Positions 1-64,000 of a stretch of DNA of 64,000 nt are shown here, in pieces (the first letter of the stretch is position 1; each line of letters starts with the position of its first letter). Under the pieces are notes generated by a model. That model was not told the origin of the DNA and made no database searches. It saw only the letters and a program-made list of their open reading frames with translations. The translations under genes were made by a program, and so were the position numbers. Location: positions 1 to 64,000 of the forward strand of contig JBEWZL010000030.1 of assembly GCA_045837725.1 (NCBI GenBank). Reading direction: 5' to 3'. The DNA is from Vermamoeba vermiformis (taxonomy: Eukaryota).

Positions 1-16
1 ATCGGACGATCCCTTC

Positions 17-530
17 AGCTGCGTGGCTCGCACCGTCCAAATTCCAGACGCTTTCTCAGCGTGGCTCGCACTATCCCCTCTGCCCTCAGTGCGCCACCAT
101 CCAGTTGTTGGATGGTTCCCTCTGTGCCATGCCTCAGCTCGACACCGTCCAGTTATTGGACGCTTGGCTGGCACCGTCCAAGACTTGGACGCTTTATCGG
201 ACTGTCCCCTCAATGTGTGGCTTGCACTGTCCGGTCTTGGACACTTGGCCAAACCGTCCAAATTCTGGACGCTTTTTTCAGCGTGGCTCGCACCGTTCCC
301 TCTGCTCTCAGTGCCACCGTCCAGTTATTGGACGGTTCCCTTGGTGCCATGCCTCAGCTCAGTGTGGCTCACACCGTCCAGAACCTGGACGCTTGGCTGG
401 TGCTGCATGGCTTGGTGAGTACATTGCACCATCCAAGACTTGGATGCTTTGTTGGTGGCTTGCACTGTCCAGGACCTGTGCAACTTCTTGGCTGGAGCTC
501 ACACTTAGTACTGCTAAGGTCCTGGACACG
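17..530. repeat. Palindromic repeat block A (GTCCA-N5-TGGAC hairpins in a ~220-bp higher-order repeat)
   Basis: About 10 copies, e.g. cgtccagttattggacg (146), cgtccaagacttggacg (175), cgtccaaattctggacg (255). Segment 52-140 recurs at ~276-360. Confidence 0.85.
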
Positions 531-588
531 TTTGCAATTGTAAAATAAAGTTTTGTTTTTAAAAATAGCTCCTTTATTGGGTTTGTGA

Positions 589-868
589 GGGTGTACAGCG
601 TGCCGTACGGGGGGTGCGAGGGGGTGTACAGCGTGCTGTACGGGGGTGCGAGGGGGTGTACAGCGTGCCGTACGGGGGTGTACAGCGTGCTGTACGGGGG
701 TGTACACTGAAGTGTATGGGTGTGAAGGGGCATACACCAAAGTGTACACTAGTGTGAAGGGTGTACAGCATGCTGTATGGGGGTGTACACCAAAGTGTAT
801 GGGTGCGAGGGGGTGTACAGCGTGCCGTACGGGGGTGCGAGGGGGCGTACAGCGTGCTGTATGGGGGG
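589..868. repeat. Tandem minisatellite B (~22-32 bp units, core GTACAGCGTGCTGTAC near-palindrome)
   Basis: Repeated gggggtgtacagcgtg(c/t)... units such as ggggtgtacagcgtgctgtacgggggtgcga; the degenerate middle copies show CG>TG/CA changes. Confidence 0.9.
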
Positions 869-879
869 AAAAATCCTAG

Positions 880-1675
880 CCCCAGCCCTAAATCCTATAA
901 AATCCCACATAGAAGTGATTTTCAGGCAATACTTCTTTGGTGGCGATGCGTCGAAGTCCAACATTGCAAGCCACAGGTGGGGATTTGCCTTGATCACCTT
1001 GACCAAGACTTGTGGCTGTGACTTAGCCACTTTCTGCTGATCGGGGCCATACATGCTGCCACGGAACACCAATATGTTGCGCTATTGGTCAGGCTCAATG
1101 TACCAGGTGCCACCCTCAGTTCCGGTGCTTCGCACGTCGTCGCTCCACTTGTTCATGCCTGCAGCATTGCCAGTTGGGGCGTTGGGTATTTCAGCGTCGA
1201 CCAACGCACGGGCACTACCTTGGCCTGCATTTGCGCCTGCCAGCAGCTTTGCCTCGGCCTCTGCCATCGCTCTCTCGGCCTGGGTGTCGGTGATTCCGTC
1301 ATCCTCGATGCGGACTTGGTCGTCTCCACTCTCAGAAGAAGACTCGTCCGCCCCTTCGTCGACGTGGAACTTGTCGGGTGTGGCAAGCTGGGCTTTGGGA
1401 GCAATGGGTACTGGCGCTGCCTTTGCACGGCCTGGGCTAATGGGCTTCGGCAGGCGCAATGTCATATTGCCCTTGGGAGAGGACTTCTTGGGACCTTGGT
1501 TCGTAGCGCCTTGGCCCTTGGGGCTAACGTTGGTGTTGTTGCCTGCGCCCTTGGCCGGGGGTGCTGACTTGGGGCTGGGAGTTCCGGCTGCGGCTAGTTG
1601 ATCGAGCTCGCTGGCGGACATTTGACGGGGGGCGTTGAAGTTTCGGTTGTTGTTGTTATTACTGTTACAAAGCAA
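880..1675 (-). pseudogene. Low-complexity ORF interrupted by one in-frame TAG
   Basis: ORF 1675-1082 ends EPDQ-TAG and the same frame continues RNILVFRGSMYGPDQQKVAK (ORF 749..1072) until it runs into repeat B. No recognisable domain. Confidence 0.45.
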
Positions 1676-1710
1676 ACATTAGCATTGAGCATTTACACCT
1701 TGAAGCTAAC

Positions 1711-2030
1711 ATCCCGATTGACTGCGGATCGGGGTGACCCAGGCCCTTCCTGATTCGCTGCGGATCGGGGTGGATCCAGACCCTTCCTGATTCGCTGCGG
1801 ATCGGGGTGGACCCAGGCCCTTCCTGATTCGCTGCGGATCGGGGTGACCCAGGCCCTTCCTGATTCGCTGCGGATCGGGGTGGATCCAGACCCTTCCTGA
1901 TTCGCTGCAGATCGGGTTGGACCCAGGCCCTTCCTGATTCGCCGCGGATCGGGATGGACCCAGCCCCTTCCTGATTCGCCGCGGATCGGGATGGACCAGA
2001 CCCTTCCTGATTCGCCGCGGATCGGGGTGA
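1711..2030. repeat. Tandem minisatellite C (36-37 bp, ~9 copies)
   Basis: Unit cccttcctgattcgctgcggatcggggtggatccaga with an internal imperfect hairpin CCTGATTCG-nnn-CGGATCGGG. Dispersed degenerate copies extend to ~2350. Confidence 0.92.
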
Positions 2031-2559
2031 AAATGAAATTTCGCCCGAAATTTCAGGGCACGTGGCTTACCTTGCCATATTTGGGCACTGCGACTTGTTG
2101 TGCTCTGTGTTATGAAGTAATTAAAAATGACTAAGATTCGGTTTCTCGATTCTCTCAAAATTGCCTCCCTGCCTCCCTTCTAAAGGAGGCTTTTTATTTT
2201 TCGCCTCGCCTGGATTCGAACCCGTGCCTTTCAAGGTTTTACAGGAGTTGGCACTATTTCCTGATTCGGACTCTGTCAGGAGCCCAGTGGGCCTGGTATC
2301 CTGATTCGCAACGGATCGGGATTTTTCTTCCTGATTGGTGCCCAATCGGGATGTTTTCAAATTTTGACCAAAGCCATTACCTTTTTTCTGCGTTTTTCAT
2401 GAAATTTACTGGCTTTTTATTTTTACATTGTTTTTGCTGGAAAATACAAGTTTTTAAATATTGCCCTTTTTCGACAAAAACACCTATTCCTATATCCCTA
2501 ACTCCTAGGAAACAGTAATATGTCAGTATTAAATCACCTGTAAACTTGAATTAGAATCT

Positions 2560-3400
2560 CTTCTTGAGTCAGGAAAGGATTATCTCACTGAAGCTTTAAT
2601 CTTTCCCCTCTCTGACTCAGGAAGGGATTTTCCCTCTCTGATTCAGGAAGGGATGCTTAATTTTGAATAACACTTAAAATTTACTGTTCCCTTCCCTATC
2701 TGCAAATATTATACTTACAACATCTTTGCAGATTTTCCTTTTACTGGGTAGCACCTGGGCTGTTTTCTTGTTGTCAAGCGTGGTGTTGTGTTTGTGGGGG
2801 TGAGTAAAATGAAATTTTTTTGTTTCCAAACAGTACTATTGAATTGCCTCCCTTTTTATTTAGGGAGGATATTTTTTCCCTCCCTGACTCAGAGAGGGAA
2901 AGTTTTCTGCAAATTTTAATGTTGCTTCTTGAGTTGAAAATCCTTTACTGCTAAGCAGTTTGTCTTGGGGAATTGGGGGGGAAACCCCCCCACACCCCCC
3001 AGCAACATTTTTTTCCTTTCATAGCCCAGGATGTTTTGATCTGCGCTGCATTTCCTGATAAAATTTGTCCAAATTCGAGTCTCTAGAACATTTTCAATGA
3101 TTGGAGACATTGGGGGGGAAACCCCCCCACACCCCCCAGCAGCATTTTTTCTCATTTTTTCTTTGCTTTTGCCTTGCCGAAACCCCTTCCATCTCTGATT
3201 TTGTCCTGTTTTCGCTGGATTTCCTGCTGTTTTTGTCTGATTTTCCCTCAATTTTGGAATTTTTGCCTCAATTTCCTTCATTTTTCCCTTTGTTCTTTCA
3301 AAATCCCTTCCTTGCTCAGGCAGGGATTGCCTAGTAGGAAGGGATTTTCATCACTCCCTGTCTTTCATATTGAATTCCCTTCTTGAGCCAAAGAAGGATT
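2560..3400. repeat. Dispersed palindromic repeat D (CYTGANTCAGG core with CCCT/AGGG flanks)
   Basis: cttgagtcaggaaagg (2563), ctctgactcaggaaggg (2610), ctctgattcaggaaggg (2636), ccctgactcagagaggg (2883), ccttgctcaggcaggg (3310), cttgagccaaag (3383). Confidence 0.6.
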
Positions 3401-3435
3401 GTCTTTCGAAAACAGCTTTCACAACCCTAACCCCG

Positions 3436-3915
3436 ATGTTTTTTGATATTTCTCATATAAATCGCAACGTCAGAGCCAAGACGCGAGTTCTAGATCGAGC
3501 ACGAAGTAGCTCGCTCGATGACCAGTGCTGAATAAAGAGTAAGTAGTTTATTTCTTTTATCTCATTATTGTTTAATATTCTAACGCATCTTATTTAGGTT
3601 TTACAAATTCACGGTGACTGATCACGAACGCGATCTTCCCGCGTTGGCAGATCTATTACATTGACAATAGTGGATCGGTAAGTATTCATAAGCGTTAGAT
3701 ATTGATCAATACTAACCTGTTATATGCTTAGAAATAGATAACGCAAGCCTACACAAAAATAAACGCGCTCTGAAAGTCCATGCTCGATCCGCTTCAACTT
3801 TTGATTGAGCACATGGATCACACCAGCGGTAAGTTCAATGCGTTTAAAAGAACTAATATAAGCCAATACTAACACTAATTCTTTATTTAGGACTTAGACG
3901 GACGAGGTCATTGTG
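3436..3915 (+). pseudogene. Spliced degenerate gene with three in-frame TGA codons
   Basis: ATG 3436; introns 3539-3597, 3678-3737 and 3829-3890 (gtaagt...ctaac...ag) keep one frame; TGA at 3529, 3615 and 3771. Confidence 0.5.
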
Positions 3916-4444
3916 AGTTAGTTTCTGCTCCACGGCAATTCGTATGTTTTGAACCAGCGGATTTCGAGGGCTGAACAAACCAGCGTCTTCGGATACCGGC
4001 TCCTTCTCTTCCTTTGGCTTCTCCGTATTAACGTTCGTGGATCTTCTACTGGCTTCCTCAGACAGATCGGCAACAGGATTTTATCTACCTCTGCTAATGT
4101 GCGTTAGATTACCGTTCATGATTTATTTTCATCCCGAGCGAGTCTCGCCTGGGATGACTAACTGAAAGTTAAGTTTATTCACTTTAGGATGAATGATTAT
4201 TTTAATATCATCCTTAACGAGTCTCGCTCGGGATGAATTCTTTAAAAAATCTATGGTAAACATAAATCAATTTCAACATAGAGATTGTGTAATCCATCCC
4301 AGGCAAGTCTCGCTCGGGATGACTTCGGAAATAAATTTCGATAAAATTTTACTTACCGTGAGCTTATCCCGGGGGTCCTTGCTGTAGGCGTCGAGGAGCT
4401 TCGGGTTTGGCGACCAGAGGGGTACCTTTGGAATTATTGCTCAT
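3885..4444 (-). pseudogene. Probable degenerate two-exon gene whose intron holds three repeat-E palindromes
   Basis: ATG 4444 MSNNSKGTPLVAKPEAPRRLQQGPPG-TAA-AH, then gtaagt donor at 4356; ctaac/ag acceptor near 4090; coding-like sequence follows (TEKPKEEKEPVSED) but the frame is not cleanly recoverable. Confidence 0.35.
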
Positions 4445-4987
4445 TTTTGATATAAAAAAAACAAAGTTACGGTGTTGAGTTGTGGTGGTGTGTGTGGTAA
4501 GTGAAAGTAAAATGAAAAAAAAAACCGAACAGAAATTTTATAGATTTTCCTCCCTTGCTAATTTTGGGAGGCAATTTCAAATTCTGGCGTAAAATTACAG
4601 TTTTCGCACCCCGTACCTTTCAATTTCCATCCCGAGCGAGTCTCGCTTGGGATGAGAGGAGCAGCTGGGTTTTAAGGATTGAATTGTTGAAAATTCTATT
4701 ATTATGCACCTTAAGTTATTGGATTCTATCCCAAGCGAGTCTCGCCAGGGATGCAACTAATAATTTATGAGTCAGGTTAGAGGATTAATTAATTTCTATC
4801 CCAGACGAGTCTCGCTTGGGATGTCTCGCATTATTTTTAAATACCAACAAGAACGGTTATGGTTCATCCTTAGCGAGTCTCGCTCAGGATGAAAAAATGT
4901 TGAATGGATGACTTATCAGGGGGCTCCGCCCCCTGCACCCCCCTTCTTTTTTCTTTTTCCCATCCTGAGCGAGTCTCGCTCGGGATC
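4130..4987 (+). repeat. Array of eight 27-bp palindromes (CATCCCGAGCGAG-T-CTCGCTCGGGATG) with unique spacers
   Basis: Copies start at 4130, 4209, 4295, 4628, 4727, 4797, 4865 and 4961. Spacers are 52, 59, 306, 72, 43, 41 and 69 bp. Confidence 0.92.
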
Positions 4988-5263
4988 AATAATGGACCCT
5001 CCCGTATTTAGTATAATATCAATGTTTATTAGTGATAGGAATTGTATCCCTAATGCCTAACATCAGTCATTTAGGTCATATTAAATTCTCTTTTTTGTTT
5101 ACCCTTTTATAATACAACAAAGAAAAAAATCAGTAACACTGTCCATTTGACAAATGTTTTGTAACAAATAGCAATTGTTTATTTATTATTGTGTAGTAAT
5201 AAAAATAGAAGATTATTAATTTCATTTTGGTGCTGTTGTCGATTCGATGATTCTCACATATTA

Positions 5264-5760
5264 TTATTTATTTGTATTATTGTTATTTTGGTTAGCACTG
5301 GTTAACAAGTTGGTTATGATTGGTGAAGGAGACACAAAAGAAGCCCCATGAGTGGGTGCCATTGTTTGCAATTTGATATGGCATTTGGGTAACTTGATTT
5401 GCCGGTGAGGTATCCGTACTTGCAGAGCAGGCATTATTATCTTGGGAGACACTGGTGGAGGTTTCTTTGTTGGTTTCTTCATTGATCAATTGGACTTGGA
5501 CTCTGTACTGACCTCTTCAATTTCAAATGCTTCTGTTTTTGCCTTCTTTTTGTTCAGTTTACACTTTGGTTTCAAAAATTGTTGTGCTTTTGGCTTGATG
5601 GTGTCAGGCTCGAGTTTCCTCTTGTTTGAAATAGCACTATACCAGCTAAAGGCAAGCAAAGGCAGGCTTTCCTGTTATTGTTTGTGTTGCAGAGCAAGTT
5701 TGACGTCTGAACTCTGGTTAAGGTAAATTTGTTTGGGGTGGCACATGCTGCAAGTTTTTT
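5264..5760 (-). pseudogene. CpG-depleted coding-like remnant
   Basis: Fragments such as KRKLEPDTIKPKAQQFLKPKCKLNKKKAKTEAFEIEEV and ETNKETSTSVSQDNN broken by stops and frameshifts; very few CpG. Confidence 0.3.
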
Positions 5761-5808
5761 TGTACAGAATTTATGGCACAGATCAACTGTTCAGTTGAAA
5801 CACAGGAA

Positions 5809-10664
<4,856 letters not shown>

Positions 10665-11353
10665 CGCGCTGCTATTAAATGGAACTCGTTGCGGAAGTTG
10701 GTTATTTGTGTGGTTTCATTTGACGACATGACAGCTAAAAAGTCAGGAATCTTTCTTCCCGTTCCGCTATTTCACCGAACCTTGTTGCTTGGCAACGTTG
10801 CGCGTTTCCATTTTCGGTCTGGTTGCTCTTCCGCGACGAACTTAAAATTTTTGGAAACGTTTGTTTTGTTTTTTTTTTTTTTATTTTTTCAGCACCCTTT
10901 GCACGTTGTGTTTCGGATGCAACAAGTTGCATGTTCGCAGTTGCTGCTTCTGTATACACTTGCCCGGTACGACAAAATAGGTGGAGCACTCGATCTGGCA
11001 CCGTATATCTAGGGTAATCAAATCTCTTGCAACGTAATTAATTTTTTTAATTAACATAATTTTAAAATTACGGGTGGCAATAATAAAACGGAAAAAATTC
11101 ATTTAATCACTCTGCCGAGTTTTAGAATTAATACCTGGAGCCACCGCGCCAAAATAATTGGATGCGAATCCTGCGCCAAACGCGATCCATGAAGGCAATT
11201 GATTTTGATCTTAGCTCCTGTATTGCGACTACCTGGAGCCCAGGTTGTTAGGTTATAGATTTTATAAAAATGGCGACTGCACGTGTGTTTTATAAAAGTG
11301 GCGACGCTGTTAAAAGAGGAAATAATGCGATTCATTAATTATATACACGAATT

Positions 11354-13525
11354 TTACACTGCTGACGCGGCAGAGGCGCCTTTTGTGCTAGCAGTTCCTT
11401 GCATCGGCACGCTACCAGTCTTGTCGCTCGTGGACACGGTGCCAGAAGTCGAGTGATCTTTGGCCGTCAAGTTCTTGAACAGCGTTATTTCTGCCGCGAA
11501 TGTTGTCATGCAGAAGAACTGGATCATGCCGAGAATAACTGCGTGCCAATCAAGGTAGAGATCGTACGCTGGGGTAAGTACGAGTGCTGACACTGCCACG
11601 AATAGAATGATTGAAATGCCTGCGACGAGCAACATTTTGACCAACTGCAACATGTTAGCCGAAGGAGCCTTTCATTGAACTAACGCCAGACTTACTCTTC
11701 TCGGGTACCTCTTCTTGTTCGAAACGACGTTGATTTTAGCGCTAGATTTACGAAGCAAATAAATCAAGCGGCTGCCCATCACGACGAAGTACACGCCACA
11801 AGCCTGAAAAATACGTTCAGTCGCGCAAAATCATTTGATGCGCGAATACTTACCGCTGCAATAATGATAATCACTACGAGAATGTACTGAGTGGCTGAGC
11901 CGAATAACAGACCCGATAAAATGTATAATAGCAACATCACCTGCACGAGTTAGATACAAATCTAGCCGCATTTCATAATAGCTACGTACCAAAAAGAATA
12001 CTAGCAGGCCAATAAACAACTTTCGATTCCACAACTGATTTTTCTTCTTGTAAAAGATCAGTCCAGACCAGTAGAATGCCACGAGTACTGTCGAGAATGT
12101 CATCATCGCAGGGCCAAATGAATAGACCGCCACATAGGCAGCATCGGGCACTGATCGAATAAACACGTGTGACATGGCTACGATTGGTGCTGCCACCGTC
12201 GCTATAACAAAAAATCAGCATACAAACTCTTTCCTCGAAAGAATAAAGCAACGTTATTCGTTCAAATTCGACTGACTTACCACAACTGCCAGTCACTTGC
12301 AGCCCCAAACACATTTGAGCGATGGAGAATTGAGGGCCGTAAAACCGCACGTATGTGATGAGCTTCCAAAGACCATAACCAAGAACAGCGAGTGCCACCG
12401 CCAATAATAGCACTTGAAATATGATCCAGCCTGGTCTGTGGACCATATCGGCGTAAGCATTTGGATCTGCAGCTAAAATTAGATCCCAAGGCAATCACAG
12501 TATCATTCGTAACCAACCTCCTGAAGTTACTCGCACTATTACTGTTTCATTCGTTGCTAAGATTTCTTTCAACTTTGCGTACATCTATGGAACAGATCTG
12601 TTCAGCAAAAAGCGGAATAAATGAGACAGCACTCGAACACTTACAGTTTCGTTCATGACCACGCCACCAATAGTAAACGGTTCGTCAATTACTTCAGACC
12701 ACGAATAAGTAATTAGATCATTAATACCGTAATCGCCAGTGAATATTATTGCCTAAAAAGGAATTACGCAATTGAGCGGATGCGGAGCGAACAGGAAATA
12801 TCGGTGCTTACTTTAGCGTTCATAGCTTGAGCAGACAACAATGATACTTGAGGAAAGCAGTAATCTGAGTCGTATTCTATGATAATGATTTTGTCTTTGT
12901 ACTGGGCCGGATCTCCTTCTAAATCACATCCATATATCGGCTGAGCCTTAATTATCTCTCCCTGAACATCGAATGGCGCCAGAGCATATTGCATGTGTGC
13001 TGTAGGAGCGAACGTCGTGTTATAGTATTCTGAGGGCGAGAGAATGGTAACCGACGCAAAGCAAACCTTGAGAAGTATAATAAAATGGTTAGTCAATGAA
13101 GCTCGGGTTATTATACGAATGTACAAAAATTGGCTTTAATTAATGGTTATCAAAGTAACGATAAATCGCTCGATAACTTGTTATTAAAGTTTGATTTAGC
13201 TGTTAATCGTAGATGTCATGTTATTACTAAAATAGTTTTACACGTAGAGCCATCGGTATCGGTAAACTCGAATATTTGGATTTTCGGGTGCGGATCGAAA
13301 TTAAAAAATTTGACTTTAAAAAATAAGGAGCTTATAACTCGTTATTTATCACTACTTGGATAGGTAAATATATAATATATGGTTGATTACGGAAATCAAG
13401 CCGGTATGACATTCGCATCCACGTTGTGATTTTAGAGCGGGAACTGCTCCCATTTAGCTGCACACACTTACCTGAAATATTGATAGAGTCAAGACTATAC
13501 GAACAGATATACTCTTTCCGATCAT
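11354..13525 (-). CDS. Signal peptide + protease-associated (PA) domain + multipass (about 7 TM) membrane protein
   Basis: Exon 1 MIGKSISVRIVLTLSIFQ splices to VCFASVTILSP. PA-like QGEIIKAQPIYGC..YKDKIIII..C...AQAMNAK; hydrophobic helices in the 12494-11354 exons; Ser/Thr-rich tail. Confidence 0.7.
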
Positions 13526-13778
13526 CTTTGGACGTTGATTCAATACTCGTGCGAAGGATCCTCTTCTTGTCCTCGAGGCGAGCCTACAAATAAACGGCCA
13601 AAATATTTGTATAGCCTAATGAATGCTATAGATCTGGTATCTATCCGACGAAAATAGAGAAACAATCGAAGAATTTTTTACAGGCGCCAAAATGTCCTGT
13701 TCACCTGCTGCCGAAAAATTTAAAACTATTAACAAACATTTATATAACGCAATAATGACTGTATCGCAACACGATCCA

Positions 13779-15390
13779 CTATTTCCATCCTAAATAGTCG
13801 AAGATGAAATCAATAATGGCCGAAAAAGTCGAAAAATCGTTCTCTGCCAACCAGCTGGATGCTCCGCTCGGAACTTTAGCTGCCGATAACAGAGCTTGAA
13901 GAGCTACTCTAGTAGCATCAACCAATGCTCCTTGAATTTCATAAGCAGCTCGTTCACGTAGCGTAAGGGCTTTGTGCCAATTAACATTAACGATATTTTG
14001 CATCCATCCCTTAAAAACGAGCCCTACAAGTGTATTAATATCGTCGTATAATTTTTTAGTAATTCTTTACCTGGTAAGCTGTAAATATAAATATTTTCAG
14101 AGTTTAAAACTTGATGGGCGTAGCGCAGATCGCGATCCAGCGCAGCGAAGTCAGGATACTGAGTGGGGACTGTAGCATTCAATGGATCACCTCCAGCAGT
14201 TCCCACGGCTGTATTATTTTTTAGAAACCATAATTAGTATTGAAAGAATAAACGCTAAAAATAGCGACATTTGACACGCGTGTCAATTTGTGATCTGCTA
14301 CTTACCCACTGATTTCAGACCTCTGCCATAAGACTTTAAGAATCCAAGGCCTAATGGCAAACCACTCGTATAAAGAAGAGGAATCTCGTCGTCGACAGCG
14401 GTTACATCTACTAAACCAAACAGTAACTCCAACAATTGACTGTTGGCACGTCGCTCGTCATAAATAAACGGAAAGATGTAACTCTCCACTCGGAAGCCAT
14501 CAGAGCGAATTTGATTCGCAAGGGCTGTGTACTAAGAAGGAAAGTAATTCGTTAGTACTGTGGATCCAAATTCAACGAACAGCACTCCATTAGCTAAACT
14601 TGAAGAACACTTACAACAGCTTTAGCATCATTTAACTGTTGCGGATTGATCAATCGATTAGTAGCGGCGGTGATAAATGGCGTCAGATCACCTTGGGCCA
14701 ATGGAGCCACCTCTCTGAAATCTACTTCCAAATCGAGTCCCACTGCATCCCACTTCAAGCCGTATTGCTGAGTCCAGGATTTGAACTGTCAAAACGTGTC
14801 AGAAACAAAGATCAGATCTGATCCACCATTAATGTTGCAATTTACGTACCTGATTATAAGCCGCAACAAATTGAGGAGCGTTGTTAATGTTCGCCCAATA
14901 GCCTTGCGAGTAATCGACGGCTAACCAAGCAGTAGCAGTAATATTGTTTTGGTTCAATAGGCGGATGTAGTTGGCGCGATCAGCAGAAAAATCTCTGATA
15001 GTAACACTAAGATACTGGGATTAGTACAAGTAAACGCGCTTTGAAGCCAAGATATCTTTCTTGTCAATGAAATGATTTGTGCTAAATATGGCTCGAGAGA
15101 TCTTATTGATTACTACGTCAAATGTCAGCACGTGTATCAGCCATTAAATATCTTAGAAGGAGAGATAACTGATTATTTTATACCTGACAGTGGCATTTAA
15201 GGTAATCAGCGCATCAATAACGGCTTGATCTGAGATAAGTGGAATGTTGACTGGATCCACCTCGCAAAAGAAAGTCAACTTCGGTGGCACTCTTCGCCGC
15301 GATGAAGATGGTAGTGCCTTGAGAAGCAACAACGGATTGGACGACCGCTGAAAATAAGACGGCACAAATCAGCACTTGTGTGGCTTTCAT
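13779..15390 (-). CDS. Secreted bacterial-like hypothetical protein, probable TIM-barrel glycoside-hydrolase fold (one +1 frameshift near 15318)
   Basis: Signal MKATQVLICAVLFSAVVQS. Spliced motifs LTFFCE, AWLAVDYSQGYWAN, WDAVGLDLE, DGFRVESYIFPFIYDERRA, AVGTAGG, NIYIYSLPG. Confidence 0.65.
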
Positions 15391-15807
15391 TCTTTAATTG
15401 AGATGAATGCTGAAAAAAAATCTAGGGCACACTTTCAACCAACCGAACACGTGATTCTGCCTTTTATGGTGAGACCAATCATTCAGGTGCGATGGCTTAT
15501 TATTGGTGCTGTAATGAATTGAAGAGAACTTTAAGATCCGTTTCGATCCAATTTGTTCAGTTTGAAAATTTTCGAAATCTGCAACCAAAGTATGAACACT
15601 CTAATTAGCCGCCAACCAATAAGCGCTTGTACATGCCAATATTGGAAAACCCTCTTACCGGTAAATCTTTTTGAGTGATACCAATGCCGAAATTAATTGA
15701 TGCGAATGTCAATGTGGTACCAATTAAATTAATAAAAAACAGCTTATTACATTATAAGAGATTATTAACTTACATTGCGCTTCTAACTAACATTGAAGCC
15801 CTAGTCT

Positions 15808-18136
15808 TTACTCCCAATCGTAAATAGCATCAATATCAACTGGAATCTTCGCGGCGGTTAATTTCTCGAGCGCGTGTTGAACCTCAGGCAAGTTGATGCC
15901 GTAATGGTCGAGCAACTCTTGGGCTTTGTGCTTAGAACCCTCTCCTTGCAATGTTAGAATGATCGAAGTCAGATCCGTCACTGCTTTGCGAACTTTGTCG
16001 AAGTTCACTGAAAATGTTTCTGTCGCCTTGTTGTAGTGGAACGCGTCCTAAAATTACGTTAGAGTGTGACGTTGATATTCGACAATCGCTATGAAATTGA
16101 TTGACACAATATCTAACAAAATCTTTGGATCGCGCTAACCAACACTTACATGCTTGAGCAAATAGGTCAACTGCAGTGCTTGTCCCTTGCCATGGGCCTC
16201 GGCTGCAATCCCAGGGTTAGACTTCTATAATGTATATAATAGCACAGTGTACTTACTGAGTCCGAATCGAATGGATCTGAATGCACCAGCTAAGAAAGTG
16301 ACGTAGAAGCTCTTTTCCAAGGACTTGTCGACGACTCCCTTGTCCATCAAATAAGCCAAAGCAAATAATCCTGCAATATCGGCCTTGGCCTCTTCAATAG
16401 CTGAGTGTGCTTCTTGCAACTGCGTGCGAACAGTCGTGGCAGAGCCGTTGATAACTATGTTGTGCGGACCAATACCGTGCACTGAACACGTGTTACTTAT
16501 TGTCAATTGAACGCGCGAAGTCTTACCTAATTCATGTGCCAGAATGTGCGTGAAGAAGGCCTCAAAGTTGATGTATTGGCGTTGATCAGCTGCAATCAGC
16601 AAGTCACTGATTGGCTTCAATATCTTCTCAAACTTAGCTTCTTGAATGTTCTTCAACATCACTTTCTTGCAGCCGTAGTTCTCGACAACGTGCTCGTCAT
16701 TTGGCAAGTTGAAAGCTGACGTCTTGGGACCACCTTAACGTCACGCATGTCAGGAGATGACACGTGTCATAGAATAAGGAAATACGTACCAACATCGCCA
16801 CCAGCGAATATCTCGTTGACAACAACAATAGGAGACTCCGTGCCTAATTTGGGGTTCTTATACTTCGTCGCCAAGGGCAAGTTGTCTTCAATATTTTGGA
16901 GCTCCGACTCGAACTTGCTCAACTTCTCGGTCTCTTTAATATCCCTACAATGTGTTAGTAAGGCTGCGAACCTCAATTGCGACGTACCTCAATGCAATGA
17001 ATGCCTCGAATGTGGCTTTGTAGTTGAACAGTTCATCTTGATAGACTTCGTAAGGACCAATCGTCACGTCGATAGGACTTTTGCTGTCGACCTGAACATT
17101 ATTGCGTTATTTTAAAGAACATCACAGTTATAGCAAAGCACATACCTGCAACCAATTGATGTCACTGGAGGCGTACGAGTTTGACAAGAAAGCATCAGCA
17201 CGACTAGGACAAGTCAGTCTATGAGGCCTAAAATGATACTCGAGTATGTCGCTTACGATGTCAGGAACAATTTCAACGAGTCATTCTCGCACAAATCTCC
17301 GGCCTGACGCAACAAATCAGCGGCACGCTGGAGAGTCTCTTTGTATGCCTCGCTGTACGGCACGAGTTTCAGTGAACCATTTGCATCACGTCGAATTAAA
17401 TGGAAGAAACCTGTTGGCCGTGTTAGTAATGTAACTTTGCCGAACGTAATTTTACGTGACAAGAGAATGAAATAACAAAGAATTCTACTTCGTTCAAAAC
17501 AAATCGAGAATTAATCATTAAAATAATTAATTAAATTGTTATTAGATGTTTAAATAAGCGTACCTTTAGCGTCTTTGGCTTCGTGATCGGAAAGACCTGC
17601 GACAAACTTTTCGAATTCCTCTTTTGTCATATCCTCAGGATAAAAATTTCCGCCCTTAGGGTGTTCTGGAGCACCAGGAACAAAAGTTTCATGCTCATCG
17701 AGGCTACAGAATTAATTAAATTAATGGAATATTAATTATTTTAATTTTCGGCGTCATAATTTGAATTACAATATTGTACTTACATAGACCACGGGCATCT
17801 ATTAATCCAAAAATATCTTGCCAATTTTTTACCATTTTCTGAGGAGTCTTTCTTCAGATCGTCGTATAATTTTTTGTTGCCCGCCCATTTTTGCTCCATA
17901 TAAATTTCGTCCATGCATTTTGCGGCCTGAACTAATAAGTCTACAGCTTTCTTTTGTTTATCAGACAAGTGGCTATTGTCAGAGCGGATTTGGGTCGGCA
18001 CATAACGAGCCAGCTTTTGTTCGAGATTGAGCTTGGTTTCCATTCTTTTCTTCAATAATACTGTGGTACTAAAATATTTTTTGCTATTAATGTGAGCAAT
18101 AAATTGTCGAGTTTGTTGTGTCAAAGCTCGAAACAT
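15808..18136 (-). CDS. Peptidase family M49 (dipeptidyl peptidase III, HEXXH type) with mitochondrial-type presequence
   Basis: Spliced HILAHEL|VHGIGPH, IEEAKADIAGL, AFNLPNDE, FLAGAFRSIRFG. N-terminus MFRALTQQTRQF is basic and hydroxylated with no acidic residues. Confidence 0.9.
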
Positions 18137-18711
18137 AGTAATATCAAATAATTATTTCTTGCAACCTTCCCTTGGATTTATGTACGTTGTACGTTGTCTA
18201 CTTAAAGAATTACCATCATGTGAGTTGCATCCACGCAACGTTATACCGGAATTCTTCCAGTCCAGCCCGATCAAGGCTTTGGTCCTTCTCGATCCATTGC
18301 ATACATACAAAACTGCAGCACTTATGATTCCCTTTCATCGCTAAGCACGAACAGGCTCATCACCTTGATGACGAGCTTCATCTGCTACGTAGTTTAGATG
18401 TCGGTGATCTACTCTTGCGGTCGTATTCCGAGGATCCACATACCATAACTGTAGAATGTACCACGCGCGATAATGAACAAAGATGTACGGCGCATGACGA
18501 AAAAACTCCGAATATGGAGATTTTAACCTAAAAAGGAGCGAACACGTGGAACAGAACACTTTAGTCGCGCGCCGAAACACTGAGGGTTCAATAACAAAAC
18601 TGAAAAGCGCGACAACATTATTATTTTCATAATTTATTGCGGTCGACACAGGACTTCATTTCGATCCAAACAACAGATCGGATAATTGACGTAATAAATA
18701 TAAATTAGAGA

Positions 18712-20625
18712 ATGGGTCTTCGACAAGACGAAATTGCCCTCCTTTGCGGCATTGCTTTTATAATTGTTATTGAAGTTGGCATCTGGGTTGGTGGCTACAT
18801 TCACTGGGAAGAGCTTGGCGTGTATTTAAATCTGTATGATCCTCGATTTCCCGAGGAAAAAGGCGAAAGTTGGTAAGAATTACCTAAAATATAATGTTGT
18901 ATGATAGTTTAAGCATTCATTTCTAATTAATTTTCTGTCGTGGGATCCAACCGGCGTAAATTACAAAGTAATTTTACTTCTATCCATTTAAAATAAAGAA
19001 TAACGCCGAATATAATCACATATAAATATAACAACGCTTATTAAGCGGTGAGTGTGAAAACGCAATCTATTTTCTCGATCTGTACACAAAAGTTCAGAGA
19101 TCTCGTTGGTTCTTCACCGCGACACCACTCTTTACAATTATAATTCCGCCAATAATTGCATCTAAATATCATGTTCTCTAGGTATACTTGGCAAGCGCTA
19201 GAGCCTGGAGTTGGCGGCTACCTCTCATCTTGGCTCTGTTACTTGGGTCACCAGTTCACCGTGTGGGCTCTCATCTACAAAGCTCAATATCAAAAGACAA
19301 CATACAGTTCAAAACTCCGTCGCTTTAATTGGGAGTTGTTGGCTGTAAACGGTTTCTTCCACATCTTGCATCTCATCCAAACGCACGTGTTCTACAGCGC
19401 CCTTGCTGATTCAGTGACTGTATGGAGCTCACAAGCGTCAGTCATAGCTATCTTAGTCTTTGCTCTGTTGATCATGAATGACCGGTACGAATAATTTTTA
19501 ATTGATTCGCTAAATTCAATTTAGACTCTAATTACTTGCTTAGTCCTCGTGGTTTATTCTTCGGCAAGCGAGTGCCCCTTCCAAAGTCCGTCACACGCTT
19601 AGTAAGCAAGTACCACGCTTACTTGTTCGCTTGGGGCACGATCTACACGTTCTGGTACCACCCAATGGAAAACTCGTTCGGTCACATGTTGGGCTTTGCA
19701 TACACTGGCCTGTTGATGTTGCAAAGCAGTTTAATCTACACTCCCATTCACATGAACCAATACTGGATTGTAAGTATAACCTTACTGTACATACAAACGC
19801 GATGTAGTACTAACAGAGTAATGCTCGCAGTTGATTCTCGAAATTTGGGTCATTTTACACGGTCCCACAATCTCAGTGCAAAAGAACGACGGCGCTTGGG
19901 CCATGTTCACGTTTGGATTTTTGATCGTATTCGCGGGCACGCAAATCTTCGTCTTCCCTTGGTGGCCTAAAGGTAAGCTCAATCTCACAACACTTCCTAA
20001 TTTGGTAATATGGTACTAACATAACCGCTCTTCAGCCAAGAAATGGTTCTGGGTCCGTTTGATTCCTATCCTCGCTGTGATTGGTGCTGCAGTTGGCGTG
20101 TTCATCTCATACGACAACATTCGCAATCTATACCGCATTGTGTTCATTCCCCTCGCCTTGTGGGGCCTCGTGTTCGTCGAGACAGGCCTCATTTGGGTCG
20201 TCTTCCGTGCTACTAACGCGTGCTGTCCAATGACCAATGTCATCGCCAAGCCTCCCAAGTGCTGCCGTGGTGACAACGAGCCGAGTGTCGAAGAACAAGA
20301 CAACAAAGCTAACAAGCGTGAAGGTCGTAAAGGTCTGCCCATGCGCATCATTGGATCCATCGCCGCCGTATTGCTGTTGCTGCTGATGGTTGCTATTGCT
20401 ATCATATTGCAGTTCTTGGCTCTCGATAACAACAACGTGCTGACCCTCGTCACGTACTTCAGTGTGGGCATTATCAGTCCGCTCGCCATCATTGGCTCTG
20501 GTTACGCACTCAACTTCAGAAATATTCGCCGCAAAGGTGCTAAGCTTGAAATGAAGAAACCAGAACCCAATGCTCAAGAACAAAGTAGCAGCGGTAGCCA
20601 AACAAGCACTCCATCCGCAAACTAG
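18712..20625 (+). CDS. Polytopic membrane protein of a conserved uncharacterised family
   Basis: Spliced ORF with WYTWQ, YLGHQ, HILHLIQTH, RGLFFGK, KYHAYLFAWGTIYTFWYHPME, LEIWVILHG and many TM segments. Confidence 0.75.
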
Positions 20626-20843
20626 AGCAGATCCGCAACAAAAACATCATTGTAATATAATCCCAAATAATTATAACCTCGCCAGCGAATTTTGATGTAA
20701 ATAAAGCGTCGCACAAATAAGTTAAAGCAACTGCCATTGCGATAATTAATCCGACATCAAGACAAAGTTGAACTAATTACATTTCGGGGTTTATTTTTTT
20801 TCTAATGTACAAAATTCTCCTTAATAAGTTATATGTATAGTAT

Positions 20844-23551
20844 TTACGAGAACGGAGAAAAGCTCGTAAATGCCTGATTGACGTGAACATTATTGCTGAC
20901 CGGCGTAGTTGGCGGAGATAGTGGCGTTGTTTCTACTTTGGTGCCATCCTTGGAGGAGTCGTCAGCCTCGGGTGAATTGTAGCCGCTAATATCGATTAAA
21001 CTATTTACATTGGCATTGTTATTTGCTCGCGGTTCTGGATGTGGTCCAGTTGCTATGTTCGGAGCGAATTCAAAAGTTGGTTGCCTAAACAAACAATCAT
21101 TAGTTACTAAGCTCGATCCCTCGATGGCTCAAGCGAAATTTAATTAGCGAGATCCTTGTGTGTTAGATCGGAAAAATTTGCGGAACTGAAAACTTACAAT
21201 GGAAATTGCATCTTTTGGAAATCAGCAGGAAAATTAGGATCGACATCGGGTATGACAGATTGATAGCTCATCGCTGCTTGCCACGTCTTCAAAAGATAAT
21301 CTGCGATAACGTTGCCTACTGGGTAATCTGCAGCCAGTGCTCTCATCTTTTTAATAATCTAATGAATGTTAGTATATACTGCGCTTAACGTAGTGCATTT
21401 GACTTACAAAATCGACGGAGTGCCAATCATGGCAGATCGCAAACATTTTTCCAACCATAAAATATTGATGCACGGTAGGATAATCATATATTACTCCGGT
21501 AGGATCATTCATTAATTCTAACCAACTGCCCAAATTCTGAACAAATTTGAAATTAGATCCACGGGAGATTTTATCAAAGATTAGCGAATCGCCGTGACTC
21601 GTTAAATAATTTTTAATTACCTCCTTCGCGGCATTGTAATCCGAAGCTAGTAGGCTCGTCATAGCGTTGATATAAGATTCACCTCGCAAACATCGGATCC
21701 TGCAATAGTATCCCAAAGTTAGTCGGTGTACGTGGCAGAAGATAAACTTTCTTAGCGAGATCTAACTCGTTGCTTTTTTAAATAGTTAAATTTCAATTCT
21801 TGAGATACAAAGGGATTAATATTCCGTTTATGGTAAATCGAGTTTAGAGGGAAATCTATATAATTTGTGATCTTTTCCTTGAACGCGTACATTGTTGTAC
21901 GAGAAATTAATTATATAACGTACCTTGTAAATTGCGTTTGCGGCACAAAACTGCATAATTTCTTCCATTGTTGAAAGAAGAACGTGGCTGTAAGAACATC
22001 GTTGCGAAGCGTCAGGATCCGTGCGGTCTAGGTACGAAGAGGGGTTGGTCAGTAAATCTTTGCAATGACTGTAAAACGTAGGATTTGAATCAAATCTGCG
22101 TAACAGGGCAGTTATAAGGCACAACCCGCAGTTCTTTGAATTGGAGTAAAAGGTCCTGATCTGCACACAATTTCATCCAAAATCGGTAATTTTGCTACCG
22201 TTGCCGAGTTACAAGAAGTTTCCACGTAAATATCATTGGTATATTAAATGCCGATTATACTCACCAAGCCGAATGATAACAGCGTGCGGACTTTAATAGC
22301 GGATTCGGACTCTAGTTTCGCGAGCGCGTCCCAAACGTCGAAAGCGATTTTTCCGGCCTCTTCCCTACGTTAAATTTACCGTTAATACATGAATGATGTC
22401 GTGAGGAATAAGCCGCGCGTGCAACTGGGCAAAACGGCATCGCAACGATAAACGAAATCCAACTTACTCTTCGGGCAAGATGAGACTGTAATAATAGCTC
22501 GTCAACAAGTAAAATACTTGCAACGTCTCGGCTCCAATGGTTCTAATGAGATGTTGGAACGATTCCATCGCCACACGAAAAAATTTGGCTGCGGATTCGA
22601 ATTGTGCATTCGCGCTGCACAGTCTGGCGATTACATGAGCACCGATAGCCAGATCAATGCTCGATCGCGAGTCCATAAGTTCAGAAAAAAGCATTCTTGA
22701 TTAAATTGGGCAATTAGTAAATCGTCCAGACGCTATTTAAATGAAATCACAACCCAAAAAAGGAAGCTGTCAGAAAAAACCTCCAAATGACGAGGCTATC
22801 TCGACGCAGGAGATAGTAGAGTGACAGGAATGTCGTGGATAAGTTTGGATCAGAGAATCTTACCTCGCTTGCGAATACAATTGATTGGCTTGCAACGTTT
22901 GCCCGCACGCTTTTGCGCCGTAAGCCAGGCTGGCGTATACTCTGAATTTAAATGGCAAATCTATAGACAAGACACGGATTAATTTGAGGCTTGATCAATA
23001 GAGTAATTACGTACCGGTTGAATTTTGGATCGCAGCCATATCGAGATTAGGCAACGAGTAAATGAACCCTTCACTTGTAGCTGAGAAAGCAGATGCAAAA
23101 GCATTAGCAAACGCCATCGAGTTTAGATATGTGTCGCTGGATAAGGGCATAGGAAGTGCTTCTGTCTTCTGCACAGGTTGAGGTGACGGAGAAATGGGAT
23201 CAGAGCCTGAAATAGAAAAAAATCGTCAATAACATCCAAAATTATAAAATATCATTATATAGGGGGTCGAAAAGGTCACCGTACTCAATTTGAAGTAAAT
23301 AAAAATTGTACATAAATTTTGTAGTGGATTTGGGTACCTGTGTTCTCGTTAAAGGGTTGATCAGGTGAAACTGATAAGTCCAATTCTTCTTCAGAGTCTC
23401 TTTTCTTATTACGCCTCCTTTCATTACGAAAGGTACAGTTGCGATGCAGCCTTTTACACCGGCCGCAGGGATTCTGACCATCACACTTTCTGTGTGTGGA
23501 TCTGCATTCGTCGCAGGCAATAGAGACCGTAGTAGTTCTTCTCCTTTGCAT
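20844..23551 (-). CDS. Zn(II)2Cys6 zinc-cluster transcription factor
   Basis: ACDECRSTHRKCDGQNPCGRCKRLHRNC followed by basic RRRNKKR; many downstream exons. The 3' exon structure is approximate. Confidence 0.85.
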
Positions 23552-24486
23552 TGTATTAATTTCGACTTTGATCTAAACGCAATCCGTTTTACAATGTTGC
23601 ACAATTATTGCCTCGATCTCGCGAGATTAAATATTCGGTGTTGTTGCGCTTCGTCAAATAAAATATTTACAATGAAATTTTCTTCCTTTGAATCGTTGTG
23701 TTCTGCACCGAGGCGGCTAAGTAATATTTTGTAACGAAAATTCAAAATTTTTGTATCGCCCTACTAATTTAGAGATAATCTTGCGTGCAACCGATTGTGA
23801 TTCATTCGATGAATTAATCACGTGATTAATGCTCATATGATATCGGCCGCCAATCCGCGCGGTCAGATCGCATTACGACGAAACCGTAGCTATTATCTGT
23901 TTCTCAACCTACCGTTCTAAAAGTAAGGTCTATTTTGGGCCAAACTGCTACCTCGTCTAATTTCCGTATGTTACGGTAGTATCGCATCGAGGATTGATTT
24001 AAATGCAAAACGTCAAAAGGAGGCACGAAGGTTCCAGAAGGAAATTGTCACGGCTTTTTCGATTAGCTTGACGCTCATGTAGTTCATATGGATGTCAATC
24101 GATTGACGTTGGATATTACTAAATAGGTTGTAAAGAACCTCGGAGTACGTATTGCGAGTCGAGGTGTTCATCTAAATGAGAAACAAGAATAAAATTGTTT
24201 TGATCCCAATGAAGTGACACGGAAAATTAATCGAGGAGGATGTGAACGGTGCCATAAACTCTAAAGAGTAGCTACTTACATTATGAAAACATGAGGCCAC
24301 AGTAGCGTTAGAAATTCTTGAAAGGAGACAGAGATCCAAGCCGAATGTCATTTAATTTGGATGAAACGTTTAGAGCTGCTCTATTTCAAGATTAGCTCTA
24401 GTTTATTCATTACAACTACATGTTGGGTTTAAAGTTAAATAATTCATGGTAAATAAATAATTACGAAACATTACACAACTGACCGC

Positions 24487-27198
24487 TTAGTTGTCGGAGC
24501 TAACTGAGTCCGAATCCTTCTTTGCAGGCGAGCGAGATCGTGATCGGGAACGAGACACTGATCTAGAGGCCGATCTGGAGCGGGGTGAGGGAGATCTAGA
24601 GCGGGATTTGGAAGAAGGGGAGCGCGATCTGGAGCGAGATTTAGAACGGGACTTAGGTGAGGGAGAGCGAGAGCGAGATCTAGAGCGAGATCGGGACTTG
24701 GGGGAAGGGGATCTTGAACGAGAACGAGAACGGGACTTGGGTGAAGGTGATCGTGAACGGCGCTTCTCGTCGCTGGAGACAGACTTGTTGTCCTCTTGGT
24801 GAGCCTCTTCTTCGTGCTTGGGCTCCTCGTGGTGCTCTTCGTGGTGAGCTTCTTCGTGTTTGTGCTCTTCATGGTGCTCGTGATGCTCCTCATGGTGCTC
24901 GTGGTGCTCCTCGTGCTTGGGTTCTTCGTGGTGTTCATGGTGCTCCTCGTGGTGCTCGTGGTGTTCCTCGTGCTTGGGCTCTTCGTGATGCTCCTCATGA
25001 TGGTGGTCCTCATGGTGCTCGTGGTGCTCCTCATGCTTGTGGTCTTCATGGTGCTCGTGATGTTCCTCGTGCTTGTGTTCCTCGTGGTGAGTCTCGTGGT
25101 GTTCATCATGCTTGGGGGCTTCATGATGTTCCTCGTGCTTGTGAACCTCAGCTTGCTTCTCCTCGCGCAACTTCTTGGCCAATTGTTCACGCTCGGCTTT
25201 AGCTTTCTCTTCGCGCTCTTGAGCCTCCTGTTCGGCCTTTTGACGCTCTTCTCTCAACTGCTTCTCGCGCTTTTCAGCTTCGAGTCTCTCTTGCTCGCGC
25301 TTCTCGGCAAATTGTTCAGCCAACGACTTCTTGTTGCCACTGTCTGAAGACTTTTGCGAAGTGTGAGTGGAGGTGGTAGTGCTGGTGCTGGTTTGTTGCT
25401 TGGCAGCCTTGGCCTTGGCTTCACGTTCAGCGCGTTCACGCTCCTCGCGTTCCTTAAGTTCCTAATAGAAGAGTTTATTAATATCGACTACGGCCATACC
25501 TTATCGCGTATGATCATACCTGTTCGCGCTTCTCGCGTTCTTCACGGATTTGCTTTTCCTTGCGCTCTTGTTCCAACTTCTCTTCGCGTTGCTTCTCGGC
25601 AAATCGCTCAGCCAATGACTTGTTGGCACCAGCTAAATAAAAACATTGTCAGAAATTTCCAGATCGAGATCTGATCGAGAAACAACTTACATTCACCGCG
25701 GGGAGTGGTGCTAGTAACGACCTTGTTGGCCTCAGCAACCTTGTTTTCAAAGGCCTTCAATCTATCAGCTAACTTGCCGCCAGACTTAACCTCAGCTTCA
25801 GCTACAAAAATGAATTTTTGAGTGGATTTGCCTTACGCACGCGTTCGATCTGCAATGTTTACTCACCAGTGCGGGGGCTAACAACAGTATTGCTGCTAGA
25901 AGCACCTGATTCGAACTTCTTCTTGGCATCGGCAAAGCCAGCAAGACGAGGCTTTTCGGTGGTAGTAGATGAGCTCGAAACAGCTATTAAAATAAATCAG
26001 CAAATAGCTCAATAATATTCTCATTGATGTCATATACTTACTGGTAGTAGTAGTATTATCGCGAGGAGAAGTAGTAGGCTTGTGAGCGACATGACCGTCA
26101 GTGGCATGAGATGCAGAAGGGCCACCCTTTTGATGAGTAAATTGTTGTTGTTGCTTCTCACGACCGAAACCTAATAACGTATTATTATCATTAAATTATT
26201 ATTTCGTTTGGAGAGAGTGAGATTCGGATTCGCGAGCGAGAAATTTCGATTGACTGCCGTTGATGTCAAATTGATCTACCTGGTTTACCTAGCATATATA
26301 TGTTTATTTGTGTGCTTACCTTCGTCGTAGTTGCCCTTCAATCTGAATAATTGAGTAAAATGAGGCTTGCAATAAACTTGGCCTTGAAGAGAGGCGAAGT
26401 TGCCTAACTTAAGCATTGCATTGCAGTGAGCGCATCTGAAGCAGGTCTATATAGTATACAATTAATATTATGAGTAAACTAGCCAACCAAAATCGAACAC
26501 AAATATCTTTTTTCAATTTGAATCTGCTCGCGATGGCGATTATTTTTGTCATTAAAATGTATATTATACTCTTGTTATGTATATTAACATTCGACTATTA
26601 ATTTTATGCCTTGTATTCAAGATCCAACAAAATCGCAACGGTCAAATTCGTATCTTTTTAACTTTTAAAAAATCCTACACGTAATAAACTATGATTTTAC
26701 CGAAATTAGCTTGTATATAATCAATTAAATGTGTCTTAAATTAAAATCACGCGATTTCTATTTAAATTTACAAAAATAACGAAGATTATTAAATTGTTCA
26801 GATCTGCCACAATAACAAGTAAGTTTGCCGTTATTTTTTACCTTGTGCATCAATGACTTATCATCAACAGAGATCTTTTCTGTAGGATAGACAGTTTTGC
26901 CGCACTTAGCGCACTTGTCTGAGGGACGGGCGATATTCATCTAGACAACAAAACTCTTATTAGACATTTCTCGCGAAAAAATTAACGAAATAATAGTGCA
27001 GTTGGTCAAAATAATTCATGGTATTGATAAAATACAGTTAGCAATTTCGTTTTCTCGGCCCGCAGTATTTTTTCAAACTCGGATGCGAATTTTAACGTTG
27101 GGACCAAAGCAATAGAAAATCGGGGCTAATAGCGCTCTTGTTTGTGTATCAAACGTTATATAACCTACCTTAATGGGTGTAGCTGCAACTTCCGACAT
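24487..27198 (-). CDS. LIM-domain protein (EPLIN/LIMD2-type) with coiled coil, His/Glu repeat and RS-rich tail
   Basis: [13 protein letters not shown]...[11 protein letters not shown]...[24 protein letters not shown] coiled coil; HEEHHE repeats; (RS)nPSPK repeats. Confidence 0.88.
24520..25145 (-). repeat. Coding tandem repeats: [10 protein letters not shown](PK) units and [11 protein letters not shown] units
   Basis: Directly visible in ORF 24487..25323. Confidence 0.9.
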
Positions 27199-27450
27199 GA
27201 TGCCAATAATATACTACGATTTTTTTGTTTAGTACCAGATCGAGCCAAAATGCTTAGCAGTGTTTGCCAATAAAGAAAGATAGTAACTGATTGCCAGTAC
27301 CAAACCCCCAAGAATCTACGGTTAGATCCCTGCTTGACAATTTATTTTGCGAGACTTTTCTTCGGAGGACGGATGTGTACACAAAGGAAAAAGACGACTG
27401 AAGTTTTTTTGCGGGTCATTGTTGAATTGCAATAACTTACATAACACACC

Positions 27451-30271
27451 ATGAAGTCTATCATTCTCGGTGTTCTTTTTGTCGCAACCGTCGCCATTGC
27501 GTTTCCCTCACAATTGACTTACAACATCGGCGATGAGTTTGATTACACTTGCTCAGCCTTAGTTGATAGCAGAGGCCAAATGGCCGACGGATCTAGAACT
27601 AGTGGTTCATATTCCACTTTGAATGGTATTGTCGCTGTCCAAGTAAGTCGAAAACAAAAATATAGCGAAATCTAAAATTATTTTCGAATATTATTGCCGC
27701 TTGTCACCATTAATTTCGTTATATTTGTGATTATTCTAACCTATTTTTAATTTAGGTTCAAGATTTTCAGAACGGAGTTTATTTGTTTGTTATGAACATG
27801 TTTGATGTCACCGTTAATGTGGGTCAAGGTCCTGCTTCAGCTAAGCCTGGAACTCCTTTGACCTCAAGAGACGACGAACCATTGGGTTATGTAAGCTCAA
27901 TTACACTATGATTCAATATCAAACAATAGAGGACACGACGGATGTCACCGTTTTTGGATGTGGACTGTAATTTCAAGATGCTGATGTTCTGCTTGATATT
28001 TAGGACATGTACTTTGCTCAAAACGCTACTGGTGAAATCACTGAGATTTGGTACAACGTAAGTGTCGGAGCTCGCGGAATGAATTTTTCCGGATGGCAGC
28101 GTAATAACAATCGATGCTTTAATAGGAGGATGACTCGCCTTACTTCGTCAACGTTAAGATTAGCGCTATCAACGCTTTCCAAACTCGCGTTGTTGCTCCT
28201 GGTGCTAACCTTATGGCTGCTGAGTCCGATCCCGCTGGTTATCACTACTCCAGCTTCGTTGGTGGCAATCAAGTACGTGATTCGCATCTATATAATACAT
28301 GTCATTATACTAATGTATTTACACTAATAGCAAACTACTTTGTTGGTTTCCAAAACCTTCACCGAAAAGGATTTCACTTCCTTCGCTGACCCCAATGTCA
28401 AGCCTGCCAACTTGAAGCTCAACGCTTTGACTTCTACTTCCGTCCACAACGACGGCTACATCATTGGCGCTTCAGTCAACCAACAAGTTGTTATTACCAA
28501 CGCCAATCCTCAAGCCTCATCTGTTGCATCTCGCACTCGTCGCGCCGCTGCCCCCAACACTAACACCACTGGCTTCGACATGAACTTGTCCTCTGCCGGT
28601 CAATTGACTATTGCTTTGAGCCAAAGCGGTCAAAACTTGCGATTTGGCGGTGCTAAGAAGTTCAACATGGCCGCTCTCACCACATCCAACCTCAAGAAGA
28701 GCACTATGGTCGAGCTCGGTGCTAAGGGCGTTGAGTTCAAGAAGAACTTGGCTCCTGCCATCGAAGTTACTTCTTCCGTCTCCAAGCTCCTCGGCAGCCA
28801 ATTGACTCGCTCCAAGAGATACACCTTGGCCAACAAGTTGATCCGCTTCTTCAACGCCAACCCTGCTCAACTCACTCACTTGACTGCTAAGATCAGTGAC
28901 AAGCTTTCTGCCAAGCAAATCCAATCCATCTTCTACGTTCTTGCTGGTGTTTCCAACGTCAACGCTGTCGCTACCGCCCAAGACGCCTTGACTGTTGCTG
29001 GTCTCAACCACCGCTCTGTTGACCGTCAATTGACTGCTATCTTGGCTCTCGGCAGCAGCTTGCAAGACGTCACTCCCGCCGTCATGACTCGCTTGGCTGA
29101 ATTGGCCCGTGCCAACACCAACCGCAGAGTCTCCACTCACGCTTTGTTGGCTGCCAGCGCCATTCTCGGTCGCACCAAGAACGCTGACGTCATCAACATC
29201 GGCAAGGCCCTCTTGTCTGACAAGTTGAACGGTTTCTTGAACCGCGCTTCTGACGCTGCAGATTTGACTGTCATTTTGAACGCTGTTGGTAACGCTGGTC
29301 CCAACGGTATCTCCTTGGAAGCCAACATCCAAAGACTCGCTCCATACGCCAACGACGAGAAGTACAAGGCTTTGTGGATTAGCACTTTCAGAAAGTTCCC
29401 CGCCACTGAAGTTATGGCCAAGATGCCCGCTAACCTCCGTGCCATCATCGACTCCGCTGCTGCTCCTCGTGATGACTTGTACCCCTTCAACAAGAACTTC
29501 AGCCGTGACTACAAGCTCGGTGGTGAGTCCGTCAACGCCGACTTCAGCTTCGACTTGTTCTTGGGTACCAACTTTGACTGCAACCAACAATACTTCAACT
29601 ACTTGGCCTACGCTGACGTTGAAGCTGTTGTCGATGTCTACGACTACTCCAAGTCTGCTTTTGTCGCCAAGGCCACCTACGGCAAGGCCAACGGTGTTCT
29701 CCAAGGCAACGAGATCTACGTTCGCTTCTGGGACGACGTTTTGTATGATCAACAATTGCCCACCGTTGACTGCAACGAGCACACTTACCCTCTCGGCCAC
29801 ACTGCCCCTGGTTTCTCTGTCTCTTACACCGTCTGGGTTTCCATCATCCCCGTCACCTTCACTGCCTCCGCTGCTCTCGAATTGAACTTGTCTTGGGGCT
29901 GGCAGATCTGCGACTCTCAATTGAGCGCTGAAGTTGAACTCATCCCTGATGCCGCTTTGGTCATCTCCGGTGATGCTGACATTGACTTGTTGATCATCAA
30001 GGCTGGTCTTGAATTGGACGTCGATTTGGACCTCGAAGTTAGACCTCAAGGTTACATCCACGGTTCTGAATGCACTATTGGTGTCGATGTCGAATTGACC
30101 TACGAGCCCTCTAGCGCTCAATTTGACGGCTACTACGCTTGGGATCACTGCAAGTACTGGATCTTCGACTGCTCTTGGGGCAAGCACAACCAACAAACCT
30201 TCTGGTCTTGGAACACCCCTGCTTCCAACGAGATTGTCTACAACCAACAATGGAAGATTGCCAAGAACTAA
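27451..30271 (+). CDS. Secreted, strongly codon-biased protein with a large-lipid-transfer-protein (vitellogenin/MTP)-like N-terminal module
   Basis: Signal MKSIILGVLFVATVAIA. Spliced YFAQNATGEITEIWYN|EDDSPYFVNVKISAINAFQ and ESDPAG; helical region with AILALGS and ILNAVGNAG; beta-rich, Cys-containing C-terminus. Confidence 0.65.
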
Positions 30272-30465
30272 GAAGCCTTGTAATTTTGATGTAGAGTTTA
30301 TATCCTTATGAATAAAGCAAAATTTTCGCAAACGTTGTTTCCCGCGCTTAAGTTACCGTTGGCAATTTAAATTTTCCTCCCGCGAAAAAGAAGTTCATTG
30401 CATTCAATTTTTAATAGTTGAACAATCATTTGTGTATATTATGTGTAAGTAAGGCAAGCCACAAC

Positions 30466-33400
30466 ATGAGCAAGGTTGCATCCGATACTAATCCCGTTTC
30501 ATCTCAAGGTAATTCACTTTTCGCTTCCTAATACGCGAAAAAAAGCATTAAATAATTAATTTAATATGATATTAGTTGTCTCAATGACTTGATTTGTACT
30601 TTCATCTCTAACCAATTATTTATTGCAATAAACAGGATCGAAGCAATTGTCAAACGCAGACAAGCTTGCTTTTAATAAGGCATTGCGCGAGGCGAAGGCA
30701 AAAGAGCATGAGAATTCATTCGCAGAGGCTTTGAAGTTTTACCAACAAGCAGATGCGATCTTTTCTGGTCATGACAAATTAAAAAAGAAGATAAAGCATT
30801 TATTGCAAAAAGTATTGACAGAGGTACGTATGAATAATATTTAATAAGTATATAATGTCATTTTCTAATTGTTTAAAAGAAGGAAGAAGATAAAGAAAAT
30901 ACCAGTGTCAATCAAGCCAGCTCGATAAAGACTCCTGCTAAGGTTAAGGAGGAGGTTAAAAAGGAGGTGAAGAAGCCTTCAAAGAGAGTAATCGAAGAAA
31001 GTGACGAAGAAGAGGACGAAAGCGAAGAAGAGTCTCGATCAGTCGATCCTGCAAAAGACACCTACGAGAAGCTTGACGAAGACTACTTCATTAACACCCG
31101 CACTCGAGAATGCGTCATTGATTATCAGCAATCTAAGCGATTCGTCTTACCCGAAAAGGTCTACAAAGAATTGTTACCCCACCAGAAAGAAGGAATTGCC
31201 TGGCTTTGGAAGCTATTCAAAAACCGTAAAGGTACCGGAATAATTCTTCTACTTGCGACCTAAATTAAATAACTAACGACAATTATATTAGGTGGCATTT
31301 TGGGAGACGATATGGGTCTCGGCAAGAGCGTCCAGATCTCGACTTTTCTTGGTGCCTTGTTCAAGCAAAAACAAATCGAGCGATGCCTCGTTATCGCTCC
31401 TACCAGCTTGATCGAAGAGCCCTGGGAGAAAGAACTTAACAAATGGACCTCTGGCGTCAACATCAAGAAGTTCCATGGCACTTCAGTCGTGCAACGCGAG
31501 AAGGCTCTTGATTCTGTCATTAACCGCGGTGGTATTGCTTTAACAACCTACGGTAAGAATATACGACATATTAAATGCCTAAGTAGACATTATTAACTCG
31601 TGCGATCAGGTATGGTTCGAGAGAATGTGGATCAAGTCAATCAAACCACGTGGGATTTGATCGTGCTCGACGAAGCACACGTGATCAAGAAGCACACCAA
31701 CAAGATCTATCAGACCATGCTGCAAGTCAAAGCAACACGCAGAATCTTGTTGACGGCCACTCCCATTATGAACAATTTGACTGTAAGTAGTATTGCTGGA
31801 GGAATTTTTCGTTCGCAAAGTAACAAATTGGTGCAGGAATTGTGGGCTTTGATCAACTTTATTTCTGACGGTCAATTGTTGGGTCACATTACTACGTTCC
31901 ACACAGAGTTTGAACGTCCTATTCTAGCCGTAAGTCACAGTCTTCTTAACGACGCTTAATTTCTAATGACAATATCGCTATAGGGCAACAGTCGTAATGC
32001 CAATGCTACTCAAAAGCAGTTGAGCTCAGCATTGACTCAAAAGTTGCGAAACATTATTCATCCCTATTTCTTGCGTCGTGAGAAGAAGGACGTATTCAAG
32101 ACATCAGATAATCCCGAGCCTGCTCCAGTCGCAGCACCTGTTGCCGAAGAGAACAAAGAATTGGCTCAATCCAGCGAATCCGTCGAGGCTCTAGTGGATC
32201 CGCTCGAAAAATTGACTATTAAGGTCAAGAAGAACGATTACGTCGTATGGGTGAAGTTGAAGCCCGTTCAAGTCAAGCTATATGCAGACTTCTTGGCTGT
32301 ACCTGAGATTCAAGAGGTGAGTAGAAGCGCAGATCAGATCTAACTCAGCGGCTAACTTTCTTTGGTAGATTTTGAACAAGACTCGCAGTCCCTTGGCTGC
32401 GCTTAGCGTATTGAGAAAGATTTGCGATCATCCTCAATTGTTGAGCACGATGGTTGAATACAGCAATGTCTTCAACTTGAAGGACTCGTAAGTTCTTTCG
32501 GATCGATCATATTTTATTTGGTACTAACTGGCTCTTACAGACTCCAAAAAACTACGCTGGTTCAACAATCTGCTAAGCTGGAGTTCGTTGTTTCTTTGAT
32601 GCAGGATCTGAAGAAGAACAACCACCGAGTGTTGATCTTCAGTCAATCGACCAAGATGCTCGACATTATTTCTCAAGTATTCAAACAAGAGGGCCACAAG
32701 TTCATTCGAATTGACGGAGAAATTCCTCTAAAAGAGCGACAACAGCGCATCAATGCTTTCAACACTGATCGCAGCTATTTCTGCTTCCTGTTGTCCACTA
32801 AAGTCGGTGGATTCGGCTTGAACTTGACTTCAGCTGATCGAGTCATCATTTGTAAGTAGAGTTTAATGCCGGTACGCGCAGATCTGACAAGAATTTAAAC
32901 AGTTGATCCTTCTTGGAACACTACCGACAATCAAGCAGTCGATAGAGCCTACAGAATTGGTCAACAAAAGAACGTTGTAGTCTATCGTCTCATCACTTGT
33001 TCCACCATTGAAGAGAAGATCTACCGCAAGCAGATCTTCAAGGATGATTTGATGCGAATGATGACTCAAAAGAAACAGGTACGTAGTATTATATTACTGT
33101 CATTGCCAAGCTTTATTAATGCCGCTATGCACCAGGCTCAACCTCGTCGTTTGTTTAGCGATGAAGAATTGAAGATTGAGCTCAAACAAATGTTCCAATT
33201 TGAAAATCCTGACGCCAGTTTGACGCAACAGATTCTCGAAGAGTATTTGAACAAGTTCAAGAGGTACTCTAATTACTATCCTTGTTTGTGCTGACTTCAA
33301 ATTCTAACCTAATTCACAGACAAAACGAGACTCGTCGTCAATCTCTTGAGACCCACGTAGCTTATCTTCGTTCAAATCCACTCGTTTTCGGTCTCAGTCC

Positions 33401-36400
33401 GCACGATCTGGTTTTGGATGGCGATAAGTTGCGCAACATTTGGGCTCGTCGTGCTTCTCAATTTGGTGCTCAATCGAATATGAGTCCTAGCAACACCAAT
33501 GTTAATGCTCAAAATATGCTTGCTAATCGATCTCGTTCGAACGCGCCTCACAGCCCTTCGGATCCAGACCTCGCTCAAGCATCCGCTCTTGTTATCGAGG
33601 CAGTAAGTCTAATTAATATTCAAAGTGCTTTTAATTCACGGCTAACGCTCTAACAGGCGGACAAGTCGCTGCAAAAGCTTCAAAAGACCATCTTGCCGCT
33701 ACACGTGGTCGAACATCAACGTCTAGAACAACTAGAGATGTCAGCGCAGAAATCAGAAGTCAAGCGCAAGAGATTGCAAAAGATGGAAGAGGACGAAGAT
33801 AGTATGCAACGCTCTCCTACTCGTGTTAAAGGCAAGAACTCGCCTTACATGTCGTATGCATTAATAACATTTTCATCCAATAGCCGTCCCTGCCGTTGTT
33901 CTCAACCGCAAGAGAATTATTGGCGACGAGTCTGACGAAGAAGACCATTACTCTCGCAATCCGTTTATCGCTGACGAGGCCTCAGAGGCCGAAGAAGTGC
34001 CTGACCAAGAGTGCGAGCGAAGCTTCGAGCAGTACTTGAGCGATGGTGAAGCTGAACAAGAGCGCACAGCGATTGATTTGCACTCTGAAGAGGCGAGTGA
34101 AGACAACGAGCCGAATCAGTATGAAAAGGACAGCTTTGTTGCCTCGGAAGATGAAGACGAGTACGATGAGGACGAAGAAGATGCGTATGCTACTGCTCAC
34201 GATGCGGATGAAGATGATTATGATGAAGAAGATGAGGAGATCAATCGTCAGATCCGCAACTCAGTGCCGCTCATGATGGCTCAGGTCGAAGAGGAAGAAG
34301 TTGTTGATTTGACTGGCCCTATTGACGTCAATGATGTCGCTCAAGCCCTTCGTACCATGCGCATTGAAGATGCACCCGAGCATGAAGAAGACGAAGAGGA
34401 TTACGAAGAGTGTGAGGACTACGATCAACAGTACAGCGACGAAGAGTCTGAGCACGAGGACGATGTCATCGTTGATGTAGACTCACCCGTACTCGCTCCA
34501 CGTAATGTAGCTCGTGTCAATGACGAGCAACGTGATGTAGCTACGAATGAAGTGCACGAGACCGTTGAACAAGACGAAGAAGGGGATGAGGCGGCTTACA
34601 ACCAAGAGGATGAAGCTTGTGTGGATCTCAATGCAGAAGACGTCAAAGAGGTCGTTGACATGAATGAAGCGTTTATGGAAAGTGACCATGAAGACCACGA
34701 CAACGATTTTGCTAATGAAGAAGATCAGCAAGAAGATGAGGCTCGCGAATCTGACGAGGAGAGCGAGGACCATCACGATCATGACGCAAAGAGTGTTAGT
34801 GAGAAGGTCGTAGAAGAAGTAGCAGAACAAGTGGCTGAAAAGAAGCCTGTGCCCATTAAAACTGTCGAAGAGCCAGCTGATGACGACTTTGGCATTGATG
34901 ACTTCTCACTCGTTGATGATCTTCATTTGACTGAAGCCGCTCGCAAGTCCTTGCCTCAATCTGCGGAACGTGTTGCTACTGCTGCTGTTGTTGCTGCTGA
35001 AGTCGAGCAGGAAAAGCCCAAGACTCGCGAGGTTGATTTGCCAATCGAAGATGCTGTTGCCGAGACCGAGGAAACTGAAGCTGAGAACGTCGTCGAAGAG
35101 CACAGCGAAGAACAATCGCCAGTTGAAGAGGTGACTAAAGAGGCCCAAGCACCCGAAGAAGAGGACTCTGAAGTGGATTCTGAACAGGATTCCGAGAAGT
35201 CTCCAGAGCGCAGCTTTGCTCCTCGCAAGTCTGTGTTTGGTGACGCTGATCTTGGCAACTTCTTGTTGAGTCAAGTGATCTCCGCACCACGCGACGATGT
35301 CAACGAAGACAGCGAGAGTGAAGAAGAGGACGAGGCTAGTGTCGATGAGACGTTTGAAGACGTGCCTGTCTACGACTATCGCCGTAATGTATTGAGCGGT
35401 GATGAGGACGCTGATGTAGTGAGCGATGAAGAAGTTGAAGAAGACGAAGCTGAACTGGAAGATGAGAACCAATCAGATGATGACGAAGACATGAAACGTG
35501 AAGAGGAGATTAAGGCTCTGTTAGAGCGCATCGATATCAACGCTGCTGCAGTGCAAATAGACGAAGAGAAAGTTGACAATAGCCGAACCGATCGATGACG
35601 AAGACAACGGCAGCGAGGGAGAACAGATCCACGATGACGAACAAGGTCACGAAGAGGAGCACGTCAGCAACGAGCACGAAGATGTTGTTGAAGAAGAACA
35701 AGACGCTGACCTCGACAACACCGTTCAAGATGAACATCACACTGAAGATGAGTGCGATGATGCATGCGATGGTCACGAGGATGAAATTGCTCGTGAGGCT
35801 GAGGCAGACGTTGAGAGTGAGGATGAAGTTGCGCCGAAGAAGGCAACCAACAAGCGACGAGTCATTGATGATTCTGAAAGCGACGCTGGTAACTTCAGTT
35901 TTGAAGGGTACATCACCGGCGAAGAGGAAGATCCGGAGTTGTCCGAAGAATCTCCAGTCAAGCCTGTTGTAAAGAAGAACAAAGACAAGGTCAAGACCTA
36001 CAAAAAAGAAAAGAAGGAGAAGAAGGTTGCTGCAATTGAGATTTCCGACGACGAAGAAGAGCAGATCTGGGATCAGACCCCGAAAATTAAGAAATTAGTG
36101 CGAAAGACCTCTGTCGAAGACTGTAAGCATTCAAAACAATATTATAAACGTTTATATTAACATTGGCTTGTATAGTAAAGGAACCCAAGTCCGCCCAAAA
36201 AGTCGTCCCAAAGAGTTCAACTAAACTTTGGGAGACTAACCGCCGCGAGTTCTTAATGAACAAGGAGGTCATTGCCAAACAATTGTTCGATGAGTTTAAT
36301 ACTCGAATCTTTGGTGGCAAGATGGACAAGCTGGATCTTGTTTGGAGCAAGGCTTTGACTAACTGCGCCGGCAAATACTGCGTGACTATCGAGGTACAAA

Positions 36401-36920
36401 TGTCGTTAATACTTTACAATTTATTCTAACTTTATAATAGAACAAACAAAAGTACTGCTGTATCAAGTTGTCCGGCAAGTTTTTGACCACAGCGGATCGT
36501 TTGAAGTCAACTTTGATTCACGAGATGTGCCACGCTGCTACCCATCTTATTGATGATGAAATCGATGAGGCTCATGGCCCTGTTTGGTTCAAGTGGACTA
36601 AGATCGCAGGTACGTTGAAAAAAATTGGATGTGTTGAACAGATCCGGATCTGACCAACCTTTAATTCATAGAAGCCACATATCCTGGTATTAAGATTACT
36701 CGTTGCCATTCATATGACATCGAGCCAGAGTTCCAACAAAAGAACCAATACGTTTGCACGAACGGCAGCTGCGACAAAGTGTAAGGAACAACCATTCTGA
36801 TTTCTTGCGATTACTTTTACTAATTGCATCGTCATTAGTTTCGGATCAATGTACAAGTTGAAGAAAGCTGAAAAAGTTTGTTCGAAGTGCCGCAGAGGCG
36901 CTTTAGAGCTCTTGCCTTAA
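30466..36920 (+). CDS. ERCC6L: PICH/ERCC6L-like SNF2 translocase fused via a long acidic IDR to a GCNA-type SprT metalloprotease and C4 zinc ribbon (one +1 frameshift near 35570)
   Basis: N-terminal TPR-like helices; [59 protein letters not shown]-terminal [39 protein letters not shown]...CSKC. Confidence 0.85.
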
Positions 36921-37143
36921 GTTGGGATGCGTTTTTGCTTTGCGTGTATTTGTAATATTACTTGTAAATAAATTTAGTTACAGAACTCATGATGGTCTAG
37001 ATACCTCGCCTTCCAAACGACCTCCTTTCTGGGCCTTTTTAGCTCAGCAATATCCGGTGTGGTGTAGAAGATGGAGATTTTTTTTTGCCTGGGGCCCAAT
37101 GGTGAAAAAAAATTTGGGGGGGTTTTTTTGACACAGTCGATTT

Positions 37144-38067
37144 TTATTTCGTTTGTTTTTCTTTTTCTTTTTCTTCTTGCTGTTTCTTCATAATCAGTTC
37201 AGCTGTCTTGCCGATTGGAGTGTTATTATACAACGATTTCCACGCTTCTTCTAAGTCTTTAATTTCTTTTTCTGTTACGACCAGATCTTTCGTCGCTTTT
37301 TGTTGTTCTGGTTCTGGTTGCTTGGGAAGCTTGCCTTTCATCCAATCGCCAAATTCTCTTAACTACATACAATAGTATTATTAGTACCTGACTAAATAAC
37401 ACGATAGATCGATTCGTCGTGCGTAGCGAGAGATCTGGATCCTTACATTCTTGACGCCAAGAGCTTTCGAAGTTCCATAGGCAGTTACAGCCGCTACACT
37501 CGTGCATAATACACTGCCGTAGAATAATGCTTTGATTGCGTATTTGGCGGCGCTGCCAGGGATCGGCGTTCGTTTTTCCGGATCTGGATGCATGTTTTTG
37601 ATCATACCAAAAGCTACGCCAATTATAAATGATACTCCCATGCCTCCTGCAAACCACCATCCAAATTCTATGTGAAAGATGTCAGAATTATACGGAGAAT
37701 ACTTCCACCAAAGAATCCACGAATTTTGTTGACGCTTTGCCGGCTAAAATTATAAAATAATCTGTAAAATACACGAAAATATGTTTTGATCGCCTCGACT
37801 CATTTGTAATTAATTTTAAAAATTATTCGGAGGAAGATCTTGTCGTCAACAAGCAATGAACTTACTGTCGGTTACGCTATTAACAATATCATCGCTCATT
37901 TTTTTGCCATGAACCACGACTCCATGTAATTCATCTCTGTCTAGATGCTTTTGTTCGAGTAATGATTTGAAGTCGACTTTTGGTGCATCCGATTCCGTTT
38001 TGGGCTTATTTGCTTGTGTGTTCGGTGATGGTGCAGTTAAGTACGCATATTTATAAATATTATACAT
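37144..38067 (-). CDS. TMEM242/DUF1358-like membrane protein (start uncertain)
   Basis: AAKYAIKALFYGSVLCTSVAAVTAYGTSKALGVKN|LREFGDWMK matches the family pattern; two TM segments. Confidence 0.6.
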
Positions 38068-38214
38068 ATTTGTTATTTCTATTTACAATTAAATTAAAAA
38101 TGGCAAGATCTGCCAACACGGCGGTCCTACCAGAGCCCTTCGAAAGAGGAGAAATTTCTTCTAATTTATAATCTCCATTGAAATAGTGCTTAAACCTTAT
38201 TTATTTATTTTATT

Positions 38215-39918
38215 TTAAAAATTGAGCAAACAAGCAAGGCCAACTGCAAGTACGGTGTAGCCAAGGCGAGAAGCACTCGATTTAGAGGTACTGGACGGCG
38301 CTTTAGTACCGCTTGGAGCAGCTACTGGTGCAGAGATTGGAGAGCTACTGGAGAGACTGACACAGCGGTGCAGGTAAAACCATCCCCTTCGTAACCCTGA
38401 TTGCAGGTGCAGGTTGGACTCACTTGTCCGACGTTCTCTGAGCAGGTAGCGTGTTCGGAGCACGGATTGTATGTTTGGGAGCACTGTGGGAAGTCCATCA
38501 CGTACACACCACCGCTTTTGTCTGCAATGACCCAAAGACTGCCCGGTGCAAATGTGCGAGTGTAAGCTAGTGTAGCCAGGAGTAGTCGCAGCATCGGGTT
38601 GGTACAACACATTCGCCACTGCAGACTTTGTGAGAGTATCGTTGTAGTACGCCCATTCCTGCGATGTAATGTTGTACAGCCACAGGAAGGGGACACCATC
38701 TTGATATGAGTACGAGATCCACAGCGCCAAGATGTTGTTGCCTGCGTACGTCATTGAGCTGTATGCGCCGCAGTCTGGTCGATGCTCTGCTGAGAAGACA
38801 CCAGGAGGCAGAGTGCTCACAGTCGCGGTGCAGCCACTGGTGAGACTCGAGACGTTCTTGTTGCCACTAATGTACTGCCAGCCAGATGAGCGGTTAAACA
38901 TCCACAAGTCATCTACGGTTTCACCTCCGTAGAGCCTAATCAATGAGTGTTACTACTTGGTATTCGAATGGACTGATCGTCAACTTTACCAGAGATTGTA
39001 ATTCGGGTCCACGGCTGTAAGTGGAGCCCAACGTTGAAATGGCGTCACTTCAAACGCATCCGCGAAGGTCGGGTCGCCAGTTACTATCGGCTCTAATAGT
39101 CCTGCTACAAAGGCCCACATCTTTGAGGTAACGTTGTAGCGCCACAGATCGGGATATAGTGGCCCCCCAATATTGTCGTCGTAACTACTAAACAGCCAAA
39201 GCGAGTTATCATCAGGCGTGTACCAATAACCAGAGCCTCGTTTACATCCGGGATAGTTCGCTGAGTTCTCAACGCCTTTTTCGACGGAATTCAACGAGCC
39301 ATCTCCAACGGTTAGCTCCGTCCAAGTCTGGGAGCCAGGCGAGAACTTCCAAAAGTCGCAGTTGTTTAATCCTCCGTAGATGTAGACGTTATCGTCTTTG
39401 TCGATCCACATCACATTGTCGGCGCGTACTGCGGGTCCTGCAGAGTCAAGTGCAGTCCAAGCGAGAGTCCAATTTCGAGCGGTACGATCAAAGTAGCGCA
39501 AAAACGCTGGTATTCCTTTACAACCTAATTTTGACTTCGTCAGGCGAGATCAAAAAAGTTTTGCCGATAAAATTATTGGCAACAAGTTATTATTCATATG
39601 GTAGTAAAATTATTCTACGAAACTGTTGCATTAAATTGTCCAAGCTAATTTACGGTTTAACTTTATTAAATTTGCAAATATTTGGAGCACCGCTCCGCCG
39701 AAGCTTAATTAAATAAACCTAATTGACGGCTTACCTCTTCCGGTAAATTGCCAAGGTCTTCCTTGCGAATCAGTTGCCAGAGAAAGGAGATCATAACCAG
39801 ATGTGATTAAAGGGTCCGAACAGTCTCCAGCTTCATCAGCCGGAAAATAAGCCGTCCATTGCCCCGCTTGTGAGGCGGACAAAACAGCTAATAGCGCCAA
39901 TACAATGAGAGCTTTCAT
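38215..39918 (-). CDS. Secreted kelch-type beta-propeller + EGF-like domain + probable GPI signal (one +1 frameshift near 38570)
   Basis: Signal MKALIVLALLAVLSASQA; kelch-like VYIYGG..DFWKF, LWLF..DLWRYN, LYGG..DDLWMF; EGF CSEHATC...CTCNQGYEGDGFTC; Ser-rich spacer and hydrophobic C-terminus. Confidence 0.8.
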
Positions 39919-40484
39919 GTTGTTGTGCACAAGCTTTGCTAATATTAGAAATGGTTTGCCATGGCAAAAAAAAACGGCAACAACATTTTTAGCTAAAAAC
40001 CGCGCAATAAGAAAAATTAGTTTCATTTACCCCGTCATAAAAGCGATATAATAGGGTTAAATGGTTAAATGAAGAGTCCCTGGACAAAGAAGATTAGATA
40101 ACACGATAATCGTCGGGTCTGAACTCCGGTTTGCCGCACATGTTCTCATCCAGAAAAGCTAAGTACGTACGTTATTAGAATTTGGAAAATAATATATGCG
40201 TGCGTAGATTCTAGTAGTAGTATAGTAAGCTTTATCGTGTTCGACTTAAGCCATCGATCCTGCACAGAAACGCAATTTAGGTGAAGTAATATCCCTGTCT
40301 CTTTCCGTACCACCTGATTGCGAAAAATACGTTAGCACACGAGGCTCAAATATTATTTTCGTTTTTTTTCACTTATTATAATTACACGAACCAGATCTGG
40401 TTACTCTTGTGAGTTCTGTTGTTTTTCTCGAACGCAAGCTCTTAAAAGCTTAGGGTGGGTGAATTATTAGCTAATATCGTGCGA

Positions 40485-41716
40485 ATGGAGGACACACCTA
40501 CGACTGGCATTTTCGTCACGCTTGATCAAGTGCAACGAGTTTTTGATCCGATCTTACGGAAAAAAGTGATTGATCTGGCGGAACAAGGCATTAGTTATAA
40601 CAACAAAGTATATTTTATTAAATGTGATGACAGTACCGAGTTTGTTTTGCGCGTGGGAGGAAAGCATTGGAAGTATTACAAAACGGTAAGTATACTATCT
40701 TTGTGTTTATTAAGCTTAGTGCAATAGTACATTATTTAAATGTACGAGTAAGGAAAATTATAATTATAATTGATTCAGAAATAATTAAATTGCGCTGAAT
40801 AATTATGTGCATCTAATAATTCATTTTAAACAGGAATCTGAAGTAGCTACGCTTCAATTCGTGAAGAAAAATACAACAATACCTGTGCCAACAATTATCC
40901 ATTATAGTTCAAGCGCAGATCCGCTTGGTCATGAATACATTTTGATGGAGAAAATGACAGGCCAAAATTTGTCTACGAAATGGACGCAAGTAAACGAAGA
41001 ACAAAAGAAGCTAATACTTGATCAAATAGCACACATTACTAAAGCAGCTAATGGATCTGTCATTCCCGAGCATTGGAAGTTTGTATTTAGCTGCAGGTCG
41101 TCGTGACACTTTGGCGTGTCAAGTTGACACGTGTCATCCGGACTTTGTCATCGGGATGTCGTCCAGATTCAATCTCGGACCATTTCAATCGTTCACTGAA
41201 TTCATTCAAAGCACGACAGAAGACGCACTGCAGCGAGTTGAAAAAAATCCGACTTCGTACTGTCAATTAGCCACAATTGCACCCTCTGTGCGCGAGTACA
41301 TTTCAAACACCGTGAAATCTCCAGAAAAACGAGATTTGCTGAACAGCGCTCCAATCTCACTCGTGCATGGTGACTACGATTTGCGGAATTTCTTGGTCGA
41401 TGACAACGGAATAATTACATCGCTGTTGGACTGGGAATTTGCAGCGCCTTGTACGATGGAAGAGGAATGGACGGAGAGCTACCAGTTCTTGAAAGAAGAT
41501 GATTCAATTAAACAATATTTCACTGAAAAATTAAAGCAGATCGGCGGAATAGTGCCTTCAGAGATTTCAGGATTCACTGAACGAGCGCGATTGATTTCAT
41601 TACGAGAACGCGTGTGTCCTTGGTGGCTCACGAATTATCACCCGGATCAACGCGAACAAATTGACAAGGATGTCATTGAAGCAGTGAACGATGTACGCAA
41701 GTTAATGATGATGTAA
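40485..41716 (+). CDS. APH/choline-kinase-family phosphotransferase (one +1 frameshift at 41041-41044)
   Basis: SYNNKVY, FVLRV, EVATLQFVKKNTTIPVP, YILMEK, Brenner motif LVHGDYDLRNFLV, LLDWEFA. Confidence 0.88.
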
Positions 41717-41788
41717 TAATACATTTAATTATTAAATAAGCCAACGTGCTAACTTATTAATATTACTTTTGAAATTTATTCGCATCTT

Positions 41789-44700
41789 TTACATATCAAG
41801 AGCAAATTCAATCTTTTTGACCAATGACGTGATTTCTGAACTGTGAGCCCATCGTTCATGAACGCGCAATACAAGTTCTCGTTGAATGTCAGTCACGTGC
41901 TTGTCTTTGCGCGCATCTAAAAGCTCGATCTCCTTCAATAACTTCTCCAACATTTTTCCGACGAGTTGGATCGGGGCTTCGGGGTGCATTTCATCGACAA
42001 ATTTGTACACGTAGATGCTCGATACGGTAAGTGTCACATCGCCGGACTCCAAAGTGACATCTGTCAAGAACTCTCGGTCCTCAGATTCGATCGATTTGAT
42101 CACGCCGTAATAAAATTTGTCGTCGGCTTTGTTCTTCCATGCAACGGTCTCATCAACTGTCAGCGGCAATAACGGACTGAATGTCAATAACTGCTTTTGT
42201 TCGTTCGTCAATGGCGTGCCGTAGGACTTGTTTAACATGCCATTGGTGAAATTTCCATCGCCCTTTTGATCGATCTTGTAATGATTCAGCACGCTCAAGA
42301 TGTCACTAAGAACATGTTTTAGTAAAATATTTTCAAGCTACCAGAAAATTTTTGATCGCGTACCTTGGATCGCAGGTGAGGATGGACTGCAACGGCAACA
42401 AGTTCCTTAAGAAGTGACCCAAGTAACGGTTGATTTCAATGACTAACAGCTCTTCGTATTTGACGGCTTTGGGAAGCTTTTCAATCAAATAGATTGTCTT
42501 GGTGTGTTCATCCAACAAACAATTCGTGCCTAAAAAGCAATGGTTAGCCTGGGTATTGACATTTTGAGATAAAAAATCATACCTTTAGCGTCTTTAGTGA
42601 CATTGCGCTTGTTTCTCGTGTCAATGAACTGCGAGTGAATGGTCGGAACAATGACCACTTTGAACTCTTGTAATTGCATCACTTTTTTCTCCAATTTCTT
42701 GACTTCACGAGCCACGTCAAGCTTCTCGCTCTTTCTGCGCGTCAATTCGTGCATTGATATGCGCAACAGTCCTTCGCAGAATTGCGTGGCTGAAATTGTA
42801 GCGGTGAATTTTGCGGCCTCTGTCAAATTGACAGGCTGGATCTTGACATCTGGATGGAAAATCTCTTCGACAATCTCGCTCAGCGCTAACAAACGAAAGG
42901 TTTAGAATGACACGTGCATTAATGTCAAAAAGTGACACTTACGTTGAATGTGCATTTGTGACGCGATGAATTGAGAGACGTGTTTGTGGGCCAATGAGAA
43001 CTCTTCCATATTAATACGGTGATGCAACCAAGAGCTGTCATCGTAAATCAGTTCCGAGCACGGTTTCAACTTGTTGTGCGTGTCTGGTGCGAGAATGACG
43101 GGCACTGAAGCAGCGAAATATCGATCGTGATTTTCAGGCTGGAGAATTCTCAACTGACTGCAGTAGCGCAATATTCTAATTGTCAAGTCTAACTGATTAG
43201 GATTCAACGCGCTATGCTTCTTCTTGTCAGCCAGTTGCGTCAAGACATCGAGAAGGTGGTCAATGTCCGGCACAACTTTCGCGCCAGCGACTTTGAGGAG
43301 TTCTTCAAACTTGCTAAGTTTGCGTGGCACTCGGTAGAAGAACGGTCTGAAATCAGTCGCAGCGTTAGATGAGCTGTCGTTGTCTTGAGCATTGTTCTTG
43401 TGGAGCTTGAAGAACAATTGGCGTGGCAAGACGGCGAGACCCGACTCGTCAACCACGACACAAGCGATGTTGCCCAGTTGATCGCGAATAATCGAGACTA
43501 GGTCTTGATATTCTTTGCTCTTAGGGTCCTTCTTGGCTTCTTCTAGACGTTCAGCGATGTACTTGAACGCGGCCTTGAGATCTTTTTGCAACAGTTTGAC
43601 CGACTTGTATTTGAATCGATCACCTTGCACCATCAAATTGCTGATGTGTTGAATGACTTTTGTGACACTAGGAGGCTCTAAGGACCACACTGCACGAACA
43701 GCTTCGTTGGGCACAATCTCCGGATGGAATATTGGCGAGACCGTCCAAATAATGCTGCGGTACTCGGGCAAGGCAATATCGTCAATGCGCTGAAGAATGA
43801 CGTTGGTAGGGTCCATTGGATCATTGTCAGTCACGTTAGTCATGCGCGGGTCCCACTGACACGGCACGAATTGAATGTTCTTGGCCTTGTTGATGAACGA
43901 GTGAATGAATGATCTGAACGCAGCTTCAGCATCGCGCTGTGTCTTGCGATTGATCTCTTTGTTGCGCTGCTTCTTTCTATTGCTGGCCACAACATCGTCC
44001 GTCAAGCTCTCGTAGACTTTCAAGCCGTCCTCGGTGCCAAGGTCCTTCAGCATCTTCAAGTCATTGAAGCCCTTTGAGACGTGAGTCTGATAGAACAGTT
44101 GAATCAGTTCGAGCAAACGACGCAGCTGCACGACTGAGAGTGACGGCAGAGCGGAGTATTTGAGCGCTGCGGACAAAAGGTGCTCTTCGGCCAAAGTCGT
44201 GTTGAGACCGAAATTGTCGCGCAAGAAACTGATCCATTCTTTCGACGAGATTCTGACGTCCGGGAAGTTCTCGGGGGTGTCGGAGTACAAGAACGCAAAG
44301 ACTGCATTCGTTGGATCGTGCAAAAATATGCCTCGTCGTGCAATACCAGCTGTATATAAAACGATTATTAGTTAACTTTTAAAGGTCAAAAATGGATCCG
44401 TACCTCTGGTCGGGATGAATTCGAACACAGACATCAGGTCATCAAAGTGCTTGATCTCGTTCTTCAAAATAACCATGTTGTTCTTGATGAACTCGAGCAT
44501 CTTAATCTGGTTCTGCGGTGATAGAGCTTTGATAGTTGGGCAAAACATATTTCTTCAAGAAGTGACCTCTATTAGCCGCTGAAATTCCGAGGCACGCGTA
44601 GAGCTGTTGCAGCTTTGGTTTGTACTTCAAGAACTTGGAGTTCAAGCTCGTTGAAGGCACGTCAGGTGGCATCATGAAGTACTCATCTTGAGGGGCCACG

Positions 44701-47700
44701 AAGCGGGTTTTGCCTAGTCGAACATTAGTATATTTCATTTATATAGATGTTAAGGGACATACCGTATTCTTCGAGTTGTTCACGGAGCTCAGGCGGAATG
44801 TTTCGGAACAATTTGGGATGGTCACAAATAACGTCCGCGCACAAGTTGACCAAGTAGTCAGGATTGGTCTCGGACTCTGTCTCGAACAACGGCAATCTCT
44901 TGAGGATCTTGGCCTCCATGGCAATGCGTCTGTCGATGAGTTAGCGTTATTTACTTTTTTGGAAATGACTACGTACTCAATCGAGACGGAGGTGTTGAGA
45001 GTCTCCAGCAAGAAACTTCTATCTTGACTCGTCAAATTATCACAGTTCTCTGGCTTGACGCGTCTCAGGGCCAACAAAATGTCCTCTGGCTTGATGTTCA
45101 AACACATCTTTCTAGTCTCGTTTGTCGGAGGACAGATGTCAGTGTTCAAGAACAACGCTTGCAGCTTGGTCATAATGTCAAAGAGACGTGCTTTCGGGCC
45201 CTTGAATAACTCCATCTCTGAAGGCGGAATGAAGATGTACTCGGCTCTACCACGACTCACGAGCTTGTAGTCTTCAGTGGGGATAATTGGCCAGTCGACG
45301 GGCAATGACGACCATTTGCCCTTTGCAACACTCCAGAACTTGCGCAGCCAAGCCTCGGAGATATCTATCACACGTTAGTCATCGAAAATATCTTCGTCAT
45401 TAGTTTCGAACTTACCGTTGAAATCCCAATTAATTTCTTCTCGTCCGCGCCACTCTTTGGGAAGTATCAAATGGAAGTTCTCCATGAACTCGGTGACACC
45501 AAAGTTCACTACAGAAGCTGGCGACAGATCTGCTTTTCGTGAGAGCTTGAAGTCTCGCAGAACCTTGCTGACATCAATGTTGATCAACGTGCGCTTGAAC
45601 GCCGGCAAGTTTTCAATGAGCTCGATGATGGTGTTGATGTCAGTGTCAATCATATACTTCAATTGACCACCGAAAATAGTGATGGCGTTGTTGTGCAAGC
45701 AACACAAAGGCAGACCAACGAGACCTTGAATGATCGCGTGAGTCTCTTCTTCGTCCAATTGACTCGTGTCCCAGTTCTGTCTCTTTTTCGCCTTCTGCAG
45801 CTTGAGCTTTTGATTCTTGCTCGTCTGTCTCTTGAAATCCGTTTCGTCCTTGACAGCAGGCAGAACAGTTTCAGTCTTGGATGACTCGAGACAATAGTTC
45901 AATAGGACCAGCGCGCTGTCCTTAGAGTTGATGACAAACTCGTCGTAGGTCCAGTAAGTCTTTCCTGATTCAGCTGCCATCTTTTTCAAGAAGTTTCGAA
46001 GTTTCAACGGTGAGAGCTGTTGAATTTCATTCACCGAGTGGTACTTGAACTGTTGATAAATGACCTCGGGAGCATCAGCCAAGGGGAACTTGATTTGCTT
46101 GAGAATATCCACGAGCTTAGCTGTGTTCTTATGCAAGATCAATTCGTTCGGGAAGACCGACTCGAACGGAGCAATGAGCGTGTTGGCATCCATGAACGAG
46201 AACAAGCAGGCTTGTTTTGCGAGTATTTGGTAGAAGGATTGGATCATCGGGTGCCAGAACTGATCGATCGGAGTCGCTGTGGTGGACGGCCAGAAGTCAT
46301 AGTACTGATTCTTTTTCACTTCACCGCGAGCGATGCAGCCTTGCAGACCCTTGATAAAGTGGACGTAGGCACCGAGTACAGAGGTATCACGCAGCACCCG
46401 GTTCCATTCGGCCTCTTCTGTGGTGATAAGACCGTTCTTCTCCGGCGTCAAGTCAAAGTTGGAATGGATTTGGACGGGCAAGCCAGTAGCTATGTCCAAG
46501 GGCACATAGTAGAACAACTTGCCGTTAGACGTTTCCTTTTCCTCCTTTTCTTCCTTCTCTTGAGCTTTCTTCTTGTTACTGTACTCGCGCTGATCAAGCT
46601 CTTTGGTGTCTGAGGGTAACTTCGCTGCAACGATCGAGTAAGGCAAACGCAAGCCACTGATCTTGGTCTTGGATGTCAATATCTTGTTGACGTAGCTGAC
46701 GTCAAAGTACTGTGACATCAACCACCTTTCGTTGACTGATTCGCCTTCAGCTCTCTTAGTGACCTTCATGTTCACGATCTGAGTTTCTTTTTGCAATTCA
46801 AGCGGCACGTCGAGCTTTCGCTTGATGGGATTGACAGCAACGATCTTTTTGACAGCGCGCTTCTTTTTCTTAGGCCTCTTTTGCTTATCGCCAGGCTCGG
46901 GTTCGTTAGTGTTATTATTGTTGTTATTGGGATCTTCAACGGTGATCTCCTCTTCGTCGTTATCATCCAACGTGGTCAGCTGCGTGTCAATGTACGACGC
47001 GATGTCTTTTGGTTTGCCACGGAACTTCTCAAGTTCAGGAGTGAAATCTGCACGAGTGAATTAGTTTAGTTTTTAATTAGTTTAGGACTTACTCTCAATT
47101 TCAGCGATAAACCAAGGCTTTAGATTGTTCTCTTCGTTTTGGTAGGTCTCAATTTTCTTGACACGGTTTAAGAATGCCAAATGCGAGGTCGCTTGACCCA
47201 TAAAACGGCCAATCAACTTGCGCACCTTGTCTACTGAAACAATCGTGCCAGGAAGACGGGAGTCTTTGCCCTTCAAAACTTGCCGAAGAGGTACTCTGAA
47301 GAGCGTGCCAGGGAAGTATCCCTTTGACACATCGCAGCCCAAGAAGTTGAACGTTGCAAATTGGTCGGGGAAGAGTGACACAATGTTGGAGTTCAAGTTG
47401 AAGCGGACATACGGGTGATGGGCGTTTGATCCAGGAACGTGCGATGTGTAAGCATCACAGAAGACGGCGTCTAAAAGTCCGTTAGCATTATAAAAATTTA
47501 GATTGAAAAACTGCTTACAGTTGCCGCTGACGAAGCTGGGAAGGTCGGACAAATGGAACAAGGTGCTGAAACCAATGCCAAGTTTTCCAATTTTGGTAAT
47601 GTCTCCACGCTTGGCACTTCTGCCAGGAGTACAAATGTTTTCAAAGTCCTCGGGTCTGAATGTGGCGTTGTTGTAAATGTACAACGCAGGTCCCTGGTGC

Positions 47701-50700
47701 TCCTTCATCTTGGGACCGAACAACGAGTTGTCATTGTGCTGCGTGTCGTCGAGAATAACAACGAATTCACTGGCACCAGCATCGTCGGCATTTTGAATCA
47801 TCTCCGTCAATATTCTGGATTGAGAACGAGTGTGAAGGGCCTCAGAGATCTTGCCGAGTTTTTTGCTCACACTTGCATCGCCATCCTGGTCCTTGATTGG
47901 GTCAATCGCATTCGTGATTACCACATGACTGCAAGGTCTGATGCCGAGAGCCTTTGCAATTTGATTCGGAATGGACGGATGAATGATTTGGTGATTCTCG
48001 GGTGTCTTGGCTTCGAGTGACTTAACCCACGGCATGTCGTCGTAAACGAGCTTTGTAGGTGACACAAGATGTCCACTTTGACTGGGCAAGACCAAACCAT
48101 TCGGAATATCTTTGGCTGACTCGATACTTTCAGATAACAAGGTCACAACTGAAAGGCTGAGTTTGAGTTCGCGCTCGTTAAGTGGCGTCCTGTTGTTCGC
48201 TCTGGTGGCCAATAAGTCTTTCAAAATGCCAACCAAGTCTTCAGGTTCGACGTAATTCTTGAAGTCGAGAGTGCTGAATAGGTTGGGATATTTCTTCAAG
48301 TCTCTTGGGCACGAGAATATGAACGGAGACAAGTCGATGGACAATTCTCGAACAATTTGAGTCTTCTTCGCAAAATAAGGAGCGACCCAAATCCACTTGC
48401 AATCTTCATCAAGGAGCTCATCGAAGGCGTTCTTTGTGATCTGCCCAGTGCTGAGTGCGTTGTTCAAAAACTCGTTGACACGGTCGCTAATCGTTGAAAT
48501 GAACGATGAAAGTTTCGAACCACTCTCGCCTTCAATGTTGAAAGCAACAGCTGTGCTCGCTAATTTCTTGGTGTGACTCACAACGACTTCAACGTTCGGA
48601 GGGTTGACCCAGTCAAATGTCTTGATGAAGTAGGGGTTCTTCGGGTGATAGTCGAGGATGGCACGACTGCCGCAGCTGAGCAGGGCATCACGTTGCAAAC
48701 AAGTCACGTTCGGGGCAACAAGCTGAGGCTCTCCAACAAACCAGAAGGCTTGATTGAACGCAGAGAGCACGTCATTTGCTACCACATTGAGTGAGTTGGC
48801 CAGGTAGTGTGTTGGTGAAATGCTTGGCAACCATTCCGTCGCTGACAACTCCTTGGTGAACACATCAAAGTCCTCCGCTGATAATTCAGTTTCCAGCATG
48901 CTGAAGTTACGATCCAAGTAAGCGCACAAGCTCTTCGCTCGCAACAGTGCTGCTTGCTTGTCTTGTTTGTAGTATGAAGGCACTGACTTGATTCTGTCGA
49001 TGAAATCTTTCACGCCAAGCTGCTTCTTCAGGCCAAGCTTTCTTAAGCTCGCAAGCATGGCAGGATCTTTGTACGGTCCAGTAGGGAACACAGGTTCGAA
49101 CGTGAACATGTGATTCATGTCTGTTTCTTCGGGGTCAAACAAATAACGAGGCGGACAAAGTCTTCCGTTGCTGTCTGGAATAAATTCCAAGTTGCTGAAG
49201 AAATCCACAATGTCACCAGCAGTGTCTTCCTTGATAATGGCATTCAAGTCTTCGAGCACATAAATCATCACTTGGTCTCGGTGTTCTTGAGTAAATGTGC
49301 TCAGTTTCTCGGTCAAATAAGACTTGTAGAACTCTGGGCGCTTCAGCACTGATATTTCCAAGAACTCCAACAGGTATTTGTCGTGTGGCGAGTCACGCTT
49401 GAGCAAGTACTCCGAAGTGATGTCGTGCGGAATGTTTTCGGGTGGGCACGCGTACTGAGTCTTGTCAATAGCTGCAAATCGATGTTCTTTCGAGAAGGTC
49501 TCGAAGATTGGAAGTTGCTTGATGTTGTCTCGTTGAGCTGCAGAGTTGAGCACCTTGTTTTCAAACCACTCATACTTGGAGAAGAATCGCCTGAGATTGT
49601 GAAATGTTAATGTCAACTAGCGCAAAGGTTTAATGGACTTACTTGAGAGCAATCTTTTCATCGGCAGACAAGACCGCAAATAGCTCCGTAGGTGATTTGT
49701 TCGCGTTCTTGATGCACTGAGTCAACGCGTTCAAAACACCAGCTGCGTCACCAGCAGGGAAGATGTTGCTCAAGATTTTGTTATTGAGTGTGATTTCCGA
49801 TTCATCGACGACATAACAGTGAAGCTTGGCCAAGGCGGTGATGACGTCATTGGACAAACTTGAGTGCGATAGCAAGCACGGCGTGTTAGGGTGTAGCGAG
49901 CACAAGCGTTGACCCATGCACGGTACTAGAGGCCATTGTTCGAAATCAGTCTCGGGCTTGTCGTTGCCGTTCATCGTAAGGAATGTCAAGTACTGCCAGA
50001 AACGCTCGAGCCAATCTTTTGACACGACATTCTGATTCCACTCAACGAGATACGAGTTCTTCCACTCTTTTGGAAGCACGTGCTCGAACAATTGGCTGAC
50101 AGTCTTGGGATCCACAATAGTCACATTGACCACTTCTCGCAGCTCACTTGACTTGAGCTCGGCGTTGATAGTTGGCGACACGATGTTACTGTCAACGAAC
50201 ATTGACAAGTGATTCGGAAACAACGACATTTCTAAATCAGTTGCGAGGTAAATATGAGCCTTGTTCCTGCTCTCAAACTTCGAGAAACTTTTGTCTGCCA
50301 TTGGCACCAGGTTGATTCCCTACTTTTGTGTCAGCTTCAAACCAAATTAGTTAACTTTAAACTAACGTACCTGAAGGTCTTCGAAGTTTCTATCGGCCAA
50401 GCAGTATTCGAGAAGATGCACAACTAAACTTCGATTCTTTTGATACATGGCGGGCACGGTGGTCCAATTAGTCTTCAAGATTTTTCGAACCAATGAAGGA
50501 CTAACAAATTTCACGGTGTTGCCGAGAGCGTGACTGAATGCTTCGAACAAACCAGGAGTGACTTCTACTACGGGAATGTTCTCGTCAATCAGTGCTTGAA
50601 AGACGGTCTTGAATACTGCAGGCGGGACAGCAGTGCTATGCACATCTTCATTTCTATATACAAATACGGCCTCTGAAGCGGAAACCCATTGTCCGCCGTT

Positions 50701-53109
50701 TGATGGACTGTACAAAACCTGAAAACAAAAAATTCAGTACAAAAAAGTCGGATCCGTACTGGTCTTACCTTTGCTTGGTTCTTAATCAAATAGCTATACA
50801 CACTTTCAGACAAATCGTTCCAATAAGAGTTAGTGGACTTGATGTTCGGCCATTGCTCGTAGAATTGAATCAAATACTCGAGTTGATTGTTCTTCGCGAT
50901 AGAAATGGCGGTCTGTTCGATCAAAGCAGCGTAAGCAGATCCGACAACATCTTGTTTGAGTCTATTGTTCCAATCTACTTTCTTCTTGCCTTCGCCGCTC
51001 AAATCTTCACCGTGCCAGACATCTCTTCTGTTCAGTGAAAGTTCGAAGCAGCCGTTAACATGCACGGGCAATCCTGTCTCAGTCGGTAGCGGCAGAAAGC
51101 AGAAAACTCTTCCTTTGACTATTCAATCGTTAATTTAAATCTAATTATTAGTTGTTGGAATTGTACGAACCATTTTCTTTGGTGTAAATGGATTTGGTTG
51201 CGACACCACCCCACGGCACCAATCGCAGTCCTTGAGCTGCTTTGAACTCTTGCATGGCCATCTCGCTGGACTTGCCACCGCCAATCTGGTTACATAACAT
51301 CCATGATTCGTTGTTGACCTGTGTGCCGTCTTTGACTTCAACATCGAGCGGGATGACGTAACTCTTTTCTTTGCCGGCCATTGTTTCCAAGTAAGACAAG
51401 CCTTGCGAAACACTGTCGTACATGACCTTTCGATCAGTTCTAACGGTGTTAAGAGTGATTGGATTTTGTTTTTCAGCGTTCTTAATGACCACGCTGTAGT
51501 AGTGCTTTGGCTCAGCGTCGCCTTTGTCCCACGTGTAAAGTTCAACGGACTCGACAAACTTCAAAAACAAGAGCACTGTTGAGCCTTCTTTTTTGAACGA
51601 AGCAAACAGCTCTTCAACTTTTTCTTCGGTGTACGGCAACTTTGAAATTTGTGAAAAGGGACTGACTTCATCCGTGCGCAACGGAAATCGGAACTAACAA
51701 CAATGTTATTATACATGCCCTTACTCGTAAGATTATATTGATCTTACAATAGTGCCGTTGAAAAATGATTTCATGTCGCAGTTGAGCATTTTGTACGGCG
51801 CGACTTGGTCTTCAAAAATTGTTGTCACTTCAGGACACTCTAAGTAGTCCCATCTATTATCGTCGACAATTAGAATAGGCTATTATAATATATAGCTACT
51901 TTTGAAGCGTACCTTTTACCACATGATTGAGTTTCACCGGGTAAGTAACGTGCGTGCGGATCTAGCATCACGAGATGCTTACCGGATACAAAGCTGATAT
52001 AATGAATTAGTATTTAATGATCGTTTATATGGCGTATGGTATTAATTTACCTCGGCAAGTCGGTGATGTGATAAATTGAGTTGAAACCAATACCGAACCG
52101 ACCAGTCTTGCCCAACTCATTTTTCTTTCTGCTCGAGCCCAGTCTTCGAATACTTTCAAAATCTTTTTCTTCGAAAACACCCGAGTTGTACGCATACAAC
52201 GCTAGCAAACAGAAGTGTCAAACTTTGACAGCAAATTTAAGTTCGTTTGTAGAGCTTACCAGGGCCTTGGAATAACTTCATTCCATCTGTAAATAGTTTC
52301 TTTGACGGAAATGATCTCCGATCAAAGACGAATTTGACGTGTGTCGCGCGAGCATCATCGGCGTTTTGAAGCAACTCTTTGAGAATTTGACTGTGTGATT
52401 CAAGAGTTGGTTAGCACGTGCGAATAAGATGGAGTTGTTACGTAGTATCGTGAGTAGCGAAATAATATGAATAATTGCACGTGAAACACAAAGAACGGAT
52501 CGAGTTTTTTGAGAATTCCATAAAAGATAGAAAAATTTACCTTCCGTCCGGGTATTGGCGCAGAATATTGGTAATTCTAACGGTGAGGGGTTCAAATTGA
52601 CTGAATTCTTCGCCTTCAAGTAGCTTAAGACGGTTGGGAGCCAAACCTGAAGAAAAAAACGAAAAAAATTAATCAAAAATCTTACTGGCTTGAATACACC
52701 ATTAAACTCTTTTTAACATGAATACTTGTTTAAAATTACTGAGCGGCTATTTTTAGCATTTTTTCCAAGCTCAGAATAAAAATTCAATTTCACAAGTTGG
52801 CTTACCTTGACTTCCCAAACTCGTCATTGAGACGTTAATAATGTTATATATCGTTCCTGTCGCAGGATCAACGGTGAAAGGCAAATTGGTCACGTATCTA
52901 ACTTGGCCATCTACAGTGAAGGAGTATTTATACCGTCCAGGAGGCATAGACAACTCTGTTGACCATTTATCACCATTTTTTTGTAATTTAGTTGGCTTAA
53001 ACTCGTTCCAAGAGCCAGTAATCAAGACTTCTTGAATACTAGTCTTTGGTTGATCAGCATCTGGCTCCCAGGAGAACGAGACAGGCACCAAATGCAATTC
53101 CTGAGTCAT
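41789..53109 (-). CDS. Sacsin-like giant protein (two HSP90-like SRR modules) with N-terminal CBM48/AMPK-beta glycogen-binding domain (one +1 frameshift near 44528)
   Basis: [71 protein letters not shown]; second module EMIQNADDAGA, IGKLGIGF; exon 1 ITGSWNEF...PPGRYKYSFTVDG. Confidence 0.9.
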
Positions 53110-53278
53110 ATGTGGTAATAATATTAATCAAATAAGTGTGATAACAATCGCAACTGAACCTTTCGTGTCCACAGAAGTAAAAGTTGGTCAAACTTTGTCA
53201 AATGCTTTTTTGTCTTGGAAGCATTGAACTCAGCGTAGAATTTCTATTATCTCATACAAGTTGACACTATAATTAACT
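53110..53278. promoter_or_regulatory. Probable bidirectional promoter
   Basis: Only 169 bp separate the divergent start codons at 53109(-) and 53279(+). Confidence 0.5.
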
Positions 53279-54589
53279 ATGGATCAACCTAAACGACTTG
53301 GCTGCGGCACTCCTGGTATGATCACGCGACAAAACGCGATCTGTTCGACTTACGCGTGCTTTGAAATTAATTAGTACTAATATTATTATGCTCTATGTTG
53401 ATATTTAATTTATAAGGCTGCCCTTGCGGTGCTTCTTGCGCTTGCGGAAGCGGATGCACTTGCGCTCAACGAAAACAGCAACAAAACCCAATGGTAATTA
53501 TCAAAATAATTTATAATTAATTTTCACGTTATATTCAATATTTGGGATTTATTTGGATTTATGCAATGCATTTTCCAATTGATCGGAGTTTATTTCATTT
53601 ATGTGATTGCTGACAACGAATTAACGTGCCTATTGCAGAATCGACCTGGTCCTGGTCAGCCTATGCCAAGAATGAACAATAATAATCAAGGTCAGCAAGG
53701 TTGCTTAATTCAATAACAAATTTTCCTTTTCGATCCAAAATTATATGTTCACCAAAAAATTGTAAATATGTGAAGAACTGTTTGCGAACAAACGAGCTTG
53801 TTAATATTCCTTTATACTGATCGAAATAAACGTTACAACGTTTACAATCCATTCATGATCCGATCTCAGCGCTGAATTTTCTTTCTCCTGCAGACGAGAA
53901 AATAGTTCCTCATCTGTTGAAGATATTAGAAGATATATGGGAGAAAGAGCCTTACGGTAAAGGTACACCACTGCTTAAGATTTAAAGCCCTCGACTTTTA
54001 TTCATGAAACACGAAACAGATCTCAAAGCCAAATTGAAAGTTGAAGAAATGAGACCTGGCTGCATGTCTTGCGTATTAGAAGTTGACGAAGACTTTAGGA
54101 ACCTTTACGATACACTACACGGCGGAGCTTACATTTATTTAGCTGGTACGCATCTGAATTTTCTTGAGCAACTGATCTGTTACATGACCTTCTATATTTG
54201 GCTATTCGATTCGAAGTCATTATACACTTCCTTTCATTGTTTTTTTAATATTATAGCATCACATAGATATGGTTAGTTCGATGGCAATCATCGCGTCAGA
54301 TCCAGAGCATCGCTTCAGCGTCAGCATTGAGCTGGAGAATACCTTCCTCAAACCAGCCCCTGTTGGCACTAAAGTATTCATAGTGAGCAATATTCTACGA
54401 ATGGGCAAGGCTGTCGCTACGGCTGAAGTCAGATTTACCGATCAGGTACGCTTTTCATCTCTCTCTCTGCTATCAACCTTTACGAGCATCAGATTGAAAA
54501 TATTTCTAATACTTTTTGCACGTTAGGCGACCGGAGAATTACTCGGCTACGCGAAACAAACAAAATACTTTTTGAAATCCAAAGCGTAA
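53279..54589 (+). CDS. PaaI/ACOT13-type hotdog thioesterase with N-terminal metallothionein-like Cys cluster
   Basis: Seven phase-compatible exons. CGTPGCPCGASCACGSGCTC, then NLYDTLHGGAYIYLAD, SVSIELENTFLKPAPVG, RMGK. Confidence 0.8.
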
Positions 54590-54862
54590 TAGTGTTCTTA
54601 CTTGTAATAAATAAATTTATCATTGTACCAACCGATGTCTAGATTATGAGCTTATAAAGACAAGGTCCTTCACGGAGACGGCTCGGAGATCCGTTTTTTG
54701 CGAAATTTCCATTTTTTCTGCGCGGTGACGAAACACTCAAAGGCGCGCGACCTCCGTTTTTTTTTAATCAACAACACGCATCAACAACAAGCGACAATTA
54801 AACCTCATTCTAAAGGATCAGGTTGATTTGGGAAAGTAACCGATTTTCAACCGCATCTGAAA

Positions 54863-57847
54863 ATGTTTGAAGGCATCGTTGCTTACTTCCTGTCTCGCTT
54901 ACTAGGCGAGTACTTTGAAGGCATCAGCAAGGAAAATATTAAATTTTCATTATCTGGAGATTTGCTGTTGAGAAATTTGGTGATCAAGGTAAGATCTTTA
55001 ATTAACCAGCTTGATTCGCTAAATTATATAATAACTATGCTGTATATATACTGTTTTGATACATCAAAATTGATTTTTTTTAATTACACAAGTAATTTCA
55101 TTATTTCCGATCAGCCACAATTTGCATTACGGACGGAAGATAATCATAATAATCTGATAGACTCATTATTTGCTTTTTTATTTAATATTGCCAAGATTAT
55201 TGGTTAAATTACGTAATAATTTCAAACCCTGTTGATTCCGCGTGCGAGCTCCGTTTCTCCTTCAGGAGCATCTTTACTACGAGGTCTTACGCGACAAAAT
55301 CATTAATAAATACTAACATAAACATTTAGAGAACTCTTATTGCTAGTTGGGGCTTTCCTGCAACGATTCGAGCTGGATTTGTGAGTCAATTTCGTTTAGT
55401 CGTGCCATGGACTTCATTAAATAGCAAGCCCTCGATCTTGGAGTTAGATGATGTATATATAATATTAAGCCCTCATTATAAGCTTGGAGATGTAAGTTGA
55501 ATGGTTTACATCGTGGATTTGATCCCACCGCATCTGAGATCCCATTTCTAACTTTCGTAATTTTTTTAGTACTCGCATGAACGTGCAGAGGCGCTTATTC
55601 AAGAGAATAAACAACGACTACTTAAGGTCTGGGAAATGACCAAGGATGCTAATGCCCAAGCACACGATCCTGATGTTAAGAAAGAATCAACTGATAGCGA
55701 TCAAACGTTTGCACAAAGAATCTTTGCAAAAATTTTACGAAATCTACAGCTATATATTCGACGCATTCATATTAGATACGAAGACGATCAAATAGACCCG
55801 GATGTACGCAGCAAAATTTCGTCCTCCTTACGATTATTTTATTTAATTATTTTTATAGCGCCCATTTGCAGTCGGAATTACATTGGCACAAGTTGAGCGG
55901 GAAAATGAAGGCGGAAAAATCGACAAACACTCCCCAATCATTTCCAAGGTTGTTAGACTGACGGATCTCGCGGTCTATTGGGACACGAATAACTATCCCT
56001 TGAAATTCGACTCTTTAACCGAGATGTGCGCTCAAATGAGGGACTTGGTGCGTATAATATACATCAATGTCGTATATATCTTGCTAATTCTAAGTCAGAT
56101 CTACACCGAAGAAAACAAGGTCAAGCACTCGTTCATGTTGAACCCAATGAGCGGGCACATTAAGGTACTATCACTTTGCACGATAATAATATGACTTCTT
56201 ATTAATAAGTACTACTATACAGATCGATTTCAACAAAGACAAGTCAAACACATCGTTGCCGCAGTACAGCACTGAAATTAATATCGAAGCGATGGATTGG
56301 AACTGGGATGAAATTCAATTTGCAGATAATGTAAATATTGGTGTATTCTGGGATAGACATTTTAGGCAAATCAAAGTAAGTGCATTGAAATTTCAGCAAA
56401 CGAATGGCTAATATGAAATTCTTTTAGTACCGAAAGCATAGACCTCCTAGCGCGGAAATTAACGCAAAAAGTCTTTGGGATTTTGCAAGTAAGACACGCC
56501 GTTATGGGATAATATATTATAGTACTTAACTCATATGTACAGTTGATTGTGTTCGAGCGGATCGAAAAGAAAAAACTGATCCGTGGCGTTGGGAAAATAT
56601 TAAAAAGAAATGTGCGTTGCGTAAAGAATATATCGAAATTTACAAGAAGAAAAAAATGAAAAAGAAACTCGATCAAGAACAAAAGAAACGATTAGAAGAA
56701 ATCGAAAAGATTTTGACTTACGAAGACATTGCTCTGTAAGTCCCAAATATATTCATATTAATATATATTACACCTCCTAATATTATATTATAGATATCGA
56801 TGCTTGGCTGGTGCCACAGTGCGCTACCAGAAAGAGCTCAAAAAAGGAAATTGGTTCACTGGCATGTTTTCTTCAAAAGATTCAAAACAAAAGAAACAAC
56901 AAGTACGTAACTATTTTAATATACCTTATTATTGTTAATTCTAATGCTATTTTTAGCTCCTCGCAAATCCACCGCCAATGATTTTGAAGCCCGATGAACG
57001 ACGCGAAATTTTCTATCTTTACGGCATTGATTTTGTCGATTCAAGGCAAGGAAAACATACTGAGGTTAGTAATATGATTTATTATCGTACTTAGACCAGT
57101 TAATAATGTTTTTGAAATGTAGATCTTGATGTACAAAATGGACTTCTTTTTCAAACGTCTCAGCTTCAATCTTTTCACTGAAAATCAGAAGCCGATTGGC
57201 TCGTTGTTAATGAAGAACTTTAAGAGCTATTCAAGTTATTATCAGCAAGACGCTAAAGTAAGTTGAAACTTCGATCTCGCTACCGTACGCGATCTGCTTT
57301 TGATTGATACTGATATGATTACTATTCGTAGCATAAATTAGAGCTCAAGTCTGCAGTGCTTAAAGATCATTTCAGCAAGAAAAGAATTATGTCAAGGCTG
57401 CATAAGAAAAACAAAGTGTTGGAGAGCGAAGTCGACGTTAAATTCAGAGCGCTGTACGACTACGACGTGAAGATGACCATTAGACCGTTCAAGTTTGTGT
57501 ATAATTTAGAGTTCTTAACGAGAGTTGGTAAGTTAACGGAGGTGGATCCACATCCAGTACGCGAAAATTAATTTTAATTTTTTTTCCAGTAAATTTCTGG
57601 GTCGCACCAAAGACGAAGTATAATCAAGAACGTATGGAAGGAAGACAACGAAGACGAGAAGAGTATTCAACGCTGTACAAGTGGTCTGGTTTGGATCTGA
57701 TCGTCGCGAAACCGACCGTTGTGATTGCTCCTTCGATGATGAATAGGACTCTTAATAACACTCAAGTGGTGCATGCACCTGTAAGTATTATTGATAGCAA
57801 TAGTAATGAATATCTCTAACGCTCTTTCTTTTTTTTAGCTCGATTAA
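54863..57847 (+). CDS. Short VPS13-like protein (Chorein_N plus following N-terminal repeats only)
   Basis: MFEGIVAYFLSRLLGEYFEG, VPWTSL, KILRNLQLYIRRIHIRYED, KVVRLTDLAVYWD, YRKHRP...SLWDFA, LEEIEKILTYEDI. Stop inferred at 57845-57847. Confidence 0.8.
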
Positions 57848-58534
57848 AACTCAAAGCTAGTTCCCCTCATTATTGAGGCTACTTGAGTCAGTCCAGCATC
57901 CATTTCAATTACTGTTCCCGTCATACGACCAAGTGAATATAAATTCAACAATCCAATGGTGCTAACCGTGATTGGTTCAAATTCTGTGTGGATCATTTTT
58001 ATCGCAGATCTGATCCGCCGAGGACAAGGCGTGGATTGGGAAGACTTTATTTACTTTGGTTCTGTTATTAATTGAGGCATGTTATTTTAGCTGCGTTGTG
58101 CCACCTGACTTATTGTAATGAGCCATTAAGCGTTGGTCGGATTCTGGACTTGGCTTACTTTGCATTGATTTTACAAACAACAACAACAACACTTCGCAAC
58201 ACCTCGAAATACCAAGCTACTACAACTTACTATGACATAACCAGCACAAAGGTACTTGCCAGAAAACAGCGCGGATCGATTTCTGCTAACTTACGTTACC
58301 TGTCTGAACTTACCGCTTATTGGCTATAATATAAAATTTCGTTAGTTTTCGACAGCATTGATTGGGGCGCCTAGAGCTTTATCGAACAATTTGCTAATTA
58401 GGCGCCAAAAGTTAATTATTAGATCTCAATCGTATTAAGGATTTGCTTCAATCCATCGATAGACATTTTTCCTATTATATTCATATATCTTTTAAGCTAT
58501 TCCTAATAAGTTTTCTTCAGAGAAAAGAGAAAAA

Positions 58535-59306
58535 ATGGAACGCAGATCCCGCAACTCACCAAATGAGTCCTTCATAGTGGTTCCAATGAACTTTACGTAC
58601 GTATTCATTTGTACAGTGTACTGAACGAACGTCGCTTTCCTATTATAGTAAACAGAGTTCGCCAGAAAAACGTCGAAAACTGCTGCGAAAGCACATTTCA
58701 AACAAACTCCACAAAGGCAGAACATCACTCCTAAGAAAAACTCTAAGGTCACAAGCCGACAAGAAGGGAAAGGACATGCCACCAAATTCGCGACCTACGG
58801 TGTACATTGATAGTGAGGTGTTTATCCGCGTTAGCAACACTAATCGACTAACGAAGGAACTGTTATAGAGTCTCCTGAGGCCAAGCAGCCCGATAAGAAA
58901 AGAAAGAGAGGTCATGGGGAGGGCAATGAAGAAGGTAAGGATACTACCAATTTTGATTTGAAAGCACGAATGGGATCAACTAACCTGATCTTGACAAAAG
59001 GTCCTCCAAAAAAGAAAACTCTGGCCGTTGGACTACTATTTAAGCTCTTGGAAAACAATAAGGAGCGATTATATGGAAGGTAGGTTAATCAAATCAAGCT
59101 GGATGTGCGGTCATTGAGTTCGTCCTAGAATCCAAGCCCTCGAGCAACAGATCCAAGCTATCGAAGAAAACATCGAGCGTACAGCCACTAGCACTAGACG
59201 CCTCCAGAACCTCCGATTTGATCTTTACAGGAAAGAGAATGAGCTGGAGGACGCGCGCATTTGTGTCTATGAGCTCATGAAATTAATCGACGAGTTGTTC
59301 GTTTAG
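58535..59306 (+). CDS. Small basic protein with C-terminal coiled coil, hypothetical
   Basis: ATG 58535 and several GT-AG introns; last exons GPPKKKTL...RIQALEQQIQAIEENIER...LIDELFV-stop. Frame of exon 2 is ambiguous. Confidence 0.45.
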
Positions 59307-59514
59307 CCTAAACGGCTGAACAAACGACTCAAAATTTCCCATATATACATATATTATGCCTGCGATTTGAGCTGACGTGGATTGGTGCGCGTCACGTGCT
59401 GCGTTTCCCAGAATTTATTGCCTCCCGAGCAAGTACTCAGGACAGAATCGTAATTTTTTTAATTGTAATTGATCTGATCAACACCAATTAGCTGTTCAAG
59501 TATAGTTCTCCAGT

Positions 59515-60865
59515 ATGTCGATGGAATTATCTGAGGCGCTCGTTGCTTCTTATTGCCAACAATGCCTTAAACCTATTGCGGCAGGAGAACTACGAATTCG
59601 AAGGCTGAAAGTCGGGAGAAAAGCAGCTAGTGATATACATCTTACTTGCTATGGGGTACGTCTTGCAAGCCAATATCTTTCATTTCGCAAAAGATCCGAT
59701 CGGAAATATCTTCGATAGTTTTCTTTTCCCTCTGTAGTTTTATTGATGCATACCTCATAGATCAGTGGACAACTCCGTGTAGAACATTTTAACAACGTAT
59801 TTTGGCTTAGTGCAGAGAGCCAAGCAAAACTAAATGATTTTATCAGTAAGCTTTCAATTTAAAATTCCGATTTCAATCGTTATTAAGGACTAAATATAAC
59901 ATTAATTTACATCAATTATAGAAGAATATAATGAACGACAAACAAACGAGGTTAAAAAGCGTAAACGAGAAGAAATGCCAGATCACGCAGAAAATGAACG
60001 AGCAGTGAAGAAAGTAAGCTCTACAATGAAGCTAATAATATTATATATAAATTCTAATATTAATTTAAGATCAAAATTTCGGCGTTAGAAAGCGAAGCAG
60101 TCTGGGATGTCAGCCATGACAGTTTACTTACCGCAGTTCCCACTGAAATCATCGTGCCAATAATAAAAATGCTAGACATAGTTGATATATGTCGCTTAGC
60201 TCGGTCGTGCAAGAAAATGTTAGTTTTGTGCGGAGACGACTCGATCTGGCAAGGTACGCTCAACTCACCTAACATTAGATCCGCTTCTAATCGCTTGATT
60301 TTTGTAGAGCGAGCGACAAACGACTGGAAATTATTTGCTAAGTCCTTGGATATGTCTTGGAAGAAGTTCTACATTTACGCGTACCAAGTAAGCGAGATCG
60401 AGTTAAAAGAATTCTTATAAGGCAATTTTTTTAATGAGGATAATAATTTCGTAGAATTCATGCATCGAGTGTAAGAAACCTACTGAACAAAAGCACTTCT
60501 TTTGGCCACTCGTCAAACGATTATGCTTCGACTGCAGATCCAGCCCCAAATATCGATTAGTCACTGGATTAGGCTTAGTAAACGCAGATGACATTAAGAA
60601 CTCAGGGATAAGGTCGCAAAAAGTCTACACTGGTGGCACTACGTACGGCCGGTATCGAAGTTACAAGTCCAAATATAGCAAAATGTATTTAGAGTCACAA
60701 ATACAAGAATTGAACGACTTAAAAAAAGAAGGCAAATTAACAGGCATGAAATTACTGGAAATTAAAAGGAGATATGACGAGCAACTTGAACAAGCGAGAG
60801 TCAACTACAAGTTCAGAAATAATAGTAATACTGGTAGCGATCTTAACGATGACGCGGATGAATAA
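59515..60865 (+). CDS. PARP-type zinc finger + F-box + C4 zinc-binding motif protein
   Basis: CQQCLKPIAAGELRI...HLTC; F-box LTAVPTEIIVPIIKMLDIVDICRLARSCKKM...DDSIWQ; CIECKK...LCFDC..PKYRLVT. Confidence 0.7.
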
Positions 60866-61158
60866 GGATGTGGAGTATGCACCATAATAATAACAAAAAC
60901 TAAATTGTAAATAAACCTTTAGATCTACAGCGTCAAATCCAGAGAATTTCAGTTGCGGAGTCCTTTTTTAGCTAAAGATTCCCGTGGGCAATAAATAGGA
61001 CAACCTTTGGGAGAAGGGATATTGCAAACTTTTTGTCCATTACCGCGAGAGCTGGTGGAATTATTTTGGACCCGGGTTTAAACTAAATTTTGCCAGGGCA
61101 ACTTCAGCGACTTTTTGATAATTCAGCGCAGAAGCTGGATGCCCCGGTGCTTAGTTGT

Positions 61159-64000
61159 TTATTGCTCTTGGTTGGTATTGTTGGTGTTGACCAAGCTCGC
61201 TTGATACATCTTGACGGCCTCTTCTTTGGCCTTTCTGAAGGTCAACGAGACACGACGGCCACGTGGGATGTCAATGCCAGCAAAGGTGTCAATGCGACGG
61301 GCCTCAATGCCGTGTGACCACTGATACCGCGCCTCGCCTTGCAACACAACGGCGGATCTGGGCTCGAGAAAGACCGCTTCAGTCTTGGCTGTTTGATAGT
61401 GCTTGAAGTCCATCACGGCGCCGCTCTCGAGTGTGATGGAAATGACGCAGCCTTCAAAGCTGGCCTTGTGATCGATGTGCGGGCTGATGCCTTGACCCGG
61501 CGTGTACTCGTTGATGATCACTTGGTCTGCAACAAACGGGGCCAATTTGTCCGCGTGCAATCGTTCAGCGAGGAACGCGAGCCACTCTGGCAACTGTCCC
61601 AAGAACTTTAAGCGTGGCGCATCAATTTCTTGTTCCTCGCTGGATCGGGAATTAGTCAATTAAAGTGAGCTACGTCGAGTACTGTTGGTACTTACGGTGC
61701 GAAGTAATCGTATTCCCAGCCGTAATGTTGAGTTCTGCGGGCCAAACGCATGTCCCACTCCTGTGCGTCAACAACCTGCAAGATTTTCTTCTCTTCCAAA
61801 TGCGACAGCCATTCAGGCACGTAGCCGAGACCAGGCACTTTAATCTCGGACAAATTGTTCAAACTCGTCACGGGCTTGGGTCTGACAGCTGATTTCTTCA
61901 AGTTCTCGACAACAGGCGCCGCAGCGGCCTTGGCAGCTTGTTGCTTCTCGTTAGCAATGGCCGACATCTTGAAGATCTTGGCTGGCGTGACCAACGTGGG
62001 GAATTTCAAGTCGAAATTTCCGGTCAAGAACACGGAGTTCAAGAAGAAGACCAAGCTGTAAATGTCATCGGTGTCGTACAAGGGTCTCAAGTGCGCATCA
62101 ATCTCCCTGATCAAAGTGATCATCTCGTCAGCCAGGGCGTTGCGCTTGAGGTGATAAGGACTGCCCCAGAACTTGTCGCTGGCCTTGGTCTGTTGCGTCA
62201 ACATCAGCATTTGCTTGTGCAATGTATTGACACGCTTCTGCAGCTCTTTTGACTTGTCATCTGTCATAGCAATACGTTCAATAGTCTAAGGGGACAATGT
62301 TAGTGGAAGTGTCAACGAGGCACGTGTTCATCGTGTCAATGACTTACGGCTTTCTTGTAGGCCTGGACTTGCTCCAATGCACGAATGTGAGGGAACAACA
62401 AAACTTCGAACTTGCGCAATGCTGCAACAAGTTTTTGAAGTCTGACTTCGCTGGTCTGATCGTTGTACCATTCAAAGTACAGCGTGTTCGTGGCCAAGAA
62501 TTGACGTGTCAAGTCCAAGAAGGGCTTGAGCTCGGCTTTGGCAGGGAAGTCGGCCTTATCAACCTCGTCCATGTTTTGTTTCAAGGACGCAATCCACTTT
62601 TGTTCGTCAGGCGAGCTGGTGAAAATGAACTTGGGCAAGTGCTTCGTGAACAAATCGTTGCCAGGCGCAATCTGAATAAGATTGAACAGCGCTTGAGTGA
62701 CTGTCTCGTTGTTTTTGGTCAACTCGTGAATGGTGTTCGTCAAACAAGTCTCCCAGTGGTAGTACTTAGGGTCCACGAAGAAATCAAACGCCGTGCCCAA
62801 GTTAAGCGTCGAGGCTATGACCGACTCCATAGGGTTCAACAGCACACCTATCGCATGTTAGCATGATATTAGGGTGTAATATAAATGTGATTAAGTACCA
62901 TCAACATAGGCACCAATGTGCTCGTCACGACCCATGTAAGGGTTCAAGAATTGAATGTGCGTGCGATAATCGTTCACGGGTGTGTTGTCCCAAATCACGA
63001 GACGACGTTGAGGACCGAAAAATCCTCGTGTTCTCTTCAACAGATCCAAGCTGATCGTCTTGCTGATGGTTGTTTCGCCGGTCCACAAGAACACGACACG
63101 CGGATCCATCTTTGAAACACCGTCAGAATTACTTAGTAACGAATATAATAGGTTATCTTACCTTCTCTTTGAACTCAGTCAAATAGTTCACAGCAGGCAC
63201 TTCAGCGTTGTTTTTGAACTTGCACGAGTAATAAGTAGGGCACGTGGTCCATTCAATAGACTTCAATTCAGCCTTCTCAGTCAAGGTCTTGTTGGCAATG
63301 AATGCGTCGAAGTACTTGATGAGCTTGTTCATTGTGAAGGCTTGGGCGTCCACGAGACTAGAGAAGTCTTCCGGCAAGTCGAGTCCAATGTCATCGAACA
63401 GAATTGTGATGTGATTGCAGCCAATCTCTTCGTAGACCTGATGAAGCTTGCTAACCATGCACGACATTAGAAACAACCCTTATTGAATTCGTATTACAAC
63501 AAGGTTAACTTACGCGCAGAGTGCATCAAAATCTTTCACGTCACCGTGTTTAATGCCCCACGGATGAATGGCCATGTTGAAAGCAATGTTTTGTTGCTTA
63601 GAATAGGCGACTAAATCCTTAAACTCTGTTCGAATAGATTAGTACTACTGCCGCATAACATTCGATAATTAGACGGTACCTTTCACGAGTTCCTTCGGGA
63701 ACAAGTCACGCCACTTGACGCGATGATAAGGGTCCTCTTTCGGTGCCCAAATATAGTAATTGGCTTTCTTCTTGCTCATCCACGCGATCAGCCTCTTGCG
63801 GTTGGTCATGGTGTAAGGCTGACCGTAGTACCCTTCGACCACACCGACAGTTCTGACGGGATAAGTCTTTGACAAGTCAGTAGTGTCATTCCTAAAATGG
63901 ACAATTAGAGCACGGTCACGTGATGGTCGTTGATCGATCAATGAGTGACACTTACTTTGCGATTTGATCGAAGTCTATGAACTGGCTCAATTGTTCGCCA
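61159..64000 (-). CDS. O-GlcNAcase-like GH84 glycosidase fused to a C-terminal AlkB-family 2OG-Fe(II) dioxygenase (5' end lies outside the window)
   Basis: GH84: GVVEGYYGQP, YIWAPKEDPYHR, ILFDDI, CPTYY, LWTG, IWDNTPVNDY, LLNPM. AlkB: RRTQHYGWEYDY, DQVIINEYTPGQGISPHID, EARYQWSHGI, RRVSLTFR. Joined in phase 0 across intron 62287-62347. Confidence 0.85.

Follow-up and report, generated by a model that had tools for sequence, protein, structure and literature searches.

In the first 5,000 bases of the window (the whole stretch of 64,000 nucleotides that was analysed), short palindromes are tied by type to the members of one small gene family: C palindromes accompany the P0002-type gene, E palindromes the P0047/P0044-type genes. 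Our preferred reading, to which we give a probability of roughly 45%, is that these bases are the decayed edge of a lineage-specific, non-enzymatic-looking P0002/P0047 family cluster, in which hairpin-capable palindromes of 21-31 bp multiply locally while staying associated with particular members of the family. A short hairpin-forming repeat of its own around each gene type is an unusual arrangement, and the mechanism that we propose for it is putative and unproven.

Layout of the palindrome families

Ordinary spliced housekeeping genes begin at about 5.8 kb in this eukaryotic window, the start of which falls inside array A. A first-pass annotation had described five dyad families (A-E) in consecutive blocks over the first 5 kb, absent from the other 59 kb. 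All five were recovered where they had been placed, in numbers far exceeding those in shuffled sequence, and three further families (F, G and H) were added; the eight are real, far above chance, and all lie within bases 1-5000 (Table 1). BLASTN of bases 1-5400 against 5401-64000 returned no recurrence of any piece. With the chance level for A-E taken as the mean over 100 dinucleotide-preserving shuffles, family A (GTCCA-N5-TGGAC, at most one mismatch) has eight matches in the 64 kb against 1.33, and none of the 100 shuffles reaches eight; the five exact matches all lie at 147-390, and one-mismatch matches occur at 14772, 40971 and 63247. The seven B sites (14 strand-matches) all fall at 593-862 (shuffle mean 0.28), the 11 C matches at 1713-2350 and all on the + strand (0.02), the five D matches at 2557-3326 (0.13), and the eight E sites (16 strand-matches) at 4131-4986 (0.01). 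The separation of the families into blocks is less strict than had been claimed: three C hairpins also stand outside their array, F and G are interleaved with D, and a related F copy sits within the E block. Whereas CpG observed/expected is 1.11 across 5001-64000, it is low in A (0.61) and at 2040-3440 (0.41). No telomere array is present in the window, the only trace being an isolated AACCCTAACCCC at 3421-3432.

Table 1. Features of the first 5,000 bases of the window
Feature	Position	Strand	Description
Block A	1-530		CCGTCCA-loop-TGGACG hairpin in 10 units, loops variable; higher-order repeat of ~220 bp; cut by window start
Block B	589-867		tandem 32-bp and 22-bp units; dyad GTACAGC-GT-GCTGTAC and GTGTACAC variant; true tandem array by Tandem Repeats Finder (589-867, periods 32 and 22)
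35-bp dispersed element	869-903		adjoins break point of gene copy 1
Gene copy 1	899-1621	-	truncated P0002-type pseudogene; in-frame TAG 1084-1082; lacks last 117 codons
Putative first intron of gene copy 1	1662-2070	-	GTAAGC...ACAG; encloses C array
Block C	1712-2029	+	37-bp tandem array, 8.4 copies; hairpin CCTGATTCG-N3-CGGATCGGG; true tandem array by Tandem Repeats Finder (1722-2029, 92% matches)
Promoter-like module 1	2164-2189 (G hairpin)	-	
G hairpins	2164-2189, 2847-2868, 4549-4571		CCTCCC-loop-GGGAGG; one in each promoter-like module
C-type hairpins outside array	2262-2285 (variant), 2298-2322, 2328-2352	+	upstream of module 1; 2328-2352 with compensatory change
Block D	2555-2655		dyad TCCCTYYCTGANTCAGRRAGGGA, three copies
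Promoter-like module 2	2713-2868	-	G hairpin 2847-2868; TTCATTTTAC 2813-2804; CA-rich leader; ATGTT then GTAAGT 2723-2713
D copy adjoining module 2	2875-2901		
Two F elements	2972-3013, 3109-3150		G7-AAA-C7 hairpin then CACACCCCCCAGCA; 98% alike
Two D-like dyads	3302-3328, 3374-3400		
Spliced-looking unit	3455-3890	+	TATA-like site 3455; introns 3539-3598, 3678-3732, 3829-3890
Gene copy 3	3919-4119	-	first 67 codons, P0047-type; in-frame TAA 4083-4081; family similarity stops after 'AVEQKL'
E palindromes 1-3	4130-4322		consensus CATCCCGAGCGAG-T-CTCGCTCGGGATG (27 bp); immediately 5' of gene copy 3 ATG
Promoter-like module 3	4357-4571	-	G hairpin 4549-4571; TTCATTTTAC 4516-4507; putative exon 1 4444-4357 ending GTAAGT
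E palindromes 4-8	4628-4987		upstream of module 3; related F-like hairpin among them at 4915-4937

Sequence features of the palindromes

In A, whose higher-order repeat is 86% identical between 32-140 and 253-360, the arm pairs are CG/CG in six units, CA/TG in two and TG/CA in two; the arm changes are thus always paired (four double, no single), and covariation exceeds that in all 500 shuffles. The folded C hairpin is more stable on the + strand (about -11.7 kcal/mol) than on the - strand (-3.6), and its strand-specific G-T wobble pattern is kept in 11 of 11 copies, including one with a compensatory change. D and E copies are dispersed, with spacers that cannot be aligned. Seven of the eight E copies retain the inner core CGAGTCTCG, and all eight the outer ATCC/GGAT. 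The outer CpGs are destroyed far more often than the inner ones (11/16 vs 1/16; Fisher p = 6e-4). Departures from the E consensus comprise 19 transitions and 4 transversions, and paired cells amount to 83.3% vs 83.4% in shuffles, which indicates no selection on pairing. Read by eye, the outer bases (A/T)TCC(C/T)...(G/A)GGA(T/A) are common to C, D and E, which differ in their inner ones.

Pseudogenes and promoter-like modules

Judged from their sequence, the two gene copies are truncated pseudogenes of one orphan, lineage-specific family; with the spliced-looking + strand unit, whose joined exons hold no open reading frame, they account for the small stop-interrupted genes noted earlier. Gene copy 1 is 98.3% identical to intact P0002 over 241 aa (tblastn; family HMM i-Evalue 2.3e-57), and gene copy 3 matches the first part of P0047 with 95.5% identity over 67 aa (tblastn; 1.2e-14). 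Searched against the six-frame window, the family HMM gave convincing matches only at 902-1537 and 3913-4119, both on the - strand, the four other rows having an i-Evalue of 6. Across 1.84e9 representative proteins, HMMER returned eight at E <= 0.001, P0002 itself counted. P0001 and P0002 are 98% identical, P0047 and P0044 only 37%, and the best fold match of both family models is the SANTA domain of M18BP1, a chromatin protein module (Z 4.8 and 4.7).

A putative exon 1 of gene copy 1, ATGGCAAG at 2078-2071, would be in frame with the open reading frame across the putative first intron; the RNA reads hold no support for this intron. The locus units carry short GTAAGT...CTAAC...YAG introns, as in host genes, and the intron pattern of the + strand unit is that of the window's housekeeping genes. 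Modules 1-3 are three paralogous promoter-like modules. The family HMM found no family coding remnant downstream of module 2, and in module 3 one extra G after 4418, present in a contig from run X1, opens the frame. The earlier suggestion of a modular locus, each module with its own iterated hairpin motif, is supported, the modules being gene units of one orphan family.

Palindromes at the ends of the genes

Read on the - strand, the C palindrome gives IPIRGESG, a match to the P0002 C-terminus, and the final eight residues plus stop codon of intact P0002 match the translated C palindrome. The E palindromes translate as IPSE(S/T)R(L/S)G followed by TGA, and the last eight residues plus stop of P0047, P0050 and P0044 match them. 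When the last eight residues of the family proteins were compared with the six-frame translation of the whole window (at least 6/8 matching), the P0002 tail matched six places, all six of them C copies; the P0044 tail matched ten and the P0047/P0050 tail eight, every one an E copy. The tails of the other five clusters (P0041/48, P0042, P0043, P0045 and P0046/49) had no such match in the whole window, so that a palindrome-encoded tail is seen in three of the eight family clusters. The reading frame of the intact gene models enters a palindrome of the cognate type and ends at its terminal TGA, while in the window C copies lie 5' of the P0002-type copy and E copies 5' of the P0047-type copy. The E tails of P0047 and P0044 are probably independent acquisitions, since the two proteins are only distantly similar, their palindromes start 0 and 15 codons, respectively, after the conserved '..TV', and their tail residues (SETR vs SESR) fit two opposite orientations of the E unit.

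Copies in other contexts

One X1 contig carries 4130-4159, an E copy, between other flanks that resemble a short intron. The piece 869-903 is the sole part matched by some RNA reads and one DNA contig, which have other flanks and loose ends at 869 and 903, and RNA reads from elsewhere match 2972-3014 (F), again in different flanks. Independent occurrence of the motifs elsewhere, which the first-pass annotation had named as evidence against its composite-element idea, is found in part: X1 contigs have an E copy, and further pieces, in different surroundings. All 30 bins are covered by X1 contigs, which show alternative joints within A and B and single-base homopolymer differences from the window, for example at 4418 and 4515. 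One contig, without differences over 874-1365, runs from gene copy 1 into the 869-903 element, although it extends only 26-30 letters past the break (899-903), one to five fewer than the 31 that the tool requires.

Discussion

We propose that the palindromes may be selfish or neutral foldback-type repeats, which by analogy would form a eukaryotic parallel to the bacterial REP, BIME and RPE elements. The tandem arrays B and C could have spread over short range through replication slippage, and the dispersed A, D and E through hairpin-mediated template switching or short-range copying; such short-distance spread would explain why one type dominates each neighbourhood. The E unit appears to carry TCA...TGA at both ends and to be open in one frame in either orientation, so a copy landing at the 3' end of an open reading frame would cost only an eight-residue tail and might be tolerated. 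The gene copies of the window would then have been inactivated by rearrangements in unstable, repeat-rich DNA. However, some features look constrained and count against neutral repeats, namely the conserved core and outer bases of E, the paired arm changes of A and the wobble pattern of C. A further point against the proposal is that neither a copying mechanism nor target-site duplications were observed.

The main rival, possible although we think it unlikely, is that the palindromes serve the gene family as functional cis-elements. One possible role is that of gene-end hairpins (for 3'-end formation, termination or insulation) repeated upstream to block read-through; another is that of operator-like sites that diverged with each paralog and, going by the fold models, might be bound by the family's own SANTA-like proteins. 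A functional element would also fit the occurrence of one palindrome type both 5' of a gene type and at its 3' end, and the retention of that palindrome type at the gene end between paralogs of 37% identity. The conserved core and outer bases of E around a variable middle, the paired changes in A and the SANTA match agree with this, as do the common outer and different inner bases of C, D and E, which are expected if specificity diverged. Yet E lacks compensatory evolution and is found in X1 in an unrelated setting, P0047 and P0044 differ in where their tail palindrome sits and how it is oriented, most family clusters lack such a tail, the expansion of C to eight copies resembles slippage rather than design, and the SANTA match is weak (Z < 5). 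Ordinary satellites or minisatellites at a heterochromatic or subtelomeric border, with incidental dyads and a coincidental proximity to the family, are in our estimate an improbable reading. The head-to-tail arrays of B and C, the higher-order repeat of A, the window start within A, the variants of array length or arrangement at the X1 joints and the low local CpG would all suit such DNA, but coincidence does not explain the ties that the tail test draws between C or E and the genes of the family that lie on other contigs, D and E form no tandem arrays and have unrelated spacers, and eight distinct dyad families in 5 kb exceed what is incidental.

The composite mobile or virus-like element envisaged by the first-pass annotation appears quite improbable. 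In such an element the palindromes would act as subterminal recognition sites, while the family genes would be either cargo or mobility proteins of its own that went unrecognised. Some DNA transposons do have subterminal repeats, with several copies of a short motif flanking the gene; several copies of one motif on both sides of a gene are seen here, and the orphan family has few members. Nevertheless, as the annotation itself had remarked, no transposase or viral hallmark gene is visible: no transposase, integrase, Rep or capsid domain was found, none of the 25 stop-to-stop frames of at least 80 aa in 1-5400 has a Pfam match above cut-off, P0001 and P0002 have none either, no HUH/Y1 transposase domain was found in the linked family, and by fold this family comes closest to a chromatin module rather than to an enzyme. 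The virus-like version is not supported, given host-type short introns, three viral contig scans that found nothing and no match at E <= 0.001 in the viral fold library; the transposon version is not supported either, with no bounding terminal repeats and, at the eight E copies, no target-site duplications visible on reading the sequence. An assembly artefact, with repeats collapsed or mis-joined, is very improbable, even though the window starts in a satellite and homopolymers differ by single bases from X1. The complete coverage by X1 contigs and the contig across the gene copy 1 break speak against it, a support that is not independent insofar as X1 may be the window's own source sample.

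Among known systems, minisatellites resemble B and C, which are head-to-tail with periods of 22-37 bp, but a simple array of this kind leaves unaccounted for both the dispersal of D and E and the likeness of C and E to the C-termini of family proteins encoded on other contigs. MITEs, foldback elements and non-autonomous transposons bearing tandem repeats are likewise short, hairpin-forming and dispersed in introns and gene flanks, without coding capacity; the units here are far shorter than usual MITEs, have no internal sequence between the arms and lack the duplications mentioned above, and we know of no transposase linked to them. In the Mimiviridae, according to PMC4402537, a 'hairpin rule' places polyadenylation at hairpin-forming palindromes that terminate viral transcripts. 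A palindrome at the gene end is common to both; however, our locus, with its introns and lack of viral matches, is not viral, and whereas the virus has its own unrelated palindrome per gene, here near-identical families are repeated up to 11 times and also lie 5' of genes.

The likeness to bacterial repeats is broader. RAYT genes are flanked by their own REPs. The size of REPs (imperfect palindromes of 20-40 bp) and their role are treated in PMC3733652. As in REP/BIME and REPIN-RAYT systems, imperfect palindromes of that size class occur here, several distinct families coexist in one genome, copies cluster with conserved orientation and strand-specific imperfections, and each family lies beside a particular gene. 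In contrast to them, the host here is eukaryotic and has spliceosomal introns, the linked genes have a SANTA domain as their best fold match and no HUH/Y1 transposase domain, and some copies read as coding sequence. In this last respect the palindromes recall the Rickettsia palindromic elements, which can sit inside coding frames and be translated while the gene stays functional. In both cases a short palindromic repeat lies within a protein-coding frame; while the Rickettsia elements are bacterial, 100-150 bp long and inserted internally in frame, those described here are 21-31 bp long, specific to one gene family, and provide the final eight codons together with the stop.

Palindrome types at predicted gene ends

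The main new result is a putative link between palindrome type and gene. We compared the last eight residues of every protein of one orphan family (P0002, P0047 and relatives, database proteins from other contigs) with the whole 64 kb translated in six frames, taking 6 of 8 residues or better as a match. The P0002 tail, IPIRGQSG, matched six places, all of them hairpins of family C read on the minus strand (e.g. IPIRGESG). The tail of P0044 (IPSESRRG) and that of P0047/P0050 (VPSETRLG) matched ten and eight places, respectively, all in family E, and one of the latter reads IPSETRLG followed immediately by a stop, as in P0047. Thus, the frames of the intact models, which are automatic gene models whose terminal palindrome is read from the protein tail, enter a C palindrome (P0002) or an E palindrome (P0047, P0050 and P0044) and end at its terminal TGA. 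The tails of the other five family clusters have no 6/8 match anywhere in the 64 kb; a palindrome tail is present in only three of the eight clusters. Position and orientation of the E tail differ between P0047 and P0044, which favours repeated acquisition over inheritance.

The window carries relatives of both types. The open reading frame of copy 1 has one close relative among 5.8e9 proteins, P0002 (358 aa, 98% identical), which encodes Glu where copy 1 has a stop and has 117 additional residues missing from the window. Copy 3 matches the first 67 residues of P0047/P0050 at 95.5%, and the similarity ends there. A family HMM run on the six-frame window gave convincing matches at these two places only. 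Both are therefore truncated pseudogenes, one for each of two paralog types, P0002-type and P0047-type, which share 28% identity. The palindrome type of the P0002 tail lies 5' of copy 1, with 11 C copies upstream of the reading frame, while copy 3 has three E copies directly upstream of its ATG and five more beyond the promoter-like module.

The minus strand also carries three weakly homologous promoter-like modules, each combining a hairpin of family G with a CA-rich leader and, after it, a short ATG exon whose end is GTAAG. TTCATTTTAC lies 33-34 nt downstream of the G hairpin, ahead of the leader, in two of these modules. The candidate copy 1 exon probably joins in frame to the main reading frame, and this splice would place the C array within a putative first intron of 409 nt.

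Main features of the window
Feature	Position	Strand	Description
Gene copy 1, P0002-type	1621..899	-	ORF 1621..1082, in frame beyond one TAG, down to ~899
Gene copy 3, P0047-type	4119..3919	-	In-frame TAA
Module 1	2164-2189 (G hairpin)	-	Promoter-like, G hairpin
Module 2	2713-2868	-	Promoter-like, G hairpin
Module 3	4357-4571	-	Promoter-like, G hairpin
Candidate copy 1 exon	2078-2071	-	ATGGCAAG; would join in frame to 1661
Plus-strand unit	3455-3890	+	Three canonical short introns, without open frame
C copy, dispersed	2328-2352		One compensatory change
D dyads	2565-2891		Centre TGA(C/G/T)TCA
E copy	4130-4159		Between other flanks in run X1
Family F	4915 (related copy)		G7-AAA-C7 hairpin then CACACCCCCCAGCA; two copies 98% alike
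Family G			CCTCCC-loop-GGGAGG; three occurrences
Family H	3491-3517; 3782-3812		ATCGAGC/GCTCGAT dyad within plus-strand unit (sequence reading)
tRNA T-arm/B-box-like string	2205-2232	-	GGTTCGAATCC; just upstream of module 1 G hairpin
Telomere-like string	3421-3432		AACCCTAACCCC; isolated, without array
Telomere-like string	869-903		CCCTAAATCC; isolated, without array
Ordinary genes	from ~5.8 kb		ABCB-type transporter, SNF2 helicase, Kelch, sacsin, AMPK-beta CBM, VPS13, F-box, AlkB-like oxygenase
Low-complexity stretch, long	24470-25460	both open	Imperfect 12-63 bp tandem repeat coding region; no Pfam family
Low-complexity stretch	28330-30350	both open	Also long; 53% GC block; no Pfam family

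The orphan family and its predicted fold

With P0002 as query, HMMER run in full over 1.84e9 representative proteins returned eight at E <= 0.001, P0002 included, and three further, near-identical members were added by a cluster look-up. Their records are all from NCBI or Logan, their contigs measure at most 8.3 kb (9.8 kb for P0002), and none carries a name. The family-wide conserved domain spans about 130 residues, and most members share a DEPFGNPxxFP motif. In P0043-P0047 this C-terminal motif is conserved, with a basic patch and then a VE(I/L)xV-like string (e.g. IVEIKV, VVELQV) after it, and looks like a short linear interaction motif.

Pfam gave no family above cut-off in the 25 frames of at least 80 aa of 1-5400 and none in eight aligned family proteins, without a SANTA match at E <= 10 for any of the eight; a profile search found no relevant sequence relative in the PDB. 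AlphaFold models of P0002 and P0047, predicted from eight-sequence alignments, reached mean pLDDT values of 61.6 and 66.4, with the conserved domain mostly at about 75-92 per 10-residue block. For both, the best VIA-align match was 9r6h_B, the SANTA domain of M18BP1, about 1.6-1.9 Z above the next match, with Z 4.8 (rmsd 5.3 A, 103 aligned) in one case and Z 4.7 (rmsd 3.5 A, 93 aligned) in the other, values below 8 that may reflect a common arrangement. The DNMT1 RFTS domain followed at Z about 3. Foldseek at E <= 0.001 returned nothing from the PDB for the P0002 model and nothing from the viral library for the P0047 model. The reproducible, if weak, lead from the models is that the family protein may be a beta-rich module of chromatin type; it looks like neither an enzyme nor a transposase.

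Hairpin families and evidence for selection

The first-pass annotation had described five dyad families, A to E, laid out in blocks. All five far exceed shuffle expectation and are restricted to the first 5 kb, and its intuition of a modular layout was right. Each palindromic unit measures 21-31 bp, and the window has 5-11 copies of each family. Families B and C form head-to-tail tandem arrays and A has a higher-order repeat of about 220 bp, while copies of D and E are dispersed between unrelated spacers and not arranged head to tail. We add three hairpin families, F, G and H (see table). The sequence of 1-5400 does not recur in the remaining 58.6 kb of the window. A simple scan for perfect-hairpin density failed to set this region apart from the remaining sequence, because most copies have wobbles or mismatches. 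The centre of the D dyads is the AP-1/GCN4-type bZIP core; about 20 more copies of this heptamer lie in other parts of the window, and the core alone is therefore not distinctive. In a simple terminator-like scan of 1-5400, all 13 hairpin-plus-T-run sites fell on the plus strand and none on the minus, that is, opposite the family genes, a bias partly due to the T-richness of the plus strand (AT skew -0.11 to -0.26 in 1-5400).

The evidence for selection on these hairpins is mixed. Family E has no covariation (83.3% paired cells against 83.4% in shuffles), and its copies differ from their own consensus by 19 transitions and 4 transversions. Its decay is uneven: the outer two CpGs are lost in 11/16 and the inner two in 1/16 (p = 6e-4), the core CGAGTCTCG is kept in seven of eight copies and the outer ATCC/GGAT in all eight, and the flanks cannot be aligned. 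In family A, arm changes are paired only (CG/CG in six units, CA/TG in two, TG/CA in two), and the covariation score exceeds all 500 shuffles and all slid controls, a result to be read with the tool's own warning that related sequences can beat shuffles without any structure. Palindrome-symmetrising mutation through template switching could leave the same pattern. Folded per copy as RNA, family C gives about -11.7 kcal/mol on the plus strand versus -3.6 on the minus in all copies, through G-U pairs; most copies are recent tandem duplicates and so not independent.

Genomic setting and dispersal

The window is eukaryotic, and its ordinary genes are split by many introns of 45-65 nt of the form GTAAG[TA]...YTAAY...YAG, with 16 matches on the plus strand and 29 on the minus. 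The sacsin reading frame matched only relatives of at most 30% identity, from plants, fish and unnamed records, while the AMPK-beta CBM piece had no match. CpG observed/expected is 0.41 at 2040-3440 and 0.61 at 1-540, versus 1.11 at 5001-64000; repeat-targeted cytosine methylation could account for this depletion, as could base composition alone. ARAGORN found no tRNA in the window, and the T-arm/B-box-like string may be a tRNA-derived remnant or chance. Rfam had no match reaching gathering scores; in E-value mode only miRNA-like and snoRNA models appeared (best 27 bits against a gathering score of 97), which we take as generic hairpin matches.

Contigs of the sequencing run X1, which may be the sample from which the window was assembled, cover all 30 bins, and surplus contigs of at least 95% likeness accumulate on the repeat bins, where summed depths are not copy numbers. 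Here the E copy listed in the table appears between other flanks, resembling a short GTAAGT...TACAG intron. A second version of the module 1/exon 1 piece (2066-2178) occurs among the loose ends of X1 and RNA matching. A variant with the P0002-specific change at 1405 stands alongside the window-type contig, and both gene versions, alleles or paralogs, are therefore in that data set. Insertions or deletions of a single base also separate X1 contigs from the window at 4418, 4515, 7163 and 6134, the last within the intact ABC transporter reading frame; these are strain differences, or homopolymer errors in either data set. Three RNA runs of the same species label placed 7-11 reads each on 1-7500, 26 of 28 partial and almost all on short repeats, and some matched 869-903 or 2972-3014 alone, flanked by other sequence; the ABC transporter, our control, received almost none. 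The organism's sequence is best represented in runs labelled 'organism A', and smaller shares occur in water, aquifer and soil metagenome runs.

Viral contigs contained neither the E motif (0 matches) nor family proteins. Three E matches in metagenome contigs, all within a prokaryotic coding sequence, were set aside as unrelated, and prokaryote genome contigs gave four single matches in bacterial MAGs, about the chance number by our own estimate. The E pattern of 19 specified bases occurs twice, 73 kb apart, on one Chloracidobacterium MAG contig; this pair may reflect a gene present twice or a repeat of the bacterium, with no relation to the window.

Discussion

The reading we favour, at a probability of about 0.45, is that short, hairpin-capable repeats proliferate locally within a decaying, unstable cluster of genes from one orphan family. 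The B and C arrays would have arisen by tandem slippage, and short-range copying would explain why one type dominates each neighbourhood. With TCA...TGA unit ends and one frame open in both orientations, copies landing at the ends of reading frames could persist. The main rival sees the palindromes as functional elements, at gene ends or as operators, that diverge along with each paralog; it is supported by the constrained core of E, by the paired arm changes of A and by the presence of the same palindrome type at both gene ends, the differing E tails of P0047 and P0044 point to repeated acquisition, and on balance we consider it rather unlikely. It is tempting to go further and to speculate that this is a eukaryotic 'gene plus cognate hairpin' system, in which each SANTA-like paralog would recognise its own palindrome type bracketing its gene, with several copies 5' and one overlapping the stop codon, and protein and palindrome would co-diversify. 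Such a system could be a selfish cassette, comparable to the REPIN-RAYT or nuclease-hairpin cassettes of bacteria, or else a set of operators that serve autoregulation or mark chromatin; we regard it as improbable.

Equally improbable, in our view, are plain satellites, a description that suits the B and C arrays and leaves aside the tails of the intact models. The mobile or viral label proposed in the first-pass annotation found no support: the defining enzyme and viral features are absent, and a composite transposon or virus-like element is quite improbable. An assembly artefact, in the form of collapsed or mis-joined repeats, we hold to be very improbable; X1 contigs cover every bin, although X1 may itself be the source sample.

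In bacteria, families of short palindromic repeats linked to particular genes are well known (REP, BIME, RPE); for eukaryotic nuclear genomes they are, to our knowledge, hardly described. A literature search, not exhaustive, found organellar, bacterial and giant-virus cases only and no nuclear eukaryotic case of gene-family-specific short palindromes; Physarum-type foldback DNA, considered as a lead, was not relevant. If the link between palindrome type and paralog holds genome-wide, the organism would offer a natural system for the local spread of hairpin repeats, for studying their tolerance within reading frames, and for asking whether they serve to mark gene ends or to bind proteins. If it fails, the region amounts to no more than a border rich in repeats that contains dead gene copies.

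Among known systems, the nearest parallels are the REP/BIME repeats of bacteria with their RAYT genes, Rickettsia palindromic elements and the hairpin rule of giant viruses. RAYT genes are flanked by their own REPs, and Rickettsia palindromic elements lie in frame within genes. Like the 20-40 bp imperfect palindromes of REP/RAYT (REPIN) systems, which occur in many copies, the units described here are short (21-31 bp) and repeated (5-11 copies per family, counted within the window); unlike them, they have no linked HUH/Y1 transposase with its own repeats, and the genes they flank are not transposase-like. REP palindromes are described as having a conserved tag, GTAG or CGTC, at one of their ends (PMC3733652). 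In the window, E, C and D begin with (A/T)TCC, and CGTC occurs in A but inside both arms. MITEs and foldback elements have terminal inverted repeats and target-site duplications, whereas here the whole unit is the inverted repeat and all eight E copies are without a duplicated flank. Mimiviridae-type 3'-end formation at hairpins belongs to a viral context, whereas this region has host-type introns and neither viral contig nor viral fold matches. Taken together, the region is best described as a new, eukaryotic form of short palindromic repeats associated with genes, here surrounding dead members of an orphan family.

Follow-up and report, generated by a model that had tools for sequence, protein, structure and literature searches.

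The 64-kb window analysed here (positions 1 to 64,000 of contig JBEWZL010000030.1 of Vermamoeba vermiformis) carries eight 27-bp palindromes within 858 nt around a TATA/initiator-like cassette, next to a truncated coding fragment. The neighbouring ABCC gene is interrupted by 14 spliceosomal introns (ungapped tblastn plus inspection) and its best named relatives are eukaryotic; the nearest matches are a JGI protein (94% identity) and EukProt and Arcella sequences (63-66%). Among the 29 ORF translations of the window, Pfam returned only sacsin, Kelch and APH matches as well as a weak EcoEI_R_C match below the cut-off. No nuclease, recombinase or DNA-binding family was matched in this ORF-level scan, in which short exons could be missed, and no HUH, Rep-like, RAYT or TIR transposase was present among the same ORFs. 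The features at the array are as follows.

3919-4119, minus strand: coding fragment matching the first 67 residues (1-67) of the protein P0121 at 95.5% identity (tblastn)
4094-4356, minus strand: candidate intron 1, 263 nt, with donor GTAAGT, branch-like TCTAAC and acceptor TTAG, holding copies 1-3
4130-4156, plus strand: palindrome copy 1, 27 bp, within candidate intron 1 of the minus-strand gene
4209-4235, plus strand: palindrome copy 2, 27 bp, within candidate intron 1
4295-4321, plus strand: palindrome copy 3, 27 bp, within candidate intron 1
4357-4444, minus strand: candidate exon 1, ATG at 4444-4442, followed by the GTAAGT donor at 4356
4470-4620, minus strand: promoter-like cassette, putative promoter
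4628-4654, plus strand: palindrome copy 4, the best preserved (one mismatch to the consensus) and the nearest upstream of the cassette
4727-4753, plus strand: palindrome copy 5, 27 bp
4797-4823, plus strand: palindrome copy 6, 27 bp
4865-4891, plus strand: palindrome copy 7, 27 bp
4961-4987, plus strand: palindrome copy 8, 27 bp

All eight 27-nt copies described in the original prediction were recovered at these positions, each having arms of 13 nt around a T on the plus strand. A search with the consensus (at most three mismatches) listed nine matches compared with none in each of 100 shuffles; the nine comprise six plus-strand copies, three of which appear again on the minus strand, and the copies at 4727 and 4797 lie beyond the three-mismatch threshold. 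The 11-nt core (at most one mismatch) matched all eight copies and one stray site at 49388. Neither scan revealed a further 27-mer in the 64-kb window, so that the remaining 59 kb, including the 14 introns of the ABC gene, are free of them, and BLAST of 2001-5600 against the window gave palindrome-driven matches only. The flanks of the eight copies contain no direct repeats or target-site duplications and have in common a pyrimidine at -1 and, in most cases, an A at +1; at the array edges, no terminal inverted repeats were found apart from the palindromes themselves. Twelve single metagenome matches to an 18-base pattern (11 in loci of GC 0.58-0.68, one in GC 0.41) were read as chance, none of them matching the full 27-mer, and neither of two single matches to a 17-base pattern in viral contigs fits a stricter pattern. 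In the literature, the 11-nt core occurred only in an unrelated context and three 15-nt strings were not found.

The eight copies are on average 0.836 identical (pairwise range 0.74-0.96). They depart from the consensus 23 times, by 19 transitions and four transversions, and all of these differences are confined to positions 1, 6-9, 11, 20-22 and 27, while positions 2-5, 10, 12-19 and 23-26 are invariant in 8/8 copies and form three blocks whose centres lie approximately 10-11 bp apart, or about one helical turn. CpG positions 6, 7, 11, 21 and 22 take 14 of the differences, and the inner CpGs (10-11 and 17-18) were changed only once; the proposal that variants mostly affect CpG positions is thus correct for the outer CpGs and fails for the inner ones. 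Only one cell was changed on both sides of the dyad, where shuffles give 2.0 +/- 1.2, and covariation within the family scores 0.126 versus 0.123 in shuffles. Because this arm variation is non-compensatory, what has been conserved is something other than the full hairpin. Across the three palindrome families of the locus (see below), dyad symmetry is kept through two-sided changes in 10 of 13 pairs, a score reached by 0/500 shuffles.

The spacers measure 52, 59, 306, 72, 43, 41 and 69 nt, with a GC content of 0.21-0.48. Together with the outer flanks, they show a mean local alignment score of 13.6 versus 13.1 +/- 0.47 in shuffles (15% of 200 as high), and the best pair scores 17 versus 19.7 +/- 2.3. 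Their description as AT-rich and unrelated therefore agrees with our data, and the possibility named alongside it, that the spacers are diverged tandem units, was tested without any mutual likeness being found. Since the palindromes are 84% alike and the spacers have no detectable likeness, the sites have been preserved or renewed where the spacers have not. The reported 3+5 split around the 306-nt gap also stands, this gap holding both the ATG (4444-4442, minus strand) and the cassette, which recurs twice nearby.

Read on the minus strand, the cassette consists of a CCTCCC...GGGAGG dyad (4549-4571), a TATAAAA box (4542-4536), an initiator-like TCATTTT whose A lies at 4513, and a leader rich in CA, with TATAAAA at -29 relative to TCATTTT. 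Five palindromes lie 115-475 nt upstream of TCATTTT and three within candidate intron 1. The candidate exon 1 has a stop as assembled and is open if one unknown letter is placed at 4418, where one contig of the X1 set has an extra letter. From these sequence features we infer a promoter, exon 1 and intron 1. Three RNA runs under the same species label yielded 0, 1 and 0 reads on 3300-5900, too few to judge expression by. A strict intron scan proposed one minus-strand candidate around copy 1 (4162-4094) and none around the other seven copies, and the plus strand at 3380-4260, read as a spliced mRNA, contains no ORF.

Two sister modules were found in the same 5 kb, with the following features.

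2095-2260, minus strand: sister cassette 1, with a candidate ATG exon at 2078-2071 that is in frame, across a 409-nt intron, with an ORF ending at 1082
1712-2352, plus strand: sister palindrome family F3, TCCTGATTCGC.GCGGATCGGGR, nine copies of which form a 37-bp tandem array inside the 409-nt intron
2780-2870, minus strand: sister cassette 2
2558-3398, plus strand: sister palindrome family F4, TCCCTCTCTGA.TCAGGAAGGGA and variants

F3-related elements are also present upstream of cassette 1 (2259, 2299 and 2329), and F4 lies on both sides of cassette 2 (2558, 2602, 2631, 2877, 3304 and 3376). The cassette thus occurs three times within 5 kb, each time with a palindrome family of its own to either side, and the three modules are arranged in tandem and co-oriented. 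A TCCY-N15-RGGA frame is common to all palindrome families; its 18 exact matches in the 64-kb window all (18/18) fall at 1932-4985, where chance would give 1.95 +/- 1.34 in the window and 0/100 shuffles reach 18. Palindrome-bearing units also form tandem arrays, one of 37 bp (8.4 copies, 92% identity, 1722-2029) and one of 32 bp (589-867). The candidate first introns of 263 and 409 nt are 3-8 times as long as the ABC-gene introns (48-95 nt, measured by hand on 14 introns), and this excess length consists of palindrome arrays. Module 1 has an in-frame TAG after WYIEPDQ, and no coding body was found in module 2. No relatives of the module-1 ORF were detected, apart from a weak resemblance to P0121 (motif G.WYIEP, pairwise E 0.039; tblastn 25.6% identity, E 0.036, read through a stop), which tentatively suggests that the two may be paralogous.

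The gene flanked by the 27-mers corresponds to P0121, a 307-aa orphan protein that was matched in a full HMMER scan (E 3.9e-24, 96% identity), a similarity by which this gene is judged to be real at the protein level. The copy in the window is decayed: it is frameshifted relative to another copy, its codon 13 is an in-frame TAA and it is truncated, the similarity stopping abruptly at 3919. P0121 has no relatives in Pfam, PDB, Atlas or sequence searches and matches no transposase, recombinase or nuclease family, and its AlphaFold model (pLDDT 35) is useless for the fold. Its predicted C-terminal residues are a translated F6-type palindrome, which implies that a palindrome follows the gene in an intact copy as well. 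Given that the gene copy in the window is broken, the 27-mer sites described here may be relics.

Additional copies were suggested by the X1 contigs, which may come from the very sample that the window was assembled from. The listed pieces cover 4021-4144, 4553-4715 and 4961-5086 of the array; the bins at 4779-4952 have zero depth. X1 depth is uneven even over the ABC gene. X1 contigs depart from the window at 3920 and 5086, unit boundaries that are defined by loose contig ends only, and these departures suggest further copies of the same 1.2-kb unit. In addition, 38 of 98 aligned X1 records are only 95-99% alike. One X1 contig carries the 27-mer with different flanks, indicating at least one further genomic context; these flanks are intron-like (approximately 65 nt), with GTAAGT 30 nt before the palindrome and CAG at most 8 nt after it, and this copy may therefore be intronic. 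The membership of the 27-mer array in a set of three sibling arrays, the multi-copy orphan-gene fragment that the 27-mer array flanks and the occurrence of the 27-mer elsewhere in the genome are observations that go beyond the original prediction.

The reading that we prefer, at a little under an even chance, is that the eight 27-mers are dyad-symmetric sites to which a protein binds, arrayed in the region that controls a gene module present in several copies. What was observed directly comprises the sites, the way in which they are conserved and placed, the sibling families and the gene fragment. With eight copies in 858 nt around a putative promoter, invariant blocks and unrelated spacers, the array has the make-up of a homotypic cluster of transcription-factor sites, in which at least three copies of one motif lie within approximately 1 kb of a promoter and are better conserved than the intervening sequence. 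Among the functions originally listed, that of iterated operator sites is the one favoured by the invariant blocks with helical phasing, the uncompensated decay and the position upstream of the cassette and inside candidate intron 1, even if any operator activity is still putative. A dimeric, sequence-specific DNA-binding protein would dock on the 27-mers and touch three successive major grooves on one helix face, at ATCC, CGAGTCTCGC and GGAT. The module would belong to a lineage-specific, multi-copy gene and would read, on the minus strand, as five sites, the TATA/initiator-like cassette, a short exon 1, a long intron 1 with three sites and the coding body. The bound protein would control the promoter through activation, repression or shielding from read-through of the upstream ABC-transporter gene. 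In this scheme, the binding of a protein, the role of the cassette as a promoter, intron 1 and any effect on regulation are all putative. The sister modules, with different palindromes built on TCCY-N15-RGGA, suggest one binding geometry with diversified cores. Several points weigh against binding sites: a hairpin or cruciform role explains the cross-family symmetry as well as co-diversified dimer sites do, the presence of the 27-mer in another genomic context also fits a mobile element, the 29 ORF translations yielded no DNA-binding, nuclease or recombinase family, P0121 has no recognisable relatives, candidate exon 1 is open only with one extra letter, and the gene copy beside these sites is broken.

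Such a mobile origin is unlikely overall, although several observations agree with it. The module would be an unclassified mobile or selfishly duplicating element, its palindromes serving as subterminal or internal sites for an element-encoded protein, possibly P0121, in the manner of the subterminal repeats bound by transposases or of Rep-iteron pairs, and the three families representing three subfamilies. None of the three modules in the window looks intact or complete, further copies are suggested by the X1 departures and the 38 imperfect records, the intact P0121 copy would also have a palindrome downstream and each cassette has its own family to either side; however, the array edges have neither additional terminal inverted repeats nor target-site duplications, P0121 resembles no transposase, recombinase or nuclease, and tandem co-oriented modules also fit local duplication. 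We give only a small chance to the 27-mers being autonomous hairpin elements (REP-, MITE- or introner-like) that piled up by local hopping in AT-rich non-coding DNA or introns. Unique spacers, the cross-family retention of dyad symmetry, the folding of each copy as single-stranded DNA (-4.3 to -11.1 kcal/mol, z -2.0 to -6.0) and at least one X1 copy in a different, intron-like context would be expected of them, whereas the lack of target-site duplications, the unmixed families (each restricted to its own cassette), the absence of other copies from the remaining 59 kb and the lack of a HUH or other hairpin-acting enzyme among the window ORFs would not; moreover, it is the centre (loop and closing pairs) that is most conserved, and the stem decays uncompensated.

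It is very unlikely that the palindromes act as RNA, neighbours within the intron or within an upstream or antisense transcript forming duplexes of approximately 27 bp that give rise to small RNAs or affect splicing. The 921-nt array does fold far more stably than its shuffles (-327.6 kcal/mol, z -13.6 on the plus strand; -293.3 kcal/mol, z -10.8 on the minus strand), neighbouring copies pair 1:2, 3:4, 5:6 and 7:8, and weak miRNA-precursor-like matches span adjacent copies, but such folds are expected from any self-complementary repeat. Rfam gave no match at gathering thresholds, those at E up to 1 being far below the cut-offs, and a tRNA search returned nothing meaningful. Wobble and mismatch counts are strand-balanced in F6 (6 and 6), as for decay of double-stranded DNA, compensation within the family is lacking, and 5/8 copies lie upstream of the putative start site. 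An old minisatellite in neutral decay, of which the palindromes would be the slowest-decaying, functionless remnant, is hardly probable either: clear tandem palindrome-bearing arrays (37-bp and 32-bp units) adjoin and the differences are mostly transitions, partly at CpG, but neutral decay cannot produce 84%-alike 27-mers beside unrelated spacers of 41-72 nt, the unit lengths vary from 68 to 99 nt, and CpG decay has affected the outer positions but hardly the inner ones.

The locus was originally introduced as having a CRISPR-like architecture, with the caveat that it should not be called CRISPR; the caveat was correct, and the likeness does not extend beyond the surface. As in a CRISPR array, fixed-length, partly palindromic repeats alternate with unique sequence. 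Unlike in such an array, the repeats are only 84% alike (minimum pairwise 0.74), the spacers range from 41 to 306 nt and one of them comprises a putative promoter and exon, no cas-like genes were found in the 64 kb (ORF-level Pfam scan of 29 ORFs), and the host is a eukaryote with spliceosomal introns. Taken together, these differences contradict a CRISPR-like adaptive array, for which the surface pattern is the one point in favour and to which we assign next to no probability. A false lead is thereby removed: nothing at this locus points to a eukaryotic CRISPR-like system.

Parallels are also offered by eukaryotic systems. The yeast GAL1-GAL10 control region contains four 17-bp Gal4 sites of the form CGG-N11-CCG. 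Both there and here, one dyad-symmetric site is present in several irregularly spaced copies beside a core promoter, with outer half-sites conserved at a set distance and unrelated sequence between sites; the sites here differ in being 27 bp long with a third, central conserved block, in lying on both sides of the start, including intron 1, and in showing three cores on one frame at three putative promoters. The gypsy insulator consists of 12 Su(Hw) sites with AT-rich spacers in approximately 340 bp. It resembles the present locus in its repeated binding boxes of approximately 26 bp with AT-rich, unrelated spacers and in that a multi-copy element carries the array between promoter and coding body, but Su(Hw) sites are non-palindromic, retroelement features are missing here and an insulator role would be putative.

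In bacteria, REP/BIME sequences are paired with RAYT genes, and plasmid iterons with Rep. Like these, the palindromes described here are short and imperfect, combine a conserved motif at the ends with a core that differs between families, and occur on both sides of "their" gene; unlike them, they reside in a eukaryote with spliceosomal introns, and no HUH or Rep-like protein was found in the window ORFs. The 27-mer forms one cluster in 64 kb and is seen in at least one other genomic context in the X1 contigs; it differs from REP/BIME- or MITE-like mobile palindromes in having neither target-site duplications nor a cognate transposase among the 29 ORFs. Introner elements are likewise a partial match, as most 27-mer copies have no splice sites of their own. 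In Amoebophrya introners, inverted repeats of 8-20 nt pair both intron ends and many splice sites are non-canonical (PMC7789003). The common feature is a repeated, hairpin-capable sequence inside protist introns, one extra-window copy being apparently in a short intron, and the difference is that the palindrome here is internal to introns with canonical GTAAGT...YAG ends.

A slim chance is given to the idea that the modules are self-addressed, each member of a rapidly diversifying orphan family (P0121-like) encoding a protein that, as a dimer, recognises the palindromes on either side of the gene it comes from; the TCCY-N15-RGGA frame would then fix the geometry, and the 15-bp core would be the module-specific address. 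If true, such modules would be the equivalent in eukaryotes of Rep-iteron or RAYT-REP pairs, or DNA transposons of a new class whose subterminal arrays are palindromic, and a new class of element would also be at hand if the module proved to be mobile or the orphan protein to be the binder. If the 27-mers are arrays of protein-binding sites in a control region, the locus would provide a compact example of a fixed site frame whose core diversifies between neighbouring promoters. It would also link, in a poorly studied eukaryote, a family of orphan genes with a DNA motif that lends itself to testing.

The array of 27-nt palindromes at 4130-4987 (family F6) is a real and statistically solid feature. 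Reading of 3700-5500, together with a repeat finder, places eight copies in one register, starting at 4130, 4209, 4295, 4628, 4727, 4797, 4865 and 4961, and in every copy the arms are 13 nt long and the central base on the plus strand is T, as the original prediction described. With at most three mismatches to the consensus, nine matches are listed (six plus-strand copies, three of these again on the minus strand), versus none in each of 100 dinucleotide-preserving shuffles. The array is unique in the 64 kb, since its 11-nt core matches only the eight copies and one stray site at 49388. The spacers (52, 59, 306, 72, 43, 41 and 69 nt; GC 0.21-0.48) are AT-rich and unrelated, as had been proposed; their mutual likeness is at shuffle level (mean local score 13.6 versus 13.1 ± 0.47; best pair 17 versus 19.7 ± 2.3), which speaks against diverged tandem units, and Tandem Repeats Finder reported no array at this locus. 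Contigs of DNA sequencing run X1, which may be the same sample as the window assembly, span parts of the array, with 4779-4952 uncovered.

Mean pairwise identity among the eight copies is 0.836. All eight agree at positions 2-5 (ATCC), 10 and 12-19 (within CGAGTCTCGC) and 23-26 (GGAT), and the 23 departures from the consensus (19 transitions and four transversions) all fall at positions 1, 6-9, 11, 20-22 and 27. CpG positions take 14 of the 23, in keeping with the earlier statement that variants mostly affect CpGs, but the inner CpGs have changed only once. Arm changes are mutually independent (both sides changed in one cell versus 2.0 ± 1.2 in shuffles; covariation 0.126 versus 0.123), and wobble and mismatch counts are balanced between strands (six and six, counted by hand). 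Because of the invariant blocks, the uncompensated arm changes and this strand balance, the full stem is seen to be decaying, while the centre (the would-be loop) and the outer tetranucleotides are kept. Single-strand folds of the copies range from -4.3 to -11.1 kcal/mol. The centres of the three conserved blocks are about 10-11 bp apart, from which we infer that the blocks share one face of B-DNA. Such a pattern fits a double-stranded DNA site read by a dimer better than a hairpin.

The array is split 3+5 around a 306-nt gap, in which both the ATG exon and the promoter-like cassette of the original prediction were found.

Features of the cassette and candidate exon 1
4549-4571, minus strand: CCTCCC...GGGAGG dyad, first in the 306-nt gap
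4542-4536, minus strand: TATAAAA, after the GGGAGG dyad
4513 (the A), minus strand: TCATTTT, 29 nt past the TATA motif
between TCATTTT and the ATG, minus strand: CA-rich leader, in the 306-nt gap
4444, minus strand: ATG, candidate exon 1 start
4356, minus strand: GTAAGT donor, directly after candidate exon 1

When the minus-strand ORF at 3883-4080 was used for a full HMMER scan, one protein was returned, the orphan P0121 (E 3.9e-24; 307 aa; NCBI source, 4.9-kb contig). In tblastn, window 4119-3919 matches P0121 residues 1-67 at 95.5%; codon 13 is an in-frame TAA where P0121 has Ser, and the likeness ends at 3919. An X1 contig leaves the window exactly there, at 3920, and its loose letters, as we read them, spell out P0121 residues 68-77, which indicates that an intact copy exists elsewhere and that the window copy is truncated. 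As assembled, the exon 1 ATG frame meets a stop ahead of the donor. An X1 contig carries an additional letter at 4418; if an unknown letter is placed there, the frame stays open through 29 codons and joins the P0121 frame in frame over a 263-nt intron (4356-4094) with a branch-like TCTAAC. This candidate join is suggestive only, because chance would put one join in three in frame and the model is drawn from sequence. On this gene model, five palindromes would lie upstream of the putative promoter and three in intron 1; the five also lie between that promoter and the co-oriented ABC gene's 3′ end.

This neighbour, an ABCC transporter gene on the minus strand (CDS end 5809, first match 10323), has a product that aligns in 15 ungapped pieces to a JGI metagenome-derived protein of 1255 aa (94% identity); other named relatives (EukProt transcriptomes, Arcella) reach 63-66%. 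The gaps between pieces, measured by hand, give 14 short introns of 48-95 nt; in most of them the donor is GTAAGT and the branch site is of the CTAAY type, while one has the GC donor GCAAGT. Farther along come sacsin-like, Kelch and APH-like ORFs, and none of the 29 ORF translations scanned matched nuclease, recombinase or transposase families. The host is a eukaryote, probably a protist. Dense nested tandem repeats at 24587-25139 (periods 12-84 nt), within long ORFs of both strands, have the look of low-complexity or repetitive coding sequence.

Two further copies of the cassette lie at about 2095-2260 and 2780-2870, all copies having the GGGAGG dyad, a 33-nt distance to TCATTT and a CA-rich leader. 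In cassette 1, ATGGCAAG is followed by GTAAGC (2078-2065), and an in-frame join over a 409-nt intron leads to an ORF ending at 1082; this intron contains nine 37-bp tandem units, each with one 23-nt dyad (family F3), and three related elements lie upstream (2259, 2299, 2329). Family F4 surrounds cassette 2, downstream (2558, 2602, 2631) and upstream (2877, 3304, 3376). A TCCY-N15-RGGA frame is common to all three families; the window has 18 exact matches to it, none of them outside 1932-4985 (chance 1.95 ± 1.34; none of 100 shuffles reaches 18). TCCC plus GGGA tetranucleotides reach 13.9 per kb in 1700-5000, a fourfold density compared with the 3.4 per kb found elsewhere. When 17 elements of the three families were aligned in register, dyad symmetry was kept despite differing cores (87% of cells paired versus 69.5 ± 2.0 in shuffles), with both-side changes in 10 of the 13 pairs and a covariation score reached by none of 500 shuffles, the eight F6 rows being interrelated and this cross-family covariation resting on about three to five independent cores. 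The module-1 ORF is tentatively a P0121 paralogue, the likeness being weak (motif G.WYIEP, pairwise E 0.039; by tblastn 25.6%, through an in-frame TAG). Both P0121-like frames on the minus strand contain in-frame stops, at 899-1114 (TAG after WYIEPDQ) and 3919-4119 (the codon-13 TAA). We read the stops as pseudogene lesions and not as a variant genetic code, since TAA terminates the ABC gene and the residue of P0121 at the second site is Ser.

Several other repeats occur in this part of the window. A GC-rich array at 1-548 (the first 2 kb are 57% GC) comprises seven or more 21-nt palindromes built as ACCGTCCA-N5-TGGACGCT, shows a higher-order periodicity near 221 nt (repeats 88-90% alike) and extends past the left window edge; two of its plus-strand frames lack stops and the third is stop-free for 418 nt. 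Just beyond the module-1 frame end, 32- and 22-nt tandem repeats (589-867) each carry a GTACAGCGTGCTGTAC-type palindrome. A G7-AAA-C7 hairpin element occurs at 2972-3013 and 3109-3150 (98% identity), with a 62%-alike relative at 4915-4956, which falls within spacer seven of the 27-mers. The segment 3387-3473, probably a high-copy dispersed repeat, has a summed X1 contig depth of 814, compared with 11-108 in other parts; it shows loose ends at 3462 and 3464 and contains one F4-type dyad and a CCCTAACCCC motif. On the plus strand, opposite to the modules, three introns that are textbook cases by this organism's standards (3539-3597, 3678-3731, 3829-3890; GTAAGT, CTAAY branch, YAG, 54-62 nt) yield no ORF when spliced, and could belong to a non-coding transcript or to part of some other gene, located at the point at which the likeness to P0121 stops.

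Copies of the 27-mer also occur outside the window. One X1 contig matches 4130-4159 only, flanked at either end by some 255 letters that differ from the window, the two flanks possibly not from one contig; GTAAGT lies 30 nt upstream and CAG within 8 nt after, so that this copy looks like part of a putative intron of roughly 65 nt. The four residues after the acceptor (DSWA) equal P0121 residues 72-75, too short a match for evidence. The C-terminal residues of the predicted P0121 are the translation of an F6-type palindrome, and palindromes of this family are therefore present downstream of the intact gene too. A further contig tracks 4961-5086 with five differences and then departs, a hint of a repeated unit of about 1.2 kb.

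It is unlikely that the module itself is mobile or selfish and the palindromes its binding sites: broken copies, contig break points and the palindrome downstream of the intact gene agree with this, but terminal repeats, duplications and any known enzyme family are missing. Free-moving hairpin elements, which would account for the unique spacers and the extra-window copy, are more doubtful still, given that each family is faithful to its own cassette, that the centre is conserved and that duplications are lacking. A role as RNA is improbable; although both strands of the array form strong folds in which adjacent copies pair (1:2, 3:4, 5:6 and 7:8), any such repeat would fold likewise, and neither an Rfam family nor covariation lends support. 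Neutral minisatellite decay is slightly less credible again, as it leaves unexplained 84% identity beside spacers without detectable likeness. CRISPR-like immunity fails on every feature tested and can practically be dismissed; the original prediction, despite its CRISPR-like title, likewise stopped short of calling the array CRISPR.

Gal4 sites of GAL1-GAL10 form a homotypic cluster of dyad sites, and the array would work most like clusters of this type; it also resembles the Su(Hw) array of gypsy, in which boxes alternate with AT-rich spacers, and in having family-specific palindromes on the flanks of genes it is reminiscent of REP-RAYT and iteron-Rep pairs. The literature search found the exact core strings in no relevant paper. 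Amoebophrya introners have inverted repeats at intron ends that bring splice sites together (PMC7789003), whereas the 27-mer is internal to its candidate intron.

We tentatively favour, as a plausible reading a little short of probable, the view that the array offers docking sites to a dimeric DNA-binding protein and is part of the control region of a gene module that is lineage-specific and multi-copy, its copy in the window being decayed. The protein would dock repeatedly on the 27-mers, placed in the upstream region and intron 1, and transcription may be activated or repressed, or the sites may act as a roadblock to read-through coming out of the ABC gene. The locus is best filed under a known kind, promoter-proximal arrays of dyad-symmetric, here putative, binding sites; what is unusual is that three neighbouring arrays have a common frame and differing cores and are tied to an orphan multi-copy gene.

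Follow-up and report, generated by a model that had tools for sequence, protein, structure and literature searches.

Probable union of a PICH/ERCC6L-type SNF2 translocase with a SprT protease of GCNA type in one gene of Vermamoeba vermiformis

For animals, the accessible parts of the literature connect PICH, and likewise GCNA, with SUMO and with topoisomerase II on mitotic chromosomes, and reviews treat the two proteins in separate contexts (PMC9019546, PMC8565832). A locus in Vermamoeba vermiformis raises the question of whether the two can be parts of one polypeptide, and if so what such a chain would do. The window, a stretch of 64,000 nucleotides from the start of contig JBEWZL010000030.1, carries on its forward (+) strand, at 30466..36920, a region that the original prediction read as one continuous gene without an intergenic gap. 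It is probable, in our assessment, that this is one gene for an ERCC6L/PICH-type SNF2 translocase, an acidic IDR with SIM-like motifs and a GCNA-type SprT protease, and that its product works by the mechanism set out below.

The exon model built from the sequence at 30466-36920 is indeed that of a single gene, with 18 exons, an ATG at 30466, a TAA at 36918-36920, and 17 introns of 47-127 nt (16 GT-AG and one GC-AG), and it stays open in frame once one base, at 35580, is omitted. The conceptual product is then 1816 aa long, as opposed to 1449 aa as assembled, where the frame ends at the TGA at 35596-35598. With that base left out, the model aligns over its full length with P0001, a 1782-aa ORF of a second relative. 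Support at the transcript level comes from relatives: contigs of X1, a run from a close relative that differs from the window by 1-7%, skip nine of the 17 introns, each at GT..AG or GC..AG borders. One spliced X1 contig of 725 nt (record 3) links the PICH-type exons 12-13 to the acidic exon 14, covering 33326-33602, 33657-33829 and 33882-34156 and skipping 52 nt. This is the GC-AG intron on which continuity had been predicted to depend; two letters fit either side of the skip, and the intron is placed at 33832..33883 (52 nt), where it joins the PICH-type part in frame to the acidic region. An alternative, frame-preserving GT-AG intron of 61 nt (33823-33883) was ruled out because the X1 contig skips 52 nt. 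The genomic ORF P0003 of the second relative reads through the equivalent of the GC-AG intron, and the transcript ORF P0001 is without that stretch. Raw RNA runs X7-X9, 90-95% alike and filed under another organism label, reach a read depth of 0 to about 1 over the gene, and with just three of their reads in agreement with two of the introns they decide nothing.

The amino-terminal half of the chain has the features of a PICH/ERCC6L-type motor. Among the exon translations, Pfam SNF2-rel_dom is found on exons 4, 5 and 7 (3e-16, 2.9e-14 and 0.0034) and Helicase_C on exon 9 (2.9e-19), placing the ATPase N-lobe at 31171..32487 and the Helicase_C lobe, which includes an 11-residue motif at 32932-32964, at 32541..33078. 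Motif I (31303-31329), the DEAH of motif II (31669-31680) and the LLTATP of motif III (31747-31764) were all located, as were both PICH-type motifs named earlier (32227-32259 and 32381-32434), so that the SNF2 ATPase, its motifs I, II, III and VI intact, stands together with Helicase_C, the combination expected of PICH/ERCC6L. Behind the motor lies a block (33220..33416) that none of the 11 aligned ERCC6L-type proteins lacks, each having the conserved pattern TQ..L...H......L..H.A(F/Y)L.S..(I/V)FG(I/L/V)S.HDL, and which we take to be the PICH family domain (PFD). In the accessible text of PMC8565832, the PFD is described as specific to PICH orthologs. The 119 other listed matches to the SNF2 part score 482-907 bits, those with names being ERCC6L, plant CHR24, Arcella and dictyostelid proteins, and the ERCC6L-type homologs form the best-scoring group (40-48% identity, with about 91% of 651 aa covered). 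The best solved structure is human CSB/ERCC6 at 310 bits, with Rad26 at 261 and DDM1 at 237. Judged by these match scores, the SNF2 part is of ERCC6L/PICH type, closer to ERCC6L than to ERCC6/CSB; in a tree of SNF2 proteins it groups with Amoebozoa at weak support (85), outside the animals.

The protein shares with PICH/ERCC6L and CHR24 the two lobes with their intact motifs and the post-helicase block, and a putative N-terminal TPR-like helix pair (residues 22-75; 30656..30817) aligns with the N-termini of animal ERCC6L. An N-terminal TPR ahead of the SNF2 ATPase had been predicted, and of this pairing the ATPase is borne out; the TPR is suggested by the alignment, exon 2 of the window giving no Pfam TPR match at E<=0.1. 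The animal ERCC6L N-termini themselves yield only sub-threshold TPR matches (P0057 residues 43-72, E 8e-4; P0024 residues 34-64, E 0.017). The difference from PICH/ERCC6L lies at the other end, where vertebrate orthologs have C-terminal TPR_2 repeats (residues 1175-1204 and 1265-1292). No TPR family is detected by Pfam in P0001 at E<=1, and a GCNA-style IDR and protease take the place of the C-terminal half.

The motor is followed by a linker made up of exon 14 (33884..36122) and the end of exon 13 (residues 871-1625). The acidic IDR of about 700 aa anticipated between motor and protease proved to be 755 aa long, with a D+E fraction of 0.363 (36%) vs 0.108 in the SNF2 core. Identity to P0001 falls to 69.3% in the IDR, with 71 gap columns, as against about 94% in the folded parts (94.3% in the SNF2 core and 94.6% in SprT plus ribbon), and AlphaFold assigns a pLDDT <50 across nearly all of residues 2-398 of P0007. 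A pattern scan picked out two putative SIM-like motifs, of 10 residues (34288..34317) and 11 residues (34456..34488), both conserved in P0001; the string EVVDL is also present, as a weak candidate, in the linker of P0145, a more divergent protein discussed below. PICH, according to the available text of PMC8565832, has three SIMs at its C-terminus, and the SIM-like patterns of the fusion likewise lie C-terminal of the motor. Other traits that define PICH/ERCC6L are its binding of SUMOylated TOP2A and of PLK1 and its presence on ultrafine bridges. By its composition and alignment, the linker is a large, fast-evolving acidic IDR N-terminal to a protease, as in GCNA/ACRC.

That protease occupies exons 15-17 (36176..36780), with Pfam SprT-like matches on exons 15 and 16 (8e-4 and 2e-13) and with the predicted motifs HEMCH (36519-36533), AHGPVW (the HG..W motif; 36570-36587) and ITRCHSY (36695-36715) all located. 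Five of its residues (H, E, H, H and G) are the same in 83/83 alignment rows, and in the predicted chain the catalytic motifs of both enzymes are intact. Human SPRTN (6mdw) is the top match both by sequence (E 7.9e-12, 48 bits) and by the fold of the predicted structure (E 2.2e-8, target TM 0.53), the SprT and ribbon region being modelled at pLDDT >90 overall. The C4 ribbon that had been expected after SprT is present as a C2C2 zinc ribbon (36755..36899; CTNGSC at 36755-36772 and CSKC at 36879-36890), with the chain ending 10 residues past the last Cys. Its four Cys match Cys in 81/83, 79/80, 74/74 and 72/73 rows of GCNA-type relatives, and its pLDDT is about 85-97, with one block at 67; the family Zn ribbon PF17283 is not reached by Pfam at E<=1 in P0001.

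Although the protease fold and zinc ligands match those of human SPRTN, the SprT of SPRTN/Spartan is N-terminal, with a ZBD and SHP, PIP and UBZ motifs behind it, whereas that of the fusion is C-terminal, and no SPRTN ZBD (PF22934) was found by Pfam in P0001. GCNA-like matches score 88-111 bits vs 48 bits for SPRTN, the nearest named relatives include the 'germ cell nuclear acidic protein' of Oscarella and Calliphora, and among the best 80 SprT matches scanned, Zn_ribbon_SprT (PF17283) occurs in 53, HMG_box in 19, SPRTN_ZBD in none and WLM in one. On these comparisons the SprT part is GCNA-type, not Spartan-type. The accessible text of Carmell et al. 2016 (PMC5098910) gives GCNA/ACRC four parts, and the fusion has three of them in common, namely the acidic IDR, SprT and the C2C2 zinc finger; the two are further alike in combining a rapidly changing IDR with conserved folded parts. 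They differ in that the fusion has an 870-aa PICH-type translocase in front and is without the C-terminal, two-helix HMG box: no HMG or YABBY match was obtained in P0001 at E<=1, whereas the box is present in Spizellomyces P0015 and P0016. The same text reports that GCNA has lost domains in some species (PMC5098910). As to their taxonomy, the nearest named SprT relatives belong to early-diverging fungi, a sponge and an ichthyosporean.

A metagenome scan with the SprT exon reduced 509 pattern matches to two loci, one of which (L002) was discarded as a chance match on a contig that looks bacterial. The other, L001 (2194 nt), is limited to the last part of exon 14, the SprT exons and a downstream gene. 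Judged by its coding sequence, the protease is under strong purifying selection, the SprT exons of the window and of L001 having a pN/pS of 0.08 over 185 codons.

Evidence for a single chain comes from the second relative, in which seven intronless contigs each carry one 1782-aa ORF (P0001 and six others). These account for seven of the 14 members of the P0001 cluster and lie on contigs 5420-8817 nt in length; another three are intron-bearing exon ORFs of 781-783 aa, two of them on contigs of 13 and 130 kb. P0001 itself has Pfam matches to SNF2-rel_dom (2.9e-59), Helicase_C (1.2e-25) and SprT-like (1.7e-21). Since seven intronless ORFs of this kind align end to end with the window model, the fusion is real in this clade, as the original prediction of one gene rather than two had held. 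That two neighbouring genes, for a PICH-like helicase and a GCNA-like protease, were merely joined by read-through or transcript mis-assembly is very improbable. A contig spanning two genes would not prove a single transcript, and the depth of X1, at 2-10 over the SNF2 part, rises to 11-17 over SprT, which an extra shorter transcript could also cause. The relatives, however, lack a stop between the parts both in transcript ORFs (P0001 and the six others) and in genomic exon ORFs (P0003, P0005 and P0011), splicing joins exons 13 and 14 in frame, and a divergent second fused form, P0145, exists as a single ORF. Moreover, the frame at 35561-36122 is without any Met, and the acidic frame has its first Met about 130 codons in, so that a separate GCNA gene would be left without a start for conserved coding sequence.

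A second difficulty is peculiar to this assembly. One frame correction near 35570 had been foreseen, and there is a one-base break, although it falls at 35580, not at about 35570: an extra T (35580..35580) shifts the frame and brings the TGA at 35596-35598 into frame. As assembled, the frame thus ends 367 residues short, ahead of the protease, and the product of this genome may therefore lack it. The stop that had been named as a test of the fusion is accordingly in frame here, but it is not seen in the relatives: an X1 contig covering 35358-35856 omits exactly one base, at 35580, the other three indels between X1 and the window in the same exon all being multiples of 3, and the exon ORFs P0003, P0005 and P0011, genomic sequences of the second relative, run uninterrupted across the site. 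Neither a tiny intron nor programmed frameshifting was accepted as an explanation for 35580, as the base is simply missing in the relatives.

The extra base is more probably a mistake of the assembly, or else a very recent allele, than an old lesion. Were the T genuine, the gene would be truly broken here, its product a PICH-type translocase of 1449 aa that ends in an acidic tail and lacks the protease; the break would mark a recent loss of function or a pseudogene at an early stage, with the fusion as the ancestral state of the clade. We think both the break and this history of it rather unlikely. The assembly itself carries the base, and its context, GACAATAGCC, has no homopolymer run; indel errors in assemblies are less common outside such runs. 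Yet the frame is open at 35561-36122 and is followed by four canonical introns, the region downstream of the break is 94.6% identical to P0001, pN/pS against L001 is 0.08, and X1, the closest relative, is without the base, this being the only frame-shifting X1 indel in the exon. Given the intact downstream sequence, the low pN/pS and the state of X1, any real break must be very recent.

The architecture is rare among the proteins compared. SprT is present in one of the 120 best ERCC6L-like proteins, which is the second relative's own, and SNF2 in one of the 150 best SprT relatives, which is P0145; these figures speak to the proviso that the combination might already be widely annotated. No match was obtained at E<=1e-30 in a library of 1.84 billion proteins, which is weak evidence on further fused forms because evidently no representative there carries this SprT part, and the Protein Atlas returned generic SprT clusters only. 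No published description of a PICH-GCNA fusion was found in the accessible main texts searched, and the words 'helicase' and 'SNF2' are absent from the accessible text of Carmell et al. on GCNA (PMC5098910). The claim that the fusion is undescribed holds to that extent, but the protein is already in public collections under the machine-given name 'SNF2 family DNA or RNA helicase'.

P0145, the only other SNF2 + SprT protein found, is a 640-aa ORF on one public contig of 3432 nt, with Pfam matches to SNF2-rel_dom (5-210, 2.2e-22) and SprT-like (527-612, 4.2e-21). Its N-lobe scores about 100-128 bits vs ERCC6L-type proteins and at most 59 bits vs any solved SNF2, and in a quick tree search its SprT falls in one clade with that of P0001 (SH-aLRT 95). 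It differs in that its Walker A GKS/T and DEAH are degenerate (the lysine of Walker A is lost, as is the glutamate of DEAH), Helicase_C is missing, and the linker is shorter and non-acidic; it may be an incomplete ORF. With dead ATPase motifs and no Helicase_C, P0145 implies that coupling of motor and protease is not required to keep the parts together.

What, then, might the fused chain do in the window clade? The motor would load on duplex DNA and track along it, the SIM-like motifs of the acidic region would select SUMO-marked proteins stuck on the DNA, and the tethered protease would cut these as the motor runs into them, the SNF2 part supplying the DNA contact that in ordinary GCNA would come from the HMG box missing here. 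The most likely client would be trapped or SUMOylated topoisomerase II, because both parent proteins are linked to TOP2 in animals. In the accessible text of PMC8565832, PICH has SIMs and its translocase activity removes SUMOylated TOP2A from chromosomes, and in that of PMC9019546, ACRC/GCNA is recruited to DPCs in a SIM-dependent manner and co-localises with TOP2. By analogy with these proteins, a role on SUMOylated or trapped TOP2 appears a reasonable inference. The nearest precedent in principle is the pairing of SPRTN with FANCJ, in which the DNA-protein crosslink that a SprT protease cleaves is also acted upon by a DNA motor; according to the available text, FANCJ unfolds DPCs, likely ahead of SPRTN cleavage (PMC10175854). 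These are separate proteins, however, and FANCJ, unlike an SNF2 duplex translocase, is a helicase that works 5'-3' on a single strand.

A different role for the SNF2 part is plausible, though we give it less weight: the fusion would be real, with the SNF2 part serving as a DNA- or chromatin-targeting module or a regulator rather than as a driving motor, and with SUMO-marked DPCs in general, or tightly bound chromatin proteins, as clients. P0145 would fit such a role in retaining a PICH-type N-lobe beside a sister SprT despite its degenerate ATPase motifs and absent C-lobe, and GCNA mutants, in the accessible part of one report, show several DPC species, including histone H2B, MCM3 and Top2 (bioRxiv 10.1101/570804). 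In the window clade, on the other hand, no ATPase motif is damaged, and two species whose IDRs have diverged to 69.3% identity still agree at 94.3% in the SNF2 core; the motor is therefore under constraint there.

Beyond this clade, a broader, Rosetta-stone reading can be offered tentatively, namely that PICH and GCNA belong to one general eukaryotic pathway in which a duplex translocase brings a SUMO-guided SprT protease to trapped proteins, above all TOP2. It is a speculative extension of this idea that the trapped proteins sit on condensed or bridging DNA, and an equally uncertain one that this lineage welded the two proteins together, dropping the redundant HMG box of GCNA and C-terminal TPR of PICH. 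If the general pathway exists, GCNA's unexplained access to animal mitotic chromosomes would run through PICH. A natural single-chain version leads to the testable prediction that PICH and GCNA cooperate, and it provides a compact protein for asking whether duplex translocases are able to feed DPC proteases or position them, much as FANCJ reportedly assists SPRTN. For the family itself, the fusion means that the modular evolution of GCNA extends past the domain losses already described.

The window DNA is eukaryotic, with short introns, and the sequence model built from it places an 18-exon gene at 30466-36920 on the forward strand, with its ATG at 30466 and its stop TAA at 36918-36920. Of its 17 introns, which run from 47 to 127 nt, 16 are GT-AG and one is GC-AG. 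When single exons were translated and compared with Pfam, exons 4, 5 and 7 were recognized as SNF2-rel_dom, exon 9 as Helicase_C (2.9e-19), and exons 15 and 16 as SprT-like (8e-4 and 2e-13). The motifs quoted in the original prediction were all found where it had placed them, and the catalytic motifs of both the ATPase and the protease are intact, the latter comprising HEMCH, a third His within AHGPVW, and two Cys pairs. The acidic disordered region (IDR) expected between the two enzymes, at about 700 residues, is a linker of 755 residues in which Asp and Glu make up 36%, against 11% in the ATPase core.

Evidence that this is a single gene comes in part from X1, a run of assembled contigs whose RNA label is a guess. 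These contigs are 93-99% alike to the window and skip nine of the 17 model introns exactly, and X1 is thus taken to be spliced sequence from a close relative. One 725-nt contig spans 33326-33602, 33657-33829 and 33882-34156, leaving out 52 nt. As two letters fit on either side, this yields an intron at 33832-33883 (+) with GC..AG ends, as had been predicted. Its removal joins the last PICH-type exon to the acidic exon in frame. An alternative 61-nt GT-AG intron at 33823-33883 is ruled out because the contig skips 52 nt. Retention of the GC-AG intron in the window (33832-33935) would bring in a stop at 33933-33935, so that the product would consist of the PICH part alone; the equivalent intron of the second relative, when retained, stays open in frame (P0003, a genomic exon 14 ORF), so that such a product is not conserved.

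When longer proteins were searched with the 56-aa SprT exon, one of 16 candidates matched: P0001, a 1782-aa single-ORF protein of that second relative which is 100% identical over the exon, carries PF00176, PF00271 and PF10263, and bears the machine-assigned name 'SNF2 family DNA or RNA helicase'. Its cluster at 90% identity has 14 members: seven are 1782 aa long and intronless, on contigs of 5420-8817 nt; three measure 781-783 aa, and two of these come from contigs of 13 and 130 kb; three are of 73 aa; and the last is a 578-aa fragment. Those of 781-783 aa represent exon 14 of the second relative translated from genomic DNA, free of stops from the PICH-type C-terminus through the entire acidic region to the exon end, and they hold 19-20 residues (RKNNLNCFPLITFETDEFI...) absent from P0001, which correspond to the GC-AG intron and are removed there by splicing. 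In a single species, then, genomic DNA and spliced sequence show the same unbroken frame. The alignment of the window model with P0001 runs from end to end, at 94.3% identity and no gap columns in the SNF2 core, 69.3% and 71 gap columns in the IDR, and 94.6% in the protease and ribbon, and the proposal of one fused gene with no intergenic gap is thereby borne out.

The window gene is nevertheless interrupted as assembled. Frame 1 ends at a TGA at 35596-35598, while frame 2 is open across 35561-36122 and reaches the SprT exons via a canonical intron. A one-base correction had been called for near 35570; the break in the assembled sequence is a single base at 35580, exactly the one base left out by the X1 contig covering 35358-35856, whereas the other three X1 indels in exon 14 are each 3 nt long. 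Without this base the window product is 1816 aa. A third, more distant relative, represented by a 2194-nt metagenome locus (L001), spans the last part of exon 14 together with the SprT exons; compared with the window over 185 codons it gives a pN/pS of 0.08 at a pS of 0.66, which is near saturation. The protease is under strong constraint, and the window sequence downstream of 35580 is free of decay. Because the downstream sequence is intact and the base is absent from the nearest relative, the extra base is probably an assembly error or a non-representative allele; a genuine recent frameshift is the less likely reading. Directly 3' of the gene lies an odd homopolymer-rich stretch (37080-37140), with reads that seem cut at 37145-37188, which may have a bearing on local assembly quality.

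Other loci in the window include, directly upstream, a 646-aa ORF (28331-30271, +) of no Pfam family. It is an abundant transcript, with an X1 depth of 743 and about 35-68 per strand in three raw RNA runs (X7-X9), its reads ending at about 30302-30309 in loose A-rich tails. A 324-aa ORF (24487-25461, -), likewise of no Pfam family, has long His/Glu repeats (HEEHHE...) and then an Arg/Ser-rich tail, and a giant sacsin-like gene occupies 42902-51693 (-), with PF25794 SACS at 1.3e-52 on the ORF 47085-49616. An ABC-transporter gene (6075-10132, -; ABC_tran 6e-30) and an AlkB-like 2OG-Fe(II) oxygenase (61159-61659, -; 1.5e-19) look ordinary, and positions 1-2200 form a GC-rich block (0.57) with similar ORFs on both strands.

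The assignment of the motor to the ERCC6L/PICH type was upheld by a search with P0001 residues 150-800 among proteins of 980-3119 aa, in which 4595 of 8000 scored candidates matched at E<=1e-10. Besides P0001, the best 120 score 482-907 bits at 38-48% identity and include, among those named, animal ERCC6L, plant CHR24, Arcella and dictyostelids, whereas the best solved structure, human CSB/ERCC6, reaches 310 bits only. In an alignment of 11 sequences the N-terminal segment (...FNKAL..AK......F.EAL.LY..A..I....DKLKKKI..L) aligns with animal ERCC6L N-termini, and a block after Helicase_C (TQ..L...H...L..H.AYL.S...FG.S.HDL) is kept in every row. PICH is described as having N- and C-terminal TPRs, a PFD specific to its orthologs, and three C-terminal SIMs (PMC8565832). 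Pfam makes no N-terminal TPR call on the window protein and weak calls in animals; the C-terminal TPR, clear in vertebrate orthologs, is absent from P0001 by Pfam, and in this the fused protein differs from vertebrate PICH. A FastTree of 29 SNF2 cores groups it with Amoebozoa (support 85), outside the animal clade (support 99). The same tree holds another unusual PICH-type fusion, P0065 and P0098 (1103 and 1192 aa), in which a RING finger (PF13920) separates the SNF2 entry from the Helicase_C entry; the two form a clade of their own (support 100). Three rice and Leersia CHR24 models (P0018-P0020, 1731-1790 aa) have two SNF2-core copies each, which inflates their search scores, and are probably merged tandem genes.

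Of the solved structures, human SPRTN matches the SprT part best (6mdw, E 7.9e-12), and the HExxH and HG motifs of the two line up. The AlphaFold model of a homolog, P0007, has pLDDT mostly >90 C-terminal of about residue 405, and <50 over almost the whole of residues 2-398, apart from a conserved helix at 188-203; Foldseek with this model ranked SPRTN first (E 2.2e-8, target TM 0.53), one of two matches at E<=0.001. An exhaustive HMMER search with P0007 against 1.84 billion representatives returned 1828 matches at E<=1e-3, the best 150 all to the SprT part. The named proteins among ten of these include Oscarella and Calliphora 'germ cell nuclear acidic protein' as well as SprT-like proteins from Tieghemiomyces, Gaertneriomyces and Chromosphaera. 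Among the best 80 of the 1828, Pfam found SprT-like in 80, Zn_ribbon_SprT in 53, HMG_box in 19, WLM in one, SNF2-rel_dom in one, and SPRTN_ZBD in none. The four Cys of the predicted C4 ribbon align with Cys in 81/83, 79/80, 74/74 and 72/73 rows. In the four-part definition of Carmell et al. (PMC5098910), GCNA combines a large IDR and a protease with a C2C2 zinc finger and a two-helix HMG box. The fused protein shares the first three; unlike four-part GCNA, it ends 10 residues past the last Cys, with no HMG box found by Pfam. On domain content and relatives, then, the protease is of GCNA type and not of Spartan type, as proposed.

The fusion is rare. Among the best 120 of the 4595 ERCC6L-like matches, PF10263 occurs in P0001 only, and local phmmer found no SprT part in the other 119. 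Three of 366 long candidates sharing words with the SprT part passed; two are canonical GCNAs of Spizellomyces and the third is P0001. Local phmmer on the 150 best SprT relatives found an SNF2 part in one (E 1.2e-30), P0145, a 640-aa ORF on one 3432-nt contig with SNF2-rel_dom at 5-210 and SprT-like at 527-612. Against ERCC6L-type proteins its N-lobe scores about 100-128 bits, and against any solved SNF2 <=59 bits; ADSVANN occupies the Walker A (motif I) position, DGAE replaces DEAH, and Helicase_C was not found in it. In an SprT tree of 151 domains (of 152 rows, one covered the domain incompletely and was left out), a clade with SH-aLRT 95 unites P0001, P0145, P0141 (a fragment 72% identical to P0145) and P0238 (stand-alone and long-branched). 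This fits a single older fusion that afterwards degenerated in the P0145 lineage, a lead and not proof since the maximum-likelihood tree is quick and unrooted. The P0145 linker has, at residues ~304-345, EVVDL and then acidic residues, resembling the SIM-like motif at 34288-34317 in the window; the local alignment (E 42) is not significant alone.

In the literature on GCNA/SprT with helicase, SNF2 or PICH, with main texts as the scope, no description of such a fusion was found, in keeping with the original prediction, and none of the matches listed had SprT and SNF2 together in title or abstract. 'Helicase' and 'SNF2' do not occur in the text of Carmell et al. (PMC5098910), nor 'SNF2' and 'PICH' in that of the Bhargava et al. 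preprint. The fused protein already lies unremarked in public protein collections. The observation of a PICH-GCNA fusion is thus confirmed and its reading as a fusion supported; it is a new domain architecture made from two known families.

What such a chain might do is suggested by its parts. PICH SIMs bind SUMOylated chromosomal proteins, and its translocase activity is held responsible for removal of SUMOylated TOP2A (PMC8565832). ACRC/GCNA is recruited by SUMO polymers via SIMs; it is found together with TOP2 on mitotic chromosomes and, in germ-cell tumours, clears TOP2-DPCs (PMC9019546). Unfolding of a crosslinked protein by FANCJ likely precedes SPRTN cleavage (PMC10175854). The fused IDR has at least two conserved SIM-like motifs. 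Since the ATPase of P0145 is dead, tethering alone may be what selection keeps. On the simplest reading, the fused chain would be a protease that tracks along DNA and is guided by SUMO to proteins stuck on the duplex, with the motor replacing the HMG box as the DNA handle; by analogy with both families, TOP2 is the best guess for its client, and a TOP2 mechanism is plausible.

Follow-up and report, generated by a model that had tools for sequence, protein, structure and literature searches.

Two described systems lie closest to the locus analysed here. Sacsins (human SACS, Pfam family SACS, PF25794, and the RING sacsins of plants and oomycetes) are built from repeated GHKL/Hsp90-like modules. 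Swappable adaptor domains have been described on some of them, a UBL in vertebrate sacsin and a DEATH domain in sacsins of sponge and other animals (PMC3710099). The other system is the carbohydrate-binding domain of the AMPK/SNF1/SnRK1 beta subunits (CBM48, PF16561, PDB 1Z0M and 2LU3). In AMPK-beta the residues W100, K126, W133 and N150 are critical for glycogen binding (PMC4032982). The exchanges W100G and K126Q abolish binding and W133L lowers it (PMC6274970), and Ala or Gly at W100, K126, W133, L146 or T148 markedly reduces it (PMC2642990). The same domain also makes glycogen-independent protein contacts, for example with debranching enzyme (PMC6274970).

The DNA analysed is a stretch of 64,000 nucleotides of Vermamoeba vermiformis contig JBEWZL010000030.1 (the window). 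The host is an intron-rich eukaryote, and its assembly comprises 43.3 Mb in 309 contigs. Within the window, a CBM48-family domain is spliced onto a sacsin-like ATPase. As in the UBL- and DEATH-sacsins, a small folded domain stands ahead of repeat 1 in one lineage; unlike theirs, the added domain comes from a carbohydrate-binding family, and no such description was found. The features of the gene are as follows.

41789..53109, minus strand: whole CBM-sacsin gene; 20 exons, about 3,371 residues with the break read as X
52806..53109, minus strand: exon 1; start codon and complete AMPK1_CBM/CBM48-fold domain, residues 1-101, with pocket positions F37, S63, V70 and Y88, and T86 kept (Pfam, PDB alignment, AlphaFold model, Foldseek, VIA-align)
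52647..52805, minus strand: intron 1; 159 nt, phase 1, GT..AG, with in-frame stops (run X2 joint 52644-52804, cut +2; the L014 intron has 130 nt and the same phase)
52541..52646, minus strand: exon 2; short linker and usual sacsin start motif (homologue residues 3-11 align from model residue 111-114)
52260..52390, minus strand: exon 3; GHKL motif I of repeat 1, with catalytic Glu142 and the Asn, Asp and Ala kept (residue roles from PMC9880540)
50769..52646, minus strand: ATPase unit of sacsin repeat 1, spanning exons 2-8; GHKL domain with its glycine motif at residue 214, and Arg498/Arg499 in the loop that corresponds to that of Arg474
45416..47852, minus strand: sacsin repeat 2; GHKL motif kept with Glu1522 and Met replacing Leu, catalytic-loop arginines replaced by Lys1946 and Asn1947
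44528..44531, minus strand: break that looks like a +1 frameshift (model residue 2533) and, if real, would create a premature stop codon at 44504-44502; none of the aligned runs covers it
41789..42305, minus strand: last exon; homologous to the pre-RING tail of plant/oomycete sacsins, then an unmatched tail of about 60 residues and the stop

Gene structure, splicing and conservation of the fusion

The reading frame of the CBM-sacsin gene, as read from the sequence, opens with an ATG at 53109 on the minus strand. Exon 1 (53109-52806, 304 nt) ends with CAA G before the donor gtaag, and intron 1 (52805-52647, 159 nt, GT..AG) leads in phase 1 into exon 2, which begins at 52646. The exon, donor, intron and in-phase join are thus as the first-pass annotation had placed them. 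In the automatic gene model a 3-nt exon inside intron 1 and an intron around the frameshift were spurious, and both were dropped on the basis of run joints and homology.

Four sequencing runs (X1, X2, X3 and X5) were aligned to the locus, X3 and X5 stemming from a more distant strain. No library type is recorded for X2, whose contigs skip 10 of the 19 modelled introns at canonical splice sites. Taking all runs together, joints were seen for 12 of the 19, in one case only approximately. One X2 contig skips exactly intron 1, with 120 nt matched on the exon-1 side and 104 nt in exon 2, and thereby spans the proposed junction 52806>52646. The contig shows six differences in all to the window, and therefore comes from a near strain. 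The next joint, 52390-52541, was found in X2 at a depth equal to that of the CBM junction. The fusion is expressed, the junction itself being covered by a single contig in one of the four runs; the other three runs had zero depth over 52408-53215.

Conservation was analysed in an independent metagenome contig (L014), which carries exon 1, a different intron (130 nt) that interrupts the frame in the same phase, and exons 2-8, which have GT-AG ends and are free of stops. It was the locus with the fusion among the seven obtained in a second metagenome scan; the close relatives L012 and L013 end before exon 1 would be reached, and L015-L018 represent different sacsins whose available sequence contains no CBM. 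Between the window and L014 the CBM domain is 82% identical (dN 0.089, dS 0.83, dN/dS 0.11) and is under purifying selection. The ATPase (residues 102-330) is 96.5% identical, with a dN of 0.021 and a dN/dS of 0.014, its dS of 1.5 being near saturation.

An independent small gene made up of the CBM exon, or a CBM exon expressed mainly without the sacsin part through intron retention, is highly improbable and already largely refuted. The first-pass annotation had itself named the contrary case, a CBM exon that terminates at 52771 with the sacsin starting elsewhere. Three database proteins of 106-128 residues with a stop shortly past the donor speak for such a gene. These proteins represent the same exon 1 in other assemblies (90-91% identity). 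They derive, however, from metagenome or assembly contigs, and their ends are donor read-through tails that are not conserved: the totals are 112, 106, 106, 128 and 120 residues among relatives, while the exon itself is conserved. The X2 contig skips the intron, and donor, acceptor and phase are preserved in L014. Moreover, the sacsin part has no alternative start ahead of its catalytic motif, because intron 1 contains no Met downstream of its last in-frame stop, the first Met past the junction is residue 174, beyond the ATPase motif at 142-150, and a divergent gene begins at 53279, 170 bp upstream of the CBM-sacsin start. The contrary case fails on these grounds. According to another reading, the frameshift near 44530 is genuine and the gene is defective in this strain, so that it yields a truncated product of 2,541 residues or is decaying, and only relatives have a functional fusion. 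The premature stop does stand in the assembled sequence, and the site is without read coverage: in the bin 44328-44731 the depth was nil in X1, X2 and X5 and 0.1 in X3. Against this, the frameshift is a single extra base beside a short A run, and homology between the internal repeats extends through it (E 1e-7). Four runs show splicing of downstream introns, and changes in the last exon relative to X3/X5 are mainly synonymous (23 synonymous and 10 non-synonymous codon changes; 36 of 40 differences displayed, out of 277). Since homology crosses the break, downstream introns are spliced and these changes are mostly synonymous, the frameshift is probably an assembly error. We consider a broken gene distinctly unlikely, a judgement independent of those on the four readings of the domain.

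The divergent neighbour at 53279-53716 (plus strand) is a tiny three-exon gene of about 63 residues, arranged head-to-head with the CBM-sacsin gene with 170 bp between the start codons. Its intron 53315-53415 appeared as joints in three runs, and the gene is conserved in L014. We take its product to have a metallothionein-like Cys-x-Cys cluster and a CaaX-like C-terminal end. Further along the plus strand, a 4HBT thioesterase gene is followed by the start of a VPS13-like gene (53986-56200). On the other side, a Kelch-repeat protein is encoded at 38218-40026 (minus strand), in which inspection by eye suggests a signal peptide, an EGF-like Cys motif and a hydrophobic C-terminus. Two long ORFs of 646 and 576 residues (28331-30268 and 33868-35595, both plus strand) had no Pfam match. 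An ABC transporter (6078-10132, minus strand), a helicase C-terminal domain (32458-32856, plus strand) and 2OG-Fe(II) oxygenase exons (61162-61659, minus strand) are ordinary neighbours.

Fold and pocket of the N-terminal domain

The assignment of exon 1 to the AMPK-beta/CBM48 family, proposed from the letters alone, is borne out by both sequence and fold. Exon 1 matched Pfam AMPK1_CBM (PF16561) over profile positions 2-81 of 85 with an E-value of 5.4e-17 and 62 bits (cut-off 26.8). The AlphaFold model is an eight-stranded sandwich with a pLDDT of 83.8. In VIA-align its best match was the AMPK-beta2 CBM (2LU3; Z 12.9, rmsd 2.9 over 92 residues), Foldseek returned AMPK-beta (E 6.7e-8), and an ESM Atlas search of the domain agreed with the AMPK-beta CBM family. 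As modelled, the domain has kept the beta-sandwich fold. Profile and structural Gly, Tyr and Phe positions are likewise shared with the AMPK/SNF1/SnRK1 beta domains; in AMPK-beta, however, the CBM is combined with an AMPKBI domain, whereas here it is joined to an ATPase. Pfam found no AMPKBI domain in the CBM-sacsin gene, and the AMPK-beta of the genome lies on contig C66.

The binding residues differ from those of AMPK-beta. Alignment to rat and human AMPK-beta1 gave W100 to F37, K126 to S63, W133 to V70, L146 to T84, T148 to T86 and N150 to Y88, and the regulatory S108 corresponds to Asn45. None of the four canonical pocket residues is kept. The sites of W133 and T148 drift further between the window and L014 (V70 to A, T86 to A), so that T148 is kept in the window and is Ala in the relative. 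In contrast, Y88 is invariant in five of five sequences, and F37 and W34 are likewise invariant in five of five relatives. For comparison, a pocket census was taken of 560 domain instances from 149 listed representatives; 141 of them, gapped at one of the four columns, were dropped. The remaining 419 domains, a background largely of multi-repeat proteins (those looked up being mostly bacterial) rather than a neutral eukaryotic sample, keep four residues in 322 cases, three in 64, two in 21, one in 12 and none in no case. Both stacking positions are aromatic in 454 of 540 homologous domains. Judged by alignment, the canonical alpha-glucan pocket is dismantled. The earlier proposal that the ATPase is targeted to glycogen or other alpha-glucan particles finds no support in a domain that keeps none of the four pocket residues, a state without a match among the 419 domains, and is weak. 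For annotation this is a caution: the Pfam name "glycogen recognition site" is earned here although the binding residues are absent.

The genome contains other CBM loci, four of six of which keep all four pocket residues; the AMPK-beta CBM on contig C66 keeps one, and the match on contig C124 is partial. Contig C13 carries one of the intact paralogous CBMs. In a FastTree analysis (34 domains, about 80 columns) the window domain was placed beside the protist CBM P0248 and the degenerate AMPK-beta CBM of the same genome with an SH-like support of 0.93, in a tree too short and long-branched to fix the origin of the domain. The AMPK-beta gene (L006, 4709-6620, contig C66) encodes AMPK1_CBM and AMPKBI; its CBM carries Arg for K126, Ile for W133 and a hairpin insertion. 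AMPK in this organism may, on these residues, not be glycogen-sensing. Elsewhere, an intact CBM48 lies beside a tRNA_bind (PF01588) exon on contig C215, and another ends a long charged coiled coil on contig C123 (L008, 4193-5626, and L005, 3288-4117). These are possible further candidate fusions.

ATPase repeats and the distribution of the fusion

The sacsin-like part belongs to a product of about 3,370 residues with two GHKL ATPase repeats, whose motifs lie at residues 142 and 1522. Downstream exons matched Pfam SACS (PF25794) with E-values of 1.3e-13 and 1.3e-52, both repeats being above the cut-off. ATP binding has been assigned to Glu33, Leu34, Asn37, Asp40, Ala41 and Gly-x-Gly-Phe (Hsp90 numbering; PMC9880540). 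All of the residues listed are present in repeat 1. Repeat 2 keeps the Glu, Asn, Asp and Ala and the glycine motif, with Met in place of Leu. Arg498/Arg499 in the repeat 1 loop align with the bat-sacsin Arg predicted from the spacing in that paper (sacsin Arg474/1839/2893), and in repeat 2 Lys1946/Asn1947 stand where the catalytic arginines are expected. In terms of these residues, the first ATPase repeat is intact.

The protein thus shares with the sacsin family the repeated GHKL/Hsp90-like modules, the Glu-Leu-Asn-Asp-Ala motif, the glycine motif and the loop Arg of repeat 1. It differs in having two ATPase repeats and not three, in the lack of loop arginines in repeat 2, and in the exons scanned with Pfam giving no ubiquitin, DnaJ, HEPN or RING match; its final 300 residues contain no HPD motif. 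The vertebrate type (UBL, three repeats, DnaJ and HEPN) does not fit. A soybean homologue is colinear over about 1,960 residues (743 bits), and the tail is homologous to the pre-RING region of plant and oomycete sacsins (E about 1e-8), the ESM Atlas having yielded no usable match for the last exon.

Homologues from soybean, Pelomyxa and Phytophthora align with their residues 3-11 from model residue 111-114. Among the best 120 of 464 homologues, 51 begin at most 40 residues from the start of the sacsin part, an extension of 41-250 residues is present in 10 and a longer one in 59. Since so many of these 120 start close to that point, the CBM is an addition and not the replacement of a UBL. The first-pass annotation was right in calling the protein a sacsin-like, HSP90-like ATPase, as the SACS matches and GHKL repeats show, and in noting that animal sacsin has its UBL in the same slot; a UBL as the family norm did not hold up, given the 51 of 120 that begin within 40 residues of this point. 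The second sacsin of the genome (contig C78) and its relative L018 begin at the same point, without a cap. This second sacsin-like gene (L002 6700 to L003 7000) has two repeats, no CBM and a GC content of 0.49-0.51, and lies just downstream of an Ion_trans-like voltage-sensor gene.

The architecture was searched for from both sides. With the big sacsin exon as query, none of the best 120 of 464 matches carried PF16561, and phmmer with the CBM also found none in these 120; with exon 8 the count was 0 of 28. The CBM-sacsin combination, proposed for such a search by the first-pass annotation, was accordingly absent from 148 homologues, and the N-terminal CBM48-fold domain is peculiar to the window protein among them, the fusion being present again in L014. 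Starting from the CBM exon, 0 of 141 candidates scored among proteins of 178-2000 residues. Against all representatives, none of the 150 listed of 470 matches was both long and matched once N-terminally. A first metagenome scan with the CBM alignment gave 140 pattern matches, none confirmed. No publication linking sacsin with CBM48 or glycogen binding was found in a literature mostly without subscription journals. Hence, the CBM-sacsin architecture is apparently an undescribed variant within the sacsin family, restricted by lineage. Its wider relevance is limited in that it seems to occur in a single lineage of protists; as such searches miss intron-rich, unannotated genomes and cover unannotated protists poorly, the true range may be wider.

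Possible roles of the added domain

The reading towards which we lean, with modest confidence, is that the domain is a sugar-independent protein-docking module recruiting a working repeat 1 ATPase, with repeat 2 as scaffold. An exon with a eukaryotic AMPK-beta-type CBM48 would have been shuffled ahead of a sacsin-like gene that normally starts at the first ATPase repeat; shuffling is suggested because the exon equals the domain and the genome puts this module on several unrelated proteins. The domain would then act as a sugar-blind, Ig-like docking module, by analogy with the UBL- and DEATH-sacsins and with the AMPK-beta CBM, which makes protein contacts independent of glycogen. Through it the ATPase would be brought to a partner or location, the role that the UBL has in vertebrate sacsin and the DEATH domain in some animal sacsins. 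Repeat 1 is predicted to supply the Hsp90-like ATPase activity with which a bound client or complex is remodelled, and repeat 2, lacking the catalytic arginines, would serve as a nucleotide-binding or scaffolding repeat. The protein would have no Hsp70-recruiting or RNA-binding module of its own, because neither a J-domain nor HEPN was found. BTB and WW domains each occur on a single match among the homologues found with exon 8.

Some observations count against docking and favour a domain whose site, though remodelled or weakened, continues to bind glycogen or a different glucan, tethering the ATPase to glucan particles whose bound proteins it would remodel. F37 keeps position 100 aromatic, and N150 is replaced by a Tyr88 that does not vary; together the two may possibly form an altered aromatic platform standing in for the lost second tryptophan. 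Family and fold are those of glycogen-binding modules, and F37, W34 and Y88 do not vary in the relatives. Plant AKINbeta2, which lacks K126 and N150 and keeps both tryptophans, binds starch in vitro (PMC4032982), and models of algal starch-binding domains tolerate Tyr at W133 and Val at K126 (PMC4625611). Several intact CBM48 proteins in the genome suggest that glycogen-type ligands are probably present in the cell. Nevertheless, we regard glucan binding as rather doubtful: the W133 position is a non-aromatic Val or Ala and K126 is Ser, W133A and K126A each markedly lower glycogen binding in AMPK-beta (PMC2642990), most homologous domains keep both stacking aromatics, and no glycogen-metabolism gene was present among the window ORFs scanned. 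An intramolecular role, in which the domain packs on the first ATPase repeat as a cap that regulates its activity or stability and has no outside partner, seems unlikely. Only about 15 residues link the domain to the sacsin start, an interaction between CBM and kinase domain has been described in AMPK (PMC6274970), and the moderate selection (dN of 0.089 compared to 0.021 for the ATPase) is what would be expected of a folded cap. Most sacsins, including the second sacsin on contig C78 and L018, start uncapped, however, and the regulatory S108 of AMPK-beta is replaced by Asn45.

Conservation of the fusion extends at least to a relative whose synonymous divergence is about 0.8 or higher. Few clues exist to the substrates of the Hsp90-like repeats, and the accessory domains of non-vertebrate sacsins are among them. 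If remodelled glucan binding were true, an Hsp90-class ATPase would be hard-wired to a carbohydrate particle; this would be the first defined substrate location for any sacsin and would allow a direct test of what the repeats remodel. The domain of 101 residues is small and easily expressed, so that a chaperone tethered to carbohydrate could be told apart by assay from a CBM48 fold now serving protein docking.

Follow-up and report, generated by a model that had tools for sequence, protein, structure and literature searches.

A GH84 domain of the O-GlcNAcase type and an AlkB oxygenase domain joined in one spliced gene of the amoeba Vermamoeba vermiformis

The window analysed in this study is a stretch of 64,000 nucleotides of Vermamoeba vermiformis DNA (assembly GCA_045837725.1, contig JBEWZL010000030.1, positions 1 to 64,000). 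The named sequences most identical to one ABCC-transporter exon, the single exon compared for taxonomy, are mostly from Amoebozoa (Vermamoeba 64% and 62%, Arcella 62%, Echinamoeba 62%, Pyxidicula 61%, Nematostelium 62%), with one rhizarian at 63%, so that this comparison gives weak support for an amoebozoan source. On its minus strand, from 64000 to 61159, eight exons and seven introns give a single frame of 812 codons, which is open at its 5′ end at the window edge, has no internal stop after splicing and ends with a TAA codon at 61161-61159 (Table 1). All seven introns run from GT to AG, are 51-64 nt in length and contain a CTAAC/CTAAT/CTGAC-like branch site. A preliminary description made from the sequence alone had proposed canonical GT-AG junctions without a frameshift, as is indeed the case, and the motifs it had named (LFDDI, PHID, WSHGI and RVSLTFR, together with the junction of KKA to TIERIAMTDD) are all found in the spliced translation. 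The stalk helices in exon G, which are inferred from the predicted model of a relative (P0003), include the conserved DDIYSLVFFLNSVF; the low-complexity linker reads AAKAAAAP..., and the AlkB N-terminal strands are KVPGLGY...RRTQHYGWEYDY. In exon H the HxD motif lies at 61479-61471, the second His at 61314-61312 and RVSLTFR at 61254-61234.

Table 1. Exons of the gene, with the two introns closest to the domain junction, in window coordinates.
Feature	Position	Strand	Content
Exon A (partial, open 5′)	63956..64000	-	~15 residues N-terminal of GH84; no start codon
Exon B	63680..63891	-	GH84 barrel start; VEGYYG and APKEDPYHR motifs
Exon C	63514..63625	-	GH84 barrel segment; joints 63625/63680 and 63450/63514 found in RNA
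Exon D	63162..63450	-	GH84 segment; Asp-Asp pair (LFDDIG, codons 63395-63390) and CPTYYS
Exon E	62899..63109	-	GH84 segment; IWDNTPVNDY
Exon F	62348..62847	-	GH84 barrel end (LLNPME) and first stalk helices; C-terminal ...QAYKKA
Intron 6 (disputed junction)	62286..62347	-	62 nt, GTAAGT...CTAAC...TTAG
Exon G	61696..62285	-	three more predicted stalk helices, low-complexity linker, AlkB N-terminal strands
Intron 7	61640..61695	-	56 nt, interrupts AlkB domain
Exon H	61159..61639	-	AlkB double-stranded beta-helix core

A transcript contig of 1635 nt (from X1) covers 62845-62348, 62285-61696 and 61639-61153, so that exons F, G and H are joined exactly and introns 6 and 7 are excised precisely, with 34 differing letters over 1575 aligned bases. 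The splice from 62348 to 62285, for which the preliminary description had asked for cDNA, is spanned by this contig and by raw RNA-seq reads in two sets, X21 (nine reads with eight starts) and X23 (eight reads with seven starts), and the intron 7 joint is crossed by 6 and 12 reads in the same sets. The X21 and X23 reads come from a relative that is 90-95% identical to the window gene, and they were mapped with a 90% likeness filter; unspliced reads of this divergent relative could not have been placed, so that the read counts bear on spliced RNA. Every one of the seven introns has at least one spliced RNA record, and for intron 1 the joint 63890/63955 occurs in an X1 transcript contig whose sequence goes on for some 348 nt outside the window. 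A further joint in X23, 62221>62351 (six reads, with AT..GC ends), was put down to misalignment of the divergent relative's reads and not to alternative splicing.

A metagenome relative (L001) aligns to 63318-61185. Its counterparts of exons E, F and G have the same lengths as here (211, 500 and 590 nt) and are 79-88% identical, and its four introns in this span are 46-53% identical, with lengths of 52/75, 51/52, 62/51 and 56/66 nt (here/L001) and GT and AG kept. Intron 6 itself is 52.9% identical, compared with 79-83% for the flanking exons. Since this intron is 62 nt long in the window, which is not a multiple of three, and 51 nt long in L001, only splicing preserves the frame in both. A word search with exon G returned a single protein, P0001, an ORF called in the prokaryotic manner straight through the 51-nt intron of the relative, which is in frame there. 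All parts of the reading frame are under strong purifying selection (dN/dS 0.03-0.10), with values of 0.033 for GH84, 0.042 for the stalk, 0.097 for the linker and 0.030 for the N-terminal part of AlkB.

These data bear on the alternative that two adjacent genes lie here, a GH84 gene ending at the stop at 62338-62336 and an AlkB gene beginning at the ATG at 62267. Such an arrangement is suggested by the frame itself, which with intron 6 retained would stop after KKAVSH, by the location of the ATG only 18 nt into exon G, and by the greater RNA depth across the 3′ half (~20-60 over the AlkB exons vs. ~2-20 over the GH84 exons in X21/X23), although this depth could equally be a 3′ bias, an effect of the 90% likeness filter or the sign of an extra internal transcript. 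However, the joint is crossed by the spliced contig and reads, which contradicts the GH84 transcript end at 62336 and new start at 62267 that the preliminary description had named as the outcome that would refute it. The gap between the stop and the ATG is only ~68 nt, the 18 nt before the ATG are conserved as coding sequence up to the AG (TIERIA / VIERVV), the counterpart of intron 6 in L001 is 51 nt long and diverged, and relatives derived from transcriptomes run unbroken through the junction (QIYKK-TISNL in Rhizamoeba vs. QAYKKATIERI in the window). The two-gene arrangement is thus highly improbable, and it is nearly certain that GH84 and AlkB are encoded by one gene, in one spliced reading frame, as one protein.

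The Pfam NAGidase profile (PF07555, cut-off 25 bits) matches exons B, D, E and F collinearly, at profile positions 2-55, 93-160, 169-239 and 238-292 of 295. Exons B (E 2.8e-21, 76.6 bits) and E (E 1.6e-12, 47.8 bits) each pass the cut-off alone, and exon C scanned alone against Pfam had no match. Among solved structures, exon B matches CpGH84/NagJ best (E 5e-14) and also human OGA (~4e-11), and the best match of exon E is human OGA 5uhk (E 1.6e-6) with viwdn..ndy aligned. Exon D is weak when searched alone against the PDB: its FDDI is aligned to FFDDI of the solved OGA 9qep at E 0.89, and chance-level matches to an unrelated oocyte protein outrank this match, so it was assigned to GH84 on the basis of its Pfam match (E 5e-5) together with collinearity. 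The column of the Asp-Asp pair, traced through P0003, corresponds to the catalytic positions that are mutated in 5diy (D120N) and 2wzh (D242N). The canonical GH84 motifs VEGYYG, APKEDPYHR, FDDI, CPTYYS, IWDN..NDY and LLNP are all kept in the window protein, and on this evidence its GH84 domain probably still hydrolyses beta-O-GlcNAc.

Exon F is homologous to P0003 residues ~490-642, and in the predicted model of P0003 the junction maps inside a helix (634-645) of a seven-helix region (561-720). GH84 structures align to this model from residue 232 through 631-738 with Z scores of 27-30, and linker residues 723-763 have pLDDT <50 and are disordered. A GH84 domain with its DD pair followed by a helical stalk, as originally described, is present. 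No acetyltransferase domain was matched by Pfam in any window exon or in the scanned relatives, and the linker's match to DUF4665 (E 0.015), a weak one below the cut-off, was disregarded.

The AlkB domain is recognized by Pfam 2OG-FeII_Oxy_2 (PF13532, cut-off 31.2 bits), which matches exon H at profile positions 70-194 of 194 (E 1.5e-19, 71.5 bits). The N-terminal third of the domain, encoded by exon G, can be aligned with relatives in which the PF13532 match spans 1-194. The two domains for which the preliminary description had proposed a search, NAGidase and 2OG-FeII_Oxy_2, are thus both found by Pfam in that order, with E values that chance does not explain. Among solved structures the AlkB domain is closest to human ALKBH8 (3thp, E 4.1e-20), with which its HxD and H columns line up; ALKBH6 (4.4e-12), ALKBH7 and S. 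pombe P8A3.02c come next, and P0003 gives the same PDB ranking (3thp, 5.3e-21). PHIDH, WSHGI and RVSLTFR represent the Fe(II) triad HxD...H and the 2OG-binding RxxxxxR and are kept in 7/7 family rows, in agreement with the earlier assignment of an ALKBH8-like domain with an intact active site. No ALKBH2 or ALKBH3 chain is present among the 30 PDB sequences that match the domain at E<=0.01, so it is not simply an equivalent of ALKBH3, and tRNA or a protein might be its substrate. In a quick tree, which excluded the 65 of 152 candidate rows that lacked a near-complete AlkB domain, the family AlkB domains form a group of their own (12 rows, SH-aLRT 94).

Searched by phmmer against 1.84 billion representatives, P0001 had 301 matches at E<=1e-3, and 20 relatives from the best 150 of these were scanned with Pfam. 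NAGidase and 2OG-FeII_Oxy_2 occur together in six of the 20, and four of those six, which are all four of the full-length GH84-AlkB relatives, also carry zf-C2HC5 and TRIP4_3rd. The order in the family is a TRIP4/Rqt4-type dual zinc finger with the TRIP4 third domain, then GH84, the stalk and AlkB. The relatives come from Trinity transcriptomes of Arcella, Flabellula, Rhizamoeba and Echinamoeba and from Logan contigs. The window gene is a member of a small family of eukaryotic genes whose other representatives were found in Tubulinea amoebae. They are 22-37% identical to the window protein in GH84 and 44-51% in AlkB. About 27 longer proteins (450-987 aa) were rejected as family members because they have only AlkB in common with it, without GH84 or the stalk. 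Two other architectures were recovered: P0016 has zf-C2HC5, TRIP4_3rd and AlkB without GH84, and in P0072 an AlkB domain of the same clade is fused to an ADP-ribosylglycohydrolase. A profile search with the family alignment had P0003, P0016 and one bacterial GH84 among the matches listed, and an ESM Atlas search with P0003 gave no usable match.

The GH84 Asp-Asp pair is replaced (by NE in Arcella, by DA in Rhizamoeba, and by AD and SG) in all four relatives that cover the site, whereas the window protein keeps DD. From these replacements we infer that GH84 in the amoeba relatives has become a pseudo-glycosidase. The role of the domain may differ between lineages, since the pair is gone in the relatives and is kept here under a dN/dS of 0.033.

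The rescue of collided ribosomes is driven by ASCC3, to which ALKBH3 also binds in alkylation repair. At residues 23-74, P0003 matches the finger of TRIP4 (residues 172-223 in 8alz, E 1.2e-14) and that of yeast RQT4 (7zpq, 1.4e-4), and the spacing of the zinc ligands in 4/4 relatives is that of human TRIP4 in PMC10076317. The same paper shows that the human TRIP4 finger binds ASCC3 by itself and that the binding of TRIP4 and that of ALKBH3 to ASCC3 are mutually exclusive; the docking site of the finger on the helicase is its C-terminal cassette. The preliminary description had suspected further N-terminal domains beyond the window, and these are made probable by zf-C2HC5 and TRIP4_3rd in 4/4 full-length relatives and by the transcript contig that runs on past the window edge. 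Extrapolating from the relatives, a TRIP4-type finger is somewhat more probable than its absence at the N-terminus of the window gene, the window ending before the position where it would lie. No ASCH domain was matched in the window exons or in the scanned relatives, in which GH84 and AlkB occupy that position.

Each part of the protein resembles a known system that differs from it as a whole. It shares with metazoan OGA a GH84 barrel with the Asp-Asp pair and WDN..NDY followed by a helical stalk, in a eukaryotic intron-containing gene, and human OGA chains (59..695) can be superposed on the P0003 model with Z ~27. In contrast, metazoan OGA has a pseudo-histone-acetyltransferase C-terminus (as described in PMC12494797) where the window protein has AlkB. 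The window protein also lacks the long disordered insert that splits the OGA stalk, and it probably has a TRIP4-type N-terminal finger. The best matches of the family's GH84 domain and helical bundle are bacterial GH84 proteins, namely Thermobaculum terrenum OGA (5diy), C. perfringens NagJ and B. thetaiotaomicron BT_4395; for 5diy against P0003 the sequence E value is 1.5e-27, the Foldseek value 4.3e-18 and the Z score 30.1 over 397 residues. However, the window gene has none of the CBM, FIVAR or cohesin-type appendages of the bacterial proteins, and it is spliced, eukaryotic and fused to AlkB. ALKBH8, which consists of an RRM, an AlkB domain and a Trm9-like methyltransferase, is alike in its AlkB domain, but the window protein has no RRM, methyltransferase or ALKBH8 zinc finger, and it belongs to the AlkB superfamily without being an ALKBH8 orthologue. 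With TRIP4/ASC-1 (yeast Rqt4) the relatives share the dual zinc finger and the TRIP4 third domain. They differ from the human ASCC3 system in that finger and AlkB are fused, the ASCH domain of TRIP4 is absent and the AlkB domain is ALKBH8-like, not ALKBH3-like. No description of proteins combining GH84 with AlkB, or a TRIP4 finger with AlkB, was found in full-text searches that covered the main texts of articles from non-subscription journals, so that an earlier mention is possible.

Our best overall explanation, to which we assign a probability of roughly 55%, is that the established fusion represents a helicase-docked AlkB enzyme with an auxiliary GH84. The docking mechanism as such is more tentative, and we would put the odds somewhat against it. 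It proposes that the N-terminal TRIP4-type finger would dock the protein onto an ASCC3-type helicase, that the docked AlkB oxygenase would act on RNA, DNA or a bound factor handled by the helicase, and that AlkB would be the conserved engine of the family and the GH84-stalk an auxiliary scaffold or binding module. A bolder form of the proposal, which we consider possible though rather doubtful, is that the protein unites, by natural gene fusion, the two partners that exclude each other on human ASCC3. Its TRIP4-type finger would then bring AlkB and, in this lineage, a still-active O-GlcNAcase to the helicase, which resolves ribosome collisions and unwinds nucleic acids that are alkylated.

The preliminary description favoured a coupled two-step eraser, in which GH84 removes O-GlcNAc and AlkB oxidises or demethylates the same substrate, or else an O-GlcNAcase gated by O2 or 2OG. 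Both sets of motifs are intact in the window protein, GH84 and AlkB are equally constrained (dN/dS 0.033 and 0.030), and the ADP-ribosylglycohydrolase-AlkB fusion of P0072 hints at a recurrent theme of an eraser joined to AlkB. However, the GH84 pair is lost in the 4/4 relatives that cover it, while the AlkB residues are kept in 7/7 rows, and P0016 has finger and AlkB without GH84. Both observations argue against obligatory coupling and rule out sequential action as the function that the family has conserved. The disordered linker between the domains (P0003 723-763) also speaks against a coupled enzyme, and we consider this reading unlikely. ALKBH8 hydroxylates mcm5U in tRNA, and the lead of ALKBH8 (4.1e-20) over ALKBH6 (4.4e-12) in the PDB ranking, which P0003 repeats, would fit a tRNA wobble-uridine hydroxylase in which targeting or regulation has passed from an RRM to GH84 and the N-terminal parts. 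An RRM, a Trm9-type methyltransferase and the ALKBH8 C-terminal zinc finger were not found in the window protein or its relatives, however, and the separate grouping of the family AlkB domains in the quick tree (12 rows, SH-aLRT 94) counts against such an enzyme too, which makes this reading improbable. GH84 might also be a scaffold or GlcNAc-binding reader in the window protein, leaving AlkB as the sole catalytic activity. Since the relatives keep the domain and stalk despite degenerate active sites, the family has a role for GH84 that does not involve hydrolysis, but the window protein retains all canonical motifs in alignment with solved active enzymes, under a dN/dS of 0.033, and we give this reading little credence for the window protein.

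The cycling of O-GlcNAc is seen as a speciality of animals. A 2021 review (PMC8724618) treats removal by one OGA as key in animals, points to the lack of evidence for a plant OGA and notes how widespread OGT-like genes are among protists. The gene described here is a protist gene with a fully canonical GH84 active site that is expressed, strongly constrained and attached to AlkB and not to a pseudo-acetyltransferase. Its family offers a natural series from active to pseudo GH84 (DD, NE, DA, AD, SG), useful for studying what the OGA fold and stalk do apart from catalysis. The family context independently mirrors, as a gene fusion, the relationship of human ASCC3 to TRIP4 and to ALKBH3, and it gives a handle on the recruitment of AlkB to the helicase. 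If the bolder form of the docking proposal is true, sugar removal from the proteins of stalled complexes and oxidative repair or modification of RNA or DNA would take place on one machine, and the window protein would be the first O-GlcNAc hydrolase of a protist whose place of action in the cell is defined.

The fusion gene on the minus strand of the Vermamoeba vermiformis window (64000-61159) has eight exons, A to H from the 5′ end, with seven short introns between them (51-64 nt), each running from GT to AG with GTAAGT-like donors and branch sites of the form CTAAC, CTAAT or CTGAC. Its spliced frame comprises 812 codons, is closed by the TAA at 61161-61159 and is open on the 5′ side at the window edge; the GC content in the window is ~38-49%. 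In Pfam, the GH84 O-GlcNAcase domain (NAGidase, PF07555) is matched collinearly by exons B, D, E and F, which together span 2-292 of the 295 profile positions (E 2.8e-21 at best), and 2OG-FeII_Oxy_2 (PF13532) by the last exon (E 1.5e-19). The spliced frame holds all the motifs named in the preliminary description (LFDDI, PHID, WSHGI and RVSLTFR) as well as the junction claimed there, KKA/TIERIAMTDD. Among solved structures the AlkB domain matches that of human ALKBH8 best (3thp, E 4.1e-20), followed by ALKBH6, ALKBH7 and S. pombe P8A3.02c, and there were no ALKBH2 or ALKBH3 chains among the 30 solved sequences matching it at E<=0.01.

Whether this is one gene or separate GH84 and AlkB genes turns on intron 6 (62347-62286), whose retention would end the GH84 frame after KKAVSH, and an ATG sits 18 nt into the downstream exon. 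Spliced RNA across this junction (62348>62285), the kind of check proposed in the preliminary description, was found both in a contig of RNA run X1 and in the raw transcriptomic reads of runs X21 and X23, whose source is a relative with 90-95% identity to the window. In the X1 contig (1635 nt) introns 6 and 7 are excised to the base, leaving 62845-62348, 62285-61696 and 61639-61153, and other X1 contigs have introns 1, 2, 4 and 5 spliced out. Since these contigs lack six introns they are derived from transcripts, although the library type of X1 is a guess. The intron 6 joint, reported in X21 and X23 as 62285>62351 with three letters substituted, is crossed by 9 and 8 reads respectively, and the intron 7 joint by 6 and 12; only spliced joints are countable in these two runs because the relative's unspliced reads would fall below the 90% likeness threshold. 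A contig of the metatranscriptome run X12 is spliced at intron 4, and over the four RNA runs there is at least one spliced record for each of the seven introns. In X23, 6 reads skip 129 nt within 62221-62351 with non-canonical AT..GC ends; these are probably mis-laid reads of a divergent relative and not an alternative splice. RNA depth in X21 and X23 over 61200-63900 is several-fold higher on the AlkB exons than on the GH84 exons, which could reflect 3′ bias, an effect of the 90% likeness filter, or an extra internal transcript or internal start.

A metagenome contig of a relative, L001, aligns to 63318-61185 and points the same way on intron 6. Exons E, F and G are of identical length in both (211, 500 and 590 nt) at 79-88% identity, whereas the four introns are 46-53% identical, keep GT and AG, and measure 52/75, 51/52, 62/51 and 56/66 nt (window/L001). 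With intron 6 at 62 nt in one species and 51 nt in the other, the flanking exons share a common frame in both only once it is spliced. The L001 intron (996-1046, 51 nt) stays open in frame, so P0001, a 399-aa open reading frame called on L001 by a prokaryotic gene caller, spans it, a reminder that translated introns can sit inside metagenome "proteins". By the Nei-Gojobori method over 485 codons (dS ~1-1.8), dN/dS was 0.033 for GH84, 0.042 for the stalk, 0.097 for the linker and 0.030 for the N part of AlkB. In distant homologues the family alignment continues unbroken over the exon F/G junction, which corresponds to residues 642/643, within the fourth helix, of the AlphaFold2 model of the Arcella relative (mean pLDDT 75.9). 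Solved GH84 enzymes align to that model from residue 232 to 631-738 (Z 27-30). Four independent lines (RNA, comparison, selection and distant homologues) thus show that intron 6 is an intron within one gene, and the fusion first proposed from the sequence holds. The modelled regions are listed below with other features of the window; a metagenome protein, P0159, is 92% identical to the ABCC-type transporter and probably belongs to the relative that L001 comes from. The best named matches of one exon of this transporter fall mostly in Amoebozoa, a weak pointer to an amoebozoan source.

Regions of the Arcella relative's model and other features of the window
Feature	Located in	Position	Strand	E
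GH84 barrel	Arcella AlphaFold2 model	residues 236-540		
Seven helices	Arcella AlphaFold2 model	residues 561-720		
Disordered stretch	Arcella AlphaFold2 model	residues 723-763		
Confident AlkB domain	Arcella AlphaFold2 model	residues 770-962		
ABCC-type transporter exons (ABC_tran, ABC_membrane)	window	6078-10132	-	
Kelch-repeat open frame	window	38989-39549	-	
APH-type phosphotransferase, weak match	window	41030-41713	+	
Sacsin domains (PF25794) in large open frame	window	47085-49616	-	1.3e-52
Sacsin domain (PF25794) in large open frame	window	51151-51693	-	1.3e-13

Searched exhaustively with phmmer, P0001 had 301 matches at E<=1e-3. Among 20 of the best 150 scanned against Pfam, six carry NAGidase and 2OG-FeII_Oxy_2 together; their sources are Logan contigs and the Trinity transcriptomes of four amoebae of the Tubulinea (Arcella intermedia, Flabellula baltica, Rhizamoeba saxonica and Echinamoeba exundans). 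All four full-length fusion proteins (962-1227 aa) begin with zf-C2HC5 (PF06221) and TRIP4_3rd (PF23134), and the other two are N-terminally truncated. P0016, a metagenome protein of 479 aa with the zf-C2HC5 finger, the TRIP4 third domain and AlkB but no GH84, is the family's minimal form, and in a set of 87 AlkB domains none is closer to that of the window than its own (49% identity). In a quick tree of these 87 domains the window, all family rows and three short fragments form a group of 12 rows (SH-aLRT 94). The window protein and its relatives share 22-37% identity over GH84, 15-26% over the stalk and linker, and 44-51% over AlkB. The same search also returned the ENA contigs P0072 and P0284, in which an ADP-ribosylglycohydrolase (PF03747, E 3.8e-38) is joined to AlkB, a second case of AlkB joined to a sugar-type eraser. 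Another, sizeable group of matches of 723-776 aa (P0011, P0019, P0021, P0071, P0107 and ~20 more), some on megabase-scale contigs, has a C-terminal AlkB domain that matches the family profile at ~1e-53 to 1e-65, whereas the N-terminal ~540 residues match nothing in Pfam and show no likeness to GH84 or the stalk.

The two catalytic domains have fared differently. The AlkB residues (HxD, H and R..R) are conserved in 7/7 rows, whereas the GH84 Asp-Asp is kept in none of the four relatives whose sequences extend over the catalytic column, which lies beyond the reach of L001; this identifies AlkB as the family's conserved catalyst. NE, DA, AD and SG stand in place of Asp-Asp in P0003 (the Arcella protein), P0005, P0008 and P0015, from Tubulinea and Logan, and the other GH84 motifs are lost in parallel in a graded fashion. 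These four look like a pseudo-glycosidase series, and GH84 in the amoeba relatives is probably kept for a role other than hydrolysis. The window itself keeps the full motif set when aligned with solved enzymes, its motifs presumably corresponding to individual human OGA residues, and its GH84 looks catalytically competent.

In human TRIP4 the counterpart of the relatives' finger is residues 172-223 (8alz, E 1.2e-14); the finger also matches yeast RQT4, and it has the ligand spacing reported for TRIP4. One study (PMC10076317) describes the TRIP4 zinc finger alone as giving stable docking on the C-terminal cassette of ASCC3, the ASCH domain of TRIP4 as positioned at the nucleic-acid exit, and the binding of ASCC3 by TRIP4 and by the AlkB enzyme ALKBH3 as mutually exclusive. 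Where TRIP4 has its lasso and ASCH regions, the family has GH84 and AlkB. By analogy the family resembles TRIP4 and ALKBH3, two ASCC3 partners, joined into one protein, and this resemblance favours an AlkB oxygenase that would be docked on a helicase, with GH84 as an auxiliary module; the finger is seen in the relatives only, and the AlkB domain of the window is ALKBH8-like rather than ALKBH3-like.

By the sequence features tested, the fusion gene can be classed in both GH84 and the AlkB superfamily. The lack of a pseudo-HAT domain excludes it from the metazoan-type OGAs, the lack of an RRM and a methyltransferase from the ALKBH8 orthologues, and the lack of an ASCH domain from the TRIP4 orthologues. 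A literature search of the main text of papers returned no description of proteins joining GH84 or the TRIP4 finger to AlkB. The fusion gene is probably a new domain architecture built from known kinds, and the fusion is verified, expressed and conserved.
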